Shown here piece after piece: positions 1 through 52,510 of a stretch of 52,510 bases of DNA (within the stretch, counting starts at the first letter, position 1; the number at the start of each line of letters is the position of its first letter). Both the position numbers and the translations under genes were made by a program. This stretch comes from a virus (Duplodnaviria > Caudoviricetes), in IMG/VR virus record IMGVR_UViG_3300033067_002302, positions 1 to 52,510 of that record. One strand, given 5' to 3'. Below the pieces are notes generated by a model. That model was not told the origin of the DNA, ran no database searches, and saw nothing but the letters and a program-made list of their open reading frames with translations.

Positions 1-18
1 CTGGCGAAGCCGGAGGAT

Positions 19-309
19 GTGAGGCTGCGCGAGGTGCTCGACGCGCTGGACGGGCGCGCGGTCATCTTCGACGGCCTGGGGGCGCGTGTGACGCACTTGC
101 TCGACGAGATGGACGAGTGGATCGCTAGGGCCGGCGCTGCCGAACGGAGACTCAAAAAGGCCGAAGATGTCGTGATGCTGGCCCGTCAGTTGACGGCCTA
201 CAGCTGGGAGGATCGCCTGGAAGACTGCGAGGTCAGCGACGCCGCGAAGCACGATTCGAGAGAGCTGAGCACTGCAATCTGGTTCTACGACCAAGAGGAG
301 AAGTCGTGA
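19..309 (+). CDS. hypothetical protein
   Basis: GGAGG RBS before GTG; overlaps next ORF by 4 bp. Confidence 0.6.
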   Translation: MRLREVLDALDGRAVIFDGLGARVTHLLDEMDEWIARAGAAERRLKKAEDVVMLARQLTAYSWEDRLEDCEVSDAAKHDSRELSTAIWFYDQEEKS

Positions 310-596
310 GCGCGGCGGCGTACAGCCGAGGCTCGCGCCTCTTGTCCAGCGAGGCAGATAAGCGCATGCCGGCGGCTTTGTCCCATGCGGACAGGCAGGC
401 CCGCAAAGACGAGGTTTCCAGGTTGCGTGAGCAGGTCGCCGCACTGGAGCGCGATCTGCGTCGGGCGCGCCGATGCCTCGCCTCCGAGCGAGCAGGCCGC
501 GAGGCCCTCCGCGTTCGACTCGCTAACGAGGAGCGGGCAAATGCCTTTGGCGTGGGTGTCCTGTGCAGGCTCGCGTTTCCGGGGGACGAATCGTGA
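306..596 (+). CDS. hypothetical coiled-coil protein
   Basis: GTGA overlap with upstream gene, GAGGAG RBS. Confidence 0.55.
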   Translation: MSAAAYSRGSRLLSSEADKRMPAALSHADRQARKDEVSRLREQVAALERDLRRARRCLASERAGREALRVRLANEERANAFGVGVLCRLAFPGDES

Positions 597-720
597 GTTC
601 GTGCAAAGCAACGAATGCGAAGGCGGTGACGTGGCTGCGGGCACCAACGCCAGCAGGGTACGATCCAGTGACAGAGGTGCTCGACGCGGCAGATGCCATC
701 GAGCGCGGGGAGCACGAGCG

Positions 721-1167
721 ATGAGCGAGCACGTGTGGCGCACGTGGGCGGTCGATGAGGCGGAACCGGAGCGCGACGCCGAACAGACCCTCGCCGACAT
801 GCGCGATGCGCTCGCGTCCTTCGGCGCGCCGCCTCGTGATGAAGCTCGCGTGCTCTTCGTGTCCGACGCGACGCTGCGCCAGATCAAGAAGGTGGTCGAT
901 CTCGGCGGTCAGTACCACGCGCCGTTCCCGGGCAGCGCCGGCATCACGCTCTGCGCGAGCACGTGGGGCAGGATCGAGATCATGACGCTCGATGGGATGT
1001 CCGAGCACGAGGTGCTCTTCGGCGACCAGGAGGATCTCGAGTACGCGCGCGAGATGCGGGCAACGATGGGCCGCATCAACGCCGAGATGCTCCTGCACTC
1101 CCTGCGGTCCAAGACCCACCGGCGCTGGCTTCGATCAATCCTCGGCGGACCGCGCACGACGTTCTGA
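721..1167 (+). CDS. hypothetical protein
   Basis: ATG at 721 (MSEHVWRTW...) with GGGGAG upstream; high GC3 codon usage. Confidence 0.7.
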   Translation: MSEHVWRTWAVDEAEPERDAEQTLADMRDALASFGAPPRDEARVLFVSDATLRQIKKVVDLGGQYHAPFPGSAGITLCASTWGRIEIMTLDGMSEHEVLFGDQEDLEYAREMRATMGRINAEMLLHSLRSKTHRRWLRSILGGPRTTF

Positions 1168-1210
1168 CGCCCCGCTGTCAGTCGCCCCAGCGGCCGCCGT
1201 CTGACCGGGC

Positions 1211-1534
1211 ATGACCGCCCGCCGCCGCGCCTCGTTCCGCTTCTCGGCCCCCGAGCTGGCCTCCTACTCGGACGCCTTCCTGCGCGCCCTGGCCGGGGCG
1301 CCCGCGAACGCCACCGTGGAGCGCGCCGAGCTCGCCGAGGTCCGCTACGGGCTCCGCGAGGCGCAGGCCGTGGTGGCGTGGTCGGACCAGGGGGAGAAGG
1401 TTCCTTCTGGTCCCGAGAAGGCCTCTTGTGTCCCCGCAACGTCCCCTGCCGTTAGCCCAGAGGCCTCGCCGAAGGGACGCTTCGGTAACGGCGCCGGGCG
1501 CGAGGATGTGCTGGGCGCTACGAGGGCAGCGTGA
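1211..1534 (+). CDS. hypothetical protein
   Basis: ORF overlapping next gene by 4 bp. Confidence 0.55.
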   Translation: MTARRRASFRFSAPELASYSDAFLRALAGAPANATVERAELAEVRYGLREAQAVVAWSDQGEKVPSGPEKASCVPATSPAVSPEASPKGRFGNGAGREDVLGATRAA

Positions 1535-1749
1535 GCGGTCCTGGCCACATCGCGCTCGCTACCGCTCCGTTCTCGGCCGTGTACCGGCTCACGGTGCCGC
1601 AGTCGGTCGCGTGGCACTCGGCCGACGCTGCCGAGCGCGAGCACGTGCGCGGCGAGATCCGAGAAGCAGCTCGAGCCCGACGGATGCACGGGCAGCTCGC
1701 GGTGCCGATCTTCGACTGCGATGGGCGCGTGCTCGAGCGAGCCACGTAG
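1531..1749 (+). CDS. hypothetical protein
   Basis: GTGA-coupled ORF, typical codon usage. Confidence 0.6.
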   Translation: MSGPGHIALATAPFSAVYRLTVPQSVAWHSADAAEREHVRGEIREAARARRMHGQLAVPIFDCDGRVLERAT

Positions 1750-1805
1750 ACGCCCTCCCGCCGGGCCGATGGACAACGCGCCCGCCGCATGTCCCGATCA
1801 CCGTC

Positions 1806-2348
1806 ATGACGATGATCACGGTGAGTCGGGGCAGGCAGCTCGTGGTGATGGTGGCGCTCGCGCTCGGGCTGCTCGCGTGTGGGCGCGACGGCGCGGGCAT
1901 GGTGGCCGATGCGATGGTGGACGCGGCGGAGATGCTGCGCGATGCCGGCGGCAGCGACGCGAGCGCGCAGACGCACGAGTACGCCGCGACGTGCACGGTG
2001 ATCGGCACGCGCACGCAGACGATCGCACCATCTGGCGAAACCATCACGACCGAGACCTACGCGGCCGACCTGCCCGACTCGCTCGTTGACCCCGACACGG
2101 TGCTCAACGCGGTCGGGATCGCGTGCGGGCACGTGGTGCGCACAGACACTCCGTCGTGCGTTGCTCCCGACTGCACCGACACGAACCCGCCGCCGCTCGA
2201 CTGCATGACCGTGCCGGCCTCGCTCGAGCTCCATCACATCCGCGTCGGGTGCGGCTACCAGTCCACCGTCGATCCGGACGGCGCCGGCCCGATGCCGGCG
2301 ACCACGAACGCCGACCACTACACGACCGTCCGCGTGGTCACGTTCTGA
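1806..2348 (+). CDS. putative Cys-rich lipoprotein
   Basis: Signal peptide RGRQLVVMVALALGLLA-C (lipobox LLAC), several further Cys; start position uncertain. Confidence 0.7.
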   Translation: MTMITVSRGRQLVVMVALALGLLACGRDGAGMVADAMVDAAEMLRDAGGSDASAQTHEYAATCTVIGTRTQTIAPSGETITTETYAADLPDSLVDPDTVLNAVGIACGHVVRTDTPSCVAPDCTDTNPPPLDCMTVPASLELHHIRVGCGYQSTVDPDGAGPMPATTNADHYTTVRVVTF

Positions 2349-2367
2349 TGATGCTACGATCGGTGCC

Positions 2368-2592
2368 GTGAAGATCGCCGAGCACCACCTGCGCGACCTG
2401 ACCGACACGGAGTACACGCGCTCGTTGTGGGTCTCGTGGGCACAACGAGACTGGCAGCTCAACGTTGATCTGAGCGGCCTCGTGTGCCGGACCGACCTCG
2501 CCACGGGTCGTCTGATCCTCACGGGAGGCGCGGCGAAGCCGTATGCACCACCGTACTCGACGGCGCGTGATCCTGCGCGTGGTCGCCGATAG
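2368..2592 (+). CDS. hypothetical protein
   Basis: 74-aa ORF with plausible codon usage. Confidence 0.55.
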   Translation: MKIAEHHLRDLTDTEYTRSLWVSWAQRDWQLNVDLSGLVCRTDLATGRLILTGGAAKPYAPPYSTARDPARGRR

Positions 2593-2613
2593 ACGGTCGT
2601 CACGTTCTGACGC

Positions 2614-2763
2614 TCACGCGTCCCCACGCGGAGCGCGCATGCTCCACCCGCCCCACCACCACGCCGCCCGACCGGTCGCGCGGTGGATGCAGAGCACGGG
2701 CGCGCCAGGCGCGAGCACGATGGTGATCTCGATGGGGTCGTGGCCGAGGACGATGGGCGTCAT
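2614..2763 (-). CDS. small hypothetical protein (49 aa, MTPIVLGHDPIEITIVLAP...WWWGGW)
   Basis: Translated by hand, not in the supplied ORF track; high GC3; divergent from 2977. Confidence 0.45.
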   Translation of the reverse strand: MTPIVLGHDPIEITIVLAPGAPVLCIHRATGRAAWWWGGWSMRAPRGDA

Positions 2764-2798
2764 GCCCGTGGTGTCGGCCGCTGGCTTGGCGCGTTGCG

Positions 2799-2816
2799 CG
2801 TAATCGCGCCATTACG
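2799..2816. promoter_or_regulatory. palindromic operator-like site CGTAAT-N6-ATTACG
   Basis: Perfect inverted repeat in an AT-richer intergenic region; near copy at 2907-2924. Confidence 0.55.
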
Positions 2817-2906
2817 TCTCGCTCGCCTCCGTCCAACGCCTGCACTGCCATCGTGGCGCAGCCTAAAAGAGCCGTGGTTTCGCGGTGCGCATCCTCGCCC
2901 CGCTTG

Positions 2907-2924
2907 CGTAATGCTGGCATTATG
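2907..2924. promoter_or_regulatory. palindromic operator-like site CGTAAT-N6-ATTATG, overlapping a TTGCGT -35-like hexamer
   Basis: Second copy of the motif at 2799-2816, upstream of 2977. Confidence 0.55.
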
Positions 2925-2976
2925 CGTGCATCATGGGTAGGCGTGCGGCGAGAGACGCCGACGGGAGGATGAGCGG

Positions 2977-3363
2977 ATGCGTCACTACGTGATCACGGTG
3001 CGGTCGAGCGGGCAGCGGATGGGCACCTACGCGGGCGAGACGCCGCGCGAGGCGCACGAGGCGATGTGGCGTGACGCTGGGTATGCGTCGCTGGCCGATG
3101 GCGCGCGCGCTGTCGGTCAGTCGGTGGAGCAGGTCGAGGCGGACACGCAGATCGAGGCTGCCCCGATTGCGCACGACTACGAGACGGGCGCGGCGCTGGC
3201 GGGTGCGGTGGACGAGGAGCTCGCGGCGGCCTCGCGCGCCACGGCGGTTGGCGCGGTGTCCGCCTACCTCGCGGACGGCGTGTGGCGCGAGTGCCCCGAC
3301 GGCCGCGAGCAGTACCTCGCGAGCCGTGGGCACGACGTGCGCGTGGTCTACGTCGCCGACTGA
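2977..3363 (+). CDS. hypothetical protein
   Basis: GGAGG upstream, good codon usage. Confidence 0.75.
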   Translation: MRHYVITVRSSGQRMGTYAGETPREAHEAMWRDAGYASLADGARAVGQSVEQVEADTQIEAAPIAHDYETGAALAGAVDEELAAASRATAVGAVSAYLADGVWRECPDGREQYLASRGHDVRVVYVAD

Positions 3364-3448
3364 CGAGGAGCGCGCCGGGAGGACCGGACGGGGCTCGCCG
3401 CCCTGGGCGCGCATCGCGGCACGGCGCCGCGTGGAGGGTCGAGAGCAC

Positions 3449-4063
3449 ATGAGCGAGTACCACGAACTGCGGCCTCGTCCCGCGGTACGCCTGCGCGACC
3501 TCGAGCCTCGCGCGGTCGCCGATCAGGTGCTCACCCGCATCCGTGAGCACGTGGCCTCCATCATCATGCGCACCGATCTCGGCGCGACGTGGACGTGGCC
3601 CGAGAGCGGGCACGAGTCGCTCCGATGGACGGTGCAGCTCCTCGTGGGCTACGCGCAGCGCGGCGTCGAGGCGACCGACTGGCCCGACGACGCGAGCGCG
3701 CGCGACGCGATCCTCGACGTGGTGTCGGCGCTCTACACGCGTGCGGGCGACGACCAGATCGGCGCGGGCGTGCTCGACCGCATCGACGATCTCGCCGATG
3801 ACCCGTCCGACCCGATCGACGTGGTGCTGCTTGCGGCGTGGTGCCGGTGTCAGCTCGCGGCGGGTGAGCAGGTCACCATCGCCGAGCTCGCCGCGCTCAC
3901 CTCGCGCGCGGTGTCGAGCGTGCACTCGGCGGCGCAGCGTGGGCAGCTCCGCATCCGCTCGGAGAGCCGAGGGCGCGGCGTAGCGCGGCGCGTGTCGGCG
4001 GTGGATGCGCGGGCGTGGCTCGCGTCGATCGATCAGCCCAGCGGCCGCGACTCCACCCACTGA
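3449..4063 (+). CDS. putative DNA-binding protein with C-terminal excisionase-like HTH
   Basis: C-terminal VTIAELAALTSRAVSSVHSAAQRGQL...VSAVDARAWL resembles MerR/Xis-type winged HTH. Confidence 0.65.
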   Translation: MSEYHELRPRPAVRLRDLEPRAVADQVLTRIREHVASIIMRTDLGATWTWPESGHESLRWTVQLLVGYAQRGVEATDWPDDASARDAILDVVSALYTRAGDDQIGAGVLDRIDDLADDPSDPIDVVLLAAWCRCQLAAGEQVTIAELAALTSRAVSSVHSAAQRGQLRIRSESRGRGVARRVSAVDARAWLASIDQPSGRDSTH

Positions 4064-4785
4064 CGCAGGGCCGCGCGTTTCGCGGCGGTGAGTCTGCGGC
4101 TCGACCACTCGCCCATGCGGCCCGAGACGCGCGCCTGCGGCGTGCAGCGGTCGAGGTCGCGCCGGATCTCCTCGGCCGTGCGCGGGTCTCCCTGCTCGTC
4201 GAACACGCCGCACACGGGCACGATGCGATCGCGGATGGTGGAGCGGGTCGCGAGCGCGATGGCCTGGCTGAGCGTGTCGGTGCTCGTCTGCGCCTCGAGC
4301 TGCAACCACACCTCACCAGCGAACCAGCCGATCCGCGGCAGCTCTGCGCGCGTGCCCGTGATGCTCATCTCGGGCAGCGCATCGACCCACGGTCGGATGA
4401 GCGAGGGAGACCAGTGCGCGCCGCCGCGCGGCTCCGCGTCGAGCTGGGCGTGCGTCCCGGCCTCGCCGGCGCACGCTCGCAGGTGGGCGAGCGCATCGAC
4501 GAGGTCGCCATCGACCGCGGGGAACGAGCACGCGATCACCTCGATCTTCGCCGCTCGCAGCCGAGCAGCGACCGAGGCGAAGCGCGCGACAGCGAGCCGC
4601 GGCGTGATGAGCTGCCCGCGCGCCCCGGCGTACGGTAGGCCCTGGATCATCACGACGGCGATCGCCGCACCGCACGCGCGGAGCTTGGCGATGGTGCCGT
4701 CGATCGTCTCGGCCTGTGCGTCGGCGATCGGGACGTAGATGGCGAGGCCGCGGGGCAGAGCGGGCAGCGTGGTGGTCGTGGTCAT
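4033..4785 (-). CDS. putative glycoside hydrolase (TIM-barrel, GH25-like), candidate endolysin
   Basis: LDAEP (DxE) motif after a beta strand, alternating alpha/beta pattern; last gene of the late operon. Confidence 0.45.
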   Translation of the reverse strand: MTTTTTLPALPRGLAIYVPIADAQAETIDGTIAKLRACGAAIAVVMIQGLPYAGARGQLITPRLAVARFASVAARLRAAKIEVIACSFPAVDGDLVDALAHLRACAGEAGTHAQLDAEPRGGAHWSPSLIRPWVDALPEMSITGTRAELPRIGWFAGEVWLQLEAQTSTDTLSQAIALATRSTIRDRIVPVCGVFDEQGDPRTAEEIRRDLDRCTPQARVSGRMGEWSSRRLTAAKRAALRQWVESRPLG

Positions 4786-5093
4786 GTGCTCTCCGTGGGA
4801 TCGGGTTCCTGTCGTCCGCGCGTGATGCCGCCGATCGCATCGAGCGCCTTGGTGGCGTGCTCGACCGATCGCGCGGCCGCCTCGCCCGCCTGCATGGCGT
4901 GCCGGCGAGCGGACTCGACCTCGAGCGCCGCGCCGGTCACGGCGGGCAGTGTCGTGGACGAGATGCGGCGGGCGGCCTGGTGCGCGCGTCGATGAGTGCG
5001 CCAGGCGATGCGGGCCTCGGCGTAGCCATCAACGCCAGCGCGCTCGATGGGCGCGAAGAACGCCTCGAGCACGTCGTCGGGCGCGCGGCTCAT
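4782..5093 (-). CDS. hypothetical protein
   Basis: ATG at 5093 (MSRAPDDVLEAFF), TGATG-coupled to the upstream gene. Confidence 0.6.
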   Translation of the reverse strand: MSRAPDDVLEAFFAPIERAGVDGYAEARIAWRTHRRAHQAARRISSTTLPAVTGAALEVESARRHAMQAGEAAARSVEHATKALDAIGGITRGRQEPDPTEST

Positions 5094-5398
5094 CACGCAC
5101 GCACCGTCACGGCGATCGAGCGCGAGACCGTGTGCCCCTGCGTCGTGGTGATGGTGCAGCGCACGAGGGACGGCGTGCCGCTCGGCGTGCCGCTCGACAC
5201 CCACACGCGCGCGACATCGCCGATCAGCGTGGGCGGCGGGCTGCCGAGGATCGTGATGCCGCCTTCGACCGACCACGTGACGGTCGCGATGGTCACGGTC
5301 GTGCCGAGCTGCTCGCTCTCGCCCGCGAGCCACGAGGTCCAGCGCATGAAGAGCGGGAACGTGTCGCCCGCGCGCTTGGTGACGCGCTTGATGATCAT
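5093..5398 (-). CDS. putative fibre-adaptor / virion structural protein
   Basis: Pattern W..WL...VWVSSGT....VRCTITT..G...RS..V seen in phage fibre-tail adaptor proteins. Confidence 0.6.
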   Translation of the reverse strand: MIIKRVTKRAGDTFPLFMRWTSWLAGESEQLGTTVTIATVTWSVEGGITILGSPPPTLIGDVARVWVSSGTPSGTPSLVRCTITTTQGHTVSRSIAVTVRA

Positions 5399-5414
5399 GG
5401 GTTGCTGCTCCTGC

Positions 5415-6650
5415 TCAGTCGGCGATGACGCTCGCGGTGCGGTCGTCCGCGGGCGCGAGCGCCAAGTGATCGAAGATCGACGGAAGCGCGGTGCGCTCGT
5501 CGGCCTGCACGTCGGCGGTGCGAGCGTCGGCGATCGCGAACGCTGTCAGCTCGAGCTCGACGTATGCGGCCGAGACGACGGCGCCGCTCGCGACGATGCC
5601 GCCGGTCGATGTGCTGCGCGCGTCCCAGCGAGACGCGGCCGTGCTCGTGACGAGCGCGCCGCCCGTGCTCGTGACCGCGTAGAGCATGCCGGCGCCCGCT
5701 GCGCCGCTGGCCGTCGCTCCGCCGCTCGCTGTCTGCGTGTAGATCTTGCCGGCCGCCGCACTGCCCGAGATGACCGCACCACCGCTGCCGACCTCGGAGT
5801 AGCTGCCGGCATGCGACACCGAGTCGGTGCCGGCGCCGCTCGCGACCGCGGTGCCCGACGCGACCATGCGCATCGTCTGCGGTGCGCTCGCGCTGCTCGA
5901 GGTGAGCGCGGTGCCGCTGGCTGCCTGCGCGTGCGTCTGCGCGGTCGCGGCGGCGCCCGATGCGGTCGCGGTGCCGGAGACGGCGGGCGCGATGGTGAGG
6001 CCCACCGTGGCGCTGCCGCTCGTCGTGCCCGTGCCCGCGGCCGTCACGCGCTCGGTCTGGCTGACCGACGCCGAGCCCGAGGCAACGGCGCCGCCGCTGG
6101 CCGTGATCGCGAGGAGCAGGCCCGCGGTCGCGGTGCCGCTGGTGAGCGCGCTCCCCGCGCCGGCCTGCACGTGCGTCTGTGGCGCCGCCGCCGCGCCGCT
6201 GGTGAGCGTGGTGCCGCTCGCCGAGCCCGTGGCCGCCCACGTCGAGCTCGCGCCGCCGGACGTGAGCGCCGTGCCCGTCGCGGTCTGCGCGTGCGTCTGG
6301 GCGACTGTGGCGCCGCCGGCGGTGGTGGCGGTGCCCGTCGCTGCGATCGTGAAGAGCAGGCCGGACGTGGCGATGCCGGAGAGCACCGCGCCGCCCGAGG
6401 CGGTCTGCACGTCGGTCTGCGCGCTCGAGGCCGCGCCCGACGTGACCGCGCCGCCGCTCGCCGTCTGCGCGAACGTCTGCGCGTTGCTCGCGGCGCCGCT
6501 CGCGGTGGCGGTGCCCGTGCCGGTCTCGGCGTAGGCGTTGCCGCTCGTCTCGGTCGCGAGATCGGGATCGAAGAGGCCCGCGACCGCGAGATCGGGATCG
6601 AAGAGCCCACGCGCGGGCAGATCGGGATCGAAGAGGCCGAGCTTGGCCAT
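5415..6650 (-). CDS. Ala/Ser/Gly/Thr-rich repeat fibre protein
   Basis: About 20-aa tandem repeats (TASGGAVTSGAASSAQTxxQ); N-terminal GLFDPDL x3. Confidence 0.7.
   Translation of the reverse strand: MAKLGLFDPDLPARGLFDPDLAVAGLFDPDLATETSGNAYAETGTGTATASGAASNAQTFAQTASGGAVTSGAASSAQTDVQTASGGAVLSGIATSGLLFTIAATGTATTAGGATVAQTHAQTATGTALTSGGASSTWAATGSASGTTLTSGAAAAPQTHVQAGAGSALTSGTATAGLLLAITASGGAVASGSASVSQTERVTAAGTGTTSGSATVGLTIAPAVSGTATASGAAATAQTHAQAASGTALTSSSASAPQTMRMVASGTAVASGAGTDSVSHAGSYSEVGSGGAVISGSAAAGKIYTQTASGGATASGAAGAGMLYAVTSTGGALVTSTAASRWDARSTSTGGIVASGAVVSAAYVELELTAFAIADARTADVQADERTALPSIFDHLALAPADDRTASVIAD
6559..6635. repeat. three 30-bp-period copies of AGATCGGGATCGAAGAG encoding (G)LFDPDL
   Basis: Directly visible tandem repeat at the 5' end of the 5415-6650 gene. 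Confidence 0.8.
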
Positions 6651-6672
6651 GCCGCGCGACCTCCCCTCTCGT

Positions 6673-8016
6673 CTACCAGCTGATCACGATGCAGCCGCCG
6701 CGGCCGCCGGCGCCGCCAGCGCCGCCGAGGCCGGGGTTCATGCCGCAGCCGCCACCACCGCCACCGCCGCCCTGTGCGCCGCCAGCTCCGCCAGCGCCGC
6801 CAGCCGTCGAGGCCGTGACGGTCGTACCTCCGCCGCCTCCGCCGCCTCCGCCGATCGTGCTGTTGCCGTTCGCACCAGCGCTGCCGGCCGTGGGCGTCGC
6901 GCCGTCGGTACCGACCGCGGCGCCGGTGCCCGCTGCGTAGGTTCCGCTCGCGCCGCCCTTCGCGCCAGCGACGATGGCCGGAGTCGCGTTGTGGTGACCT
7001 CCCGTGCCGCCGCCTCCGCCGCCGTAGAGCGAGCCGCCGCCGACGCTGCTCGTAGGCGTAGCCGTTGAGCCGCCTCCGCCGCCTCCGCCGTTCTCCGCGT
7101 TGTGCGTCGTGACCACGGTGACCGTGCCGTCGCTCCCAGTGCCGCCGGTGACGCCGGTGACGCCCTTCGCGCCCGAGACGCCGGGGTTGCCGCCCTGCCC
7201 CACCGCGGTCGAGCCCGTGGTGCCAGCGCTGCCCCTCCCACCGCCACCTCCGCCGCCGCTCGCCGCGGCCGAGATGGCACCGCCAGCCCCGCCGCCTCCG
7301 CCGTAGGCCGAGAGGAGCGTGCCGAACGAGGAAGTGCCTCCGATGCCGCCGTTGCCACCCGCCGCGCCCGCCGCGCCCGGGGCGCCTGCGCTGCCACCGA
7401 GGCCCACGGTGACCGAGACGGTCGAGGCGAGGTCGGCCGCTGTGAAGAGCTGCTGCGCGTACGCGCCGCCGCCGCCGCCCGCGCCTCCCTTGGCCACGAC
7501 GGCGGTCGCGAGCGAGGCCCCGGCCCCGCCGCCGCCGCCGCCGCCCCACAGGCGCACGAGCACGACCTTCGGCACGAACGAGGTCGGCTTCGTCCACGTC
7601 CCGTTGCCGGTGAAGGTCTGGATATCCACCTGACCGACGGTCGTGGTGTTCTTCGGGATGCCGGTGGTGCCGAGCACCTGCCAGCCCTCGTCCGTGTAGA
7701 CGAGCTGCTCCTGCGCGAGCAGCGTGCCCTTCCAGATCGAGACCGCGTTGGTGCCGTCGGTGACGCGGACCTCGATGTTGTTCGAGGTGCTCGCGTGATT
7801 GTTGCGCACGATCAGGCTCTTCACGTTCCGCACGGTGCTCGTCGCGCCGGTGAGGATCGACGTCGTCGTGGCCGTCGAGATGATCACGTTCGGCGCCGAG
7901 AACGGCGTCACCACGCCCGACACGTAGTCCACGTAGGAGCACGCCACCTCGACCGTGCCGCCGGCCGAGGTGACGATCGAGAGGTTGGCGGATGCGCTGC
8001 TCGCGAGGTTCAGCAT
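6673..8016 (-). CDS. glycine-rich fibre protein
   Basis: QTFTGNGTWTKP...LWGGGGGG...GGRGGCIVISW, typical of phage glycine-rich fibre domains. Confidence 0.75.
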   Translation of the reverse strand: MLNLASSASANLSIVTSAGGTVEVACSYVDYVSGVVTPFSAPNVIISTATTTSILTGATSTVRNVKSLIVRNNHASTSNNIEVRVTDGTNAVSIWKGTLLAQEQLVYTDEGWQVLGTTGIPKNTTTVGQVDIQTFTGNGTWTKPTSFVPKVVLVRLWGGGGGGGAGASLATAVVAKGGAGGGGGAYAQQLFTAADLASTVSVTVGLGGSAGAPGAAGAAGGNGGIGGTSSFGTLLSAYGGGGGAGGAISAAASGGGGGGGRGSAGTTGSTAVGQGGNPGVSGAKGVTGVTGGTGSDGTVTVVTTHNAENGGGGGGGSTATPTSSVGGGSLYGGGGGGTGGHHNATPAIVAGAKGGASGTYAAGTGAAVGTDGATPTAGSAGANGNSTIGGGGGGGGGTTVTASTAGGAGGAGGAQGGGGGGGGCGMNPGLGGAGGAGGRGGCIVISW

Positions 8017-8025
8017 CGTCGTCTC

Positions 8026-8292
8026 CTACCGGCGGCGCTCGCCCACGAGGCGGCCGCCTTCCCACACGCGCGTGACGCCGCGCTCGGTCGCCTCTTCGCC
8101 GACGAGCAGCCGGCCCTTGCCCTTGCACGTGTCGCACTGCACGCGCGCCATCACGCGGCGCACGGGCACCTGGCCGTCGGGCGCGCGCAGGGCCTCGTGG
8201 CGCTCGCCGAAGCCCTTGCAGCTCGGGCACGGGCGCCACTGCTCCACGCGGAGCACGAGCGCCTCGCGCAGCATGCGTGCAAGCGCGCCCAT
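8026..8292 (-). CDS. small zinc-finger protein (DnaJ-type CxxCxGxG x2)
   Basis: CPSCKGFG and CDTCKGKG motifs. Confidence 0.65.
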   Translation of the reverse strand: MGALARMLREALVLRVEQWRPCPSCKGFGERHEALRAPDGQVPVRRVMARVQCDTCKGKGRLLVGEEATERGVTRVWEGGRLVGERRR

Positions 8293-8294
8293 GC

Positions 8295-8693
8295 TCAGTC
8301 GAGCCCGATCGAGAGCGTGACGGCGAGGGTGTCGCCCGACACGAGCGCGCGCGAGCTCGCGAACGCCTCCGCCCACATGATGTCGCCCGCGGTGTTCTCG
8401 GTGACGTAGTAGCCGACGATCGTCTGCGACGACGTGGGCGACCAGGTCTGCTGCGGGTACGTCTTGGTCGTCGTGCCCGTCGTGGTGCTCGCAGCGTTCC
8501 ACGTCGCGCGCGCGAGCGCCTTGGCGCTGTAGCCGGTGAACGTGGCCTCCGTGAAGTCGGTCTCCACCGTGCTCTCGGTGATGCCGCCCGTGACCGCGGT
8601 GTAGAGGCGCAGGTTCTGCGCGTTCGGACTCGCGTCGCTCAGCATCATGTCGAGGAGCGCGCGCTCGCCCTTGTCGGGGACCAAGAGAGCCAT
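8295..8693 (-). CDS. virion structural protein (fibre subunit family)
   Basis: LRLYT...E.TFTGY.AK.L....W...GYYV...GDTL pattern of phage fibre/structural proteins. Confidence 0.65.
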   Translation of the reverse strand: MALLVPDKGERALLDMMLSDASPNAQNLRLYTAVTGGITESTVETDFTEATFTGYSAKALARATWNAASTTTGTTTKTYPQQTWSPTSSQTIVGYYVTENTAGDIMWAEAFASSRALVSGDTLAVTLSIGLD

Positions 8694-8725
8694 GAATCAC
8701 TTCCGTTCTGCGGCGTGCGCCGCGT

Positions 8726-9187
8726 TCAGCTTCCGACGTGGATGGCGGCGTGGTCGGCGAGGCGACCGAGAGAGGCGCGCTCCTCGGGGGTGAGCAGCGC
8801 GGTCGAGTCGGGCGTGCCGAGCAGTCGCCGGATGACGCTCACGTCGGCGACGGAGATGCGGGTGAGCGACGCTGCGTGCTCGGCCTGCTCGGCTCGGATG
8901 CGCGCGATGCTCGCCGCGTCGATCGCGTCGGCGCGGGGTCCGAGCGGGCCGGGGTCGAGCGCGGTGGTGCGCGCGAGTGCGGCGCGGGCGGCCGCCGTGG
9001 GGTCGGCGCCGGCCTCGCCCGCGTGGATCGCCGCGGCGACGGCCGCCTCGATCGCCGGGATGGCCGGGGCGACTGCGGCGAGCACGGCGCCCGTCGCGCC
9101 GCCCGTGAGCGGGGCGGCGGCGGTGAGAGCGGCGGCGGCGACGCCGGCCACGGAGGCGGCGATCTGCTCGGGGGTGGGCTGCGTCAC
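8726..9187 (-). CDS. hypothetical Ala-rich protein
   Basis: GTG start with AAGGAG RBS (VTQPTPEQ...). Confidence 0.65.
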   Translation of the reverse strand: MTQPTPEQIAASVAGVAAAALTAAAPLTGGATGAVLAAVAPAIPAIEAAVAAAIHAGEAGADPTAAARAALARTTALDPGPLGPRADAIDAASIARIRAEQAEHAASLTRISVADVSVIRRLLGTPDSTALLTPEERASLGRLADHAAIHVGS

Positions 9188-9459
9188 GGCTGCATCTCCT
9201 TCGGACAGAACTTGTCGGCGGTGTTGATGACGCTGTTGATCGCGTACCAAGCCTCCTTGTCGACCGTGTCGACGAGTTGGCCGGCGTACCACTCCACGAT
9301 CTGTTCGTCGGTCATGCCGGTGCGCCCGACGTGGCAACCGGGCGCAAGACCGCGCTCGGCGAGCGCCTCTCGGACCGGCTGCACGATCCTCGGCGCGTCG
9401 CTCGGACCCGCGCGATCGAGCGTCTCGATCGCGTCCCGGGTGACCCGGCGCAGCGTCAC
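9184..9459 (-). CDS. hypothetical protein
   Basis: GTG start coupled to upstream stop (VTLRRVTRDAIE...). Confidence 0.6.
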   Translation of the reverse strand: MTLRRVTRDAIETLDRAGPSDAPRIVQPVREALAERGLAPGCHVGRTGMTDEQIVEWYAGQLVDTVDKEAWYAINSVINTADKFCPKEMQP

Positions 9460-10259
9460 GACGCACCCCCGAGAACGGGCGCGAGCGCGGTCAGCGCGGC
9501 CGGGAGCGCGGGCAGCTCCACGCCGAGCGGGTGCATCGCTTCGACGAGGTCGGCCCACCGCGCGAGCACGCGAGCCGCGGCCGTCGCGAGCGCCCCGAGC
9601 ACATCGTCGGTCTGCGTCGCGTCGGCGGCCACCTGCACGGCGTCGCGCCACGCGAGCACCGCGACGCGTGTGGACTCGAGCGCGGCCTCGGCCGGCGCGT
9701 GCTCGGCACGCGCCTGGTGCACGCACGCCTCGTCGTGGCACGTGTCCTCGGCGGCCTGCAGGTGCGCCAGGTACGCGTCGTCGGCGCCGCGCACGGCGAC
9801 GATCGCGACGGTGGTGCCCGCCGCGTGTTGGCTCAAGGCCGACGCACCACATCCGGGCAAGAGCAGTGCGCAGCCGGCCGCCCCGAAGAGCGCGGCGAGC
9901 ACGACGAAGAGCATCGCCGACCACGACGACGACCCATCGGTGCGGCTCCGCGGCGCAGACGGCGGCGGGGCGATGCTCGGCACGACGACCGTCCCAGGCG
10001 GCGCGGTGTGCAGTAGTGCGCGACCGCCCGAGATGAGCGAGACGACGATGCCGACGAGCGCGAGGATGGTCGCGACGAAGCCCTGCGGGTCGGCGAGCAC
10101 GACGTGGATGGCGCCGCCGATCTTTCCGATCGCGTGATCGACCTGCGTGCTCGGCGCGAGCACGAGGATGCCGAACGCGATCACGGAGCAGACGAGCGCC
10201 ACGATCGCGACGATCGCGGCGGGCCAGGGAGAGCGGAGGGGCGGCGTGGGTGCGGGCAT
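9456..10259 (-). CDS. membrane protein with internal lipobox, putative lysis (holin/spanin-like) protein
   Basis: Two N-terminal hydrophobic helices, third hydrophobic stretch ending LLLPG-C, then helical domain; AAAGGA RBS. Confidence 0.55.
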   Translation of the reverse strand: MPAPTPPLRSPWPAAIVAIVALVCSVIAFGILVLAPSTQVDHAIGKIGGAIHVVLADPQGFVATILALVGIVVSLISGGRALLHTAPPGTVVVPSIAPPPSAPRSRTDGSSSWSAMLFVVLAALFGAAGCALLLPGCGASALSQHAAGTTVAIVAVRGADDAYLAHLQAAEDTCHDEACVHQARAEHAPAEAALESTRVAVLAWRDAVQVAADATQTDDVLGALATAAARVLARWADLVEAMHPLGVELPALPAALTALAPVLGGAS

Positions 10260-10263
10260 GCGG

Positions 10264-10713
10264 TCAGTCCTTTCGGAGGTGGATGTGCGGGAGCGGGGGC
10301 GGCGCGTGGCCGCCAGCGGTGATGGAGCGGCGCACCTCGACGAGCTCGGCGTGCAGCGCGTCGATCCGCGTCTGCAGCTCCTCGCGGGCGGCGCGCTCGA
10401 TCGCGATCTCCTCACGCGCGACGCGCAGATCGCCCTGCGTGACGCGGTGGGCCTCGTCGCACGCGTCGAGGCGCGCGCGGAGGTCGGCCGTGGTGATCTC
10501 GTGATCGGCCTGCGTGCGTGCGCGCGTCTCGGCGTCGAGCCGTATCGATTTCGCGCGTGCGCGGAGAGCGTCACGCACCGCATCGATGAGCCGCACCAGC
10601 GCAGGCGTCACGACAGGAATCGCGGCGCGGATGGCGTGCACGAGCAGCGCGAGCGCCGAGATCAGCGCGGCGCCGCCCGTGAGGCCCTGCGTGGTGGCGA
10701 GCGTCTCGATCAC
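10264..10713 (-). CDS. N-terminal TM plus coiled-coil protein (holin/i-spanin-like)
   Basis: Hydrophobic N-terminus followed by long coiled coil; follows the tail fibre genes. Confidence 0.55.
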   Translation of the reverse strand: MIETLATTQGLTGGAALISALALLVHAIRAAIPVVTPALVRLIDAVRDALRARAKSIRLDAETRARTQADHEITTADLRARLDACDEAHRVTQGDLRVAREEIAIERAAREELQTRIDALHAELVEVRRSITAGGHAPPPLPHIHLRKD

Positions 10714-11855
10714 GTGCCCGCCGCCTCGGAGCCGTCGAAGCGGCGCCACTTGCCGGCGTAGAAGTAGAGCGGTGCGGTCGGCGTGGGCGATCCCGCCACG
10801 TGCCACGCGGTCGCGACCTGCCCATCACGGCCCGGCGGCAGCACCGGCCCGTTGCCCGTCGCGTTGCCCGGCACGTAGCCGGCGAGGCCCACCTCGGAGA
10901 GGTCGTGCACGGCGGCGGGCTGGTTGGCGAACCACACGCCCGCGCGCGGTCCCGAGACGTACACGTCGCCGGTCACGCTGCCCCAGTAGGGGTTGTCCAC
11001 GACGGCCGGAGCGCTCGGCGCGTTCACGTGCTCGAGGCGCAGGTGGTAGACGACCGCCTTCGGATCGATGCGCACGGGCGAGGTCGCGGAGGTGAACCCG
11101 CCGCGGATCGTCACGCTCGTCGCGACCAGCACGAACCCCGCCGAGCCGCCGTCGTCGAAGTGCCAGCCGCGCGCGTTGCCCTCGTGGAGCCAGCCCTCGT
11201 GCAGCACGTCGGCGCACGCCGTGAAGCGGCCCATGACGGCGCCCTCGGCGTTGCAGCCGAGCACGCGATGGCCGACGCCGCCGGCGTGGTGCACGGCGAT
11301 GGGCGGCCCGTTGAACTGGCACCGATCCACCGTGATGCCGTTGCAGTCGTTCTGCGCGCGCACGCCGGTGCCGGTGCCGTAGAACGACGTCTCTCGGATC
11401 GTCGTCATGTCGCTCGCGTCGTCGAGCACGCCGATCGCGCCGCTGACCATGCAGCGCTCGATCGAGCACTGGCCGCCGCCGGTGATGCGCACGGCGGTCG
11501 CGTCGCTGAGCACGCCCACGTCCTCGGCGCGTGCGTGGCAGTCCACGTTGATGCCGGGCGCGTCGCTCAGCACGAGCCCGTGGCCGCCCTTGAAGTCGAG
11601 CAGCGAGACGAGGCGCCCCTCGCCGCGGAGCGTGATCTGGCCGTAGCGGTGCACCCCGTTCACGCCGGCGAGCACGAGATCGCTGCTGAGCAGGTAGTGC
11701 CCGTCGGGCACCTCGAGCACGCCGCCGCCGTAGTACACGCCCCACGGCGTCGAGCGCATCGTGCCCGCGAGCGTCGAGATGGCCGCGAGGAAGGCGGCGG
11801 TGGAGTCCACCTGCCCCTTCGGATCGGCGCCCTTGTCGATGACGTTGATCCGCAT
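10710..11855 (-). CDS. pectate-lyase-like beta-helix tailspike / depolymerase
   Basis: NVIDKGADPKGQVDSTAAFLAAI...VLEVPDGHYL is the classic GH28/pectate_lyase_3-type N-terminus. Confidence 0.85.
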   Translation of the reverse strand: MRINVIDKGADPKGQVDSTAAFLAAISTLAGTMRSTPWGVYYGGGVLEVPDGHYLLSSDLVLAGVNGVHRYGQITLRGEGRLVSLLDFKGGHGLVLSDAPGINVDCHARAEDVGVLSDATAVRITGGGQCSIERCMVSGAIGVLDDASDMTTIRETSFYGTGTGVRAQNDCNGITVDRCQFNGPPIAVHHAGGVGHRVLGCNAEGAVMGRFTACADVLHEGWLHEGNARGWHFDDGGSAGFVLVATSVTIRGGFTSATSPVRIDPKAVVYHLRLEHVNAPSAPAVVDNPYWGSVTGDVYVSGPRAGVWFANQPAAVHDLSEVGLAGYVPGNATGNGPVLPPGRDGQVATAWHVAGSPTPTAPLYFYAGKWRRFDGSEAAGT

Positions 11856-11858
11856 GGG

Positions 11859-13670
11859 TCAGCCTCGCGCCGTCGAGAAGATCTCGAGGTAGTCAGCCCA
11901 GTCGATCACCGCCGTCACCGGCGTCGTGCCGGCCGACTTGATGATCGTCATCTGGCATGGCTGCCAGGCCGCGTTCGGCAGGCCCGTGGAGAGCGTGCCG
12001 AGGCTCGTGCCGTCCATGAAGAACTCGCAGCTCGTGCCGCCGGGATCGACGACGATCTCGGCGAGGTGCCAGCCCGTCGTGACCGCGACGCTCGAGGTCG
12101 AGGCGCCGCCGCCGCCAGTCTTGATCCGCCAGTTGACCGACGTGAGGCGGTCGTACTCGAACCACATGCCCGTCGCGCCGGCGAGCCAGCGGTTGTTGGC
12201 CGCGCCGATCGCGAACTTGAACTCGTCGGTCACGTTCGACAGCTGATCGAGCTTGAACGCGTACCGGAGCACGACGATGCCGCCGCCGAGCTGCGGACCC
12301 ACGTTGATGTTGCCGATCGCGAGCAGCGTCAGCATGCAGCCGACGCCCGCGTTCGTGGTGCCGCTCGTGATCTGCACGAGACCCGGACGCCCCGCGATGA
12401 GGCCGCCGCCCGCACCCGCCGATGTCGCAGCCGCAGCCGCAGCGCCCGTGCCCGAGCTGTCGTTCAGCCATGCCGCGACGCCCGCGGCGGTGACGCCCTC
12501 GAAGAGGTCGGTGCGCTGCGTGGCGGTCCAGCGCGGATCGAGGTGCGTGGTCCCGTTCTCTCCGAACGGGCGCCAGCGCGACGTGGTGCCGTCGTAGATG
12601 AGGGTGCGCGACTGCCCCGGCAGGAGCACGAAGCGGTCGGCGAAGCGGTTGGCGGCCGAGCTCGCAGCGCTCTCACGGCGGAAGAAGATCGGGAAGCTGC
12701 CGACGTTGTGCAGCGTGACCTCTTGCCACGCGGTGCCCGCGAGCAGACCCGTCACCTGGACGAGCGACGAGGCAGCGACACGGATCTGCGCCGCGGTCGA
12801 GAGGCCGGTCGGCGACCAGTCGTTCGTGTTGGCCGCGAGGGTCGTCGGCGTGATCGCGCCGGACTTCACAAGCGCCTTGGTGATCGTCGCGCTGCCGACG
12901 TTCGAGAGGTCTTGGGCGTTCAGGCCGAGCGCGGCCGTGAGCGTGCCCGCGACCGTGCGCAGCACCGCCTCGGTGAGCACGTGCACGTGACCCGCGTCGG
13001 CGAGCTTGCCGCTCGCGCCCGCCGATGCCGCGGTGCCCACGTCCTGCGCGAGCGAGCCCGAGATGTCAGCGGCGACCGTCTGCAGGCCCGTGCCGCTCAC
13101 CACGACGCCGGTGCCGGCCGTGATCGCGTTGCAGCGGGTGAACGTGATCGATGTGACGCCCGGCGTCGGCGCGATCTGGTCGAGCTGCCAGAGCGTCCCG
13201 CCGTTCGCATTGCCCGTGATGACGTGCACGAGCGCGCCGTTCGTCAGGTCGCCCGCGGCGTCGAAGTCGGACGCGCGTGTGGGCGCGCCGCTCGCGGCCA
13301 CCACGTAGACGCCGTTCTCGACGCTCGACGCCTGGTTCTTGATGAGGATGCGGTCGCCGGTCGCGAGCGTCTTTCCGTCGATCGTCTGACCGTTCGCGAA
13401 GCTGCTCGCGAGCGTGCCCGCGACCGTCGTCGCGATCCGCACCTCTTGCTTCGCGACCGGTGCCGCGACCGCGCCGATGCGCGCCTCGAGCGAGTCGGCC
13501 GTCGAACCATCGCGCAGGCCGACGGCCGTGGCGATCTGCACGATGCGCGTCTTGATCGCCTCGAGCTCCGCGGCCGTCAGCTCGCGATCGAGGTCTGCGA
13601 CGGGCAGACCCGTCTTCACCCGGCCAAGGTCCGAATCGACCTTCGCCGGGAGCGGTGCAGTCAGTCCCAT
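11859..13670 (-). CDS. tail fibre protein
   Basis: KQEVRIATT...QTIDG..LATGDRILIKNQ....NGVYVV....TRASDFD fibre motif; follows baseplate genes. Confidence 0.85.
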   Translation of the reverse strand: MGLTAPLPAKVDSDLGRVKTGLPVADLDRELTAAELEAIKTRIVQIATAVGLRDGSTADSLEARIGAVAAPVAKQEVRIATTVAGTLASSFANGQTIDGKTLATGDRILIKNQASSVENGVYVVAASGAPTRASDFDAAGDLTNGALVHVITGNANGGTLWQLDQIAPTPGVTSITFTRCNAITAGTGVVVSGTGLQTVAADISGSLAQDVGTAASAGASGKLADAGHVHVLTEAVLRTVAGTLTAALGLNAQDLSNVGSATITKALVKSGAITPTTLAANTNDWSPTGLSTAAQIRVAASSLVQVTGLLAGTAWQEVTLHNVGSFPIFFRRESAASSAANRFADRFVLLPGQSRTLIYDGTTSRWRPFGENGTTHLDPRWTATQRTDLFEGVTAAGVAAWLNDSSGTGAAAAAATSAGAGGGLIAGRPGLVQITSGTTNAGVGCMLTLLAIGNINVGPQLGGGIVVLRYAFKLDQLSNVTDEFKFAIGAANNRWLAGATGMWFEYDRLTSVNWRIKTGGGGASTSSVAVTTGWHLAEIVVDPGGTSCEFFMDGTSLGTLSTGLPNAAWQPCQMTIIKSAGTTPVTAVIDWADYLEIFSTARG

Positions 13671-13679
13671 GCGTTCACC

Positions 13680-16103
13680 TCAGGAGCGGAAGCCCAGTTG
13701 GAACGACGCATCGACCCACCCGACCACGTAGGTGGTCAGGCCGGTGCGGTTGCGAAGCACGAGCGCGCCGTCGGTCGTGCGCGCGTAGATGCAGATCCCC
13801 GTGTCCTCGGTCGCCGTGTCGTTCAGCAGCACGAGGTGGTAGCCGCGGTCGAGGCCGGCCCCGACGGTCGCGTGGCCGCCCGGACCGGTGTAGCGAGCGA
13901 TCACCTCGGCGAAGACGGGTGCCGCCGTGTCGTTCGCGTGTGCGTCGCCCGCGTGGCCGGGGAGCAGGTCGTAGTTCGCGCTCCGGATGAAGGCGACGCG
14001 CACCGCTCGATCACGCCAGTCGATCGTCGCATCGAGGAGCTGTTCGCTCGTCCCGGCCACCGAGGTCGCGAAGAAGCGGCGCGCCCAGCCGACCGACCCG
14101 CGTTGCTGCGCGAGCACCTTGCCGGTGTGGCGGAGGGCCTCCGGGATGTACGGCCGCGCGCTGCCCCGCACGTGCGCGTGCCCGAGCGGCTCGCTACCCG
14201 TCGCGACGCCCAGGAGGGAGCGGTCCTGCAGCGCGTTGAGCACCCACGGCTCGCAGTTCTGCGTGTCGGTCGCCGCGACCGCGGGGAGCGTGGGCGGCGA
14301 GAGTCGCTGCCCGATCTGCATGCTCGCGTCGATCGTCAGCACGTAGGTCTCGATCACGCCGTTGCCCGAGGCGTCCGCGTCGCGCGCGAGCATGAGCGCG
14401 TTCGTGCTCGTGTCGGCGTAGAGCCGTAGGCCGCTGCCGGTGATGCCGACCGTGAGCCACTCGAGCTCGGTGCCGTGCGCGGTGAAGCTGCCCGCCGTGG
14501 TGCCGAGGCGCGTGTAGCCGATCGCGTAGCAGGGCTGCGCCGGATCGGCGGACCCTGGCGGAGCCGTGAGCTCGTCGGTCGCTCGGTACGTGCCCGGATC
14601 GCCCGCGTGTCGGTCCGAGCCGAGCGGACCCGCTGCGCCCGCGGCGAAGCCCAGCGGCCAGCGCGCCATGTTGACGGTCAGGCACGTCGCGTAGATGACG
14701 CGATCGCGCCAGTCGATGCCGTCGTCGAGCATCACCGTCTGACCCGGCGACAAGTTCACGACGTGCGCGACGATCGAGCGTCCGCCCTTGTTGAGCGCGG
14801 TGATCGTCCAGTTGTCGGCGCTCGTCGTCGCCGCCGGGATCCGCATCAGCCCCTTGGCCGCCATGCGCGACACCCACGCCGCGCCCACGCCGGCCGCCGC
14901 GAACGACTGGCCGTCGGCGAAGGCGTAGTCGCCGCTCGCGTTGTCGTACTGCGACGTGCACGCGAGCAGGCCGAAGAGGTAGCGTGTGGTGCCGTTGCTG
15001 TTCCGGATCCGCAGCTTGCCCGTGGTCGAGTCGGCGTAGATCTGCACGCCCGTGTCGAGCGTCGCGTAGTACGTCGTCGAGCTGACCGCGGTATCGCCCG
15101 GGCCGGTGTAGATGAGCCGCGCGAAGCGGTTGCCGATCGTGCCGCTCGCGTCGCTCGAGCCGCCAGGACGGATGTCGGCCGTGTGCGTCTTGCACGCGAC
15201 GAACACGAGCCGCTTGCGCCAGTCGAGCGAGTCCTCGATTACGAGGTTCGCGCCCGCGCCGATCAGCAGGCCGAACACGACGCTCTCCTGTCCCGACATG
15301 ATGCCGGCGAAGGTCATCGTGGTCGTGCCGCCGCCCGTTGCGGGCTTGCGCAGGATCGCGTCCTGGATGGCCGTGAGGTCGGCCGCGCGCACGATGGAGC
15401 CCGGTCCGTAGCTCCGCACACGCTGCGGCGGCGTGAGCCCGGCGACCGCGCCCGCGTCGGGCACGAACACGGCGCGAAGGAACGCGCGCCCGAGGATGCT
15501 CGTCGCCGAGGCCCAGGTGGCGACCGCGGTGCCGATGCTTGACTCGATCGCGGGGCTGCCGTCCTGGCCGAAGCACCGCGCCGGCACCATGCGCGCGAGC
15601 ACCGTCGCGACCGCCTTGCGGATCGCCGGATCGGAGAACTCCGCCTCGGAGAGCGTCGTCTGGATCTGGTAGGTGAGCTCGGGCGCCGACGTGTAGTCCA
15701 CCTGCTGGTAGTCCACGCCCCAGCTCTGCACCGTGGCGCTCGTCGAGATCGCCGCGAGCGCCGTCGCGATCCGCTCGGCCATCGCGCCGCCACGCGCGCT
15801 CTCGGCCGCCACGAGGCGCGCCTGGCGCTCCTGCACCTCGCGCACCGCGTCGTCGGCGAGCTGGTAGAGGCGCTCCCACTCGTCGAGCAGCTCGACGGTC
15901 TTGCTCGGGAACGCGTTGGCGCGCGCGCGCACCGTCGCGGTGTGGACGTAGTGGAGCACCACCGCCCACGCCTCGATCTCGATTGCGAAGATGCTGCTGT
16001 CGTCGCTCGCGTAGCCGTCGGGCAGGAGCCGTCGCACGAGCTGGGCGAAGTCGTGCACCGACGGCTCGCCGAACGGCGTGCCGAGCATCATCGGGAGCGG
16101 CAT
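13680..16103 (-). CDS. baseplate wedge protein (Mu gp48/DUF2313-like N-terminus) with long repeated C-terminal extension
   Basis: LLPDG...FP.KT.ELLDEWERLY.L...ERQARL motif; directly after baseplate J. Confidence 0.75.
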   Translation of the reverse strand: MPLPMMLGTPFGEPSVHDFAQLVRRLLPDGYASDDSSIFAIEIEAWAVVLHYVHTATVRARANAFPSKTVELLDEWERLYQLADDAVREVQERQARLVAAESARGGAMAERIATALAAISTSATVQSWGVDYQQVDYTSAPELTYQIQTTLSEAEFSDPAIRKAVATVLARMVPARCFGQDGSPAIESSIGTAVATWASATSILGRAFLRAVFVPDAGAVAGLTPPQRVRSYGPGSIVRAADLTAIQDAILRKPATGGGTTTMTFAGIMSGQESVVFGLLIGAGANLVIEDSLDWRKRLVFVACKTHTADIRPGGSSDASGTIGNRFARLIYTGPGDTAVSSTTYYATLDTGVQIYADSTTGKLRIRNSNGTTRYLFGLLACTSQYDNASGDYAFADGQSFAAAGVGAAWVSRMAAKGLMRIPAATTSADNWTITALNKGGRSIVAHVVNLSPGQTVMLDDGIDWRDRVIYATCLTVNMARWPLGFAAGAAGPLGSDRHAGDPGTYRATDELTAPPGSADPAQPCYAIGYTRLGTTAGSFTAHGTELEWLTVGITGSGLRLYADTSTNALMLARDADASGNGVIETYVLTIDASMQIGQRLSPPTLPAVAATDTQNCEPWVLNALQDRSLLGVATGSEPLGHAHVRGSARPYIPEALRHTGKVLAQQRGSVGWARRFFATSVAGTSEQLLDATIDWRDRAVRVAFIRSANYDLLPGHAGDAHANDTAAPVFAEVIARYTGPGGHATVGAGLDRGYHLVLLNDTATEDTGICIYARTTDGALVLRNRTGLTTYVVGWVDASFQLGFRS

Positions 16104-16118
16104 GCGCAGACCTCGTCG

Positions 16119-17693
16119 TCAGACGTGCGTGATGCGCAGGACGCCGAGCGCCACGCGCGCGAACTCGGCTGCCGTCACGACACCCACGGGCGCCACGACG
16201 GTGCAGCCCTCCACGCCCTCGTTCGCGGCGAGCACGGCCGCCGAGATGCGCTCGGGGCGCAGCGCGTACTCCCAGGCAACGCCGGGATCGGGGTAGCGCT
16301 CGTAGCCGTCGTCATCGCTCGGCCCGAGGCCGTCGAAGAGCGTGCCGATCGCGGCGATGATATCCGCGGTGAGCGGTCCGCCGGGATCGACGAGGGCGCC
16401 AGCGCTCGGCGCGGCGGGGAGCGGCGGGCTCACGGTGAGCGTCGAGCCGCTCTTGCCGATCACGGTGACCTCGTAGAGGCCCGGGCGCACGCCGCTGCCG
16501 ACGTAGACGAGCACGCGCATCCCCACGTCCACGAGCGTCGGCGTCGCAGTGAGCACCACCGCCGTCGTCGTGCTGCCCGCATTCACCGTGTAGCTGCCGG
16601 TCCAGTCCGGCTCGAACCCAGGCGCGGCGGTGATCTGCAGCGTCACGTCCTGCGTCACGTCGTCGGCGAGCTGCCGGACGCGGATGTCGTCGAACTTCGA
16701 AGCCTGCGCCTGTAGGTACGCAAGGATCGTCGCGTTGGTGTTGGTGCCGGTCGCGCGCGCGCCACTCACGCCGATCGGCACCACGTCGATCGTGCCGATC
16801 CCGCGGTAGCCGACGAACACGCATGCGTCCTCGATGCGGACACCCGGCGTGCGGCGCGCCCAGTCGCGATAGTCGGCGCGGTTGCCCGAACCGGGGCGCT
16901 CGCCCGCCCACGCGAGGATGCGCTGGCGGAGCTGCTCGGGGGTCTCCACGTCGCCGCCACCCGTCAGCTCGAGCACCGTCGCCTGCGCCACGGTCGTGCC
17001 CGGGGGCGAGTCCCACGTGAGCACGTCGCCAGGGAGCAGGTTGCCCGCCGCGCCCGCATCGACCGCCTCGATCGAGACGACCGCGCCCGTGATCGGGGCG
17101 ATGGTGTCGCCGATGGTCGGCTGCGTGGTGAGCGCCTGGTAGAGGTCGAGCGCGAACGTGGTCCCGATCTCGGGCAGGACATCGCGCACCGCGCGCGTGA
17201 CGCCGCCGATGCTCACCACCATGTCGGCGGTGATGCCCGTCGCGTTCGGCGAGACGAGCACGCGGCTCGTCGTGCTGCCGAAGAGCACGGTCTTGCCGGC
17301 GAAGCCCGGCGTGCTCGTGCTGACGCCCGTCGAGACCTTGTACTTGCGGCCGCTCGGATGGCTGAGCGTCAGGCCGGCCGTGAGCGCCTCGCCCGCTGCG
17401 GCCGAGGTCGCGAGGATCTTCCCCTTCGCGGGCGCGGCCGGCAGGAGCCCAGCGTCGGCGCCCATGCGCGCCCGCGCGTGATCGGGCAGGAATGCGGGGC
17501 TCGCCGTGGTGGGCAGGATCTCGCGGACCATGTCCACGATAGGTTGCTGCAGGCCGAAGTAGACCGCAGCGACCGCGCGCGCGCGCATCCACTCGTCGGA
17601 ACCCTTGGCGAGGTTCATCTCGGGCGAGCGCCCGCGCAGGTGCGCGAGGATGAGGTCGTGCAGCTCGTCGAGCGTCCGCGTCGTGAAGCTCAT
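16119..17693 (-). CDS. baseplate J / Mu gp47-like protein
   Basis: GAAGNL...LTGGGDVET.EQLRQRI...GN.ADY..WA..TPGV motifs. Confidence 0.92.
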   Translation of the reverse strand: MSFTTRTLDELHDLILAHLRGRSPEMNLAKGSDEWMRARAVAAVYFGLQQPIVDMVREILPTTASPAFLPDHARARMGADAGLLPAAPAKGKILATSAAAGEALTAGLTLSHPSGRKYKVSTGVSTSTPGFAGKTVLFGSTTSRVLVSPNATGITADMVVSIGGVTRAVRDVLPEIGTTFALDLYQALTTQPTIGDTIAPITGAVVSIEAVDAGAAGNLLPGDVLTWDSPPGTTVAQATVLELTGGGDVETPEQLRQRILAWAGERPGSGNRADYRDWARRTPGVRIEDACVFVGYRGIGTIDVVPIGVSGARATGTNTNATILAYLQAQASKFDDIRVRQLADDVTQDVTLQITAAPGFEPDWTGSYTVNAGSTTTAVVLTATPTLVDVGMRVLVYVGSGVRPGLYEVTVIGKSGSTLTVSPPLPAAPSAGALVDPGGPLTADIIAAIGTLFDGLGPSDDDGYERYPDPGVAWEYALRPERISAAVLAANEGVEGCTVVAPVGVVTAAEFARVALGVLRITHV

Positions 17694-18058
17694 CCGGTCA
17701 CCGCGTGCGTGTAGGGGATCGAGACCGGCACGCCGCGCGCGTTCCGGTACGTGATGGTCAGCGCGACGGAGGTCTTGCCCACGACCGCAGTGATCGTGAG
17801 GCCGGGCAGGACGCCACGATCGACGAGGTGCTGCAGCGCCTCACGCGCGTACGCCTCGGCGAGCCGCTTCGTGGCGCCGTTGATCTTCTTGATCTGGTGC
17901 AGGCGCGAGCCGAACCACGGCGCGATGGCACTCGATCCGCGCTTGGTGCGCAGCGCGAGCACGACCTCGCTCGTCGGCGAGAGATCCTCTCGCCGCTCGC
18001 CGCGCACGAGCTGGTAGTCGCCCGTCGTCGGGTCGATGTAGGGCGAGCGGCAGGTCAC
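17690..18058 (-). CDS. Mu gp46-like baseplate protein
   Basis: WFGSRLHQI...AEAYAREALQHLVD motif. Confidence 0.88.
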   Translation of the reverse strand: MTCRSPYIDPTTGDYQLVRGERREDLSPTSEVVLALRTKRGSSAIAPWFGSRLHQIKKINGATKRLAEAYAREALQHLVDRGVLPGLTITAVVGKTSVALTITYRNARGVPVSIPYTHAVTG

Positions 18059-18711
18059 GAGGTCGCCTTCACGCGGCTCGCAGCGACGCTGGCGAACGTC
18101 GGCATCTGCTGCGCCACCTGGGGTGCTCCGGTGTTGCCGCTGATCGTGCCGCCCGTGTGCGTGTGCGCGTTGAACAGCGACTGGATCGTGTCGAGGCGGT
18201 CCTTCACGAGGTTCGCGAGCGCCACGTACGCGCTCGCCGCGTCGCCGCCGAGCCGCACGTCGCTCGCATCGATCACGACCTTCATGCCCTCGACGCGCAC
18301 GCTGCCATCGTTCTTCAGGTGGACGATCGGGCGCGTGCTCACCGTGTCGGTGAGGTCACCCATCCAGCGCAGGTACACCTCGCCCTTCTCGAGCGAGATC
18401 TGCCAACGCCGATCCTTCGTCGCGATCACGTCGCGCGTGTCGCCGCTGCGCACGAAGAGCGCCTCGCACGCGCCGCCGGCCGTCGGGTCGGCCGGGCGCC
18501 AGAGGAGCCCCGCCTCGCCGAACACATCGCACGACGTGAGCTGCTCGACCTCGGGATCGTCCGCGTGGTCGCGCGTCAGGTCGAGATCCGGCGGGCCGTC
18601 GCCCACGATGGTCGTCTGCACCGACGCCGACGCCGATCCGCTCGTGCTCGCGGTCAGGTTGCCGTGCCCGATGAGCCCTTCGACCTCGGCATCGACGTTC
18701 GTGCGCATCAT
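18055..18711 (-). CDS. baseplate central spike (Mu gp45-like)
   Basis: D.R....LEKGEV.L motif and C-terminal HTH (iron-binding HxH). Confidence 0.85.
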   Translation of the reverse strand: MMRTNVDAEVEGLIGHGNLTASTSGSASASVQTTIVGDGPPDLDLTRDHADDPEVEQLTSCDVFGEAGLLWRPADPTAGGACEALFVRSGDTRDVIATKDRRWQISLEKGEVYLRWMGDLTDTVSTRPIVHLKNDGSVRVEGMKVVIDASDVRLGGDAASAYVALANLVKDRLDTIQSLFNAHTHTGGTISGNTGAPQVAQQMPTFASVAASRVKATS

Positions 18712-18721
18712 GGCGACGACC

Positions 18722-20089
18722 TCACAGCGAGAGGGAGCGGAGCGGAACGAGCTTCAAGCGCGTCATCGTCCCCGCCTCGCGCGAGCGCGAGAACGTCCGG
18801 GCGTAGATGAAGCGGGTGTCGTCGATCCCGCTGGCTTCATCGACGACGTTGGCCGTCGTGTTGATCGCGTAGAGCGCGCGGCCCTGGCCGTGCTCGGGCA
18901 CCGAGACCTCGATGCGGTCGCTCGCAGCGCGCCCTTCGGCGAGCGCGCGGTCGGCCATGCGCTGCGCCTCAGCCGTGCTGCGGATCGTCGCGTCCTGGAT
19001 CACGCGTTCGCGCGTGAACGTCACTTCGGCGTCCAGCGCCTCAGCTCGGATGCGTGCTCGAGAGGCATCCGAGCGCGAGCGCCCGATCACCGTGACTTTC
19101 GAGAAGCGCGTGGCGTACGACCGCCGCACCTGCAGCCCGATCGTGTTGTTCGGATCGGAGGGGACGCTCTCGAACCTCCGCACGAAGCGGTAGAGCGGCT
19201 CCGAGACGTAGTCCGGCGCGCCGAGCACGAGCTCTCCGCGCGCGCTCATCCACATCATGATCCCGATGCGGTCGGCGTGGCGCGCGAGGAACGACCAACA
19301 GTCCTCGTTCGCGCGCGGCGACGCCTCGGCGAGCGTGATCCGCTCGATGTCCGATCCCGTCATTCCGTTGGAGGCCCGGCCGCGAGCACGTGCCGCTCGA
19401 GCGCGTGCGGCGGCCGACAGCCGATCCCACTCGGCCTGTCCCACGGCTTCGTCGAGCGGATGGTGCTCTCGCTGTGCACGACGTACCACGTCGGACGAGA
19501 TCCACTCCTCCATCACGCCCTCGCGGAGGGCGCGCTCGGCGCGGAGCCGCTGCGCTGCCGTACGACCGCCGAGGCCGGTGAGCAGCTCGCGGTTGGTGCT
19601 CGTGTCGGTCACCACGTCGATCGACCACGGAGCGCAGATCGCGCGCGCGAGCTCGATGAAGGTGGCGTTCTGGCCGAGCGACCGCACCACGCCGAGCGGC
19701 GCGGCCGAGTCGCAGAGGTACGCGGCGCGGTCGCGACCCGAGACCCGGATCACCGTCCCGGACTCGCGCGTCGTGTCGATGTCCACGTCATCGATCACGC
19801 CCGTCATCTGCAGGTCGTTGACCCGGAGGCGGTCCTCGGTGCCGTCAGTCACGTACACGCGCACCGCCGCGCCAGGCGCCGCAGCGTCGCGGAACCGCGC
19901 GATCCGATCGCGGGCTGCCCGGCCACGGCCGCCAGCGGCGACGGTGAACGAGAACGCGTCGGCCGGCGTGAGCATGTCGCTGTCGATCTCGTACTCGGTC
20001 CACTCGCGGAACGAGACCGAGTCGTCGCTCGGTGCGCCGCTGCGTGCGCCTCCGATCACGAGGGTCGCGAACGCGCGACTGCGGCTCAT
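18722..20089 (-). CDS. baseplate hub (Mu gp44/gpP-like)
   Basis: W.EY.IDSDM..PADAFSF...MTG.ID...V.GRDRAA.L.D. Confidence 0.88.
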   Translation of the reverse strand: MSRSRAFATLVIGGARSGAPSDDSVSFREWTEYEIDSDMLTPADAFSFTVAAGGRGRAARDRIARFRDAAAPGAAVRVYVTDGTEDRLRVNDLQMTGVIDDVDIDTTRESGTVIRVSGRDRAAYLCDSAAPLGVVRSLGQNATFIELARAICAPWSIDVVTDTSTNRELLTGLGGRTAAQRLRAERALREGVMEEWISSDVVRRAQREHHPLDEAVGQAEWDRLSAAARARAARARGRASNGMTGSDIERITLAEASPRANEDCWSFLARHADRIGIMMWMSARGELVLGAPDYVSEPLYRFVRRFESVPSDPNNTIGLQVRRSYATRFSKVTVIGRSRSDASRARIRAEALDAEVTFTRERVIQDATIRSTAEAQRMADRALAEGRAASDRIEVSVPEHGQGRALYAINTTANVVDEASGIDDTRFIYARTFSRSREAGTMTRLKLVPLRSLSL

Positions 20090-22068
20090 CGCGTCCTCGC
20101 CGGCGTACGACGCTCCGCGCTCGTGGTGGGCGCGAGAGGCGAGCCGGTGGGCGTCTCCGGCATCGACGACGCGACCGCGGAGCCAATCTGCGCGATGGTC
20201 GCCTCGCCGAGCTCCACGCGCGAGCCGGGCGCCAGCGCCACGGCCGTCCCGGGCTCTAGGCGCACGTTGCGCTGGATCTCCTTCGCGCGGTCGCCGACAG
20301 TGCCGAGCTGCCCGAACAGCTCTGTGGCGGCCGCTGCCGCGGCGGCGATCGGGATGCCGCCGACACCAGCGCCAAGCGCGCTGCGCGAGACGGCGCCGCC
20401 GACATTGGACACCCCCGCACGCGTCTCTGGCGAGAGGTCGGCGATCATCGCCGCGAGGGCTGGCGCGATCGACTGCTGCACCACCTCGCCGAGCATCGGG
20501 ACGCTGCCGAGCATCCCGAGGAGGCCCTCCGACCCGGTCTGCCTCACGGCTTCTTGGAACGCGAGGTGCTCGTTCGCCGTTGTCACTCGCGGCTGAAGCT
20601 GCTGGATGCCCTCGACTTCTCCCTGCACCGCGATCGCGCGAGATGTATAGGCCGAAGTGCTGTGAACGCGCTGGATGTCCTCTGCGCGGCGACGCGCTGC
20701 GGCGTCAGCATCAACCGAGATCAGCTGATCGACGCTCGGGCGGTTCTGCGTCGGTGCGGTCTGCGCTCGGGTGAGCGTGTCCACGGCGAGGCGCGCCTCG
20801 CTGCGGCGGAACACCTCGTTCGTACTCCCGATGCCATGCACCGTGGACATGTCGCGGATGAGCTGCGGGTAGTCGATCGTGCCGTCGTCGTGGATGGCGG
20901 TGGTGCCGCCCTCCCAATGCGCGCTCGCGCCATGTCCAACACGGTGACCGCCGGTCGCCTCGCGCAGGCGATCGCGAGTGCGCTGGTCACCCATCGATCC
21001 CATGAGCGCGTGCACCTGCGTCGCCGCTTCCGAGTCGCTCTGCGCGCCCGGCCGCACGACGTTCGCGAGCGCGAGGAGCTGCCGGAGCGCGTCCTCGCCT
21101 TGTAGCCCGGTCTGCGACTGGAACTGGCCGAGCAGACCACCGTAGTTCTCGGCGAACGACTCGGGGGTCACAGATCCCTGCAGGCCCGCCTCGGCGAGGA
21201 TGTCGAACGTACGCTGCGCAGTCGGCGCGGTGTCGCCGAGCTGCTGCCCAACGATCCCCACGAACTCCGCGAGCGTCTCCATGCTCGCGCCGGTGCGCTG
21301 CGCCTCGTCGGCAATCGCTTGCAGATCGCGCCGCCCCTGCCCGAACGCGGAGAACCGCTCCTGCATCGTCGAGAGCACGTTGAGCAGCTCGGTCGGCGAC
21401 TGGCCGGACGCAATGGCGACGCGATTGATCTCGTCGGCGAGGTCCGACATCTGCCGCGCGCGCTCTTCGGGGCTCATGTTCTGGAAGAACTCGCCGCTCG
21501 AACGCGCGAGCTGCAGCTCGAAGTCCTGCGCGGTCGCGGTGCGTTGCCCGATGTCCTGAACGCCCGCACGGCCGCCCACGGCGCTCGTGAGCGTCTCGAT
21601 CCGCTGCGTCATCGCGTCGAAGTAGGCGTTCATCGCCGCTGTAGCCTGCGCGATGCCCGCCCCGGTCACGCCCGCCGCGACGCCCATCTCGACGCGCCCG
21701 CGCTGCGCGCGCTGCTGATCGCGAAGCTGACGCACGCGCTCGGCCTGACGCTGCTGCTCGCGCGCCTGGCGCATGCGCATCGCGTAGATCGCGTTCGCCT
21801 CGCGCTGCGACTCTCGCATCGCGGTGCGCTCAGCCTGAGCCGTCGTCGCAGCGGCCTCACGTGCAACGCGTGCACGCGTCTGCGCTTCACGAGCAGCGAT
21901 GCGCTCACGAGCACGCGCGCTCTGCTGCGCCTCACGAACGCTCTGACGCTCAGCCTGCGCCTGCTCGCGCGCCGCCTGTCGTGCGCCCTGCGTGATCCCA
22001 CGCACCGCGCGCTGCACCGTCTCCTGGCCGACCGTGCGGATGCGGATGCGAAGAAGGCGCTCGGGCAT
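20086..22068 (-). CDS. tail tape measure protein
   Basis: Long helical Ala/Gln/Arg-rich protein upstream of the hub gene. Confidence 0.8.
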   Translation of the reverse strand: MPERLLRIRIRTVGQETVQRAVRGITQGARQAAREQAQAERQSVREAQQSARARERIAAREAQTRARVAREAAATTAQAERTAMRESQREANAIYAMRMRQAREQQRQAERVRQLRDQQRAQRGRVEMGVAAGVTGAGIAQATAAMNAYFDAMTQRIETLTSAVGGRAGVQDIGQRTATAQDFELQLARSSGEFFQNMSPEERARQMSDLADEINRVAIASGQSPTELLNVLSTMQERFSAFGQGRRDLQAIADEAQRTGASMETLAEFVGIVGQQLGDTAPTAQRTFDILAEAGLQGSVTPESFAENYGGLLGQFQSQTGLQGEDALRQLLALANVVRPGAQSDSEAATQVHALMGSMGDQRTRDRLREATGGHRVGHGASAHWEGGTTAIHDDGTIDYPQLIRDMSTVHGIGSTNEVFRRSEARLAVDTLTRAQTAPTQNRPSVDQLISVDADAAARRRAEDIQRVHSTSAYTSRAIAVQGEVEGIQQLQPRVTTANEHLAFQEAVRQTGSEGLLGMLGSVPMLGEVVQQSIAPALAAMIADLSPETRAGVSNVGGAVSRSALGAGVGGIPIAAAAAAATELFGQLGTVGDRAKEIQRNVRLEPGTAVALAPGSRVELGEATIAQIGSAVASSMPETPTGSPLAPTTSAERRTPARTR

Positions 22069-22083
22069 GTTCGTCCTCGTCCG

Positions 22084-23025
22084 CTACCGAGCAGCGACCT
22101 GGATCACCGCGCCAGCCGCGATGAAGAGCGGATTCAGGCCCGGGTTGCGGAGCATGATCTCCTCGGCGCGCGTCTCGTCGCCGTAGAGCTGCGTCGAGAG
22201 CTCGAACACACTGATCGTGTCGGCGATGGCCTGCTCGACCACCGGGGCGGCGTCGGCGAAGGCGCGCTCGCCCTGCGAGGTCGCAGCCGCAGCGAACAGC
22301 ATCGCCGCGTGCATCGCGCTCGCGTTCGCCGGGTCGAGCAGCTCGGGAAGCTCGAGGAGCACCTGCGCGCGGGCGCGGAGCACGTCCACCGTGGCCGCGA
22401 TCTGCTCGGTCGAGACGATCACGCTCGCCGCGATGTCCTCGGCGAAGCGCTGACCCATCGTCGCCCACAGCGTGCCCGTGTTGAATGCGGCCTCGATGTC
22501 GGAGAGTCCCACGCCCGCGCGGGTCAGCGACGTGATCACGTTCGGCTCGCTCACGCCCGCCTGCTCGAGCTCGTCGTCGAGCGCGGCGCCGGCGCTCTCG
22601 GTGTTCGGCTGCGGGCGCAGCTCACGGAACGCCACGCCGATGTCGAGATCGTCCTCGACGAGCGTGATCGTCGTCATCACGCCGTCGCGCATCGTCGCCG
22701 CGAGGTCGCTCGACCACGGCTTGACCGACACGTGCATCGTGCCGAGCTCATGATCGCGGTACTCGAGGTCGTCGGGCGGATCCTCGAGCAGCGAGCGCAC
22801 CTGGTCCCAGAGGTCCGGGTAGTGCGTCGCGTCCACGTCGGCGAAGAACGCGAGCTGCAGCTCGAACGTGTAGGGCTCGCGCCCCATGTCTTCGGTGCTC
22901 TGGCCGTCGCGATTCGGGTAGCGCCGATCGACCGTGGCCCGCCCGCCCGAGAGCTTGCGGTGCACCACGGGCAGGTCGAGCCCGCCGAGCTGGCACGTCG
23001 GCATGCTCTCGTCGAAGAAGCCCAT
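22084..23025 (-). CDS. Mu gpN-like DNA circularisation / tail tube initiator protein
   Basis: GGR.....YPNRDG..TEDMGR N-terminus; C-terminal LYGD.TRAEEI..RNP.L.PLFI..G. Confidence 0.88.
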   Translation of the reverse strand: MGFFDESMPTCQLGGLDLPVVHRKLSGGRATVDRRYPNRDGQSTEDMGREPYTFELQLAFFADVDATHYPDLWDQVRSLLEDPPDDLEYRDHELGTMHVSVKPWSSDLAATMRDGVMTTITLVEDDLDIGVAFRELRPQPNTESAGAALDDELEQAGVSEPNVITSLTRAGVGLSDIEAAFNTGTLWATMGQRFAEDIAASVIVSTEQIAATVDVLRARAQVLLELPELLDPANASAMHAAMLFAAAATSQGERAFADAAPVVEQAIADTISVFELSTQLYGDETRAEEIMLRNPGLNPLFIAAGAVIQVAAR

Positions 23026-23170
23026 GGCTCACCTCAGCACTGCACGAGGCCGACCGACTCCGACCACCACCGCAACCGAACCGCGTCGAACGAGCGCATG
23101 CACACCGTGATGCGGTGGCCTGCCCGCCCCTGCCGCCGCGGGATGACGATCGAGTACTCGTCCATCGGGA

Positions 23171-23695
23171 TCACTTCGATGCGATGTGAGCGGCGAGCGA
23201 GAGGACGAGCCGCACGAGACCCGACGGCTCGATCGACGAAATGGCGGTGGGGCCGCCTGCGACGATGGCCGCCGTCAGCTCGGGGATCTTGTCGGCCTCG
23301 ATGCGCTGCATCGGGCACGTGCGGTCCTGGTGCTCGAGGTAGAGCCGGAACAGCGCCTCGATCACCGCCGCGGGGAGCTCGCGCAGGTCCGCGTCGGACG
23401 GGAACAGCGAGACGTGGCCGCCCTCGCGCGCCTCGGGGTCGAGCAGCGCGCGCCAGACGATCTGCCGCTGCACCTCGCGCTCGAGGAACTCGGGGTCGAG
23501 CGAGAGGTCGGCCTTGCTCCGCGTCGCGTACCGCTGCGCCTCGATGCGCGCGAGATCGATCTCGCGGTCGCTGAGCAGCCGCACGAGCACCACGGCGCCG
23601 TCGATGCCGGGGAACGGGTAGCTCGCGGGCGCACGCCGCGCCTTGATGGCCGCGTCGATGCTCGCCTTCGGGCTGCTCGTCGTCTCGGTCGTCAT
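23171..23695 (-). CDS. tail assembly chaperone (paralog 2)
   Basis: Position after tube; shares motifs with 23708-24295. Confidence 0.7.
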   Translation of the reverse strand: MTTETTSSPKASIDAAIKARRAPASYPFPGIDGAVVLVRLLSDREIDLARIEAQRYATRSKADLSLDPEFLEREVQRQIVWRALLDPEAREGGHVSLFPSDADLRELPAAVIEALFRLYLEHQDRTCPMQRIEADKIPELTAAIVAGGPTAISSIEPSGLVRLVLSLAAHIASK

Positions 23696-23707
23696 CGTCG
23701 GCCTCTC

Positions 23708-24295
23708 TCACCCCAGCGCGGCGAGGTAGTACGCCTGCCAGTGCGTCACCTGCTCGAATGGCACGCCGAAGAACTCCGCGGCGCTCGCGCGACGGGCGCG
23801 CAGACGGTCGTCGCCGCGCTTATCCGCCCGCTCGCGGAGGTCGGCGTACAAGCGCTTGACCTCGCCCTCGTCGAGCTGCGGGTAGGCGCGCAGCGTCGCC
23901 TCGTCGAGCGCGGCGAGGAGTGCGAGGAGCACGTCCTCGGGTAGCTGGCCCAGCTCCGAGAGCCGGTAGAGCGGGCGGCGTGCGCCGTCAGCGAAGGCCT
24001 CCGGGTCGAGCACGCACCGCGCGAGCATCATGCGCTCGAGGCGCGTCGCTCGCTGCTGCGGGCTCGCCTCGATGCCGTCGAGCGCGAGCGTGTCGCGCGC
24101 TTCGTGCTCGAGCTCGGTGACCTCGGCGTCCGAGATGGCTCGAACGGGCAGCGCCACATCACCGACGCGCGCGATGGCCACGCATCGCGTGCCGCGCACC
24201 ACGTCGTCGATGGAGCGCGCCGCCTGAGCCTGCCTCGTCTCGGCCCGCCGTTCGCGGGCTCGCTCGAGGAACGCGCCGAGGTCGAGCCCCGGCAC
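23708..24295 (-). CDS. tail assembly chaperone (paralog 1)
   Basis: Directly after tail tube; shares motifs with 23171-23695. Confidence 0.7.
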   Translation of the reverse strand: MPGLDLGAFLERARERRAETRQAQAARSIDDVVRGTRCVAIARVGDVALPVRAISDAEVTELEHEARDTLALDGIEASPQQRATRLERMMLARCVLDPEAFADGARRPLYRLSELGQLPEDVLLALLAALDEATLRAYPQLDEGEVKRLYADLRERADKRGDDRLRARRASAAEFFGVPFEQVTHWQAYYLAALG

Positions 24296-24297
24296 GA

Positions 24298-24681
24298 TCA
24301 GAACGTCGCGCCGAGCTGCTTGCCGGTCGCCTTCACGGTGACGCTCGCGGCGCCGGACACGTCGAACGACCGATCACGCGAGTCGAGCCGCACCGTGTAC
24401 GTCTCCGTCACGCCCGCGGCCTTCACGCGCACCGTGCAGTTCAGCCGGAGCTTGAGCGCGCGGTAGTAGTCGGCCTCCATGCCCGCCTTCGGCATCGCCG
24501 AGTCCCACGAGAGCTCGGCCTTGAGCGGGCCGGCCGCCATCCCCGCCAGGCCGTGCACCGTGGTGTTCACCTCGGTGTTCTGGCTCATGTCGGTGATCGT
24601 GACCTTGCTGATCTCCGCGAGGAGGCGGCCCTGGAAGTACAGCTCGCCACCGGACTCGTAGGACTTCAGCGCTTCGCTCAT
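24298..24681 (-). CDS. tail tube protein
   Basis: 127-aa beta-rich protein immediately after the sheath. Confidence 0.8.
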   Translation of the reverse strand: MSEALKSYESGGELYFQGRLLAEISKVTITDMSQNTEVNTTVHGLAGMAAGPLKAELSWDSAMPKAGMEADYYRALKLRLNCTVRVKAAGVTETYTVRLDSRDRSFDVSGAASVTVKATGKQLGATF

Positions 24682-24744
24682 GGCGTGACCTCGTGCGGCT
24701 CAGGGGGCGGCGTGGATGTCGATCAGGCTCGCGCGCGCGGCGCG

Positions 24745-26208
24745 TCAGCCGATCTGGTTGATCGTGGTGTCGAGCTGGTAGAGCCCCTCGACCACGTCGA
24801 GCGGGATGGTCGCGCGCGCGCGGCCCGCCGGAGACCCCGGGATCGTCACCACGAGGTTCGGCATGTTCGCATCGACGTTCGAGAGCATCTCGGGCTCGAG
24901 CGCCTTCTCCTGCTCGTAGATCCACTGACGGATCGAGCTCGGCGTCGCGACACCCGGATCGGGCGCCACGTCGTCGGTCGGATCGGGGCCGAGCTTCGGG
25001 TTCTGCGCGACGTACGCCGGCCAGTTCACCTGCAGCTGGTCGGCGAAGTAGTCCGGCACCGTCACCTTCGCGGTGTCGAGCACCGCGTAGTTCGGCTGGC
25101 CGTTCACGTCCTGGCTGCGGCTCGTGATCGAGCGGACGACGTAGAGCACGCCCGCGCGCGAGGCGACGAGCGGCGTCAGGCCGTTGTTGAGCGCGCTGGT
25201 GATCTGCGTGCCCGTCGGGCGGTTCGCGAGCGACGGCTGCACGTGCAGGCCGGGGACGCTCGTGCCGTGCTGCATCGACATCGGCGAGGCCGGATCGATG
25301 CTCTCGAGGTAGGCGCGGCGCGCGGCGACGGCCGCTGCGATCTCGCCCGGCAGGTCGTCGGCCGCGTTGTGCCAGACGATCTGGACGCGCGACTCGTTCA
25401 CGCCGACCGCGAGGGTCGTGCTGTTCGCGAGGGTGTCGATGCTCGCCGCGACCACCGCCTGGCGGATGCCGACGAGCGGGCCCGCGGCGGTCTGCACGTG
25501 CGTGCGCCAGCCCTGCAGCTCGGCGAGCACGTTGTGCGCGACGGCGATCAAGTGGAACCGCATCGTGGCCATGTTGGCCTGCGCGGTCGTGAGCGTGTCG
25601 GAGCCGAGGCCGCCCGTGAGGTGGCCGCTCGCGTGCGTCCACGTGATGCCCGTGGTCGTGCCCGAGCTCGCGAGGTTGATGAGGTTGCCGCGCAGGCCCT
25701 TGTGGCGCGCGGTGATCGTCACGACGCCGACCGCCGGCGAGGCCGTCACGGGCCAGTTGGGCATCGCGTTGATCGCGCCCGCGACGAGCGCCGCCGCCGC
25801 GGTGAGCGTCGAGCCGGACGGGATGAGCACGCTGGTGCTCTCGCCGACGCACGTGATCGTGATGGTGCCGTCGGCCGTCGAGGGGCCGCCGCCGCCCGCC
25901 GTGATGGTCGAGGTGGCCGCCGTGCCGCCCGCCGGAGGCGTGAGCGGCGTGCACCAGAGCACCGCGGACGCGTCCACGGCGAACGCCGCGCGCACCATGC
26001 GGTGGATCTCGGAGCCCTGGCCGAAGTACGTGATCGCGTCCGACTCGCTCGTGACCGCGATCGGCGTATCGGCCGTCGCGGTGCCCGTCGCGAGCATCTC
26101 GCCCACGAGGCACACGATGCGCGGCGCGTCGGCGGCCGACACGGGGCCGACGCCGAACACCAGCTCGAGGTAGATGCCGGGCGTCTTGTTCGAGGCCGAG
26201 ATGGTCAT
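24745..26208 (-). CDS. tail sheath protein (Mu gpL-like)
   Basis: PGIYLE...FGQGSEIHRM...TARHKGLRGN.I...ALNNGLTPL...RSITS. Confidence 0.95.
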   Translation of the reverse strand: MTISASNKTPGIYLELVFGVGPVSAADAPRIVCLVGEMLATGTATADTPIAVTSESDAITYFGQGSEIHRMVRAAFAVDASAVLWCTPLTPPAGGTAATSTITAGGGGPSTADGTITITCVGESTSVLIPSGSTLTAAAALVAGAINAMPNWPVTASPAVGVVTITARHKGLRGNLINLASSGTTTGITWTHASGHLTGGLGSDTLTTAQANMATMRFHLIAVAHNVLAELQGWRTHVQTAAGPLVGIRQAVVAASIDTLANSTTLAVGVNESRVQIVWHNAADDLPGEIAAAVAARRAYLESIDPASPMSMQHGTSVPGLHVQPSLANRPTGTQITSALNNGLTPLVASRAGVLYVVRSITSRSQDVNGQPNYAVLDTAKVTVPDYFADQLQVNWPAYVAQNPKLGPDPTDDVAPDPGVATPSSIRQWIYEQEKALEPEMLSNVDANMPNLVVTIPGSPAGRARATIPLDVVEGLYQLDTTINQIG

Positions 26209-26570
26209 CGATCGCTCTCCTCGTCAGCGGCGCCGAGCACCGCGGGGATCGGCGCCGGCGTCGGCGTGGGCGCGCTCGCCGCACGCTCCTTCGCCACCGC
26301 GTCGGCGATGTACGCCTCGACCTCGGCGGCGCTCACCTCGCGCGCGTCGCCGCACATGATCGCGCGGCGGTAGTAGGTCGTCTCCTCGACCGCCACGTAC
26401 GGCGGATCGGAGACGACGTAGTCGTGCCCACCGGGCGCGCTCGCGACCACGGCAGGCGTGCCGATCTCGTCGGGGCGCGCGCGGCGGTGCCCGATGAACT
26501 CGCCCGGGCGCGAGGCCTCGAACGGCAGGAGCAAGCCGGCGCGAGCGGCGGCGACGTAGATGCGGGCCAT
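26205..26570 (-). CDS. hypothetical protein (small pre-sheath protein, Mu gp38-like position)
   Basis: YYRRAI.CGD motif and position before the sheath. Confidence 0.6.
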   Translation of the reverse strand: MARIYVAAARAGLLLPFEASRPGEFIGHRRARPDEIGTPAVVASAPGGHDYVVSDPPYVAVEETTYYRRAIMCGDAREVSAAEVEAYIADAVAKERAASAPTPTPAPIPAVLGAADEESDR

Positions 26571-26590
26571 GGTGCGGCAGTCCCTTCGGG

Positions 26591-27223
26591 TCAGGGGGCG
26601 GTGGCGATCGTCTCGACGAGGGGCTGCTCGGCGTCAGGCAGGCCGATCAGCTGGATCATCGCGTCGAGCGAGATGAGGTCTTGGAGCGCCGAGGTGTCGA
26701 ACGCCTGGCGGTGCATCAGCACCTGCGTCCCGACGAACGAGGGCTGCACGTCGCCCTCCCCGCTCGGCATGTCGTAGTCCACCGTGCGCTTGTTCTCGTC
26801 CACGTCGAACCAGCCGGCCGCGCGGAGCACGGTGGCGTTCGCGGAGAACGAGGGGTCGCGGCCTGCGCCGACGACGCGCACGAGCTCGTGCCAGACGTTC
26901 GAGAGCGCCGGCCAACGCAGGACGATGCGGTCCATCGGCGCGGCCGGCATGATGTACTCGAACGCCACGTCCACGCGGTACGCGACGCCCTTGGCGGCCC
27001 ACTCCACGTCGGTCGTCTCGCGCTTGCGGTAGATGAGCAGCGCGGGGAGGTTCGCCGCCGTCAGCAGCCGACGCGGCACGCGCCAGCCGAAGGTCGAGCG
27101 GACCGTCGGGTCCGTGCTCGGGTCCTGCGTCGGCACGTTCGCGTTCAGCGCGGCCTTGCACAAGCCGAGCAGCGCCGCGATCTGCGGATCGACGAACGCG
27201 TCGAGCGTCGCGGGCGCAGTCAT
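26591..27223 (-). CDS. putative tail terminator / completion protein
   Basis: ATG at 27223 (MTAPATLDAF); LPALLIYR motif; position. Confidence 0.65.
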   Translation of the reverse strand: MTAPATLDAFVDPQIAALLGLCKAALNANVPTQDPSTDPTVRSTFGWRVPRRLLTAANLPALLIYRKRETTDVEWAAKGVAYRVDVAFEYIMPAAPMDRIVLRWPALSNVWHELVRVVGAGRDPSFSANATVLRAAGWFDVDENKRTVDYDMPSGEGDVQPSFVGTQVLMHRQAFDTSALQDLISLDAMIQLIGLPDAEQPLVETIATAP

Positions 27224-27615
27224 CGGCGGCTGATCGCGAAGGAGGTCGCGTTGCCGCGCAGGATGCCGGTGACGGTGGGCGTGAGCCCGGCCATCTCGGC
27301 CTCGAAACGCTTGGCGGCGACGGAGTACTTGAAGGCGAAGACGCTGTCGGGCCCCGCGCTCGTGAGTGAGTGCCAGAGCAGCCACTTCTCGGCGCCGTAG
27401 AGCACGGCGCGCTTGAGCTCGGCGACGTTGCTGAGGTCGCCCTCACGGATGGGCGGCACGCGGCGACGGAGCGCCTCGAGCACCTCGTCGAGCGCCTGCT
27501 GGCGCGCCGGCGTGGCGTCCGACCAGTCGGGCGGCAAGAGGCGCGTCTGCCCGTTGAGCTGGCCGGCGAGGTAGTTCGCCAGCTCCGCCTCGGTGCACAC
27601 GGTCTCCACGTCCAT
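27220..27615 (-). CDS. putative head-tail adaptor
   Basis: CTEAEL..YL N-terminus, helical; position in neck region. Confidence 0.65.
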   Translation of the reverse strand: MDVETVCTEAELANYLAGQLNGQTRLLPPDWSDATPARQQALDEVLEALRRRVPPIREGDLSNVAELKRAVLYGAEKWLLWHSLTSAGPDSVFAFKYSVAAKRFEAEMAGLTPTVTGILRGNATSFAISRR

Positions 27616-27636
27616 CGGCGCACCTCGTCGTCGTGG

Positions 27637-28107
27637 TCAGCGGAAGCCCGCTCGCCGCATGGCGCGCTCGTACGCCTCTTCGAAGGCGCGGTGGATGTCG
27701 CCGGCCTTCGCCGACAGCGTGTTCTCGAAAAAGGGCTGCGGGCGCTGCCCGGGATGGTTCACGGCGCGCGCGAAGCGCACCTGGCCACCGACGGTGAAGC
27801 GCAGCGCGCGGGCGTTGCGCGCCTCGATGCGATGCGGTCGAGCGCCGTCGTGCACCGGGAGCGCGTAGGGCGCGTTCGCGAGCACGATCGTTTCGAGCCC
27901 GCTCTGCGGCGTGCCGTGCGGCCACGCGGACGCCTGGATGCTCTCTGCGAGCGCGCCCGTCACGTTCGGAGCGATGCGCTTGGCCTCGCTCTCGACCATC
28001 TCGCCGACCGCTCGATGCGCGGCGAAGAGCTCGAGCGCCGTCGCCGTCTCGAGCTGCGCGAGTCCTTCGACGAGATCGTCAGCGTCGATCTCGATCGAGG
28101 TCGTCAT
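27637..28107 (-). CDS. HK97 gp10-like neck protein
   Basis: AK..APNVTGALAESI...YA..VHDG.RPH.I....HPG..PQPFF. Confidence 0.85.
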   Translation of the reverse strand: MTTSIEIDADDLVEGLAQLETATALELFAAHRAVGEMVESEAKRIAPNVTGALAESIQASAWPHGTPQSGLETIVLANAPYALPVHDGARPHRIEARNARALRFTVGGQVRFARAVNHPGQRPQPFFENTLSAKAGDIHRAFEEAYERAMRRAGFR

Positions 28108-28553
28108 GCCGCGCGCCGTCGCCGGCCGGGCATGAGCTGCGGACCGGTCGGCGCAGCGCCCTCCACCGGCGCCTCGCTGGGCTCGCTGGGCGGCGGAGCG
28201 TCGGGATCGGGCGTGGGCTCGGTGGGCTCGGGCGCCTGGATGCGCCACGGCGCGACGGGGAGCCGCGCGAGGAGGTGGAGCGGGGCGACCGCATCCACGC
28301 ACTCCGGCATCGTGAAGCCGCGCGGCAGTTCGCCCCACGGCTCGAGGTAGAGGTCGCGCCCGTGCTCGGCGATGAGCAGGCGCAGCGGGCGCCCACACAC
28401 CGGCTCGGTGGCGAGCCCGCCCACGAACGACACCAGCCCGAGCGTCCCGCCGAACGTCGGAGACCGATGCACGAGGCGCCAAGCGCCCTGCATGATCCCG
28501 TTCGCGTCGATCGGGAGCTGCTCGAAGGTGGTGCCGTTCATGTCGTGGCTCAC
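28104..28553 (-). CDS. hypothetical protein after major capsid gene
   Basis: Coupled ORF (GTG 28553 or ATG 28541) with Pro-rich C-terminus. Confidence 0.6.
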   Translation of the reverse strand: MSHDMNGTTFEQLPIDANGIMQGAWRLVHRSPTFGGTLGLVSFVGGLATEPVCGRPLRLLIAEHGRDLYLEPWGELPRGFTMPECVDAVAPLHLLARLPVAPWRIQAPEPTEPTPDPDAPPPSEPSEAPVEGAAPTGPQLMPGRRRRAA

Positions 28554-29779
28554 GTGGTGAGGAGCTGGCTCGCGCGGGCGAGCGAGAGATCCGAGCCGCA
28601 CGCCATCGCGCCGAAGAACGCGAGGCGACGACCGCGGTTGCTGCTCGTCTGCACCTGGCCGAGCTCGTAGATGCGGAAGCCCATGACGCTCACGTTGCGC
28701 GGGTCCGCGCTCACGTCCTGCGTCGCGCCGCCGAGCGCGCCCATGTAGACGCCGCCCTCCTCGGAGAAGTTCACGCAGTACACGCTCGACAGCGTGCTGC
28801 TCGCGCCCTTCGACTCGTTCGAAGCGACGTTGTCGTTCGCGAGGATCGGGTACCCGTCGAAGGTCGGCACCTGCATGCCGTTCGCGAGCACGATCTGCGG
28901 GCCGGCCGCGTTCGTCGCGCGGACGAGCGCGTTGTACTTGCGGCGCATCGCGAGGTTCATCACGAACGCGATCTTGCCGTCGCGCACCTTCACCGCGTCG
29001 CGGATGGTCTCGAGCACGCCGAAGGTGAGCGAGTCGCCGTCGGTGCCGGCCGCCGCCGAGACCTGGCCGGGCGCGCAGAGCGCCGCGAGGCCGTCGAAGT
29101 CGTTGCTCGCCGTGAAGGCGATGGTGCGGATCTGATCGACCGACGCCTGCGCGGCGGTGATCGTGAGCTTCACCCACTTGCTCGGGTCCTGCGACTTGAG
29201 CGTGTAGGTGCCGTCGGCCGAGACCGTCACGTCCGCGCCGAACGTCTGGTCGTCCGGCGCCTGGAACGCGAGCTTGGTGCCCGAGTTCGTGTAGCGCAGC
29301 AGGCCCGGCCCGCTGCGGTCGCTCGTGCGCACGAAGGGCGAGCACGAGACGAACACGGCGTACGCGCCGGCGTTGAACGCGCCGATGGTCGCGCCGCTCA
29401 CCGAGCCGCCCGAGACCATCTTGCCGGCCAGCGTCAGGCCGGCCGCCTTGAGCTTCATCATCGTCTGCGTCTCGAGCGGCGAGACGAGATCGCTCATGTT
29501 CTCCTGCGCGAAGTTCGGCACGTAGAGGTCGGCCGTGTACTCGCGCTTCGACACGGTCACGCGCTCGGTGCGGCCCGTGGACTCCGCGGGCGCGCCGCCG
29601 GGGGCGATCGCCGCGAAGCTGCCGAGGGCGGCCTCACGCGGGTACGAGAAGCCCTCACCGGCCTTCGGCACCCACGGCACGATGCCGAACATCTCGTCGC
29701 TGGTGACGATCTGCTTGAGCACGGCGGTCTGGTAGGCGTTGCGGCTCGCGCGCATCGCATCGAAGAGGGTCTCGGCCAT
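28550..29779 (-). CDS. major capsid protein (HK97 fold)
   Basis: Follows scaffold; FSYPRE, FDGL, FVMN..MRR, FDGYPI..ND, SSVYCV motifs; highly biased codons. Confidence 0.88.
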   Translation of the reverse strand: MAETLFDAMRASRNAYQTAVLKQIVTSDEMFGIVPWVPKAGEGFSYPREAALGSFAAIAPGGAPAESTGRTERVTVSKREYTADLYVPNFAQENMSDLVSPLETQTMMKLKAAGLTLAGKMVSGGSVSGATIGAFNAGAYAVFVSCSPFVRTSDRSGPGLLRYTNSGTKLAFQAPDDQTFGADVTVSADGTYTLKSQDPSKWVKLTITAAQASVDQIRTIAFTASNDFDGLAALCAPGQVSAAAGTDGDSLTFGVLETIRDAVKVRDGKIAFVMNLAMRRKYNALVRATNAAGPQIVLANGMQVPTFDGYPILANDNVASNESKGASSTLSSVYCVNFSEEGGVYMGALGGATQDVSADPRNVSVMGFRIYELGQVQTSSNRGRRLAFFGAMACGSDLSLARASQLLTT

Positions 29780-29844
29780 GGTCGTTTCTCCGTGTTGGGG
29801 TGGTCGCGGGGTTCAGGTCCGTCGCCCGCGACACGCGGGACGGG

Positions 29845-30627
29845 TCAGCGCTTCGACGACGCGTCGACGCGCAGCAGCTCGTTCGTGCTCAGCTCGTGCA
29901 GCGGCTTGCCGTTGCCGGTCGTCGTGCCGTTGCGGGTGCCGGCGCCACCGGCGGGCGCCGCGGCGAAATGCGGGTACGTGCGCAGCCACTCTTCGGCGGC
30001 CTTCGCGATGGAGGGCTGCGCGACGCCGCCGAGCGTGATGCTCGTGATCGCGTAGGTCTCCGGATCGGTCTCGATCGTGAGGTCGGCGAGGAACGCCTGC
30101 GCTGCGTGCTTGATCGCGGTCGGCAGGGCCTTCGCGGCGAGCAGCGCGTCGGAGGCCTGCTGCGAGACGACGTGCGCGCGGTACTTCGCGGCGGTCGCCT
30201 CGGCCCTCGCGGTCGCCTCGGCGGCGGCCTTCTGCGCGGCGGACTTCTCGTCCTCGATCTTCTTCGCCGCGCGCTCGGCGGCGATGCGCGCCTTCTCCTC
30301 GGCGCTCTTGCCCTTGAGGTCGAGCTCGTCGCGCTCGGCCTGCAGCTTCTTGGTGTTCTCCTCGAGGTCGGCGAGGCGCTTGCGCAGCTCCTCGGCCTCG
30401 GCGGTCGCCTTCTTGTTCCGATCGACGATGAGCTTGTCGAGCTCGGCCTGCGTCAGCTCGAGCTTCTTCGGCTCGGGCGCGGGCGGAGGGTTGCCACCAC
30501 CACCGCCGCCACCGCCCGACAGATCGGGCTCGGGCGCGAACACCGCGCGCTCGTGCGGCAGACCGCCGAGGCCGATGAAGCAGATCGTGGAGAGCAGGTT
30601 GAGACGACGAGCGAGGAACGGATCCAT
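29845..30627 (-). CDS. capsid scaffolding protein
   Basis: LTQAELDKLI..R coiled coil, C-terminal PHF...GGAG, upstream of MCP. Confidence 0.85.
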   Translation of the reverse strand: MDPFLARRLNLLSTICFIGLGGLPHERAVFAPEPDLSGGGGGGGGNPPPAPEPKKLELTQAELDKLIVDRNKKATAEAEELRKRLADLEENTKKLQAERDELDLKGKSAEEKARIAAERAAKKIEDEKSAAQKAAAEATARAEATAAKYRAHVVSQQASDALLAAKALPTAIKHAAQAFLADLTIETDPETYAITSITLGGVAQPSIAKAAEEWLRTYPHFAAAPAGGAGTRNGTTTGNGKPLHELSTNELLRVDASSKR

Positions 30628-30837
30628 GGCGCACCACCCCGGGGACTTCGGCGTCCGGGTACCGCCTCACCTCGCAGCCCCGGGCGTTCACGCGTGCGAG
30701 TCCGCGTGCCGGTACCGCGCATCGCTGCGCGGGTTGCCTCGGTGCACGCGACCACGACGGATCACGCGCTCACGACGCCGAGGCGGCGCCGACCGGCTTC
30801 TCGCCGGCGGGGTCGATGTCGCGCGAGGTGCTCGCGC

Positions 30838-31344
30838 TCAGGCGTTCTGCAGGACGATCTGCGGCGCGCCCGCGCCCATGTGGCGGTTCACCGCGAGCAG
30901 GAGCGCCGCCGCGAGGGCCTTGCTCGTCGCGAGGTCGATCGCGTTCGCGGTCGCGATGGTGCTCTGCGTCGCCACGCCCTCGCCGATGAGCGGGCGGTGG
31001 CTCGCGGCCACGGCGATGTGCGCGTTGAACTTCGTCTTGAGGTCGTTCAGCAGCGCGTTCGCGGTCGTCTGATCGCTCGCGTTCGCGACGGCCGTCGGGT
31101 TCGTCGCGTCGGCCGCCACGTGCGCGCCGGTGTCGGCGACGTGGAGGTTCCACGCGGTCTTGATGCTGTTCGCGAGCGCGATCACGGCGTTGAGGTCGGC
31201 CGTGCCAGTGTCGGTCACGAGGCGCTGATCGTGGTGCGGCAGGAGGCCCTGCGACGCGAGCGCCGTGTTGAGCTTGTTGTAGTTCGCGACGAGCGCCGCG
31301 ATGGTCGGCTGGTTGAGGTTCGCCGTCTTGGCCGTCGTGGGCAT
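30838..31344 (-). CDS. putative head-associated structural protein with internal His-containing repeats
   Basis: AGGAG RBS, strong codon bias; repeats KTAWNLHV / KTKFNAHI / AVNRHM. Confidence 0.65.
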   Translation of the reverse strand: MPTTAKTANLNQPTIAALVANYNKLNTALASQGLLPHHDQRLVTDTGTADLNAVIALANSIKTAWNLHVADTGAHVAADATNPTAVANASDQTTANALLNDLKTKFNAHIAVAASHRPLIGEGVATQSTIATANAIDLATSKALAAALLLAVNRHMGAGAPQIVLQNA

Positions 31345-31360
31345 CGTGGATCTCCTGCGG

Positions 31361-31552
31361 TCAGGTCGTCTGGTGGAGCAAGAGGGCGTCGATGCGCCCG
31401 GTGGTCTCGAGCACGTGCTCGTCGATGCGTTGGCGGCCCGTGGCGAGCGCGATGCCGCGCTCCTCGCGCATCACGATCACGCTGCCGTCGGCGTGCTCCT
31501 CGATCGTCCAGCGACGGAGGGGCTCGTCCACGGTGATGCGCTTCTCGCTCAT
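31361..31552 (-). CDS. hypothetical protein
   Basis: ATGA overlap with portal stop. Confidence 0.6.
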   Translation of the reverse strand: MSEKRITVDEPLRRWTIEEHADGSVIVMREERGIALATGRQRIDEHVLETTGRIDALLLHQTT

Positions 31553-33360
31553 GCGTCGGTCGCGCCAGGCGGGTCAGGAGGCTCAGCGAGCGGCCCGTCC
31601 TTCATCGCACCGGACGACTTCGCCGCGCTCGGGCTCGCTGGCATCGGCGAGAGCTCTTCGGCGACGTACCAGTGATGCACTTCCTCGGGGTTCTGATCGA
31701 ACCGAATCCCGAGAGCAGGTCCGCCGATCTCGACGAGCGTGCCCGGGCCCGAAGCCTCGGACATGTGCGCGGCCGTCGGGCCGACATACACGCGCGATCC
31801 GATTGCGGCGGGCGTTGCCGACGAGTCCGCCATCGTGGAAGGCTGCGCAGCAGTGGAAGGCTGCGGGGGCGCGGTTTCCTGCGCCACGAGCTCGCGCTCG
31901 ATCTTCGCCATCGTCGTGCTCGACAGCTGCGGGAGCACGCGCTGCACGAGGCCGCGCTTGATGGCGATGGTCGCGGTGGGCCCGAGCTTCGCGCTCACGG
32001 CATCCATCGCGTTCTTGATGTCGCTCGTCACGTCGTCGATGTCGAACGACTCGGGCGCCGTGACCCGGTTCTTCCGGGCGATGTCGGGGTGCTCGCCCTC
32101 GCCGAGCGAGACGAGCTGCGCGAGGTCGCTCTCGCCGCGTGCGATCTCAGAGCCGAAGTCGGCGATCGCGCGGTTCGTCGAGGCGAACTCGTACGCGCGC
32201 GCGACGCCGCTCGTCGGTGCTCCGACGGGGCGCGTGTACTCGGCGCGCGCCATGCGGAACATCTCTTTGACCGTCGCCTCGACGCGCGCCTCGAGCGTGC
32301 TCGCGACGCTCGCCGGCGGGGCGAGGTAGTAGTGCACGTTCTTCGCCTGCGGATCGAGCGTCAGGCCGTTATCGACGCCAACCTGCACCTCGCCCGTCTG
32401 CGAAGGGTTGTTCTGCGCCATCACGAGGATCGCGAACACCTGCCCGCGCACGTGCTCGTCGAGCTCGCTGACGAGGTTGAAGAGCCGGCGCCCCTCGAGC
32501 GCGATCTGCGCGTGCATCGGCAAGCCGAACACCGCGGAGTCGCAGTTGGGCACGCGCTTGTGCCGGAAGATGGCGATCGGCACGCGGCCGAAGCCGTGCG
32601 GCACCACCACGGGACCGGTCACCGCCTTGGTGCCGCTGCCGTCCTTCGACACCGTGTAGCGGGTCGCGTCGGTCGCGGTCCAGATGGTGTACTCCTCGAC
32701 CTCCTGGCGCTCGGAGTCCCAGCTCTCGACCTCGGTGCGGCACGTGCGGACCTTGGCCCATTCGAGCCGGCCGCCGCGCTCACACCACTCGAGCAGGTTG
32801 CCCGGCGCGAGCGGATTGACGATGAAGTGATCGAGCCCGAGCGCGTCGATCTGCGCGCGGCTCATGCCCTCTTCGACCTCGGGGCGGTCGAGGAGCACCG
32901 GCGCCCAGCCACCGATCGCGGCGCGGAGCACCACGCCGGGGCGCATGTCGTCCCACGTCGTGCCCTGCCCATCGATGTCGTCGCGCCACGAGCGCACCGC
33001 CGCGCTCTCGCCGTCGCGGATGAACGGCTTGCGGAGCAGGTAGCTCGTCTTGAGGTCGGTGAGCGGCTCGACGTAGTTCAGGTAGTGCGCGACGGCCTTG
33101 CGCGCTTGGTACTTCGCCTCGTCCTCGCGCGGGTGCTTGTCGAGGTAGCTCCCCGACGACGAGCGCAGGCTCAGCCAGTACGGCTGGACCGACGCGTAGA
33201 GCTCAGCGGCCGGCCCCCAGTACCCACTCGGCGGCTGCTCCACGCCGCCCTGGAACCCGCCCGCGCCCGTGTAGGCGTCGGCGAGGAACGTCAGCCAGCG
33301 GCACTCCTTGTCGTAGCCGCACCGCGTGCGCTCGAGCTGTTCGAGCAGCGTGTCGGCCAT
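31549..33360 (-). CDS. portal protein
   Basis: HPRED..KY..RK..A.Y.NY, H.FGRVP, SGVARAY.F motifs; position between terminase and scaffold. Confidence 0.88.
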   Translation of the reverse strand: MADTLLEQLERTRCGYDKECRWLTFLADAYTGAGGFQGGVEQPPSGYWGPAAELYASVQPYWLSLRSSSGSYLDKHPREDEAKYQARKAVAHYLNYVEPLTDLKTSYLLRKPFIRDGESAAVRSWRDDIDGQGTTWDDMRPGVVLRAAIGGWAPVLLDRPEVEEGMSRAQIDALGLDHFIVNPLAPGNLLEWCERGGRLEWAKVRTCRTEVESWDSERQEVEEYTIWTATDATRYTVSKDGSGTKAVTGPVVVPHGFGRVPIAIFRHKRVPNCDSAVFGLPMHAQIALEGRRLFNLVSELDEHVRGQVFAILVMAQNNPSQTGEVQVGVDNGLTLDPQAKNVHYYLAPPASVASTLEARVEATVKEMFRMARAEYTRPVGAPTSGVARAYEFASTNRAIADFGSEIARGESDLAQLVSLGEGEHPDIARKNRVTAPESFDIDDVTSDIKNAMDAVSAKLGPTATIAIKRGLVQRVLPQLSSTTMAKIERELVAQETAPPQPSTAAQPSTMADSSATPAAIGSRVYVGPTAAHMSEASGPGTLVEIGGPALGIRFDQNPEEVHHWYVAEELSPMPASPSAAKSSGAMKDGPLAEPPDPPGATDA

Positions 33361-33380
33361 GGAGCCTCGCGGGTGGCGTC

Positions 33381-33426
33381 AGAAAGGGGACGGGGCCGGC
33401 CGGGGAGGGAATCCCGACCGGCCCCG
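33381..33426 (-). terminator. GC-rich hairpin in portal leader (possible attenuator/terminator)
   Basis: CGGGGCCGG (33391-33399) pairs with CCGGCCCCG (33418-33426); followed on minus strand by TCCCCTTTCT (weak U tract). Confidence 0.35.
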
Positions 33427-33515
33427 CGGGGACTCGGCAACGAACGTCGGGGAGGGTCGGCTGCAACCCTCGCGGGTGTAGTCGATGAGTGCCCGATCTC
33501 GACCCCCCGGGCCAG

Positions 33516-33571
33516 GGCCGGCGACAGCCGAGGACAGCCGACGGTAGCCGAAACCAGCCAGCCGTAGCCGA
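33516..33571. promoter_or_regulatory. helically phased direct repeats AGCCG(A), 10-bp period, upstream of the portal operon
   Basis: AGCCG at 33526, 33536, 33546, 33566; AGCCA at 33556; GGCCG at 33516. Confidence 0.65.
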
Positions 33572-33575
33572 GGGG

Positions 33576-34559
33576 TCAAGCTACGAGGCCCTTTGCCCTG
33601 GCCTGGCGCCCGGCCCAGGCCTCGACCTCGCTCCGACGGGCCACGACCCGTCCGAGCATCTCGTAGACAGGCAGGGGATCGTCGCGCCGCGCAGCGTAGG
33701 CCTTGCAGGTCGATTCCGACCGACCCACGAGCGCAGCGATCTCCTTCCACGATTCCAGGTCGAACCCGAGTGCCATCTCGCTCGCTCCCTCCGCGCGCTC
33801 GCCCTGCGCGCTGCTCGCATCGCCCACTTCCCTGCGCGCCGGCCGCCGCTCGATGAGGCCCTTGCGCTCGAGGCGCTCCCGCATCGCCTCCTTGCCCTGC
33901 CGGATGACGAGCCCGACCTGGTGCGTGGTGATCGGGTACCCGAGCCGCAGCGTCAGATCCGATGCGACCTGCGCCGCCGTCGAGTAGCCGCGCAGCACCT
34001 CCTCGAGGAGCCCGCGCGCCTGCGCCGCCGTGAGCGACAGCGAGCCCTTCACCACCGGCGCGGTGAACGCTCTCGCGAACGCCTGATCCACCTCGATCAC
34101 GTCGTCGCGCCCGTGCTCCGTGCGGACCGCGCCCTCGCTGCGCGCCTCGTGCTCGACCTTCCACGCGTTGCGGATCGGCGAGCGCCCCGCCCGGATCGCC
34201 GTCGTCTTCTCGATGGCGCGCTCGAGCGTGCGCCACCGCGGCCGCTCGCTCTCGTCGTCGCCCCGCTGCGAGCGCTCGATGATGCGATGCGCGCGCGCGT
34301 CGATGTGCGTCGCGCCGCCGAGCTCGACGACGGGCACGGGGCGCGACGGCACGAACGGCGCCTCGGCCGCGACGACCACGACCACGGGAGCGACCTGAGC
34401 GCGCCCGTCGCCCGCCTCCATGCGCCGCCGGCAGAGCTTGCAGCGCACGAGGCCGCGATCCTCGGTGACGTTGGCCGTGATGATGCCGCAGAGCCCGAAC
34501 GAGATGTCGAGGCCCTCGCCCGTCTGGCGCTCGCGGCGCAGGTGCACGACGCCCGACAT
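33576..34559 (-). CDS. putative late transcription regulator with C-terminal Xis/AlpA-like HTH
   Basis: LESWKEIAALVGRSESTCKAYA...LPVY...VVARRSEVEAW; N-terminal H..LC...C..C. Confidence 0.65.
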   Translation of the reverse strand: MSGVVHLRRERQTGEGLDISFGLCGIITANVTEDRGLVRCKLCRRRMEAGDGRAQVAPVVVVVAAEAPFVPSRPVPVVELGGATHIDARAHRIIERSQRGDDESERPRWRTLERAIEKTTAIRAGRSPIRNAWKVEHEARSEGAVRTEHGRDDVIEVDQAFARAFTAPVVKGSLSLTAAQARGLLEEVLRGYSTAAQVASDLTLRLGYPITTHQVGLVIRQGKEAMRERLERKGLIERRPARREVGDASSAQGERAEGASEMALGFDLESWKEIAALVGRSESTCKAYAARRDDPLPVYEMLGRVVARRSEVEAWAGRQARAKGLVA

Positions 34560-34565
34560 CGCGCG

Positions 34566-34982
34566 TCAGCCCTCCTTGGGCGCGAAGCCGTGCACATGGG
34601 CGAGCTGCGCGACGACGAGCCGCGCCACGTTCTCCACATCGCCCGAGATGAGCGCGTGCGCCTGGCCGCGGATGATGCCCGCGACGATCGAGACCGTCGT
34701 GCGGAAGGCCTCGCTGCTGTTGTCGAGGCCAGTCGCGTCGGTCGTCCAGTTGTCGTGCGGCGAGGCCGGTCCCATCGACGCGGCGCCGTCGATCACCGAA
34801 CGATCGATCGCGGCCCACTCGTCGATGGTCGCGTCGAGCTCGGCCATCGAGAGCGCGGTCGTGAAGCGCCGACGCGCCGTCATCTCGACGAGCATGCGCA
34901 GCGCGAGGCGATCGGTGAGCGCAAGCCCGACTTGCTCCGGATCGCCAATCCACGCGACGACGTTCTTCGTTGCCTGGCTCAC
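34566..34982 (-). CDS. hypothetical protein
   Basis: GGAGG RBS, GTG coupled start. Confidence 0.6.
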   Translation of the reverse strand: MSQATKNVVAWIGDPEQVGLALTDRLALRMLVEMTARRRFTTALSMAELDATIDEWAAIDRSVIDGAASMGPASPHDNWTTDATGLDNSSEAFRTTVSIVAGIIRGQAHALISGDVENVARLVVAQLAHVHGFAPKEG

Positions 34983-35233
34983 GACGCACCTCCACCGAAC
35001 GCGCGCGCCACGATGCGCGACTTGAGGCCCTCGAGCGCGAACACGATCTCGGCGTCGCCCACGTCGCCGCGGCGCATGAGCCCCATCCCGATCTCGCCGT
35101 CGCCCTCGATGAACAACACCACCGCGCACGCGCACGGATGCCGCTCGAGCGCCTCGTTCGCGAACTCGAGCGCAGCGCGCTGCGACTCGCCCATCGTGCC
35201 CTGCTCCACCTTCGTTTCGGTCCGGTTCGTCAT
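34979..35233 (-). CDS. hypothetical protein
   Basis: MTNRTETK..., ATGA coupling. Confidence 0.6.
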   Translation of the reverse strand: MTNRTETKVEQGTMGESQRAALEFANEALERHPCACAVVLFIEGDGEIGMGLMRRGDVGDAEIVFALEGLKSRIVARAFGGGAS

Positions 35234-35610
35234 GCCGCTTCGCTCCCTTCGTTGTCGTCGCCGTCGTCCACACCGCCGCGCTCGCACCACCGCGCGAACG
35301 CGCTGTCCTCGATCAGCTCGTCGAGCTCCACACCGCGCACCGGCAGGAGCGACGGCGCGAGCTGCGCCGGCGTCCGGTACAGCAGCTCGATGTCCTCGCG
35401 CGGCGCCGCGTCGCCCCACAGCACCCACGCCAGCACGCGCACCGCAGCGAGCGTCGACGCATCGACCACCACCCACGTCACGCCCTCTGCGGCGCTGAAC
35501 AACGCCACGCACGGCCGGCCCTGCTCGTCGTTCGAGACGACGAAGCACGCCGACCCGCGCTTGTGCTGCGCGCGCGCGTCGCTCGGAACGATGGCGCCGA
35601 GCTCGCTCAC
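35230..35610 (-). CDS. hypothetical protein
   Basis: GTGA coupling with terL stop. Confidence 0.6.
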   Translation of the reverse strand: MSELGAIVPSDARAQHKRGSACFVVSNDEQGRPCVALFSAAEGVTWVVVDASTLAAVRVLAWVLWGDAAPREDIELLYRTPAQLAPSLLPVRGVELDELIEDSAFARWCERGGVDDGDDNEGSEAA

Positions 35611-37046
35611 AAGCCCCTCACGTGGAACGAGCGCACCGGCCCGGACGAGGTGAGCACCTGGAACGCGAGCGAGATCGCGTCCACGTCGTCCTTGTAGCGA
35701 CCCGACGGAAACGCCGAGACGCGCGAGAGCAGTCCAGCGGTCCAATCGCCATCGACCACCACGTGCACGCGTCCCTGCTCGACGTGAGGCGACCACACGC
35801 GCGCGTAGGCCTCCTTGTCGCGCGAGGCGAGCACGGTGTGCACCGTGAAGCCCATGCCGCCGAGCTTCGCCGAGAGCGCGTGCGCCTGCGCTTTACCCGC
35901 CTGACCGGGGTCCTGCCAGAACGCGATCTCGACGTTGCGACCGTCGGCCATCGCCGTGCGCTCGATGAGCGCATCCACCTGCGATGGGCCGGCGCGGAGC
36001 GATGCGAGGTGCGTGATCGCGTACTCGTCGGCGGGCTCTGCCTGACCGGGCGCGAGGAACTGCGGACGCGCGTTGAAGCGAGCGAGCTTCACGCCGCGCG
36101 TCCAGTCGGGGTCGGGGTTCGAAGTCGTCGGCTCGGTCGCCGCGAGATCCCACGCGCGCACCACCCGACGCACGCCCGGGATCTGCGCAGACGAGACCGC
36201 GCGCTTGAACCACTCCTCGCGGAAGTAGCCGCCGCTCTTCATCGAGCGCCGCCAGCGGCCCTCCTTGAGCCGCGCGCGATCGACGGCGGTGAGCGCGTCG
36301 AGCTTAGTCTCGTAGTCGGGGTCGGCCTGCGTCAGCGTCGGGTTGTCCGTGCGCGCCGACGGGATGAACGTGAACGACAGCGCGCGCTTGCCCGGATGCC
36401 GCGCCTCGAGCGCCGCGCGATCGCTGTCGAGGTCGAACGTGTCGTCCTCGCGTCGCACGAGCCATCGCGTCTGCCCGCATCGCTCCGGGATCGGGAGCCC
36501 GCTCTCCGCGTCGATGAACCACGCAAGCAGCTCGAACACCCAGTGTTCGGGATCGGGGTTCAGCGTCGCGATCACGTGCGGGCGCACTCCGCACGTCGAG
36601 CGAAGGCGGCTGAACAGGAACCAGAACTGCTGCGCGGTGAACTCGGTCAGCTCCTCGAACACGATGCACGCGTACGCCTTGCCCGCGTGCGCGCGCTCGT
36701 CGCCCTCGTGCTGCAGGTGGCGCATCTCGATGAGCGATCGGTGCTCGGGCCATCGCCACGAGAGCGTGGGCGACTCGCGACCGTTGCCGCCGAGCACGCC
36801 CATGAGCCGCTTCGACTGCTCCCACGCGCTCTCGGCGCCCTGCAGATCGACGGCCTCACGCCGGAACAGGATCCCCGTGTAGCCCGGGACGTTGTACCAC
36901 CGCCCGAGCGCGAACAGCGCACCCCACGTCTTGCCGCCGCCGCCCTGGCCGCCGAAGAACGTCATGTCGCAGTCGCTCTCGAGCAGCTGCGTCTGCGGGC
37001 CCGGGTGCGGGCGGAGCACGAGCTCCTGCTCGACGTGTTCGCTCAC
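35607..37046 (-). CDS. terL: terminase large subunit
   Basis: Walker A GGQGGGGKT, Walker B IVFEELT, TLNP, nuclease RAWDLAA and KDDVDA. Confidence 0.97.
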   Translation of the reverse strand: MSEHVEQELVLRPHPGPQTQLLESDCDMTFFGGQGGGGKTWGALFALGRWYNVPGYTGILFRREAVDLQGAESAWEQSKRLMGVLGGNGRESPTLSWRWPEHRSLIEMRHLQHEGDERAHAGKAYACIVFEELTEFTAQQFWFLFSRLRSTCGVRPHVIATLNPDPEHWVFELLAWFIDAESGLPIPERCGQTRWLVRREDDTFDLDSDRAALEARHPGKRALSFTFIPSARTDNPTLTQADPDYETKLDALTAVDRARLKEGRWRRSMKSGGYFREEWFKRAVSSAQIPGVRRVVRAWDLAATEPTTSNPDPDWTRGVKLARFNARPQFLAPGQAEPADEYAITHLASLRAGPSQVDALIERTAMADGRNVEIAFWQDPGQAGKAQAHALSAKLGGMGFTVHTVLASRDKEAYARVWSPHVEQGRVHVVVDGDWTAGLLSRVSAFPSGRYKDDVDAISLAFQVLTSSGPVRSFHVRGL

Positions 37047-37600
37047 GACGCCTTGGCCTCCGGATCGTCCGTGCTCGCGTTCGCTTCGATGGGCGCCGGC
37101 GACGACGGCTGCGGCCCGAGCTTCGACGGCGGCACCATCAGCACCACGTGCACGCTGCGCGTGTTGACGTTCACGTCGACGGTGGGCTTGGCCGCGTCGA
37201 GCAGCTCGCCGTTCATGCGCGCGATGTCCATCGCCGCCTTGCGTCGCGCGTCGTGCGTCGGCGGCCCGAAGATGACTCGCCCGTCACGGATCCCGATCGG
37301 GGCGTGCATGTCGCCGCGCGCGATCGACGTGAGCAGCTCGAGCCGCTCCTCGCGAGTCGCGATGTTCGCGCGCGTCCGCTGACGACCGAGCTCCGCGATC
37401 GCCGATGCGACCTTGGGATTGGCTACCAGCTTCGCGCCCGCGACGCTGAGCGTTCGATCGTCGCCGGCGTATCCCGCCACCCGAGCCGCGTGCGTCGCGT
37501 TGCCGCTCGCCGCGTACGCCTCGACGAACCGACGCGCGCGCTCGGTGAGCGGACGCTCGCGCTTGGCGCTCTCGGCGCGCTTGGGCTTGCTCGTGCTCAC
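37043..37600 (-). CDS. terS: terminase small subunit
   Basis: LTERARRFVEAY....NATHAARVAGY...A.KL..NPKV motif. Confidence 0.92.
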   Translation of the reverse strand: MSTSKPKRAESAKRERPLTERARRFVEAYAASGNATHAARVAGYAGDDRTLSVAGAKLVANPKVASAIAELGRQRTRANIATREERLELLTSIARGDMHAPIGIRDGRVIFGPPTHDARRKAAMDIARMNGELLDAAKPTVDVNVNTRSVHVVLMVPPSKLGPQPSSPAPIEANASTDDPEAKAS

Positions 37601-38586
37601 GCGGCGTCGCCCTTCACGCGTCGGTAGCACCGCTCGGCTTCGGGGAGGGCCTGGTCGGACTCCCACTCGGCCCACTTGATGCGCCCCTCGAACCCGGTCG
37701 TGGTGTCGAGCACCCAGACGGTCGTTGGGGTTCTCTTCGGGACGACCGAGAGCGGCGGGGCCCCCGCGCTCACACGCGGGGTGCCGCGACCAGGTTGCTC
37801 ATGATGGTCGACGTTCCCTGATCCCGGTGTGTGTTCCGTAAGGAACACACCGGGATCGGGATCGGGATCGGGGGGGGTGTTACTAACGCCGTTACCAACA
37901 GCGTTACTACCCCCCTTGTAACGCCGTGACGTGTTTTCGTAACGCTGTGACAGACCTTCGGAGGTTCCAGAGTCGTTGCCATCACTTGCGGCGTTCCGTC
38001 GGTCGTCTCCGCGACCTGTCACGCTGTTACCGACGCTGTTACCGATGCTGTTACGTGAAGCGTTACTCGGCGCCGCACTATTCTGGCCCTTGTAACGCCG
38101 TGACAACCCGGGTCGTGACGGCGTTACACCGCCCTCTGTCACGCCGTTACCACCGGCGTTACCACCTCCGTTACCGCCCCCGTTACCCCCCTTCCGCTGG
38201 TCGTCGCGGAGCTTGCGTTCGCGGTACTCGCGCACCCGCTCTCGGGTCGCCCTGCGCTTCGCGCCCACCTCTTCGGAGGTCGGCTGGTACTCCGACCAGT
38301 CGTGCATCGCGTAGCCCTCCGGGACGCGCTCCAGGAGGCCGACGGCCACGAGGGCGTCAGCGCACGCCACCGGGTCGGTCTCGCCTCTACGGAGGCGCCT
38401 GATGGCCACCACGTCGATCGTCCCGTCGGGGAGCGCTCCGCCCTGCGCGAGCTGCCTCGAGCACCACGTGCCGATGGCGAGCCACACGAGCACGCAGTCG
38501 GCGACCATGCGGGGCCCGTGCTCGCGCTCGAGCGCGTCGAGCTTCGCGTGCTCGCAGAACCCATCGTCCACCTTGAACCACGTCAC
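37597..38586 (-). CDS. replication initiator protein (lambda O-like role)
   Basis: WFKVDDGF..H.K ... Y.MHDW.EYQP ... R..R.R motifs; contains iteron-like repeats. Confidence 0.8.
   Translation of the reverse strand: MTWFKVDDGFCEHAKLDALEREHGPRMVADCVLVWLAIGTWCSRQLAQGGALPDGTIDVVAIRRLRRGETDPVACADALVAVGLLERVPEGYAMHDWSEYQPTSEEVGAKRRATRERVREYRERKLRDDQRKGGNGGGNGGGNAGGNGVTEGGVTPSRPGLSRRYKGQNSAAPSNASRNSIGNSVGNSVTGRGDDRRNAASDGNDSGTSEGLSQRYENTSRRYKGGSNAVGNGVSNTPPDPDPDPGVFLTEHTPGSGNVDHHEQPGRGTPRVSAGAPPLSVVPKRTPTTVWVLDTTTGFEGRIKWAEWESDQALPEAERCYRRVKGDAA
37879..38188. repeat. putative replication origin: clustered GTTAC/GTAAC/GTGAC iterons, often with 12-bp period
   Basis: Many copies of (C/T)GTTAC(C/T) in both orientations in a locally AT-richer stretch inside the initiator gene. 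Confidence 0.7.
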
Positions 38587-39962
38587 TCGCCACCTCCGTA
38601 GTCTCCGACCTCGTCGAGCTCCGCCTCGTCTGCGACGCGCAGCACGCCGTTGCTGTGCATGTCGCGGGTGAGGATCAACGGGGCCATGGATGGCCCGTAG
38701 TTCGACTTCGCGACGCTGAGCTCCCAGTAGTTGTCGACGACCTTCCGCTTTCGGTTCGTCGCGGGCCCGAGCGTGCACGACCAGCGAAAGCCGTCGTTGA
38801 AGGCGGTCACGCCGCGCGCGCTCGATGCGTCGAGCTTGCGACCGTCGCGCATGGTCTTGCTGGTGTGGTGAAGGGCGAGCACCGTGGGGCTGCCCGGCAC
38901 CTGCATGAGGGACTCGATGGTGCTCACGACGAGGGTTGCGATCTGGTTGTCTCGCTCTGCCTCGGGCGGCGAGAGACGTGCGATGGGGTCGATCACGACC
39001 AGCGCCCACTCGCGGTTCGCCGAGCGCAGGTAGCGGCGCAGCGCGCGCATGAAGTCGCTCTCGCGGAGGTTGCCGTCCTGGTCCGCCTCGAGGAGCGCCG
39101 AGCGCTTGCCCGCGCGGCACTGCAGCCAGATCATCGACGCGGCGCGATCGCGCTCCTCGCGCGTCAGGCCGAGAGCCTCGGCGGCGTAGTGCATGCGGCG
39201 GATGACCTCGTCGCGCTCCTCTTCGGCGAGTACGAGGGCGACCGGGCCTGGCTCGGGGATCGAGATGCTGTCGAGCCAGCGCCGGCCGGTTGCGACGCAG
39301 AGGGCCAGCTGGATAGCCAGGAACGTCTTGCCGACGCCTCCCGCCGACGCGAGCATCCCGGCGATCCCGCGAGGGAGCCACGGCAGCGACGTGCCGTTGG
39401 GCTGCTGCATGCGCAGGAGCCATCGCCGCGCGGGCGGAGAGACCCCGATGGGGTCCTCACCGAGGTCGCGCACCCATGTGCCGCCGGCAAGGGGGCCCTC
39501 GTCGAGCTCGGCGGCGAGGATGGCCTCGAGGTCGCTGGTCAGTGCGTGAGCGACCGCCGGATCGCCGGAGCGCAGCGCCGCGTCGTGCTTGCGGACCGTG
39601 TCGCGCACGAGACGAGTGCGATGGTCGCTCGCGATGATCTCGACGTAGCTACGCACCGCCGCGAGCGAGGGCGGCTCGCTCGTGAGCGAGAGCAGGTGGT
39701 TGTCGCCGACCTCGGCGTAGAGCTGGCGGTCGGTCAGCCAGCCACGGATGGTCACGCTGTCGACGGTGCCGCCCGCCGCGTGGATGTCGATCGCGGCCTC
39801 GAGCACGCGCCGGTTGCGACGGTCGTGGATGGCGGCGATGGCGGGCACATGCTGGTCGAGCACGCGCTGATCGCAGAGCACGCATGCGAGGTAGGCCCGC
39901 TCGGCGGAGAGCTTCTCCTTGCGGTGGTCGGCGAGCTCGATGGGCTTGGCGGCTGCGCTCAT
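38583..39962 (-). CDS. replicative helicase (DnaB N-terminal domain plus RepA/AAA_25-type ATPase)
   Basis: AERAYLACVL...VDSVTI; Walker A AGGVGKT; AEE; VVIDP; LHHTSK; ARG. Confidence 0.88.
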   Translation of the reverse strand: MSAAAKPIELADHRKEKLSAERAYLACVLCDQRVLDQHVPAIAAIHDRRNRRVLEAAIDIHAAGGTVDSVTIRGWLTDRQLYAEVGDNHLLSLTSEPPSLAAVRSYVEIIASDHRTRLVRDTVRKHDAALRSGDPAVAHALTSDLEAILAAELDEGPLAGGTWVRDLGEDPIGVSPPARRWLLRMQQPNGTSLPWLPRGIAGMLASAGGVGKTFLAIQLALCVATGRRWLDSISIPEPGPVALVLAEEERDEVIRRMHYAAEALGLTREERDRAASMIWLQCRAGKRSALLEADQDGNLRESDFMRALRRYLRSANREWALVVIDPIARLSPPEAERDNQIATLVVSTIESLMQVPGSPTVLALHHTSKTMRDGRKLDASSARGVTAFNDGFRWSCTLGPATNRKRKVVDNYWELSVAKSNYGPSMAPLILTRDMHSNGVLRVADEAELDEVGDYGGGE

Positions 39963-40591
39963 CGCGCACCTGCTCCTTCTGCGCCGAACGCGCGACGGAG
40001 GGCGTCGGCGGCGGGCGAGCGCATGGCCGTGAGCGCGACGCCCACGGCATCGGCCTCGCCCTCGCGCGCGGGCGCGTTCTTCGCGTCCGAGGTCCACCCG
40101 GTGATGCGCGTGACGCCCCGAGCCACGTCATCCTTCGACGCGCCCTTGCCGCCGCCGATCGTGACCTTCACCTCGTGGGCCTGGACGGTGATCACGGAGA
40201 CATCGACCGCGACGAGGAGCGCGCGCGTGAGCCCGTAGGACATGCCGAGGGCCTTGGCGGCGTTGGCGTGCTGCGAGCCCGCCGGCGCCTCGCATGCGAC
40301 GAGCGAGGGCTTGCGGGCGAGCACGTCCAGCAGGCCACGCGCCAGCTCATCGATGCGCGCGCCATCGCGATCGGCCTGGTAGACGTGCTTGGACGCGTTG
40401 TCGGGCTTCGTGCGCACACAGCCAGCGACGAGCACGCGCGGCTGCTCCTCGAGCGTCACGAGCGCGAAGCCGTAGGCGGTGAGCGACGGATCGAGACCGA
40501 GGATCGTCGGCACCTTGATGACCGGCGCGGCGATCTCGAGCGTGCGCTGTGCGGGCAGCGCGACGGGGGCGCGAGCGGGCGAGAGCGGCAT
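39959..40591 (-). CDS. ruvC: RuvC-like Holliday junction resolvase
   Basis: ILGLDPSLTAYG, ACE, VK..I.G.G.ASKDDV, EADAVGVA. Confidence 0.9.
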   Translation of the reverse strand: MPLSPARAPVALPAQRTLEIAAPVIKVPTILGLDPSLTAYGFALVTLEEQPRVLVAGCVRTKPDNASKHVYQADRDGARIDELARGLLDVLARKPSLVACEAPAGSQHANAAKALGMSYGLTRALLVAVDVSVITVQAHEVKVTIGGGKGASKDDVARGVTRITGWTSDAKNAPAREGEADAVGVALTAMRSPAADALRRAFGAEGAGAR

Positions 40592-40827
40592 CAGGCGGCC
40601 CTCCGGCGTCGGTTGTCGAAGTCGGCCATGATGCGGATGCAGCGGGCCAACTCCGCGCGCGTGAGTCGCGGCATCGCCGGCATCGGTTCGAGCTCGGCGG
40701 CCGCGCGCGCGACACGCACCTCGGCGGCGCCGGCGAGCTGCTCATCCCGCGTGCCGGTCGAGACGATCACGACGCGCCCGGCCGCGAACGCTTCGTCCTC
40801 CCAGCGCGGCTGGTGGTGGGGCTTCAA
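40591..40827 (-). CDS. hypothetical protein
   Basis: AAGGAG RBS, TTG coupled start. Confidence 0.55.
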   Translation of the reverse strand: MKPHHQPRWEDEAFAAGRVVIVSTGTRDEQLAGAAEVRVARAAAELEPMPAMPRLTRAELARCIRIMADFDNRRRRAA

Positions 40828-41126
40828 GCGCCCTCCTTGTCGAGCGGGAGCTGCTGCTGGTCGTGGGTGATGGGGACGAGGGCGGGCGTCGCGTTCTTCG
40901 CGCGCGTGAGCCCATCAATGACGGTCTGCAGCTCGCCGCGCTTGATGCCGACCGCGCGATCGCGAGCCCATCCGCGCATGGTCCGCACGAAGAGCGCCAC
41001 CGACGTGCGGTAGCGGACGCTGCCGTCGCTCTCGACGTAACGCTCGCGGATCACGCGGATTGAACGCTCGGCGGTGTCTTGCCGTGCGAACTCCTCGTGC
41101 GGAGCGGGATCGGGCCGGCCGCTCAC
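40824..41126 (-). CDS. hypothetical protein, weakly PC4-like ssDNA-binding
   Basis: Beta strands followed by W...AVGIKRGEL..VIDGL. Confidence 0.4.
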   Translation of the reverse strand: MSGRPDPAPHEEFARQDTAERSIRVIRERYVESDGSVRYRTSVALFVRTMRGWARDRAVGIKRGELQTVIDGLTRAKNATPALVPITHDQQQLPLDKEGA

Positions 41127-41782
41127 GTGCCCTCGACGATGAGCGCGAGGCCGCGCGGCGTGCGGATGGCGGAGATGACATTGTAACCGAGCAACGTGAG
41201 TGCGTCGGCGGGCGACGCGAGCGATGACGCATCGAGGCTCGGTGCCGGCGCCGGCGCACGTTCGAGTTCGGCGATCGTTGTGGCGATCTCGTCGAGCGAG
41301 GTCGTGGGCGCGCTCTCCTTCGCCGCGCGCTTCGCGTGCCCCTTCGGTTGCCGATCGCTGCGCGGCGAGGTGAGCGCGCGCTCGAGCGGCCATCCCTTGG
41401 TGAGCCGGAAGTGCAACGCCTGAGCGGTGATGCCGAGCTCCTCCGCCCACTGCGCGATGGTCGCCGTGCGCCCCTGGAACGTGATCGTCTTGTCCTTCGC
41501 TACCATGTCCCTATCCCCTTCCTTCGTGGCGCTCGGAGGCGCGCTGGTGCTCGACGCAGCGACGGCCGTGATCGGCGTGCCGTCCGGCCAGTGCCACGGC
41601 TCCTCACCGCGGCTGTGCGCACGACCGATCTCGCAGTTGGCGCAGGTGCGATCGTCGAGGCAGCGCTGGCCCCGCTTGTCGGGGCCCTTGGCCGCGAGGT
41701 GATGGCGCTTGCCGCACGCCGCGCGCGTGATGCGCACGTTCTTCGGCACGCACGCGAACATGACCGGAAGGGCGATCTTCAT
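41123..41782 (-). CDS. Cys-rich protein with HTH DNA-binding motif
   Basis: ITFQGRTATIAQWAEELGI...L.FRL.KGWPLERALT motif as found at C-termini of phage HNH proteins. Confidence 0.65.
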   Translation of the reverse strand: MKIALPVMFACVPKNVRITRAACGKRHHLAAKGPDKRGQRCLDDRTCANCEIGRAHSRGEEPWHWPDGTPITAVAASSTSAPPSATKEGDRDMVAKDKTITFQGRTATIAQWAEELGITAQALHFRLTKGWPLERALTSPRSDRQPKGHAKRAAKESAPTTSLDEIATTIAELERAPAPAPSLDASSLASPADALTLLGYNVISAIRTPRGLALIVEGT

Positions 41783-42441
41783 CGGTCGGCCCTCTTCGGC
41801 GGCACGTAGTAGCTCTGCCGCACGAGATCCTCTTCGCCGTCCTGGCGGGGCACGAGGCGCGGCACCACCTCGACAACGACGCAGTGCTCCTGCCCCGTCG
41901 ATCCGTCGGGCGAGAACGAGATGCGCGCGGGCACGTGCATCTCGCGCGTGCGCCGCATGTGCGCCCAACCGCTTTCCCAGCGACCCTTCGTCACGAGCCC
42001 GTCGAGCGAGATGATCCCGACCGCACGGGGCGCGAGCTCGATCGCGCGACGCAGAAAGTCGGTCTCGTGCTTCCCCGACCACGGCGGGTTGCCGATGGCG
42101 ATGTCGAACGTGCTCGTGCGCATCAGGGAGACGAGCGCGCGATCGAAGAAGTCGGCGCGGACGACCTCGCAGCGATCGCCGACACGTGCGCGCAGACGCT
42201 TCTCGATGCGGGGATCGATCTCGACGGCGACGACCGTCGCGCCCATACCGAGCGCCGCCAGCGTCAGCGAGCCGAGACCAGCGCCGAAGTCGATCACGCG
42301 CATGCCTGCGCGGATGCCGGCCCAGCGCACGACCGCTGCAGCGAACCGCGGATCGGTCCACCACTGATCGACCTCGCCACCGGGCGTGCTCACGGCATGC
42401 CGCTTGTCCACGCCGCGCACGATCTTGGCGGTGCTGCTCAT
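41779..42441 (-). CDS. SAM-dependent amino-methyltransferase (probable DNA N6-adenine MTase)
   Basis: QWWT, motif I DFGAGLG, VEID, DF, motif IV GNPPW. Confidence 0.85.
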   Translation of the reverse strand: MSSTAKIVRGVDKRHAVSTPGGEVDQWWTDPRFAAAVVRWAGIRAGMRVIDFGAGLGSLTLAALGMGATVVAVEIDPRIEKRLRARVGDRCEVVRADFFDRALVSLMRTSTFDIAIGNPPWSGKHETDFLRRAIELAPRAVGIISLDGLVTKGRWESGWAHMRRTREMHVPARISFSPDGSTGQEHCVVVEVVPRLVPRQDGEEDLVRQSYYVPPKRADR

Positions 42442-42707
42442 GCCGCCCTCCTCCTGTCGCTGCGACGCGTGCGGGTGCGCTCGAGCCGGAGCCCGCCGTC
42501 GGCCTCGCGGACGTAGAGGCAGACCGTCTCGCCACGGCGAAGCCAGCGACGATCGAGTAGGCGCTCTGCCGTCGCGATGGTGCGGACGTGCACGCGCCCG
42601 TCGATGGAGCTGTCGAGCACGGCGGAGCACGCGCGCAGACGCGGAGCCTCTTCGGCGCGCGCAGCGCGGCGCACGGTGAGATCGACGTGCGGTAGAGCGA
42701 GCGTCAT
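42438..42707 (-). CDS. hypothetical protein
   Basis: ATGA-coupled ORF with GGAGG RBS. Confidence 0.55.
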   Translation of the reverse strand: MTLALPHVDLTVRRAARAEEAPRLRACSAVLDSSIDGRVHVRTIATAERLLDRRWLRRGETVCLYVREADGGLRLERTRTRRSDRRRAA

Positions 42708-43000
42708 CGGTCGCCTCCCGAGCGGCGAGCGCGCGCTGAGCGCGCCTGCGCGAGGGATTCGCGATCGGCCGAGAGCTCGAGGATCTCGTGCATGACAGCG
42801 AACGCCGCGCCGTGGAGATAGACGGCGAGCAGGCGCCAGCGAGCGCCCATCGCATCGACGACACCGAGCTGCAGCGCGAGGTGGACGACGTGGGCTGCGC
42901 GAGCATCGGTCGAGCGCACCAGATCGAGCGCCGTGAAGATCGGACGCACCGACTTCGGCAGCTCGATCACGAAGAAGAAGCGACGCGCCTCGGTCGTCAC
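42704..43000 (-). CDS. hypothetical protein
   Basis: GTGA-coupled ORF with GGAGG RBS. Confidence 0.55.
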   Translation of the reverse strand: MTTEARRFFFVIELPKSVRPIFTALDLVRSTDARAAHVVHLALQLGVVDAMGARWRLLAVYLHGAAFAVMHEILELSADRESLAQARSARARRSGGDR

Positions 43001-43596
43001 GCGGCCTCCGGTGCGACGTTCTCGGCGCGCTCGATCACGAAGTTGATGCGGTCGACGGATGCCTCGATCGACGCGAGCAGATCCTCGATGCGTCGCTCGG
43101 TCTCGCTCCGCTGATCTTCGGGCACGTCTGGTTCGCCGACGCGCATCGGCGCGAAGGCCTCGCGCCCGGGGCCGGCGAGGCCGGACGAACCTTCACCGTT
43201 CGCGCGCGCAACGAGCGCAGCCACATCTTCCGCGTCGAAGCCCGCTGCGAGTAGGCCATCGATCAGCCGCGGAAGAGCACGCTGGACGATGCAGTGCACC
43301 GCCTGCCGCGTGATGCCGAGCTGCTCGCCGATCGCGCGGTAGCTCGCTCCATCCTGGTGCTGGCGAACGAAGAGACGCGCCGCCATGTCGCGCGCGTAGG
43401 GCGTCGTGCGGTCCACCGCAGCGCCCTGCCTCGACCATCGATGCGCCTCGCACGTGACGACCGCGCGATCGCGATGCGTGTACGTCGCGCCGCACACCGA
43501 GCACGAGCGCTCGATCCGCGCGAGGCCTGGCGCACGCACGCGCACCGACGACGTGGTGTCGCGCTCGGTCGGCGTGTGCTGAGCGCTCACCGTCAT
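42997..43596 (-). CDS. zinc finger plus sigma-70 region-4-like HTH protein
   Basis: CSVC...C..H; GASYRAIGEQLGITRQAVH.I..RAL.RL. Confidence 0.7.
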   Translation of the reverse strand: MTVSAQHTPTERDTTSSVRVRAPGLARIERSCSVCGATYTHRDRAVVTCEAHRWSRQGAAVDRTTPYARDMAARLFVRQHQDGASYRAIGEQLGITRQAVHCIVQRALPRLIDGLLAAGFDAEDVAALVARANGEGSSGLAGPGREAFAPMRVGEPDVPEDQRSETERRIEDLLASIEASVDRINFVIERAENVAPEAA

Positions 43597-44093
43597 CGAC
43601 GCACCGCCGGCATCACTGCGAGGCCACGCTCGGCGAGAGCCCGCTCGCGATGGGCGAGCAGCTCTTCGAGCTTGCGCATCAGCTCGCGGATCGACTTGAT
43701 GTCGGCGACGGCCTCATCCGGCGTCACGAAGCCGTCGGCCTCGCTCGCGCCGCACTGTGCGAGCACGTTGCCGAGGTGGGCGATCACCTCGCGCATCGTC
43801 GATTCGGCGCCAGCGTTCGGCGCTAGGCGCATCGCGTGGTGCGCGGCGCGCTCGGCCAGGTACGCGAGCTCCACCGCGGGCGGCAGAAGCTCGAGCCACG
43901 CGGCGCGCACGTGCTTGGCGCCGTCGAGTGCAGCACCGAGATCGTTCGTCGTGAGCCCGAGCGCGCGCGCCACGTCCACGAATCGCGCGTCGGCGCCCAT
44001 GATGAGGCGACGCAGACGTGGGCCGAACGCCTCCTCCGACTCCACGCGTGCGGCACGATGCGACCTGCTCAGAGGATCAAGGGTTCCCGTCAC
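43593..44093 (-). CDS. putative CII-like regulator
   Basis: HTH-like VARALGL; C-terminal ADGFVTPDEA resembles phage CII families; downstream of cro. Confidence 0.55.
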   Translation of the reverse strand: MTGTLDPLSRSHRAARVESEEAFGPRLRRLIMGADARFVDVARALGLTTNDLGAALDGAKHVRAAWLELLPPAVELAYLAERAAHHAMRLAPNAGAESTMREVIAHLGNVLAQCGASEADGFVTPDEAVADIKSIRELMRKLEELLAHRERALAERGLAVMPAVRR

Positions 44094-44245
44094 AGCGACC
44101 GCCTCTCCCCGCCCTCTTCGGGCGTGCCCATCTTCTCGATCGTGTCCTCGAGCTCCTTCACGGCCCTCAGCCCGCGCACGGTGGAGATCGCGACTCCGGC
44201 GAGCAGCACCAGGTGCGCGGCGATGACGATGTCGAGGGCGTCCAC
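44090..44245 (-). CDS. small membrane protein
   Basis: GGAGG RBS, GTG start, one hydrophobic helix. Confidence 0.5.
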   Translation of the reverse strand: MDALDIVIAAHLVLLAGVAISTVRGLRAVKELEDTIEKMGTPEEGGERRSL

Positions 44246-44246
44246 G

Positions 44247-44912
44247 TCAGTGCCCTCCGAGCGCGCCGAGCGCGCCAGACCGAGCCCCCGAGGCTCGCGG
44301 CAGCACCGTGCGCGGTCGTTCGACGTAGTAGATGTTCCGCGTGTCGCCGCAGTCGATCGGCGCGAGCGTCCGACCGAGCAACCGCGCGCGCTCCATGTCG
44401 TGCGCGTTGCCCCACCCGCGCGCAGCGCAGACGGCGGGCTCGGTGACGATGCGACGGCACTCCTCGAGGAGCGCGAGCCACGCGTCTCGGCGCGATGGGT
44501 GCGTGCCACGGTCGCGCGTCCAGCTCGCGCCGACCATGTGCGGCGGGGCGTTGCCGCTCGCGTCGAGCTCGAGGATCCACGGAGCGCGCCGCGTCGTGCC
44601 CGCGAAGAGATGGCGCCCGAAGCCCGCGCGGATGCTCGCGCCGCGGTTGAGCGCGACCGCGTAGATGGCGCGGCAGTCGTCAGGCGAATCCCAGCCCGCC
44701 TCATGGAGGCAAAGGCGCGCGAGCGCGAGCGCCTCTCGCTCGTCGGCAGCGTCAGCGTGCGCGAGCCCGCCGACGCACGAGCGGATGGAGACCGCGATGA
44801 TCACGGCGGCGAGCAGCACAACGTGCTCGCGGTCGTCCTCGTGCACGAAGAGGTTGATCAGCACGCATGCGAAGAGGCCGATCGCCAGGAAGGCCACCAT
44901 CGCGAGCGTCAC
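44247..44912 (-). CDS. membrane-anchored putative cell-wall hydrolase (SleB/Hydrolase_2-like)
   Basis: Two TM helices, then ALARLCLHEAG...AIYAVALNR. Confidence 0.5.
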   Translation of the reverse strand: MTLAMVAFLAIGLFACVLINLFVHEDDREHVVLLAAVIIAVSIRSCVGGLAHADAADEREALALARLCLHEAGWDSPDDCRAIYAVALNRGASIRAGFGRHLFAGTTRRAPWILELDASGNAPPHMVGASWTRDRGTHPSRRDAWLALLEECRRIVTEPAVCAARGWGNAHDMERARLLGRTLAPIDCGDTRNIYYVERPRTVLPRASGARSGALGALGGH

Positions 44913-45061
44913 AACGCACCGCCGATCACGCGCGCGACGAGGCGCGCGACGGCATCGATTCCGCGGCCGACCGCACGCACGAGCGCGACGAGCGCCTGCG
45001 TGATGAGGATGACGAAGCCCGCCGCGATGATCGCGGCGAGGAAGATCAGCAGCGAGGCCAT
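44909..45061 (-). CDS. small membrane protein (MASLLIFLAAII...)
   Basis: Translated by hand, 50 aa, coupled to the next gene. Confidence 0.55.
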   Translation of the reverse strand: MASLLIFLAAIIAAGFVILITQALVALVRAVGRGIDAVARLVARVIGGAL

Positions 45062-45065
45062 GGCG

Positions 45066-45332
45066 TCAGGTCCCCGTGGCGAGCGGAGCAGCCCCGTCGG
45101 CTTCTTCCGACGGCTGCTCGATGGGGGCCGCGACCACGGGCGGCGCCTCGCAGAGCTCGGCCACCGACACCTTTCCGCCCGTGGCGTCGCTGATGCGCTT
45201 GGCCACGTCGTACTCGTTCAGGCGGATGCCGTTCTTGGCGCGGATGAGGGTCTGGTATCCGACCCTCGCCTCCCGCTCGATCCGCTTCATCTCGCCGTGG
45301 GGGGACTGTGCAACGTACTCGGTGAACCTCAT
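45066..45332 (-). CDS. Cro-like repressor
   Basis: AKRISDATGGKVSVAEL motif of Cro/YdaS-like proteins; first gene of the leftward operon. Confidence 0.85.
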   Translation of the reverse strand: MRFTEYVAQSPHGEMKRIEREARVGYQTLIRAKNGIRLNEYDVAKRISDATGGKVSVAELCEAPPVVAAPIEQPSEEADGAAPLATGT

Positions 45333-45339
45333 GCGTAGC

Positions 45340-45368
45340 GGTATACCGTCAACGGTCTACGCTGTCAA
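45340..45368 (-). promoter_or_regulatory. sigma70-type promoter TTGACA-N17-TATACC for cro, overlapped by operator TATACCGTCAACGGTCTAC
   Basis: Consensus -35, 17-bp spacer; cro ATG lies 7 nt after -10 (likely leaderless). Confidence 0.75.
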
Positions 45369-45500
45369 CGAGGGTGCCTCTTGTACCTCTGACGGTGCAT
45401 TCACGGCGAGCGGTTCAGGGTCCACGCTCGCGGTCATGCCGAAGGAGCCGAAGGAGCCGCGCGCCGGCGCGAAGTCGCTCGAGCTCCCGACGAGGAAGCG

Positions 45501-46241
45501 GTGAAGGCTCGAGCCGCGGTCGTGGCGCTCGCGCTCGGCGGATGTTGTAGCGGGGCGCCAGTTCCGCCGACGACGGCGCCACCGCCCACCACACAGGACG
45601 CGTTCCCCACGGACGTGGCCAGCGCCGCACCGTTCCTGTCGCCGGATGATGCTCGTGATCTGCAGTGGCTCCTCGACCATCGTGACGACGTGGAGGTGCC
45701 GCTCTACGAGGCGGCCACGCGCGGAGCGACGAACGCTCAGGACGCACTGGTCAGCGAGTCCGCGTTCCATCACGCGCTCGCGATGACCAACATCGACGTG
45801 GAGATCGCGGCGATGCAGCGGCGACTCGACGCGCACGAGATCCCAGCCCGCTTCGAAGAAGACTTCCGCGCGTCCATCGCGTGGGCTCAGTCCGAGCGGT
45901 GCATGATCGATCATGAGCAAGCGATCGTTGATCGCTTCGGCCGACGCGCCCGACGCGAAGAGAGCGTGCTCGAATGGATCGAGCGAACGGATCCCGACAC
46001 TTCGTCGGTTCCGTACAGCGAGGCGTGCGAACCGCTCGTGAACGGGGCCGCGCGGTTGGTGTCGCCCATCACGATCGGCTGGGGATGGGCTGCGTCGATC
46101 GTCGCATGCCCGACCCGTCCCGATGCGCTCGACTTCAATCCGCGCATCGCGATGTGCTGCACACCCGATCGCATCACCGAGACCATCGCGCGCCACCGCC
46201 ACCTTGGACCGCGCACGCCTGATGACCACGTGTGCTTCTAG
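45501..46241 (+). CDS. putative lipoprotein (possible superinfection exclusion or accessory)
   Basis: MKARAAVVALALGG-C lipobox; located in the immunity region. Confidence 0.65.
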   Translation: MKARAAVVALALGGCCSGAPVPPTTAPPPTTQDAFPTDVASAAPFLSPDDARDLQWLLDHRDDVEVPLYEAATRGATNAQDALVSESAFHHALAMTNIDVEIAAMQRRLDAHEIPARFEEDFRASIAWAQSERCMIDHEQAIVDRFGRRARREESVLEWIERTDPDTSSVPYSEACEPLVNGAARLVSPITIGWGWAASIVACPTRPDALDFNPRIAMCCTPDRITETIARHRHLGPRTPDDHVCF

Positions 46242-46843
46242 GCGGCGAGCACGAGCACGCGGCGAAAATGTCCGTCGATGACGGGCCACGCACCCGTGAG
46301 AGCGTCTTCGCGCACCGGCGCGCCGCGCTCGAGCGCAGCATCGACGAGCGATCGCTCTCGCTCGATCGGCAGGCCCGGCGGTCCGGCGCGGTATCGGAAG
46401 CGGCCCTGGTCGTAGACCGAGAGAGCCGCCGAGCGGATGTCCACGATCCGGCGCGCGAGCAGCTCGGCGCTCGCGTAGATGTGCTTGCAGCGGAGCCGTT
46501 CGAGATCCCACCCATCGCGTAGCTCGCGGTCGAGAGCCCGTCGGGGCACGAGCAGCGCGGCGGCGAGGTAGTTCGCGGCGCGCTCGCTCTGTCGCAGGCC
46601 GAAGCGGTCGATGAGGATGTGGGCGAGCTCGTGGCAGATGGAACCGTGGATGCGGGCAACGCGGGCCTCGGCGCCCACGACGACCTGCATCCCGCGGCAC
46701 AGGTTCCGTCCCCGCGGCCCCCACCGCACCTCCACGCCCAGCAGCCCAGCCAGCTCGATCGCATCGACAGGCGGGTCGTCGAGCCCTGTTTCCCCAAGAA
46801 TATAGGCCGCAATCCCCTCAAGCTCCCTCACGTCCATGCCCAC
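46238..46843 (-). CDS. ImmA/IrrE family metallopeptidase
   Basis: PPVD..ELA, SICHELAH (HExxH), ERAANYLAAALLVP. Confidence 0.9.
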   Translation of the reverse strand: MGMDVRELEGIAAYILGETGLDDPPVDAIELAGLLGVEVRWGPRGRNLCRGMQVVVGAEARVARIHGSICHELAHILIDRFGLRQSERAANYLAAALLVPRRALDRELRDGWDLERLRCKHIYASAELLARRIVDIRSAALSVYDQGRFRYRAGPPGLPIERERSLVDAALERGAPVREDALTGAWPVIDGHFRRVLVLAA

Positions 46844-46908
46844 ACGGACGCGCCGCGCTCGCCGGACTGACGCCCCGAAAACGTGAGTCCACGCACAACG
46901 CCTGTCGA

Positions 46909-46944
46909 TATACCGTTGACGGTCTACCGAACGCCGTCTATTGT
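46909..46944 (+). promoter_or_regulatory. sigma70-type early promoter TTGACG-N17-TATTGT overlapped by operator TATACCGTTGACGGTCTAC
   Basis: Near-consensus hexamers with 17-bp spacer; operator matches the cro operator at 17/19 positions. Confidence 0.75.
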
Positions 46945-46987
46945 TCCCTCATCGACCTCGGGCGAGGGCGACGAAGGGACGGGCGGG

Positions 46988-47266
46988 ATGGCGACGAATC
47001 TCGAGAAGGTGCTGACGCTGGGCGTCTGCGAGGCATGCGGCGGCGAAGCGCGCCGGCCGGTGCTGGGCCTCTACTGCTTCGAGCTGCGGACCTACACGGA
47101 GGCCTCGGTCCCGTGCGAGGCGTGCGGAGGCCTTGGCGCGGTCGAGGCTCTCGCGGGCTTCGAGCCCGACGAGGCGCCCCCGTCCGACGACGCCCCGGTG
47201 CACCTCGATTCGGACCGCTTCGGCTTCGTGTCGGCGGCCGTCTCGTTCACGCGGAGGGCGGCGTGA
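46988..47266 (+). CDS. hypothetical zinc-finger protein
   Basis: CEACGG twice; first gene after the early promoter. Confidence 0.65.
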   Translation: MATNLEKVLTLGVCEACGGEARRPVLGLYCFELRTYTEASVPCEACGGLGAVEALAGFEPDEAPPSDDAPVHLDSDRFGFVSAAVSFTRRAA

Positions 47267-47484
47267 TGTCGGCCGTCATCGTCACGGCGCCCATGCATCC
47301 CTCGGAGCCGTCGCTGTCGGACGTGCTCGCCTGCCTCGGCTGGCGCCACGAGCCCGGCAATCCGAACCGACAGGGGCGCATCGTCCACACCGCCGACGGC
47401 GAGTGCCTCGGCCAGATCACCGCGAACGAGACGTGGGGAATCCTGCGCGAGCGCGGCCTCGTGACGACGACGGAGGTTGCGTGA
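47266..47484 (+). CDS. hypothetical protein
   Basis: TGATG coupling, GGAGG RBS. Confidence 0.6.
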   Translation: MSAVIVTAPMHPSEPSLSDVLACLGWRHEPGNPNRQGRIVHTADGECLGQITANETWGILRERGLVTTTEVA

Positions 47485-47795
47485 TGCGCGGCTACGCCAA
47501 CCAGGCCTGCCCGGAGGTCGCTCCGGTGCCGGGCGAAGAGCGCGAGATCGCTGGCGTGCGCTGCGTGTTCGGCCGCCCTGGCTACGGCATGCGCTACATC
47601 GGCAACGGCATCACGCGCACGGTAGCCGCCGGCCAGGTCGGCTCCGAGTGGACGGTCTCGCTCATCGATGACCACCCCGAGGGCGGCATCGCGACGGGCT
47701 ACGGCGTCGGCGCGACGATCGAGGACGCCGCGGAGGACGCGGAGCAGCACCTCGCAGCGAATGCGGCAGCGCCGCGGATGGCGAGGGCGTCGTGA
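47484..47795 (+). CDS. hypothetical protein
   Basis: TGATG coupling, GGAGG RBS. Confidence 0.6.
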   Translation: MRGYANQACPEVAPVPGEEREIAGVRCVFGRPGYGMRYIGNGITRTVAAGQVGSEWTVSLIDDHPEGGIATGYGVGATIEDAAEDAEQHLAANAAAPRMARAS

Positions 47796-48118
47796 GCGTC
47801 GCTCTCGATCTCGCGACGATGTCGCCCACCGAGGTGCAGGACTACCTCGTGCGCCTGGCGATGGAGGCGTACGACCGCACGTACGCGGACCGTCACGAGG
47901 GCGGCCCAGGCATCCAGCAGATCCGCTCCGAGCGCCGCCGCGCGTTCGAGCGTGAGGTGCGCGAGCGCATGGCGCAGGCGGCGGGCGCGGTGGTGCTCAC
48001 CATCGCGTCGCTCACGCCCGACGAGCCCGAGGCCGACGACGAGCCGGGCGACATCGACGGTGATGATGCGGGCGCGCTCGCGTCTGCGGGCCTCGGCACC
48101 GACGAGGACTACGCATGA
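47792..48118 (+). CDS. hypothetical protein with acidic C-terminus
   Basis: GTGA coupling; ends LASAGLGTDEDYA. Confidence 0.65.
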   Translation: MSVALDLATMSPTEVQDYLVRLAMEAYDRTYADRHEGGPGIQQIRSERRRAFEREVRERMAQAAGAVVLTIASLTPDEPEADDEPGDIDGDDAGALASAGLGTDEDYA

Positions 48119-48321
48119 GCACCATCGGCATCTGCGCGCGCTGCGGCGCGTCTCTCAACGACGACGGTTCTCGCACGTGCTCGTGCGGTTCATCGAGCCT
48201 CTCGACCTTCGCGCTCGTGGCGCTCGGTGCGGCGGCGCGCGCCGGTTCCGAGCAGCGCGACATCACCGGCTCGGATCTCATCGCGGCGCGCGAGCTGCTC
48301 TCTCCGCAGGTGCAGGCATGA
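48115..48321 (+). CDS. small hypothetical zinc-ribbon protein
   Basis: CARC...CSCG; ATGA coupling. Confidence 0.5.
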   Translation: MSTIGICARCGASLNDDGSRTCSCGSSSLSTFALVALGAAARAGSEQRDITGSDLIAARELLSPQVQA

Positions 48322-49073
48322 CGACGAACGACGACTCTCTCTCTCTCGACCACGCCACCGTCGCAGAGCAGCTCTCTCGCCTCACGCCGTGGGATCTGCC
48401 GTTCGTCGTCTTCGACGTGGAGACGACGGGGCTCGTGCACACGCGTCCCGACGCGGACGAGTCCACGCCGCTCGATCGCGTGGTCGAGCTCGCCGCGATC
48501 CGCTTCGACGCGGGCGAGGTCACTGCTCGCGTGCACGCCCGGCTGAATCCGGGGCGCCCCATCCCGGCCGAGGCCACTGCGATTCACGGCATCGGCGATG
48601 CGGATGTGCAGGAAGCGCCTGCGTTCTCCGAGGTGTGGCCGCAGATCGTCGCGCTCTACGACTCGCCGTTCGTCTCGACCGTTGCGTACAACGCAGAGTT
48701 CGATCGCGCGTTCGCGCGCGTCGAGGTCGCCACCGCCTCTCTCGACGTGAAGCCGCTCGGCCTGCGTCGCCCCTGGATCGACCCGCTCGTCTTCGTGCGG
48801 AAGTTCGATCGGTTCGTGAAGGGCTCCGGACGACACAAGCTCGGCGCTACATGCGCGCGTCGTGGCGTTGCGCTCGACAACGCGCACTCGGCCGAGGCTG
48901 ACGCGATCGCGGCTGGCAAGCTGTGGATCGCGATGAAGCGCGAGGTGTGCGCGCTGATGCGCGGCGCCGTGAACGTCACCTCGGTGCTGCGCATGCAGTC
49001 CGCGCTCGCCGAGGCGCAGGAACGTGACTTCGCCGCCTACAAGGCGCGCATGGCTGCGAAGGGAGCGGCCTGA
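48318..49073 (+). CDS. DnaQ-like (DEDDh) 3'-5' exonuclease
   Basis: FDVETTG, IHGI, AYNAEFD, AHSAEADA. Confidence 0.93.
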   Translation: MTTNDDSLSLDHATVAEQLSRLTPWDLPFVVFDVETTGLVHTRPDADESTPLDRVVELAAIRFDAGEVTARVHARLNPGRPIPAEATAIHGIGDADVQEAPAFSEVWPQIVALYDSPFVSTVAYNAEFDRAFARVEVATASLDVKPLGLRRPWIDPLVFVRKFDRFVKGSGRHKLGATCARRGVALDNAHSAEADAIAAGKLWIAMKREVCALMRGAVNVTSVLRMQSALAEAQERDFAAYKARMAAKGAA

Positions 49074-49999
49074 TGCTCACCACCGACACACGCGAAGAGC
49101 GGCCGTACCTGACCCTCTGCGACTCGCACGATCGCGCGAAGTGGCTCGCGATGCGTCGCAGCGGCATCGGCGCGAGCGAGGCAGCGATCGTCATCGGCGA
49201 GCACTCGCGCCATTCGCTCTCGCACCTGGTCGCCGAGAAGCGTGGCCTACTCGGAGACGACGAGGAGACCAAGGAGTTCCTCGAGTGGGGCCTGCGCCTC
49301 GAGCCGGTGATGATCGATGCGTACTCGTCGGCTCGGTACGCAGGCCGCCAGTCGCAACGCGCCGGCGAACTGCTCCGCTCCATCGCGTATCCGTGGGCGC
49401 TCGCGACGCTCGACGCGTGGACCACGCATCCCGTTCACGGACTGATCCCGCTCGAGCTCAAGACGACCGACTGGGGTCGTGACGCGTGGGAGCACGGGCC
49501 GCCTCCCGACTTCTGGTGGCAATGCCAGTGGCAGATGCTCGTGACCGATGCGCCGTGCGCGTCGATCGCGTGCCTGCTCGGTCCGCATCGGCTGGTGTGG
49601 GCCGACGTGGAGCGCGACGAGGCCGCGATTCGCCGCCTCATCATCCACGGACGCGAGGCGTGGGAGCTGATCACGAGCGGCCGTGAGCCTCCCGGCCCGT
49701 ACGACGATCAGGCCTTTCGTGCGCTCTGGCCGCATGACGACGGATCGACCGTCGAGCTCGACGAGTCGTTCGGGCAGCTCGACGCGGAACGCGAGGAACT
49801 GCGCGCGGTCGCGAAGACGGCCGAGACTCGCATCGACCAGATCGACGCGCTCATCAAGGAGGCCCTGCGCAACGCGTCGTTCGGCGTGCTGCCCGGCGGG
49901 CGCGTGAAGTTCTCTCTCAAGACGGTGGAGCGCAAGGAGTACGTCGCGAAGGCGACGAGCTACCGGACGCTGCGCAGGCACGAAACGAAGGAAGGGTGA
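49073..49999 (+). CDS. yqaJ: YqaJ-like viral recombination exonuclease
   Basis: WLAMRRSGIGASE, WG..LE, ATLD, LELKT, QCQWQM. Confidence 0.93.
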   Translation: MLTTDTREERPYLTLCDSHDRAKWLAMRRSGIGASEAAIVIGEHSRHSLSHLVAEKRGLLGDDEETKEFLEWGLRLEPVMIDAYSSARYAGRQSQRAGELLRSIAYPWALATLDAWTTHPVHGLIPLELKTTDWGRDAWEHGPPPDFWWQCQWQMLVTDAPCASIACLLGPHRLVWADVERDEAAIRRLIIHGREAWELITSGREPPGPYDDQAFRALWPHDDGSTVELDESFGQLDAEREELRAVAKTAETRIDQIDALIKEALRNASFGVLPGGRVKFSLKTVERKEYVAKATSYRTLRRHETKEG

Positions 50000-51006
50000 T
50001 CGAGATGGCGAACGTTCAGACCAACGGCAACGGACAGATCCAGAAGCGCGAGGCCAGCGGGGTGGCGAAGCAGCGAGAAGAGCACCCGCTGATCAGCCTG
50101 CTCTCGTCGAAGGGCATGCAGGCGCAGATCGCGGCGGCGCTCCCGAAGCACGTCACGGCAGAGCGGATGGCGCGCGTGGCGCTCACGGCGCTCCGCACGA
50201 CGCGCGACCTCGACAAGTGCACCACGCCGAGCTTCCTCGCGTGCGTGATGCAGGCAGCGCAGCTCGGTCTCGAGGTCAACACGCCGCTTGGGCACTCGTG
50301 GCTCATCCCGCGCAAGGCCAAGGGGCTCAAGCCAGATCAGCGCGAGTGCACGCTCATGATCGGCTATCAGGGCCTCATCGATCTCGCGCGTCGCTCGGGG
50401 CAGGTGCTCGGCATCTGGGCGTTCCCCGTGTACCAGGGTGACGCGTTCAAGGTGGCCTACGGCCTGCACCCGAGCGTCGAGCACGAGCCTCGGTTCGAAG
50501 CGGCGCGGATCGCATCGAAGGGCCAGAACAACACGCTCAGGTACGTGTACGCGGCAGCGCGCCTGCGCGACAACGACGATCCGGTGTTCGTCGTGCTCAC
50601 GTGGAGCGAGGTCGATGGCTACCGCAAGCGCGGCGCGTCGGGGCAGGGCTTCTCGACGCCGTGGGACACCGACTACGAGGCGATGGCGCTCAAGACAGCG
50701 GTGCGACGCCTCTATCGCTGGCTGCCGAAGAGCATCGAGATGGCGCGCGCGCAGGCGATGGACGAGGCGTCGGAGCTCGGCCTGGGTCAGACGTTCGATC
50801 CGGTCATCAGCGACACCATCGAGCGCGGCGGAGGCCTCGAGCTGACGGAGGGGATGCCGGCGGAGACGCTCGACACGGCCGACGTGCCCGAGAGCGCGCA
50901 GCACGCACAGCACATCGACCAGAGCGGTCGCCCCGGCAGCTCGCCCGGCACCACGCGCAGCTACGACCCGTCGGAGCAGGACGCTCCGCCGCACGACGAC
51001 GAGTGA
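49996..51006 (+). CDS. recT: RecT-family ssDNA annealing recombinase
   Basis: SFLAC..QAAQLGLE, IGYQGLIDLARRSG, PW.TDYEAMALKT.VRRL..WLP.SIE. Confidence 0.95.
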   Translation: MIEMANVQTNGNGQIQKREASGVAKQREEHPLISLLSSKGMQAQIAAALPKHVTAERMARVALTALRTTRDLDKCTTPSFLACVMQAAQLGLEVNTPLGHSWLIPRKAKGLKPDQRECTLMIGYQGLIDLARRSGQVLGIWAFPVYQGDAFKVAYGLHPSVEHEPRFEAARIASKGQNNTLRYVYAAARLRDNDDPVFVVLTWSEVDGYRKRGASGQGFSTPWDTDYEAMALKTAVRRLYRWLPKSIEMARAQAMDEASELGLGQTFDPVISDTIERGGGLELTEGMPAETLDTADVPESAQHAQHIDQSGRPGSSPGTTRSYDPSEQDAPPHDDE

Positions 51007-51013
51007 GGCGATG

Positions 51014-51209
51014 GACGCGGGCCCGCGCCCGCGTCGTGGGCTCGTCGGGCCGCTGCGCGCTCAGGTCTGGGAGCGCGGCGAGCACCACCCGTCACGCCGC
51101 CGCCGAATGGTCGGAGGCGCCGAGACGGCCGACGAGCGCACGACGGGTGCGCGATCTCGCAATCCCCGCGTGCGGCTCCCTCGCCCGGAGTCCCTCCCCA
51201 CCGCACGCG
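51014..51209 (+). ncRNA. putative structured RNA leader upstream of the pentamer array
   Basis: Stems GACGCGGGC/GCCCGCGTC (51014-51035), GCGCAC/GTGCGC (51136-51152), CGCGTGCGG/CCGCACGCG (51167-51209). Confidence 0.4.
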
Positions 51210-51220
51210 TGTTCTCCAAC

Positions 51221-51305
51221 ACCGCTTCGCACCGCAACGCTCCGCCCGGCAGCGCGCCGCCCCTCACCGCAACGTTCCGCTCCGCATCGCTTCTCACTTC
51301 ATCGA
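51221..51305 (+). repeat. pentamer array (NN-CGC)n, putative guide RNA of a Cas7-like system
   Basis: ACCGC TTCGC ACCGC AACGC TCCGC CCGGC AGCGC GCCGC CCCTC ACCGC AACGT TCCGC TCCGC ATCGC TTCTC ACTTC ATCGA; 11 of the first 14 units end in CGC. Confidence 0.85.
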
Positions 51306-51347
51306 CCTGACCGATCAGCAACCACGCACGAAAGAAAGCAGGACCAA

Positions 51348-51938
51348 GTGAACACTCTCACCCTCAAGATCACCGGAACCGCCCCCATTCTCCTCAACAA
51401 CGCCCGTCTCGTGAACAAGCTCGATCCGATGTCGAAGGCACTCGCCATCGCCGTCTCGAAGATGAAGAAGGACAAGACCGACGAGGCCGTCATGCAGGCG
51501 GCGCGCATCGAGTGGGAGGCCGGGCTCTACATGGACCCGAAGCACGGCCCGGTGATCCCCGGCCTGAACGTCCAGCGCGCGATCGTGGAAGGCGCGCGGC
51601 AGACGAAGAACGGCAAGAGCGTGGAGCGCGGCGTGCGCATCACGGAGATCTCGCTTCCGCTCAAGTACAAGGGGCCGCGCGAGGTGGACGCGATGTGGGA
51701 CGATGGTCGCTTCGTCGATCAGCGTTCGTGTGGAGTGGTCGGCCGTCGCGTCATCCGCACGCGTCCGGTGTTCCCCGAGTGGTCGGTGGAGGCCACGTTC
51801 GTGTTCGATCCGGAGCAGATCGACCGCGACACGCTGATCGAGGCGGCGCGCACGGCCGGCACGCGGATCGGCATCGGCAACTTCCGGCCCGACTGCGGCG
51901 GCATCTTCGGCACGTTCGACGTGGACGTGGTGGCGTGA
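51348..51938 (+). CDS. stand-alone Cas7/RAMP-like protein (196 aa)
   Basis: N-terminal strand LKITGTAPILL, PVIPG.N...AI.EGA, RTRPVFPEW, C-terminal G-loop GIGNFRPDCGGIFGTFDV; AGGA RBS. Confidence 0.75.
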   Translation: MNTLTLKITGTAPILLNNARLVNKLDPMSKALAIAVSKMKKDKTDEAVMQAARIEWEAGLYMDPKHGPVIPGLNVQRAIVEGARQTKNGKSVERGVRITEISLPLKYKGPREVDAMWDDGRFVDQRSCGVVGRRVIRTRPVFPEWSVEATFVFDPEQIDRDTLIEAARTAGTRIGIGNFRPDCGGIFGTFDVDVVA

Positions 51939-52483
51939 TGTTCGACGACCCGATCTCGTCGGAGGAGGAGTCGCGGGAGACGACTGCTGACCCTGGGCCG
52001 GCCGAGATGCCGGGATGGGATCGAGTCCTCGCCGACTTCGACAAGGAAGGCTTCAAGCCGGGAGACGTGGTGTCGGACGCGTGGATCTCCCACCACCTCC
52101 GCATCACGGCGCCTGGCGACCTCCCGTTGGGCATCACTCCACGCGAAGCGATCAGCGCTCGCGACAGGTGGCAGCGCACGTGCACGGCGTTCGTGGAGCG
52201 CGTGCGCTCTGACCGGAAGGTCCACATGTCGAGCGTGGCCGATGGCTACGTCGTGCTCGACGACCGCGCCGTGGGTGACCACGAGATGCGGAAGTTCACG
52301 AGCGCGCTCGTCGCGCACTCGGAGCGCACCGCACAGCGCCTCGACCTGGTGAAGACGGAGGCGCTCTCGCAGGAAGAGCGCGATCGCCTCGTGCATCAGA
52401 AGCAAGTGCTCGCGCTCTTCCAGCGCACCGCACTGCCCAAGTTCCGCAAGAGCATCGGCTCGGGCTCCGGCTCGAATGGATAG
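51938..52483 (+). CDS. hypothetical protein coupled to the Cas7-like gene
   Basis: TGATG overlap; 181 aa, helical C-terminus. Confidence 0.7.
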   Translation: MFDDPISSEEESRETTADPGPAEMPGWDRVLADFDKEGFKPGDVVSDAWISHHLRITAPGDLPLGITPREAISARDRWQRTCTAFVERVRSDRKVHMSSVADGYVVLDDRAVGDHEMRKFTSALVAHSERTAQRLDLVKTEALSQEERDRLVHQKQVLALFQRTALPKFRKSIGSGSGSNG

Positions 52484-52510
52484 CTCTTGTCGCCGCTCCG
52501 CATCGCGCCG
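52484..52510 (+). repeat. start of a second NN-CGC array, truncated by the window end
   Basis: ...GC CGC TC CGC AT CGC GC CG; CGCTCCGCATCGC is identical to 51278-51290. Confidence 0.6.

Follow-up and report, generated by a model that had tools for sequence, protein, structure and literature searches.

VIPR (Viral Interference Programmable Repeat) systems were described in two preprints of 2026 (10.64898/2026.04.26.720920, 10.64898/2026.04.26.720927). According to the first, a VIPR system silences genes by means of one Cas7-like protein, which works with a helper gene and with guide RNAs made of five-base repeats (10.64898/2026.04.26.720920); an earlier note on the DNA analysed here had likened the locus to these systems, in agreement with that text. 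In the two preprints, the guide reads double-stranded DNA and skips one nucleotide of it at a time, and the cryo-EM work has the constant trinucleotide held jointly by two adjacent protomers (10.64898/2026.04.26.720920 / 10.64898/2026.04.26.720927 pair). Further traits by which a VIPR system is recognised are a vrRNA of about 100 nt that co-purifies with Vipr and an invariable structured 3' tail behind the repeats; most are encoded by viruses or proviruses, though this is not obligatory. So far, the VIPR systems studied have mostly been those of E. coli and Pseudomonas phages, whose handle is GGY.

The window (the whole stretch of 52,510 nucleotides that was analysed) corresponds to a whole virus record. 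Judging from its sequence, the locus found near its end is very probably a VIPR system of a tailed phage, with an unusual handle. This kind of system is already known and the locus adds no new kind; among the VIPR types it appears to be most like type II (SUSP1 / P. fulva clade). It represents a clean, minimal VIPR example from a high-GC environmental phage.

Organisation of the locus

The VIPR parts were assigned, with high confidence, as vipr, a vap1-like gene, one upstream vrRNA and at least one more vrRNA from position 52491. The features are, in order:

51007..51219, plus strand: leader between recT and the array, presumed vrRNA promoter region
51220..51304, plus strand: putative vrRNA repeat tract of 17 pentamers, register Y-NN-CG (constant CGY, variable NN)
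51305..51347, plus strand: spacer of 43 nt, which carries the vipr ribosome-binding site AGGA and would house any vrRNA 3' tail
51348..51938, plus strand: vipr, 196 aa, single-RRM RAMP (homology to SUSP1 Vipr; Cas7-family fold model)
51938..52483, plus strand: vap, vap1-like accessory gene, 181 aa (homology to the gene after vipr in phage HY02)
52491..52510, plus strand: start of the second (downstream) putative vrRNA array, four perfect YNNCG units, then the end of the record

The upstream tract is read as the units CACCG, CTTCG, CACCG, CAACG, CTCCG, CCCGG, CAGCG, CGCCG, CCCCT, CACCG, CAACG, TTCCG, CTCCG, CATCG, CTTCT, CACTT and CATCG. A pyrimidine comes first in 17/17 units and 13 follow YNNCG (CGY/NN); the four without CG are one canonical YNNGG (CCCGG) and three degenerate units. 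Elsewhere in the window, on either strand, 17 units contain at most 8 perfect ones, and the maxima in 100 first-order Markov versions of the window had a mean of 8.2 and a largest value of 11, against the 13 observed. Likewise, a 60-nt sliding count reached 10 of 12 in-phase YNNCG units at the tract only (maximum of 6 elsewhere in the 52.5-kb window), and a motif-free periodicity score of at least 2.5 was obtained, within the window, only at 51214-51304. The array of about 17 pentamers with constant CGC and variable dinucleotide that had been claimed is therefore real. Tandem Repeats Finder called no period-5 array, even with its score set as low as possible, and only a period-15 row at 51234-51262; this is expected and is not evidence against the array, because two of the five bases (40% of positions) are variable. 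The ORF running across the array (51011-51310) was taken as spurious, because no peptide repeat matches the 5-nt repeat and the DNA has 71% GC.

Folded as RNA, the tract is less structured than its shuffles (z=+2.2, with an equally good or better fold in 198 of 200 shuffles), and the fold of 51200-51360 presents no stable element, with no hairpin or pseudoknot tail evident after the upstream tract. No sigma-70-like promoter site was found within 50900-52510, and none of the sequencing runs listed with the stretch is on record as RNA. No variation occurs inside the array among the metagenome contigs compared; the leader segment 51096-51164 is the sole part varying between samples (X7 contigs), and metagenome contigs from the runs of two other studies (X2, X5) carry the locus unchanged.

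The vipr gene starts at GTG 51348, with AGGA 7-10 nt upstream. Searched by phmmer against the PDB, its product returned a single chain, labelled 'SUSP1 Vipr protein' (36pp_D, E=5.3e-25, query residues 2-194 on chain residues 2-189); it also matches phrog_4652 (E=1.9e-49) and has 2812 representative homologues at E<=1e-3. Pfam and PADLOC gave no match for Vipr or vap. The protein model (pLDDT 94.2, pTM 0.87) was compared by Foldseek, as had been proposed for Cas7, Csm3 and Cmr4, and matched 35 PDB chains at E<=1e-3, including Csm3, Cmr4 and type VII Cas7 chains. This Cas7/Csm3-type fold, together with the homology to SUSP1 Vipr, bears out the earlier claim of a RAMP/Cas7-like protein. The RAMP motifs then quoted are all found in the translation of 51348-51938 (TAPILLNN, GPVIPGLN, RTRPVFPEW, GIGNFRPDCGGIFGTF), and the family-invariant residues G10, R137, R139, P140, W145, G175, R180 and G188 are intact.

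The same protein had been called 'lone', which does not hold: the ATG of the following gene (51938) overlaps the vipr TGA (GTGATG), indicating translational coupling, and this gene is a vap1-like accessory gene. Indeed, in a BLASTP comparison it is 28% identical over 125 aa (E=9e-10) to the gene that follows vipr in phage HY02, and HY02 Vipr matches SUSP1 Vipr over its full length (E=1.5e-127), which makes HY02 a SUSP1-type phage. A match to phrog_5926 was also found (E=1.3e-6). The vap model (pLDDT 83) comprises an alpha/beta domain (27-107) and a helical hairpin (108-176). Foldseek with this model returned nothing at E<=1e-3, its weak rows including winged-helix DNA-binding domains, and a wide VIA-align search gave a match limited to the generic helical hairpin (108-181). 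An assignment of vap to DUF5655 was rejected (16.2 bits, below the 24-bit cut-off).

After the TAG of vap (52481-52483) come the units CGCCG, CTCCG, CATCG and CGCCG, so that the coupled gene and the second array announced in the earlier note are both present. The first bases of the window are coding, with no continuation of the downstream array there, and a contig from another run extends ~8.4 kb beyond 52510. The order array-vipr-vap-array is the same as that described for SUSP1, and the vap1-like homology and the architecture (one guide upstream, guides downstream) agree with type II VIPR. The locus is minimal, with two coupled genes, vipr and one vap, and no CRISPR array or cas gene was found in it. 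In line with the absence of CRISPR-Cas stated before, the Rfam scan of the window returned no family, CRISPR direct repeats and ribozymes included, and PADLOC, run on the 150 longest of the 202 ORFs of at least 100 aa, returned no core cas gene.

Tailed-phage genes for TerL, portal, major head protein, tape measure and baseplate are present in the window. The record is complete-looking (CheckV completeness estimate 98), and its best cultured-phage terminase match is 38.6% identical. The vipr locus adjoins a RecT/YqaJ recombination module. Among the ORFs scanned, PADLOC matched only a DEDDh exonuclease, a methyltransferase and, weakly, a CapP-like protein.

The CGY handle and the residues facing it

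The constant motif is not GGY (YNNGG) here, YNNCG being found in 13 of the 17 units and YNNGG in one: base 1 of the handle is C, and G2 and Y3 are retained. The discovery preprint admits 'a related consensus', with the alternatives NNNGG, YNNNG and NNNNG (10.64898/2026.04.26.720920), and YNNCG is covered by YNNNG, of which it is a special case. In a full-text search, none of the papers containing 'vrRNA' had 'YNNCG', 'CGY' or 'CGYNN'; 'YNNNG' occurs a single time among them, and this is in the discovery preprint.

In SUSP1 Vipr, as given in the cryo-EM preprint, H17 and D177 hydrogen-bond G1, R138 and W178 hold G2, and R179 holds Y3 (10.64898/2026.04.26.720920 / 10.64898/2026.04.26.720927 pair). 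Aligned with the window Vipr, H17 is replaced by N17, D177 by N178 and W178 by F179, and R138 (R139) and R179 (R180) are kept; at the G2 and Y3 positions the residues (R139, F179, R180) are conserved or conservatively changed. Handle base 1 has changed along with the two residues by which it is read in the solved structure, which gives a directly testable hypothesis on handle reading. From this alignment we infer that the N17/N178 pocket would read C at handle base 1, and the pairing of handle and pocket may be of use in designing VIPR guides that are orthogonal to one another.

The five closest relatives (62-98% identical) all have N17, N178 and F179. Among the window protein and 155 database homologues, the N/N pair is limited to the window clade (6 sequences), against 119 H/D and 10 H/E. 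The CGY handle of the N/N clade is known from this single locus: viral contigs scanned with the single window protein gave no closer relative with DNA context, those scanned with the clade-only alignment (A2) gave no closer relative, and the best matches were 46% identical in the metagenome scan and 40% in the genome scan (6 loci).

To relate residues and handles, a cross-table was built on 155 distinct Viprs, 135 of them with arrays of at least 9 units. The gene-strand handle is GG-x in at least 94 of these 135. Whenever D or E at the G-loop position was combined with an array of at least 9 units, handle base 1 was G (103/103 distinct Viprs), and none of the 25 CGC-handle Viprs has D or E there (R in 21, T in 3, N in 1). 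A simple residue-base rule has exceptions, namely GGC arrays at two Q17/T loci (L011, L079), at one H/A locus and at one H/N locus (L200). A DNA-only scan for CGC arrays, made blind to genes, was also carried out; of the 80 loci fetched, 49 have Vipr-profile ORFs, and where the CGC array lies on the same strand (26 distinct proteins), the G-loop position is occupied by R in 23 of them and by T in 3. The CGY handle is not unique to the locus, CGC/NN arrays being common beside more divergent Viprs (Arg or Thr). The suggestion that CGC marks a distinct variant is thus right in that the departure from GGY is real, and goes too far if taken as something found here alone.

In trees (FastTree, IQ-TREE), the window clade falls inside the large GGY group, near loci L006, L007 and L008, with weak deep support, and the CGC-type sequences form three separate groups. 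The AU test did not reject a tree that unites the window clade and the Arg-type clade (p=0.535), and the claim of independent origins of the C handle was dropped on this account. Tentatively, and with more doubt than confidence, the window clade (N17/N178, CGY) may be seen as a natural 'handle switch' in the SUSP1-like part of the Vipr family, in which the protein would have gone from GGY to CGY guides through two substitutions in the G1 pocket. If true, GGY-type Viprs of rival phages could not read the guides of the clade, and satellites that carry GGY vrRNAs alone could not use its protein. The constant motif would then itself evolve as a lock-and-key in conflicts between phages, and would open a way to orthogonal VIPR tools.

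Proposed mechanism, targets and alternative readings

By homology with SUSP1, the plus-strand tract would be transcribed as a vrRNA along which Vipr protomers would polymerise, one per pentamer. Each constant trinucleotide would flip out and be gripped by a pair of neighbouring protomers; the earlier idea that each subunit grips one CGC departs from the published structure, in which two adjacent protomers share it. The 17 NN dinucleotides would be presented jointly and would pair with double-stranded DNA carrying them separated by one skipped base. Binding would shut down the target's transcription; the likeliest target is a gene belonging to a competing phage or to a satellite.

A search for a self-target in the window gave no match (best 20/34). 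In IMG/VR, three 8-unit sub-patterns hit 21, 23 and 91 stretches (135 matches), and the best full-length score was 29/34, in a tail-fibre-like ORF of contig L300 with the skip base at wobble positions; all others scored 25 or less. This candidate was rejected: 29/34 is marginal after allowing for 135 matches (rough binomial estimate), and the contig is unlikely to share a host with the window phage because its GC content is 45%, against 71%. In the reverse test, in which 603 guides of other loci were compared with the window, the top scores equalled those of reversed and complemented controls.

This lack of a significant target match is one of the points that would suit a decaying or inactive VIPR remnant, with homologous genes and a guide that no longer works; the four units without CG, the missing tail structure after the upstream tract and the missing promoter-like site would suit it as well. 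We regard such decay as unlikely, given that the family-invariant residues are intact, that the clade is kept at 62-98% identity with N17, N178 and F179 fixed, that the reading frames of vipr and vap are open and show translational coupling, and that independent samples have the same locus without change. If the guide were made from the minus strand, with an RNA handle GCG/NN, the pocket argument would fall away. Periodicity alone cannot tell the strand, and exceptions to co-direction exist (one cross-table locus with an opposite-strand array reads GCC, and the arrays of L052 oppose vipr). This reading is nevertheless very improbable: when the 5-nt periodicity was checked beside homologues, as had been proposed, arrays were found at 7/7 annotated phage Vipr loci examined, all on the vipr strand, and at most of ~190 loci from viral, genome and metagenome collections, nearly all of them co-directional with vipr. 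Moreover, the plus reading retains G2 and Y3 (Y in 17/17 units), whereas the minus reading has neither Y nor GG, and the downstream array directly follows vap on the plus strand, as in SUSP1.

Finally, the tract might act as DNA, as iterons or a protein-binding site of the RecT/YqaJ module, and lie beside vipr by coincidence. Its position in a 341-bp gap directly after recT fits with this. However, like tracts flank Vipr genes in unrelated neighbourhoods (tail genes, DNA polymerase, repressors, ligase), a second tract follows vap here, and the recombination genes are absent from the other loci, which leaves this explanation barely credible beside that of a vrRNA-encoding array of a VIPR system.

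Comparison with known systems

Read as a VIPR system, the locus can be set beside three groups. The most remote one is that of the class 1 CRISPR effectors. Cas7-family subunits polymerise along guide RNA at a fixed period, flipping out bases. The window Vipr shares the RRM core, the G-loop and the thumb fold with Csm3, Cmr4 and type VII Cas7 (Foldseek E from 5e-5, TM ~0.45-0.55), but no sequence similarity to class 1 Cas7 subunits is detectable by phmmer in the PDB. Unlike those effectors, the locus has no crRNA repeat handle, Cas5, Cas6, Cas10, Cas8, CRISPR array or adaptation genes. The period also differs, being 5 nt with three bases displaced in VIPR and 6 nt with one in Cas7 backbones.

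The CGC/NN loci of divergent Viprs in IMG/VR (L190 and L211 with Arg; L179 and L188 with Ser17/Thr) resemble the locus in their gene-strand CGC/NN arrays and in the loss of the acidic G-loop residue. The Arg-type Viprs further share the 'GIGxFRPxxGG' shape of the G-loop, and at some of their loci the tract runs straight into the vipr ribosome-binding site; the S/T-type loci share a vap1-like gene (iterated search). These CGC-type Viprs are, however, far more distant: phmmer from the window protein gives at most 38 bits for the Arg type and ~70 for the S/T type, against 183 for the best GGY type. The arrays of the divergent loci are long and hold several guides, set apart by AT-rich or hairpin separators, and at L179 and L188 GC hairpins come after the tracts, unlike the upstream tract here.

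The closest comparison is with the type II VIPR of SUSP1 (PDB 36pp). The handle is CGY here instead of GGY, and H17 and D177 are both Asn. The window Vipr has a four-residue insertion in the G-loop (DCGG), and the pseudoknot of the SUSP1 vrRNA tail has no counterpart seen after the upstream tract. SUSP1-like proteins are only 33% identical to the window Vipr, and the window phage has 71% GC. On the other side, the two Viprs are of the same length and domain order and can be aligned end to end, and the residues binding G2 and Y3 are conserved (R139, F179, R180 here). Both systems are phage-encoded and without cas genes, both use pentamer repeats of three constant and two variable bases, and both combine a vap1-like gene directly downstream of vipr with one vrRNA upstream and one or more arrays downstream, all on the same strand.

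Pentamer arrays and phage context

The gap of 341 bp between the recT stop (51006) and the GTG at 51348 ends in a run of pentamers, each composed of a constant trinucleotide (the handle) and a variable dinucleotide (NN), and a shorter run follows the two genes of the locus:

51220-51304, + strand, upstream array of 17 successive pentamers in the register Y-NN-C-G, final part of the gap
51348-51938, + strand, vipr
51938-52483, + strand, vap (accessory gene)
52491-52510, + strand, downstream array of four perfect units past the stop of the second gene (52481-52483), cut by the end of the record

Both arrays announced in the earlier note, one of about 17 CGC/NN units and one after the coupled gene, proved to be real. 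In the upstream array, C or T comes first in 17/17 units and CG last in 13/17, the others being CCCGG (with a GG end) and three degenerate units (CCCCT, CTTCT and CACTT). This count of 13 compares with at most 8 across the rest of the window and, in 100 first-order Markov simulations, with a mean maximum of 8.2 and a largest value of 11. Likewise, 10 of 12 in-phase YNNCG units per 60 nt are found here only (maximum elsewhere in the window: 6), and a motif-free periodicity score designates 51214-51304 as the sole such region in the window. Indeed, chance at high GC does not account for the tract. Tandem Repeats Finder, run on the window, did not call it, as expected because two of the five repeat positions vary. 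The downstream array does not resume at the start of the record, where the sequence is coding.

The record is linear (CheckV completeness estimate of 98, GC content of 71.1%) and encodes a tailed phage, with the following genes:

13680-17693, - strand, baseplate wedge proteins
20086-22068, - strand, tape measure
28550-29779, - strand, major head protein
31549-33360, - strand, portal
35607-37046, - strand, large terminase
37597-39423, - strand, replication initiator

The VIPR (Viral Interference Programmable Repeat) locus lies at the right end, directly past a recombination module (DnaQ-like exonuclease, YqaJ and RecT). The full stretch 50900-52510 occurs in sequencing runs from wastewater and riverine metagenomes of three studies, some of which are possibly the source of the record. 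Run contigs from two other studies match it letter for letter. The sole variation seen among run contigs concerns 51096-51164, upstream of the array, in contigs of one run (X7). A contig of 10,229 nt from run X2 covers the stretch at its own positions 232-1842 and extends about 8.4 kb past the last base of the record, so that the DNA molecule of that sample does not stop at 52510.

Elsewhere in the window, the replication-initiator gene contains three blocks of 12-nt tandem repeats with a common GTTACC (37879-37907, 38021-38054 and 38144-38191), which may be iterons of an origin. PADLOC matched a DNA methyltransferase-like ORF (41779-42903, - strand; mad2 / type II MTase, E=1.8e-19) and, weakly, a CapP-like one (46238-46840, - strand; E=8.6e-7).

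The Vipr protein and its accessory gene

In the available part of its text, the preprint 10.64898/2026.04.26.720920 describes VIPR as a Vipr RAMP, usually one accessory gene (vap) and guide RNAs (vrRNAs) made of 9-16 YNNGG repeats, then a structured tail; double-stranded DNA is read by the NN dinucleotides with one base skipped between them, and in nature the systems are directed at competing phages and satellites. The 196-aa protein encoded at 51348-51938 matches no Pfam family and is a member of phrog_4652 (E=1.9e-49), a family of unknown function. Searched with phmmer against all PDB chains, it gave one match, 36pp_D ("SUSP1 Vipr protein", from an Escherichia phage), with E=5.3e-25, query residues 2-194 being aligned with chain residues 2-189. 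Its AlphaFold2 model, built on a 35-sequence alignment (pLDDT 94.2, pTM 0.87), was matched by Foldseek to the Cas7-family backbone subunits Csm3, Cmr4 and type VII Cas7 (35 chains at E<=1e-3, TM of about 0.45-0.55), in a library up to April 2026 from which the Vipr entry was not among the matches. The predicted fold and the 36pp_D match both favour the RAMP/Cas7-like protein that had been claimed. Among 1.84 billion representatives searched, the family counts 2812 clusters at E<=1e-3, 1612 at 1e-10 and 177 at 1e-30; the window lineage is small, with one 50%-identity cluster (76% identical) and a next relative at 48%.

The vap product (181 aa), whose ATG start overlaps the vipr stop, is 28% identical over 125 residues (E=9e-10) to that of the gene after vipr in Escherichia phage HY02. 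The Vipr of HY02 aligns end to end with that of SUSP1 in 36pp (residues 1-195 on 1-195, E=1.5e-127), and from synteny we infer that this HY02 gene corresponds to SUSP1 vap1. When the genes that follow vipr at the retrieved loci were searched iteratively, the window vap was linked to those of many other VIPR loci; a direct phmmer search gave three matches only. The vap model (pLDDT 83) contains an alpha/beta domain (27-107) and a long helical hairpin. Foldseek returned no match at E<=1e-3, its weak rows including several winged-helix DNA-binding domains, and a wide fold search matched the hairpin alone, without identifying the fold.

Handle base and G-loop residue

According to the available text of 10.64898/2026.04.26.720927, SUSP1 Vipr binds as one protomer per repeat; H17 and D177 read the first handle base (G1), R138 and W178 hold the second (G2), the Y3 pocket includes R179, and the thumb displaces the GGY of the guide and one base of the target. 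By alignment, the window Vipr has N17 for H17, N178 for D177, F179 for W178, R180 for R179 and R139 for R138. Both G1 contacts are thus altered and the G2 and Y3 contacts kept, which fits a handle differing at the first base only. The five closest relatives (62-98% identical) all have N17, N178, F179 and a four-residue G-loop insertion ending in CGG. Considering the window and 155 database homologues, the N/N pair is found only in the window clade (6 sequences), versus 119 H/D and 10 H/E.

Five-nt arrays beside homologues, a check proposed in the earlier note, are present in each of the seven annotated phage loci examined (Gordonia, Mycobacterium, Pseudomonas and Escherichia), where they adjoin vipr on its strand with GGY/NN in 7/7. 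We pooled 80 viral, 6 genome and 58 metagenome loci with those of a gene-blind scan; the family profile detected 202 Vipr ORFs, and the 192 kept as near full length represent 155 distinct proteins. The handle was compared with the G-loop residue in 135 distinct proteins having arrays of at least 9 units, called on the gene strand. With D or E at the D177 position, handle base 1 is G in 103/103 proteins (mostly GGC, GGT or GGA, some GTT, GNT and GCA, and one GCC). At one locus (L052, 3601-3922) with N17 and the G-loop Asp kept, the gene strand shows four arrays of GCC-NN, equivalent to GGC/NN on the complement; these arrays are therefore on the other strand, the only clear case antisense to vipr.

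Among loci recovered by protein similarity, the CGC handle occurs in the window only. The gene-blind scan of IMG/VR (six CGC units spaced by NN) gave at least 136 stretches; in the 80 loci examined, a profile of GGY-type proteins detected a Vipr ORF in 49 (39 distinct proteins). Same-strand CGC arrays accompany 26 of the 39, with Arg at the D177 position in 23 and Thr (with Ser17) in 3. The other 13 have matches on the opposite strand only, mostly ordinary GGC arrays whose NN happen to be GC, and carry D/E (9), N (1, L200, with GGC arrays) or T (2, L162 and L216) or are truncated (1). CGC/NN guides are thus common in viral contigs and associated with loss of the acidic G-loop residue. GGC arrays are found despite the lack of an acidic residue at the Q17/T loci L011 and L079, one H/A locus and the H/N locus L200, which suggests that this loss is not enough for a C handle; from the sequences compared, it appears to be necessary. 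From one locus, we infer that the Asn/Asn pocket would read C. Of the leads obtained here, the most useful is that the first handle base and the G-loop residue go together.

The CGC arrays of the divergent groups include:

L190 1992-2540 and L211 1977-3047, strand of the divergent Vipr, long CGC/NN arrays, Arg-type
L179 452-2176 and L188 18-2036, CGC handle, S/T-type (Ser17, Thr at the D177 position; 60-69% GC)

Arg-type proteins have Arg in place of SUSP1 D177 and the G-loop GIGRFRPxxGG; their guides end ...CGCAACGCAACGT, after which comes a short AT-rich separator; the upstream tract of L211 continues directly into the vipr ribosome-binding site. This group is large (further contigs L165, L177, L184, L195 and L221). 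S/T-type tracts each precede a GC-rich hairpin and a conserved element with CTGGTGGGCTGA; by iterated search, a vap1-like gene is present at these loci too.

In both trees (FastTree, 160 rows; IQ-TREE, 60 rows), the window clade (support 100) falls inside the large GGY group, near Pseudomonas and SUSP1-like proteins, and the Arg-type and S/T-type clades stand apart from it, each well supported; deep nodes have weak support. The window Vipr scores 183 bits with the best GGY-type protein, about 70 bits with S/T-type and at most 38 bits with Arg-type proteins. Joining the window and Arg-type clades was not rejected by the AU test (p=0.535, the constrained tree being 1.4 log units better), so that the C handle may have arisen anywhere from one to three times.

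Other handles and separators were also observed. A low-GC clade (L048, L050, L051, L068 and L080, arrays at about 3100-3440) has the consensus GTT-NN, another variant, with the G-loop GLCDSRP and Ser in place of the G2-stacking Trp of SUSP1. In two vipr genes of this clade, a single in-frame TAA (L061 2630-2632, L081 2552-2554) interrupts an otherwise full-length and conserved frame; since L061 also uses TAA as its regular stop codon, a pseudogene or an assembly error appears likelier than recoding in both. In the Gordonia and Mycobacterium loci, GGY arrays are separated by elements resembling a tRNA T-arm and acceptor end (GGTTCGAnTCC, then a complementary stem):

L002 1660-1700 and 2990-3000
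L003 3725-3750 and 3870-3895
L004 2385-2415
L005 3090-3125 and 3210-3245

This suggests that tRNA-processing enzymes may free the actinophage guides. On these loci, ARAGORN called one odd tRNA-like gene only (L005 3283-3351) and Rfam called nothing.

Predicted guide RNA and comparison with known systems

Among the listed runs that contain the stretch, none is on record as RNA, and a sigma-70-like promoter was not found in 50900-52510. The RNA of 51200-51360 folds less well than its shuffles (z=+2.2), with no tail like the SUSP1 pseudoknot seen in the fold; such low structure suits a protein-coated guide. The guide has no self-match inside the window, and guides of other loci gave no match to the window above control level. 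Under the 1-nt skip rule, its best IMG/VR match reaches 29/34 (others at most 25) in a 45% GC contig (L300 301-350), with skip bases at codon wobble positions of a tail-fibre-like ORF (...NNLVNIQDVEAALGDFVNV...); given the GC mismatch with the phage, this candidate protospacer is probably due to chance.

The VIPR identification was supported on every point testable (Vipr homology, vap and arrays), and the locus is supported as a VIPR system of the kind published in 2026. Of the seven types defined (10.64898/2026.04.26.720920, available text), it is most like type II. Two later preprints are 10.64898/2026.10.15.759431 and 10.64898/2026.10.21.760802, and the CGY handle is absent by name from the searchable text of the VIPR literature. 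The Methods of 10.64898/2026.04.26.720920, in the text available, list the alternative repeats NNNGG, YNNNG and NNNNG, and the CGY handle probably falls under YNNNG. The distinct variant proposed in the earlier note holds in that the motif departs from GGY, but CGY as a handle already occurs elsewhere in nature, being frequent beside the more divergent Viprs of the blind scan. Finally, the SUSP1 system has a GGY handle, whereas the window has CGY and a G1 pocket changed to match.
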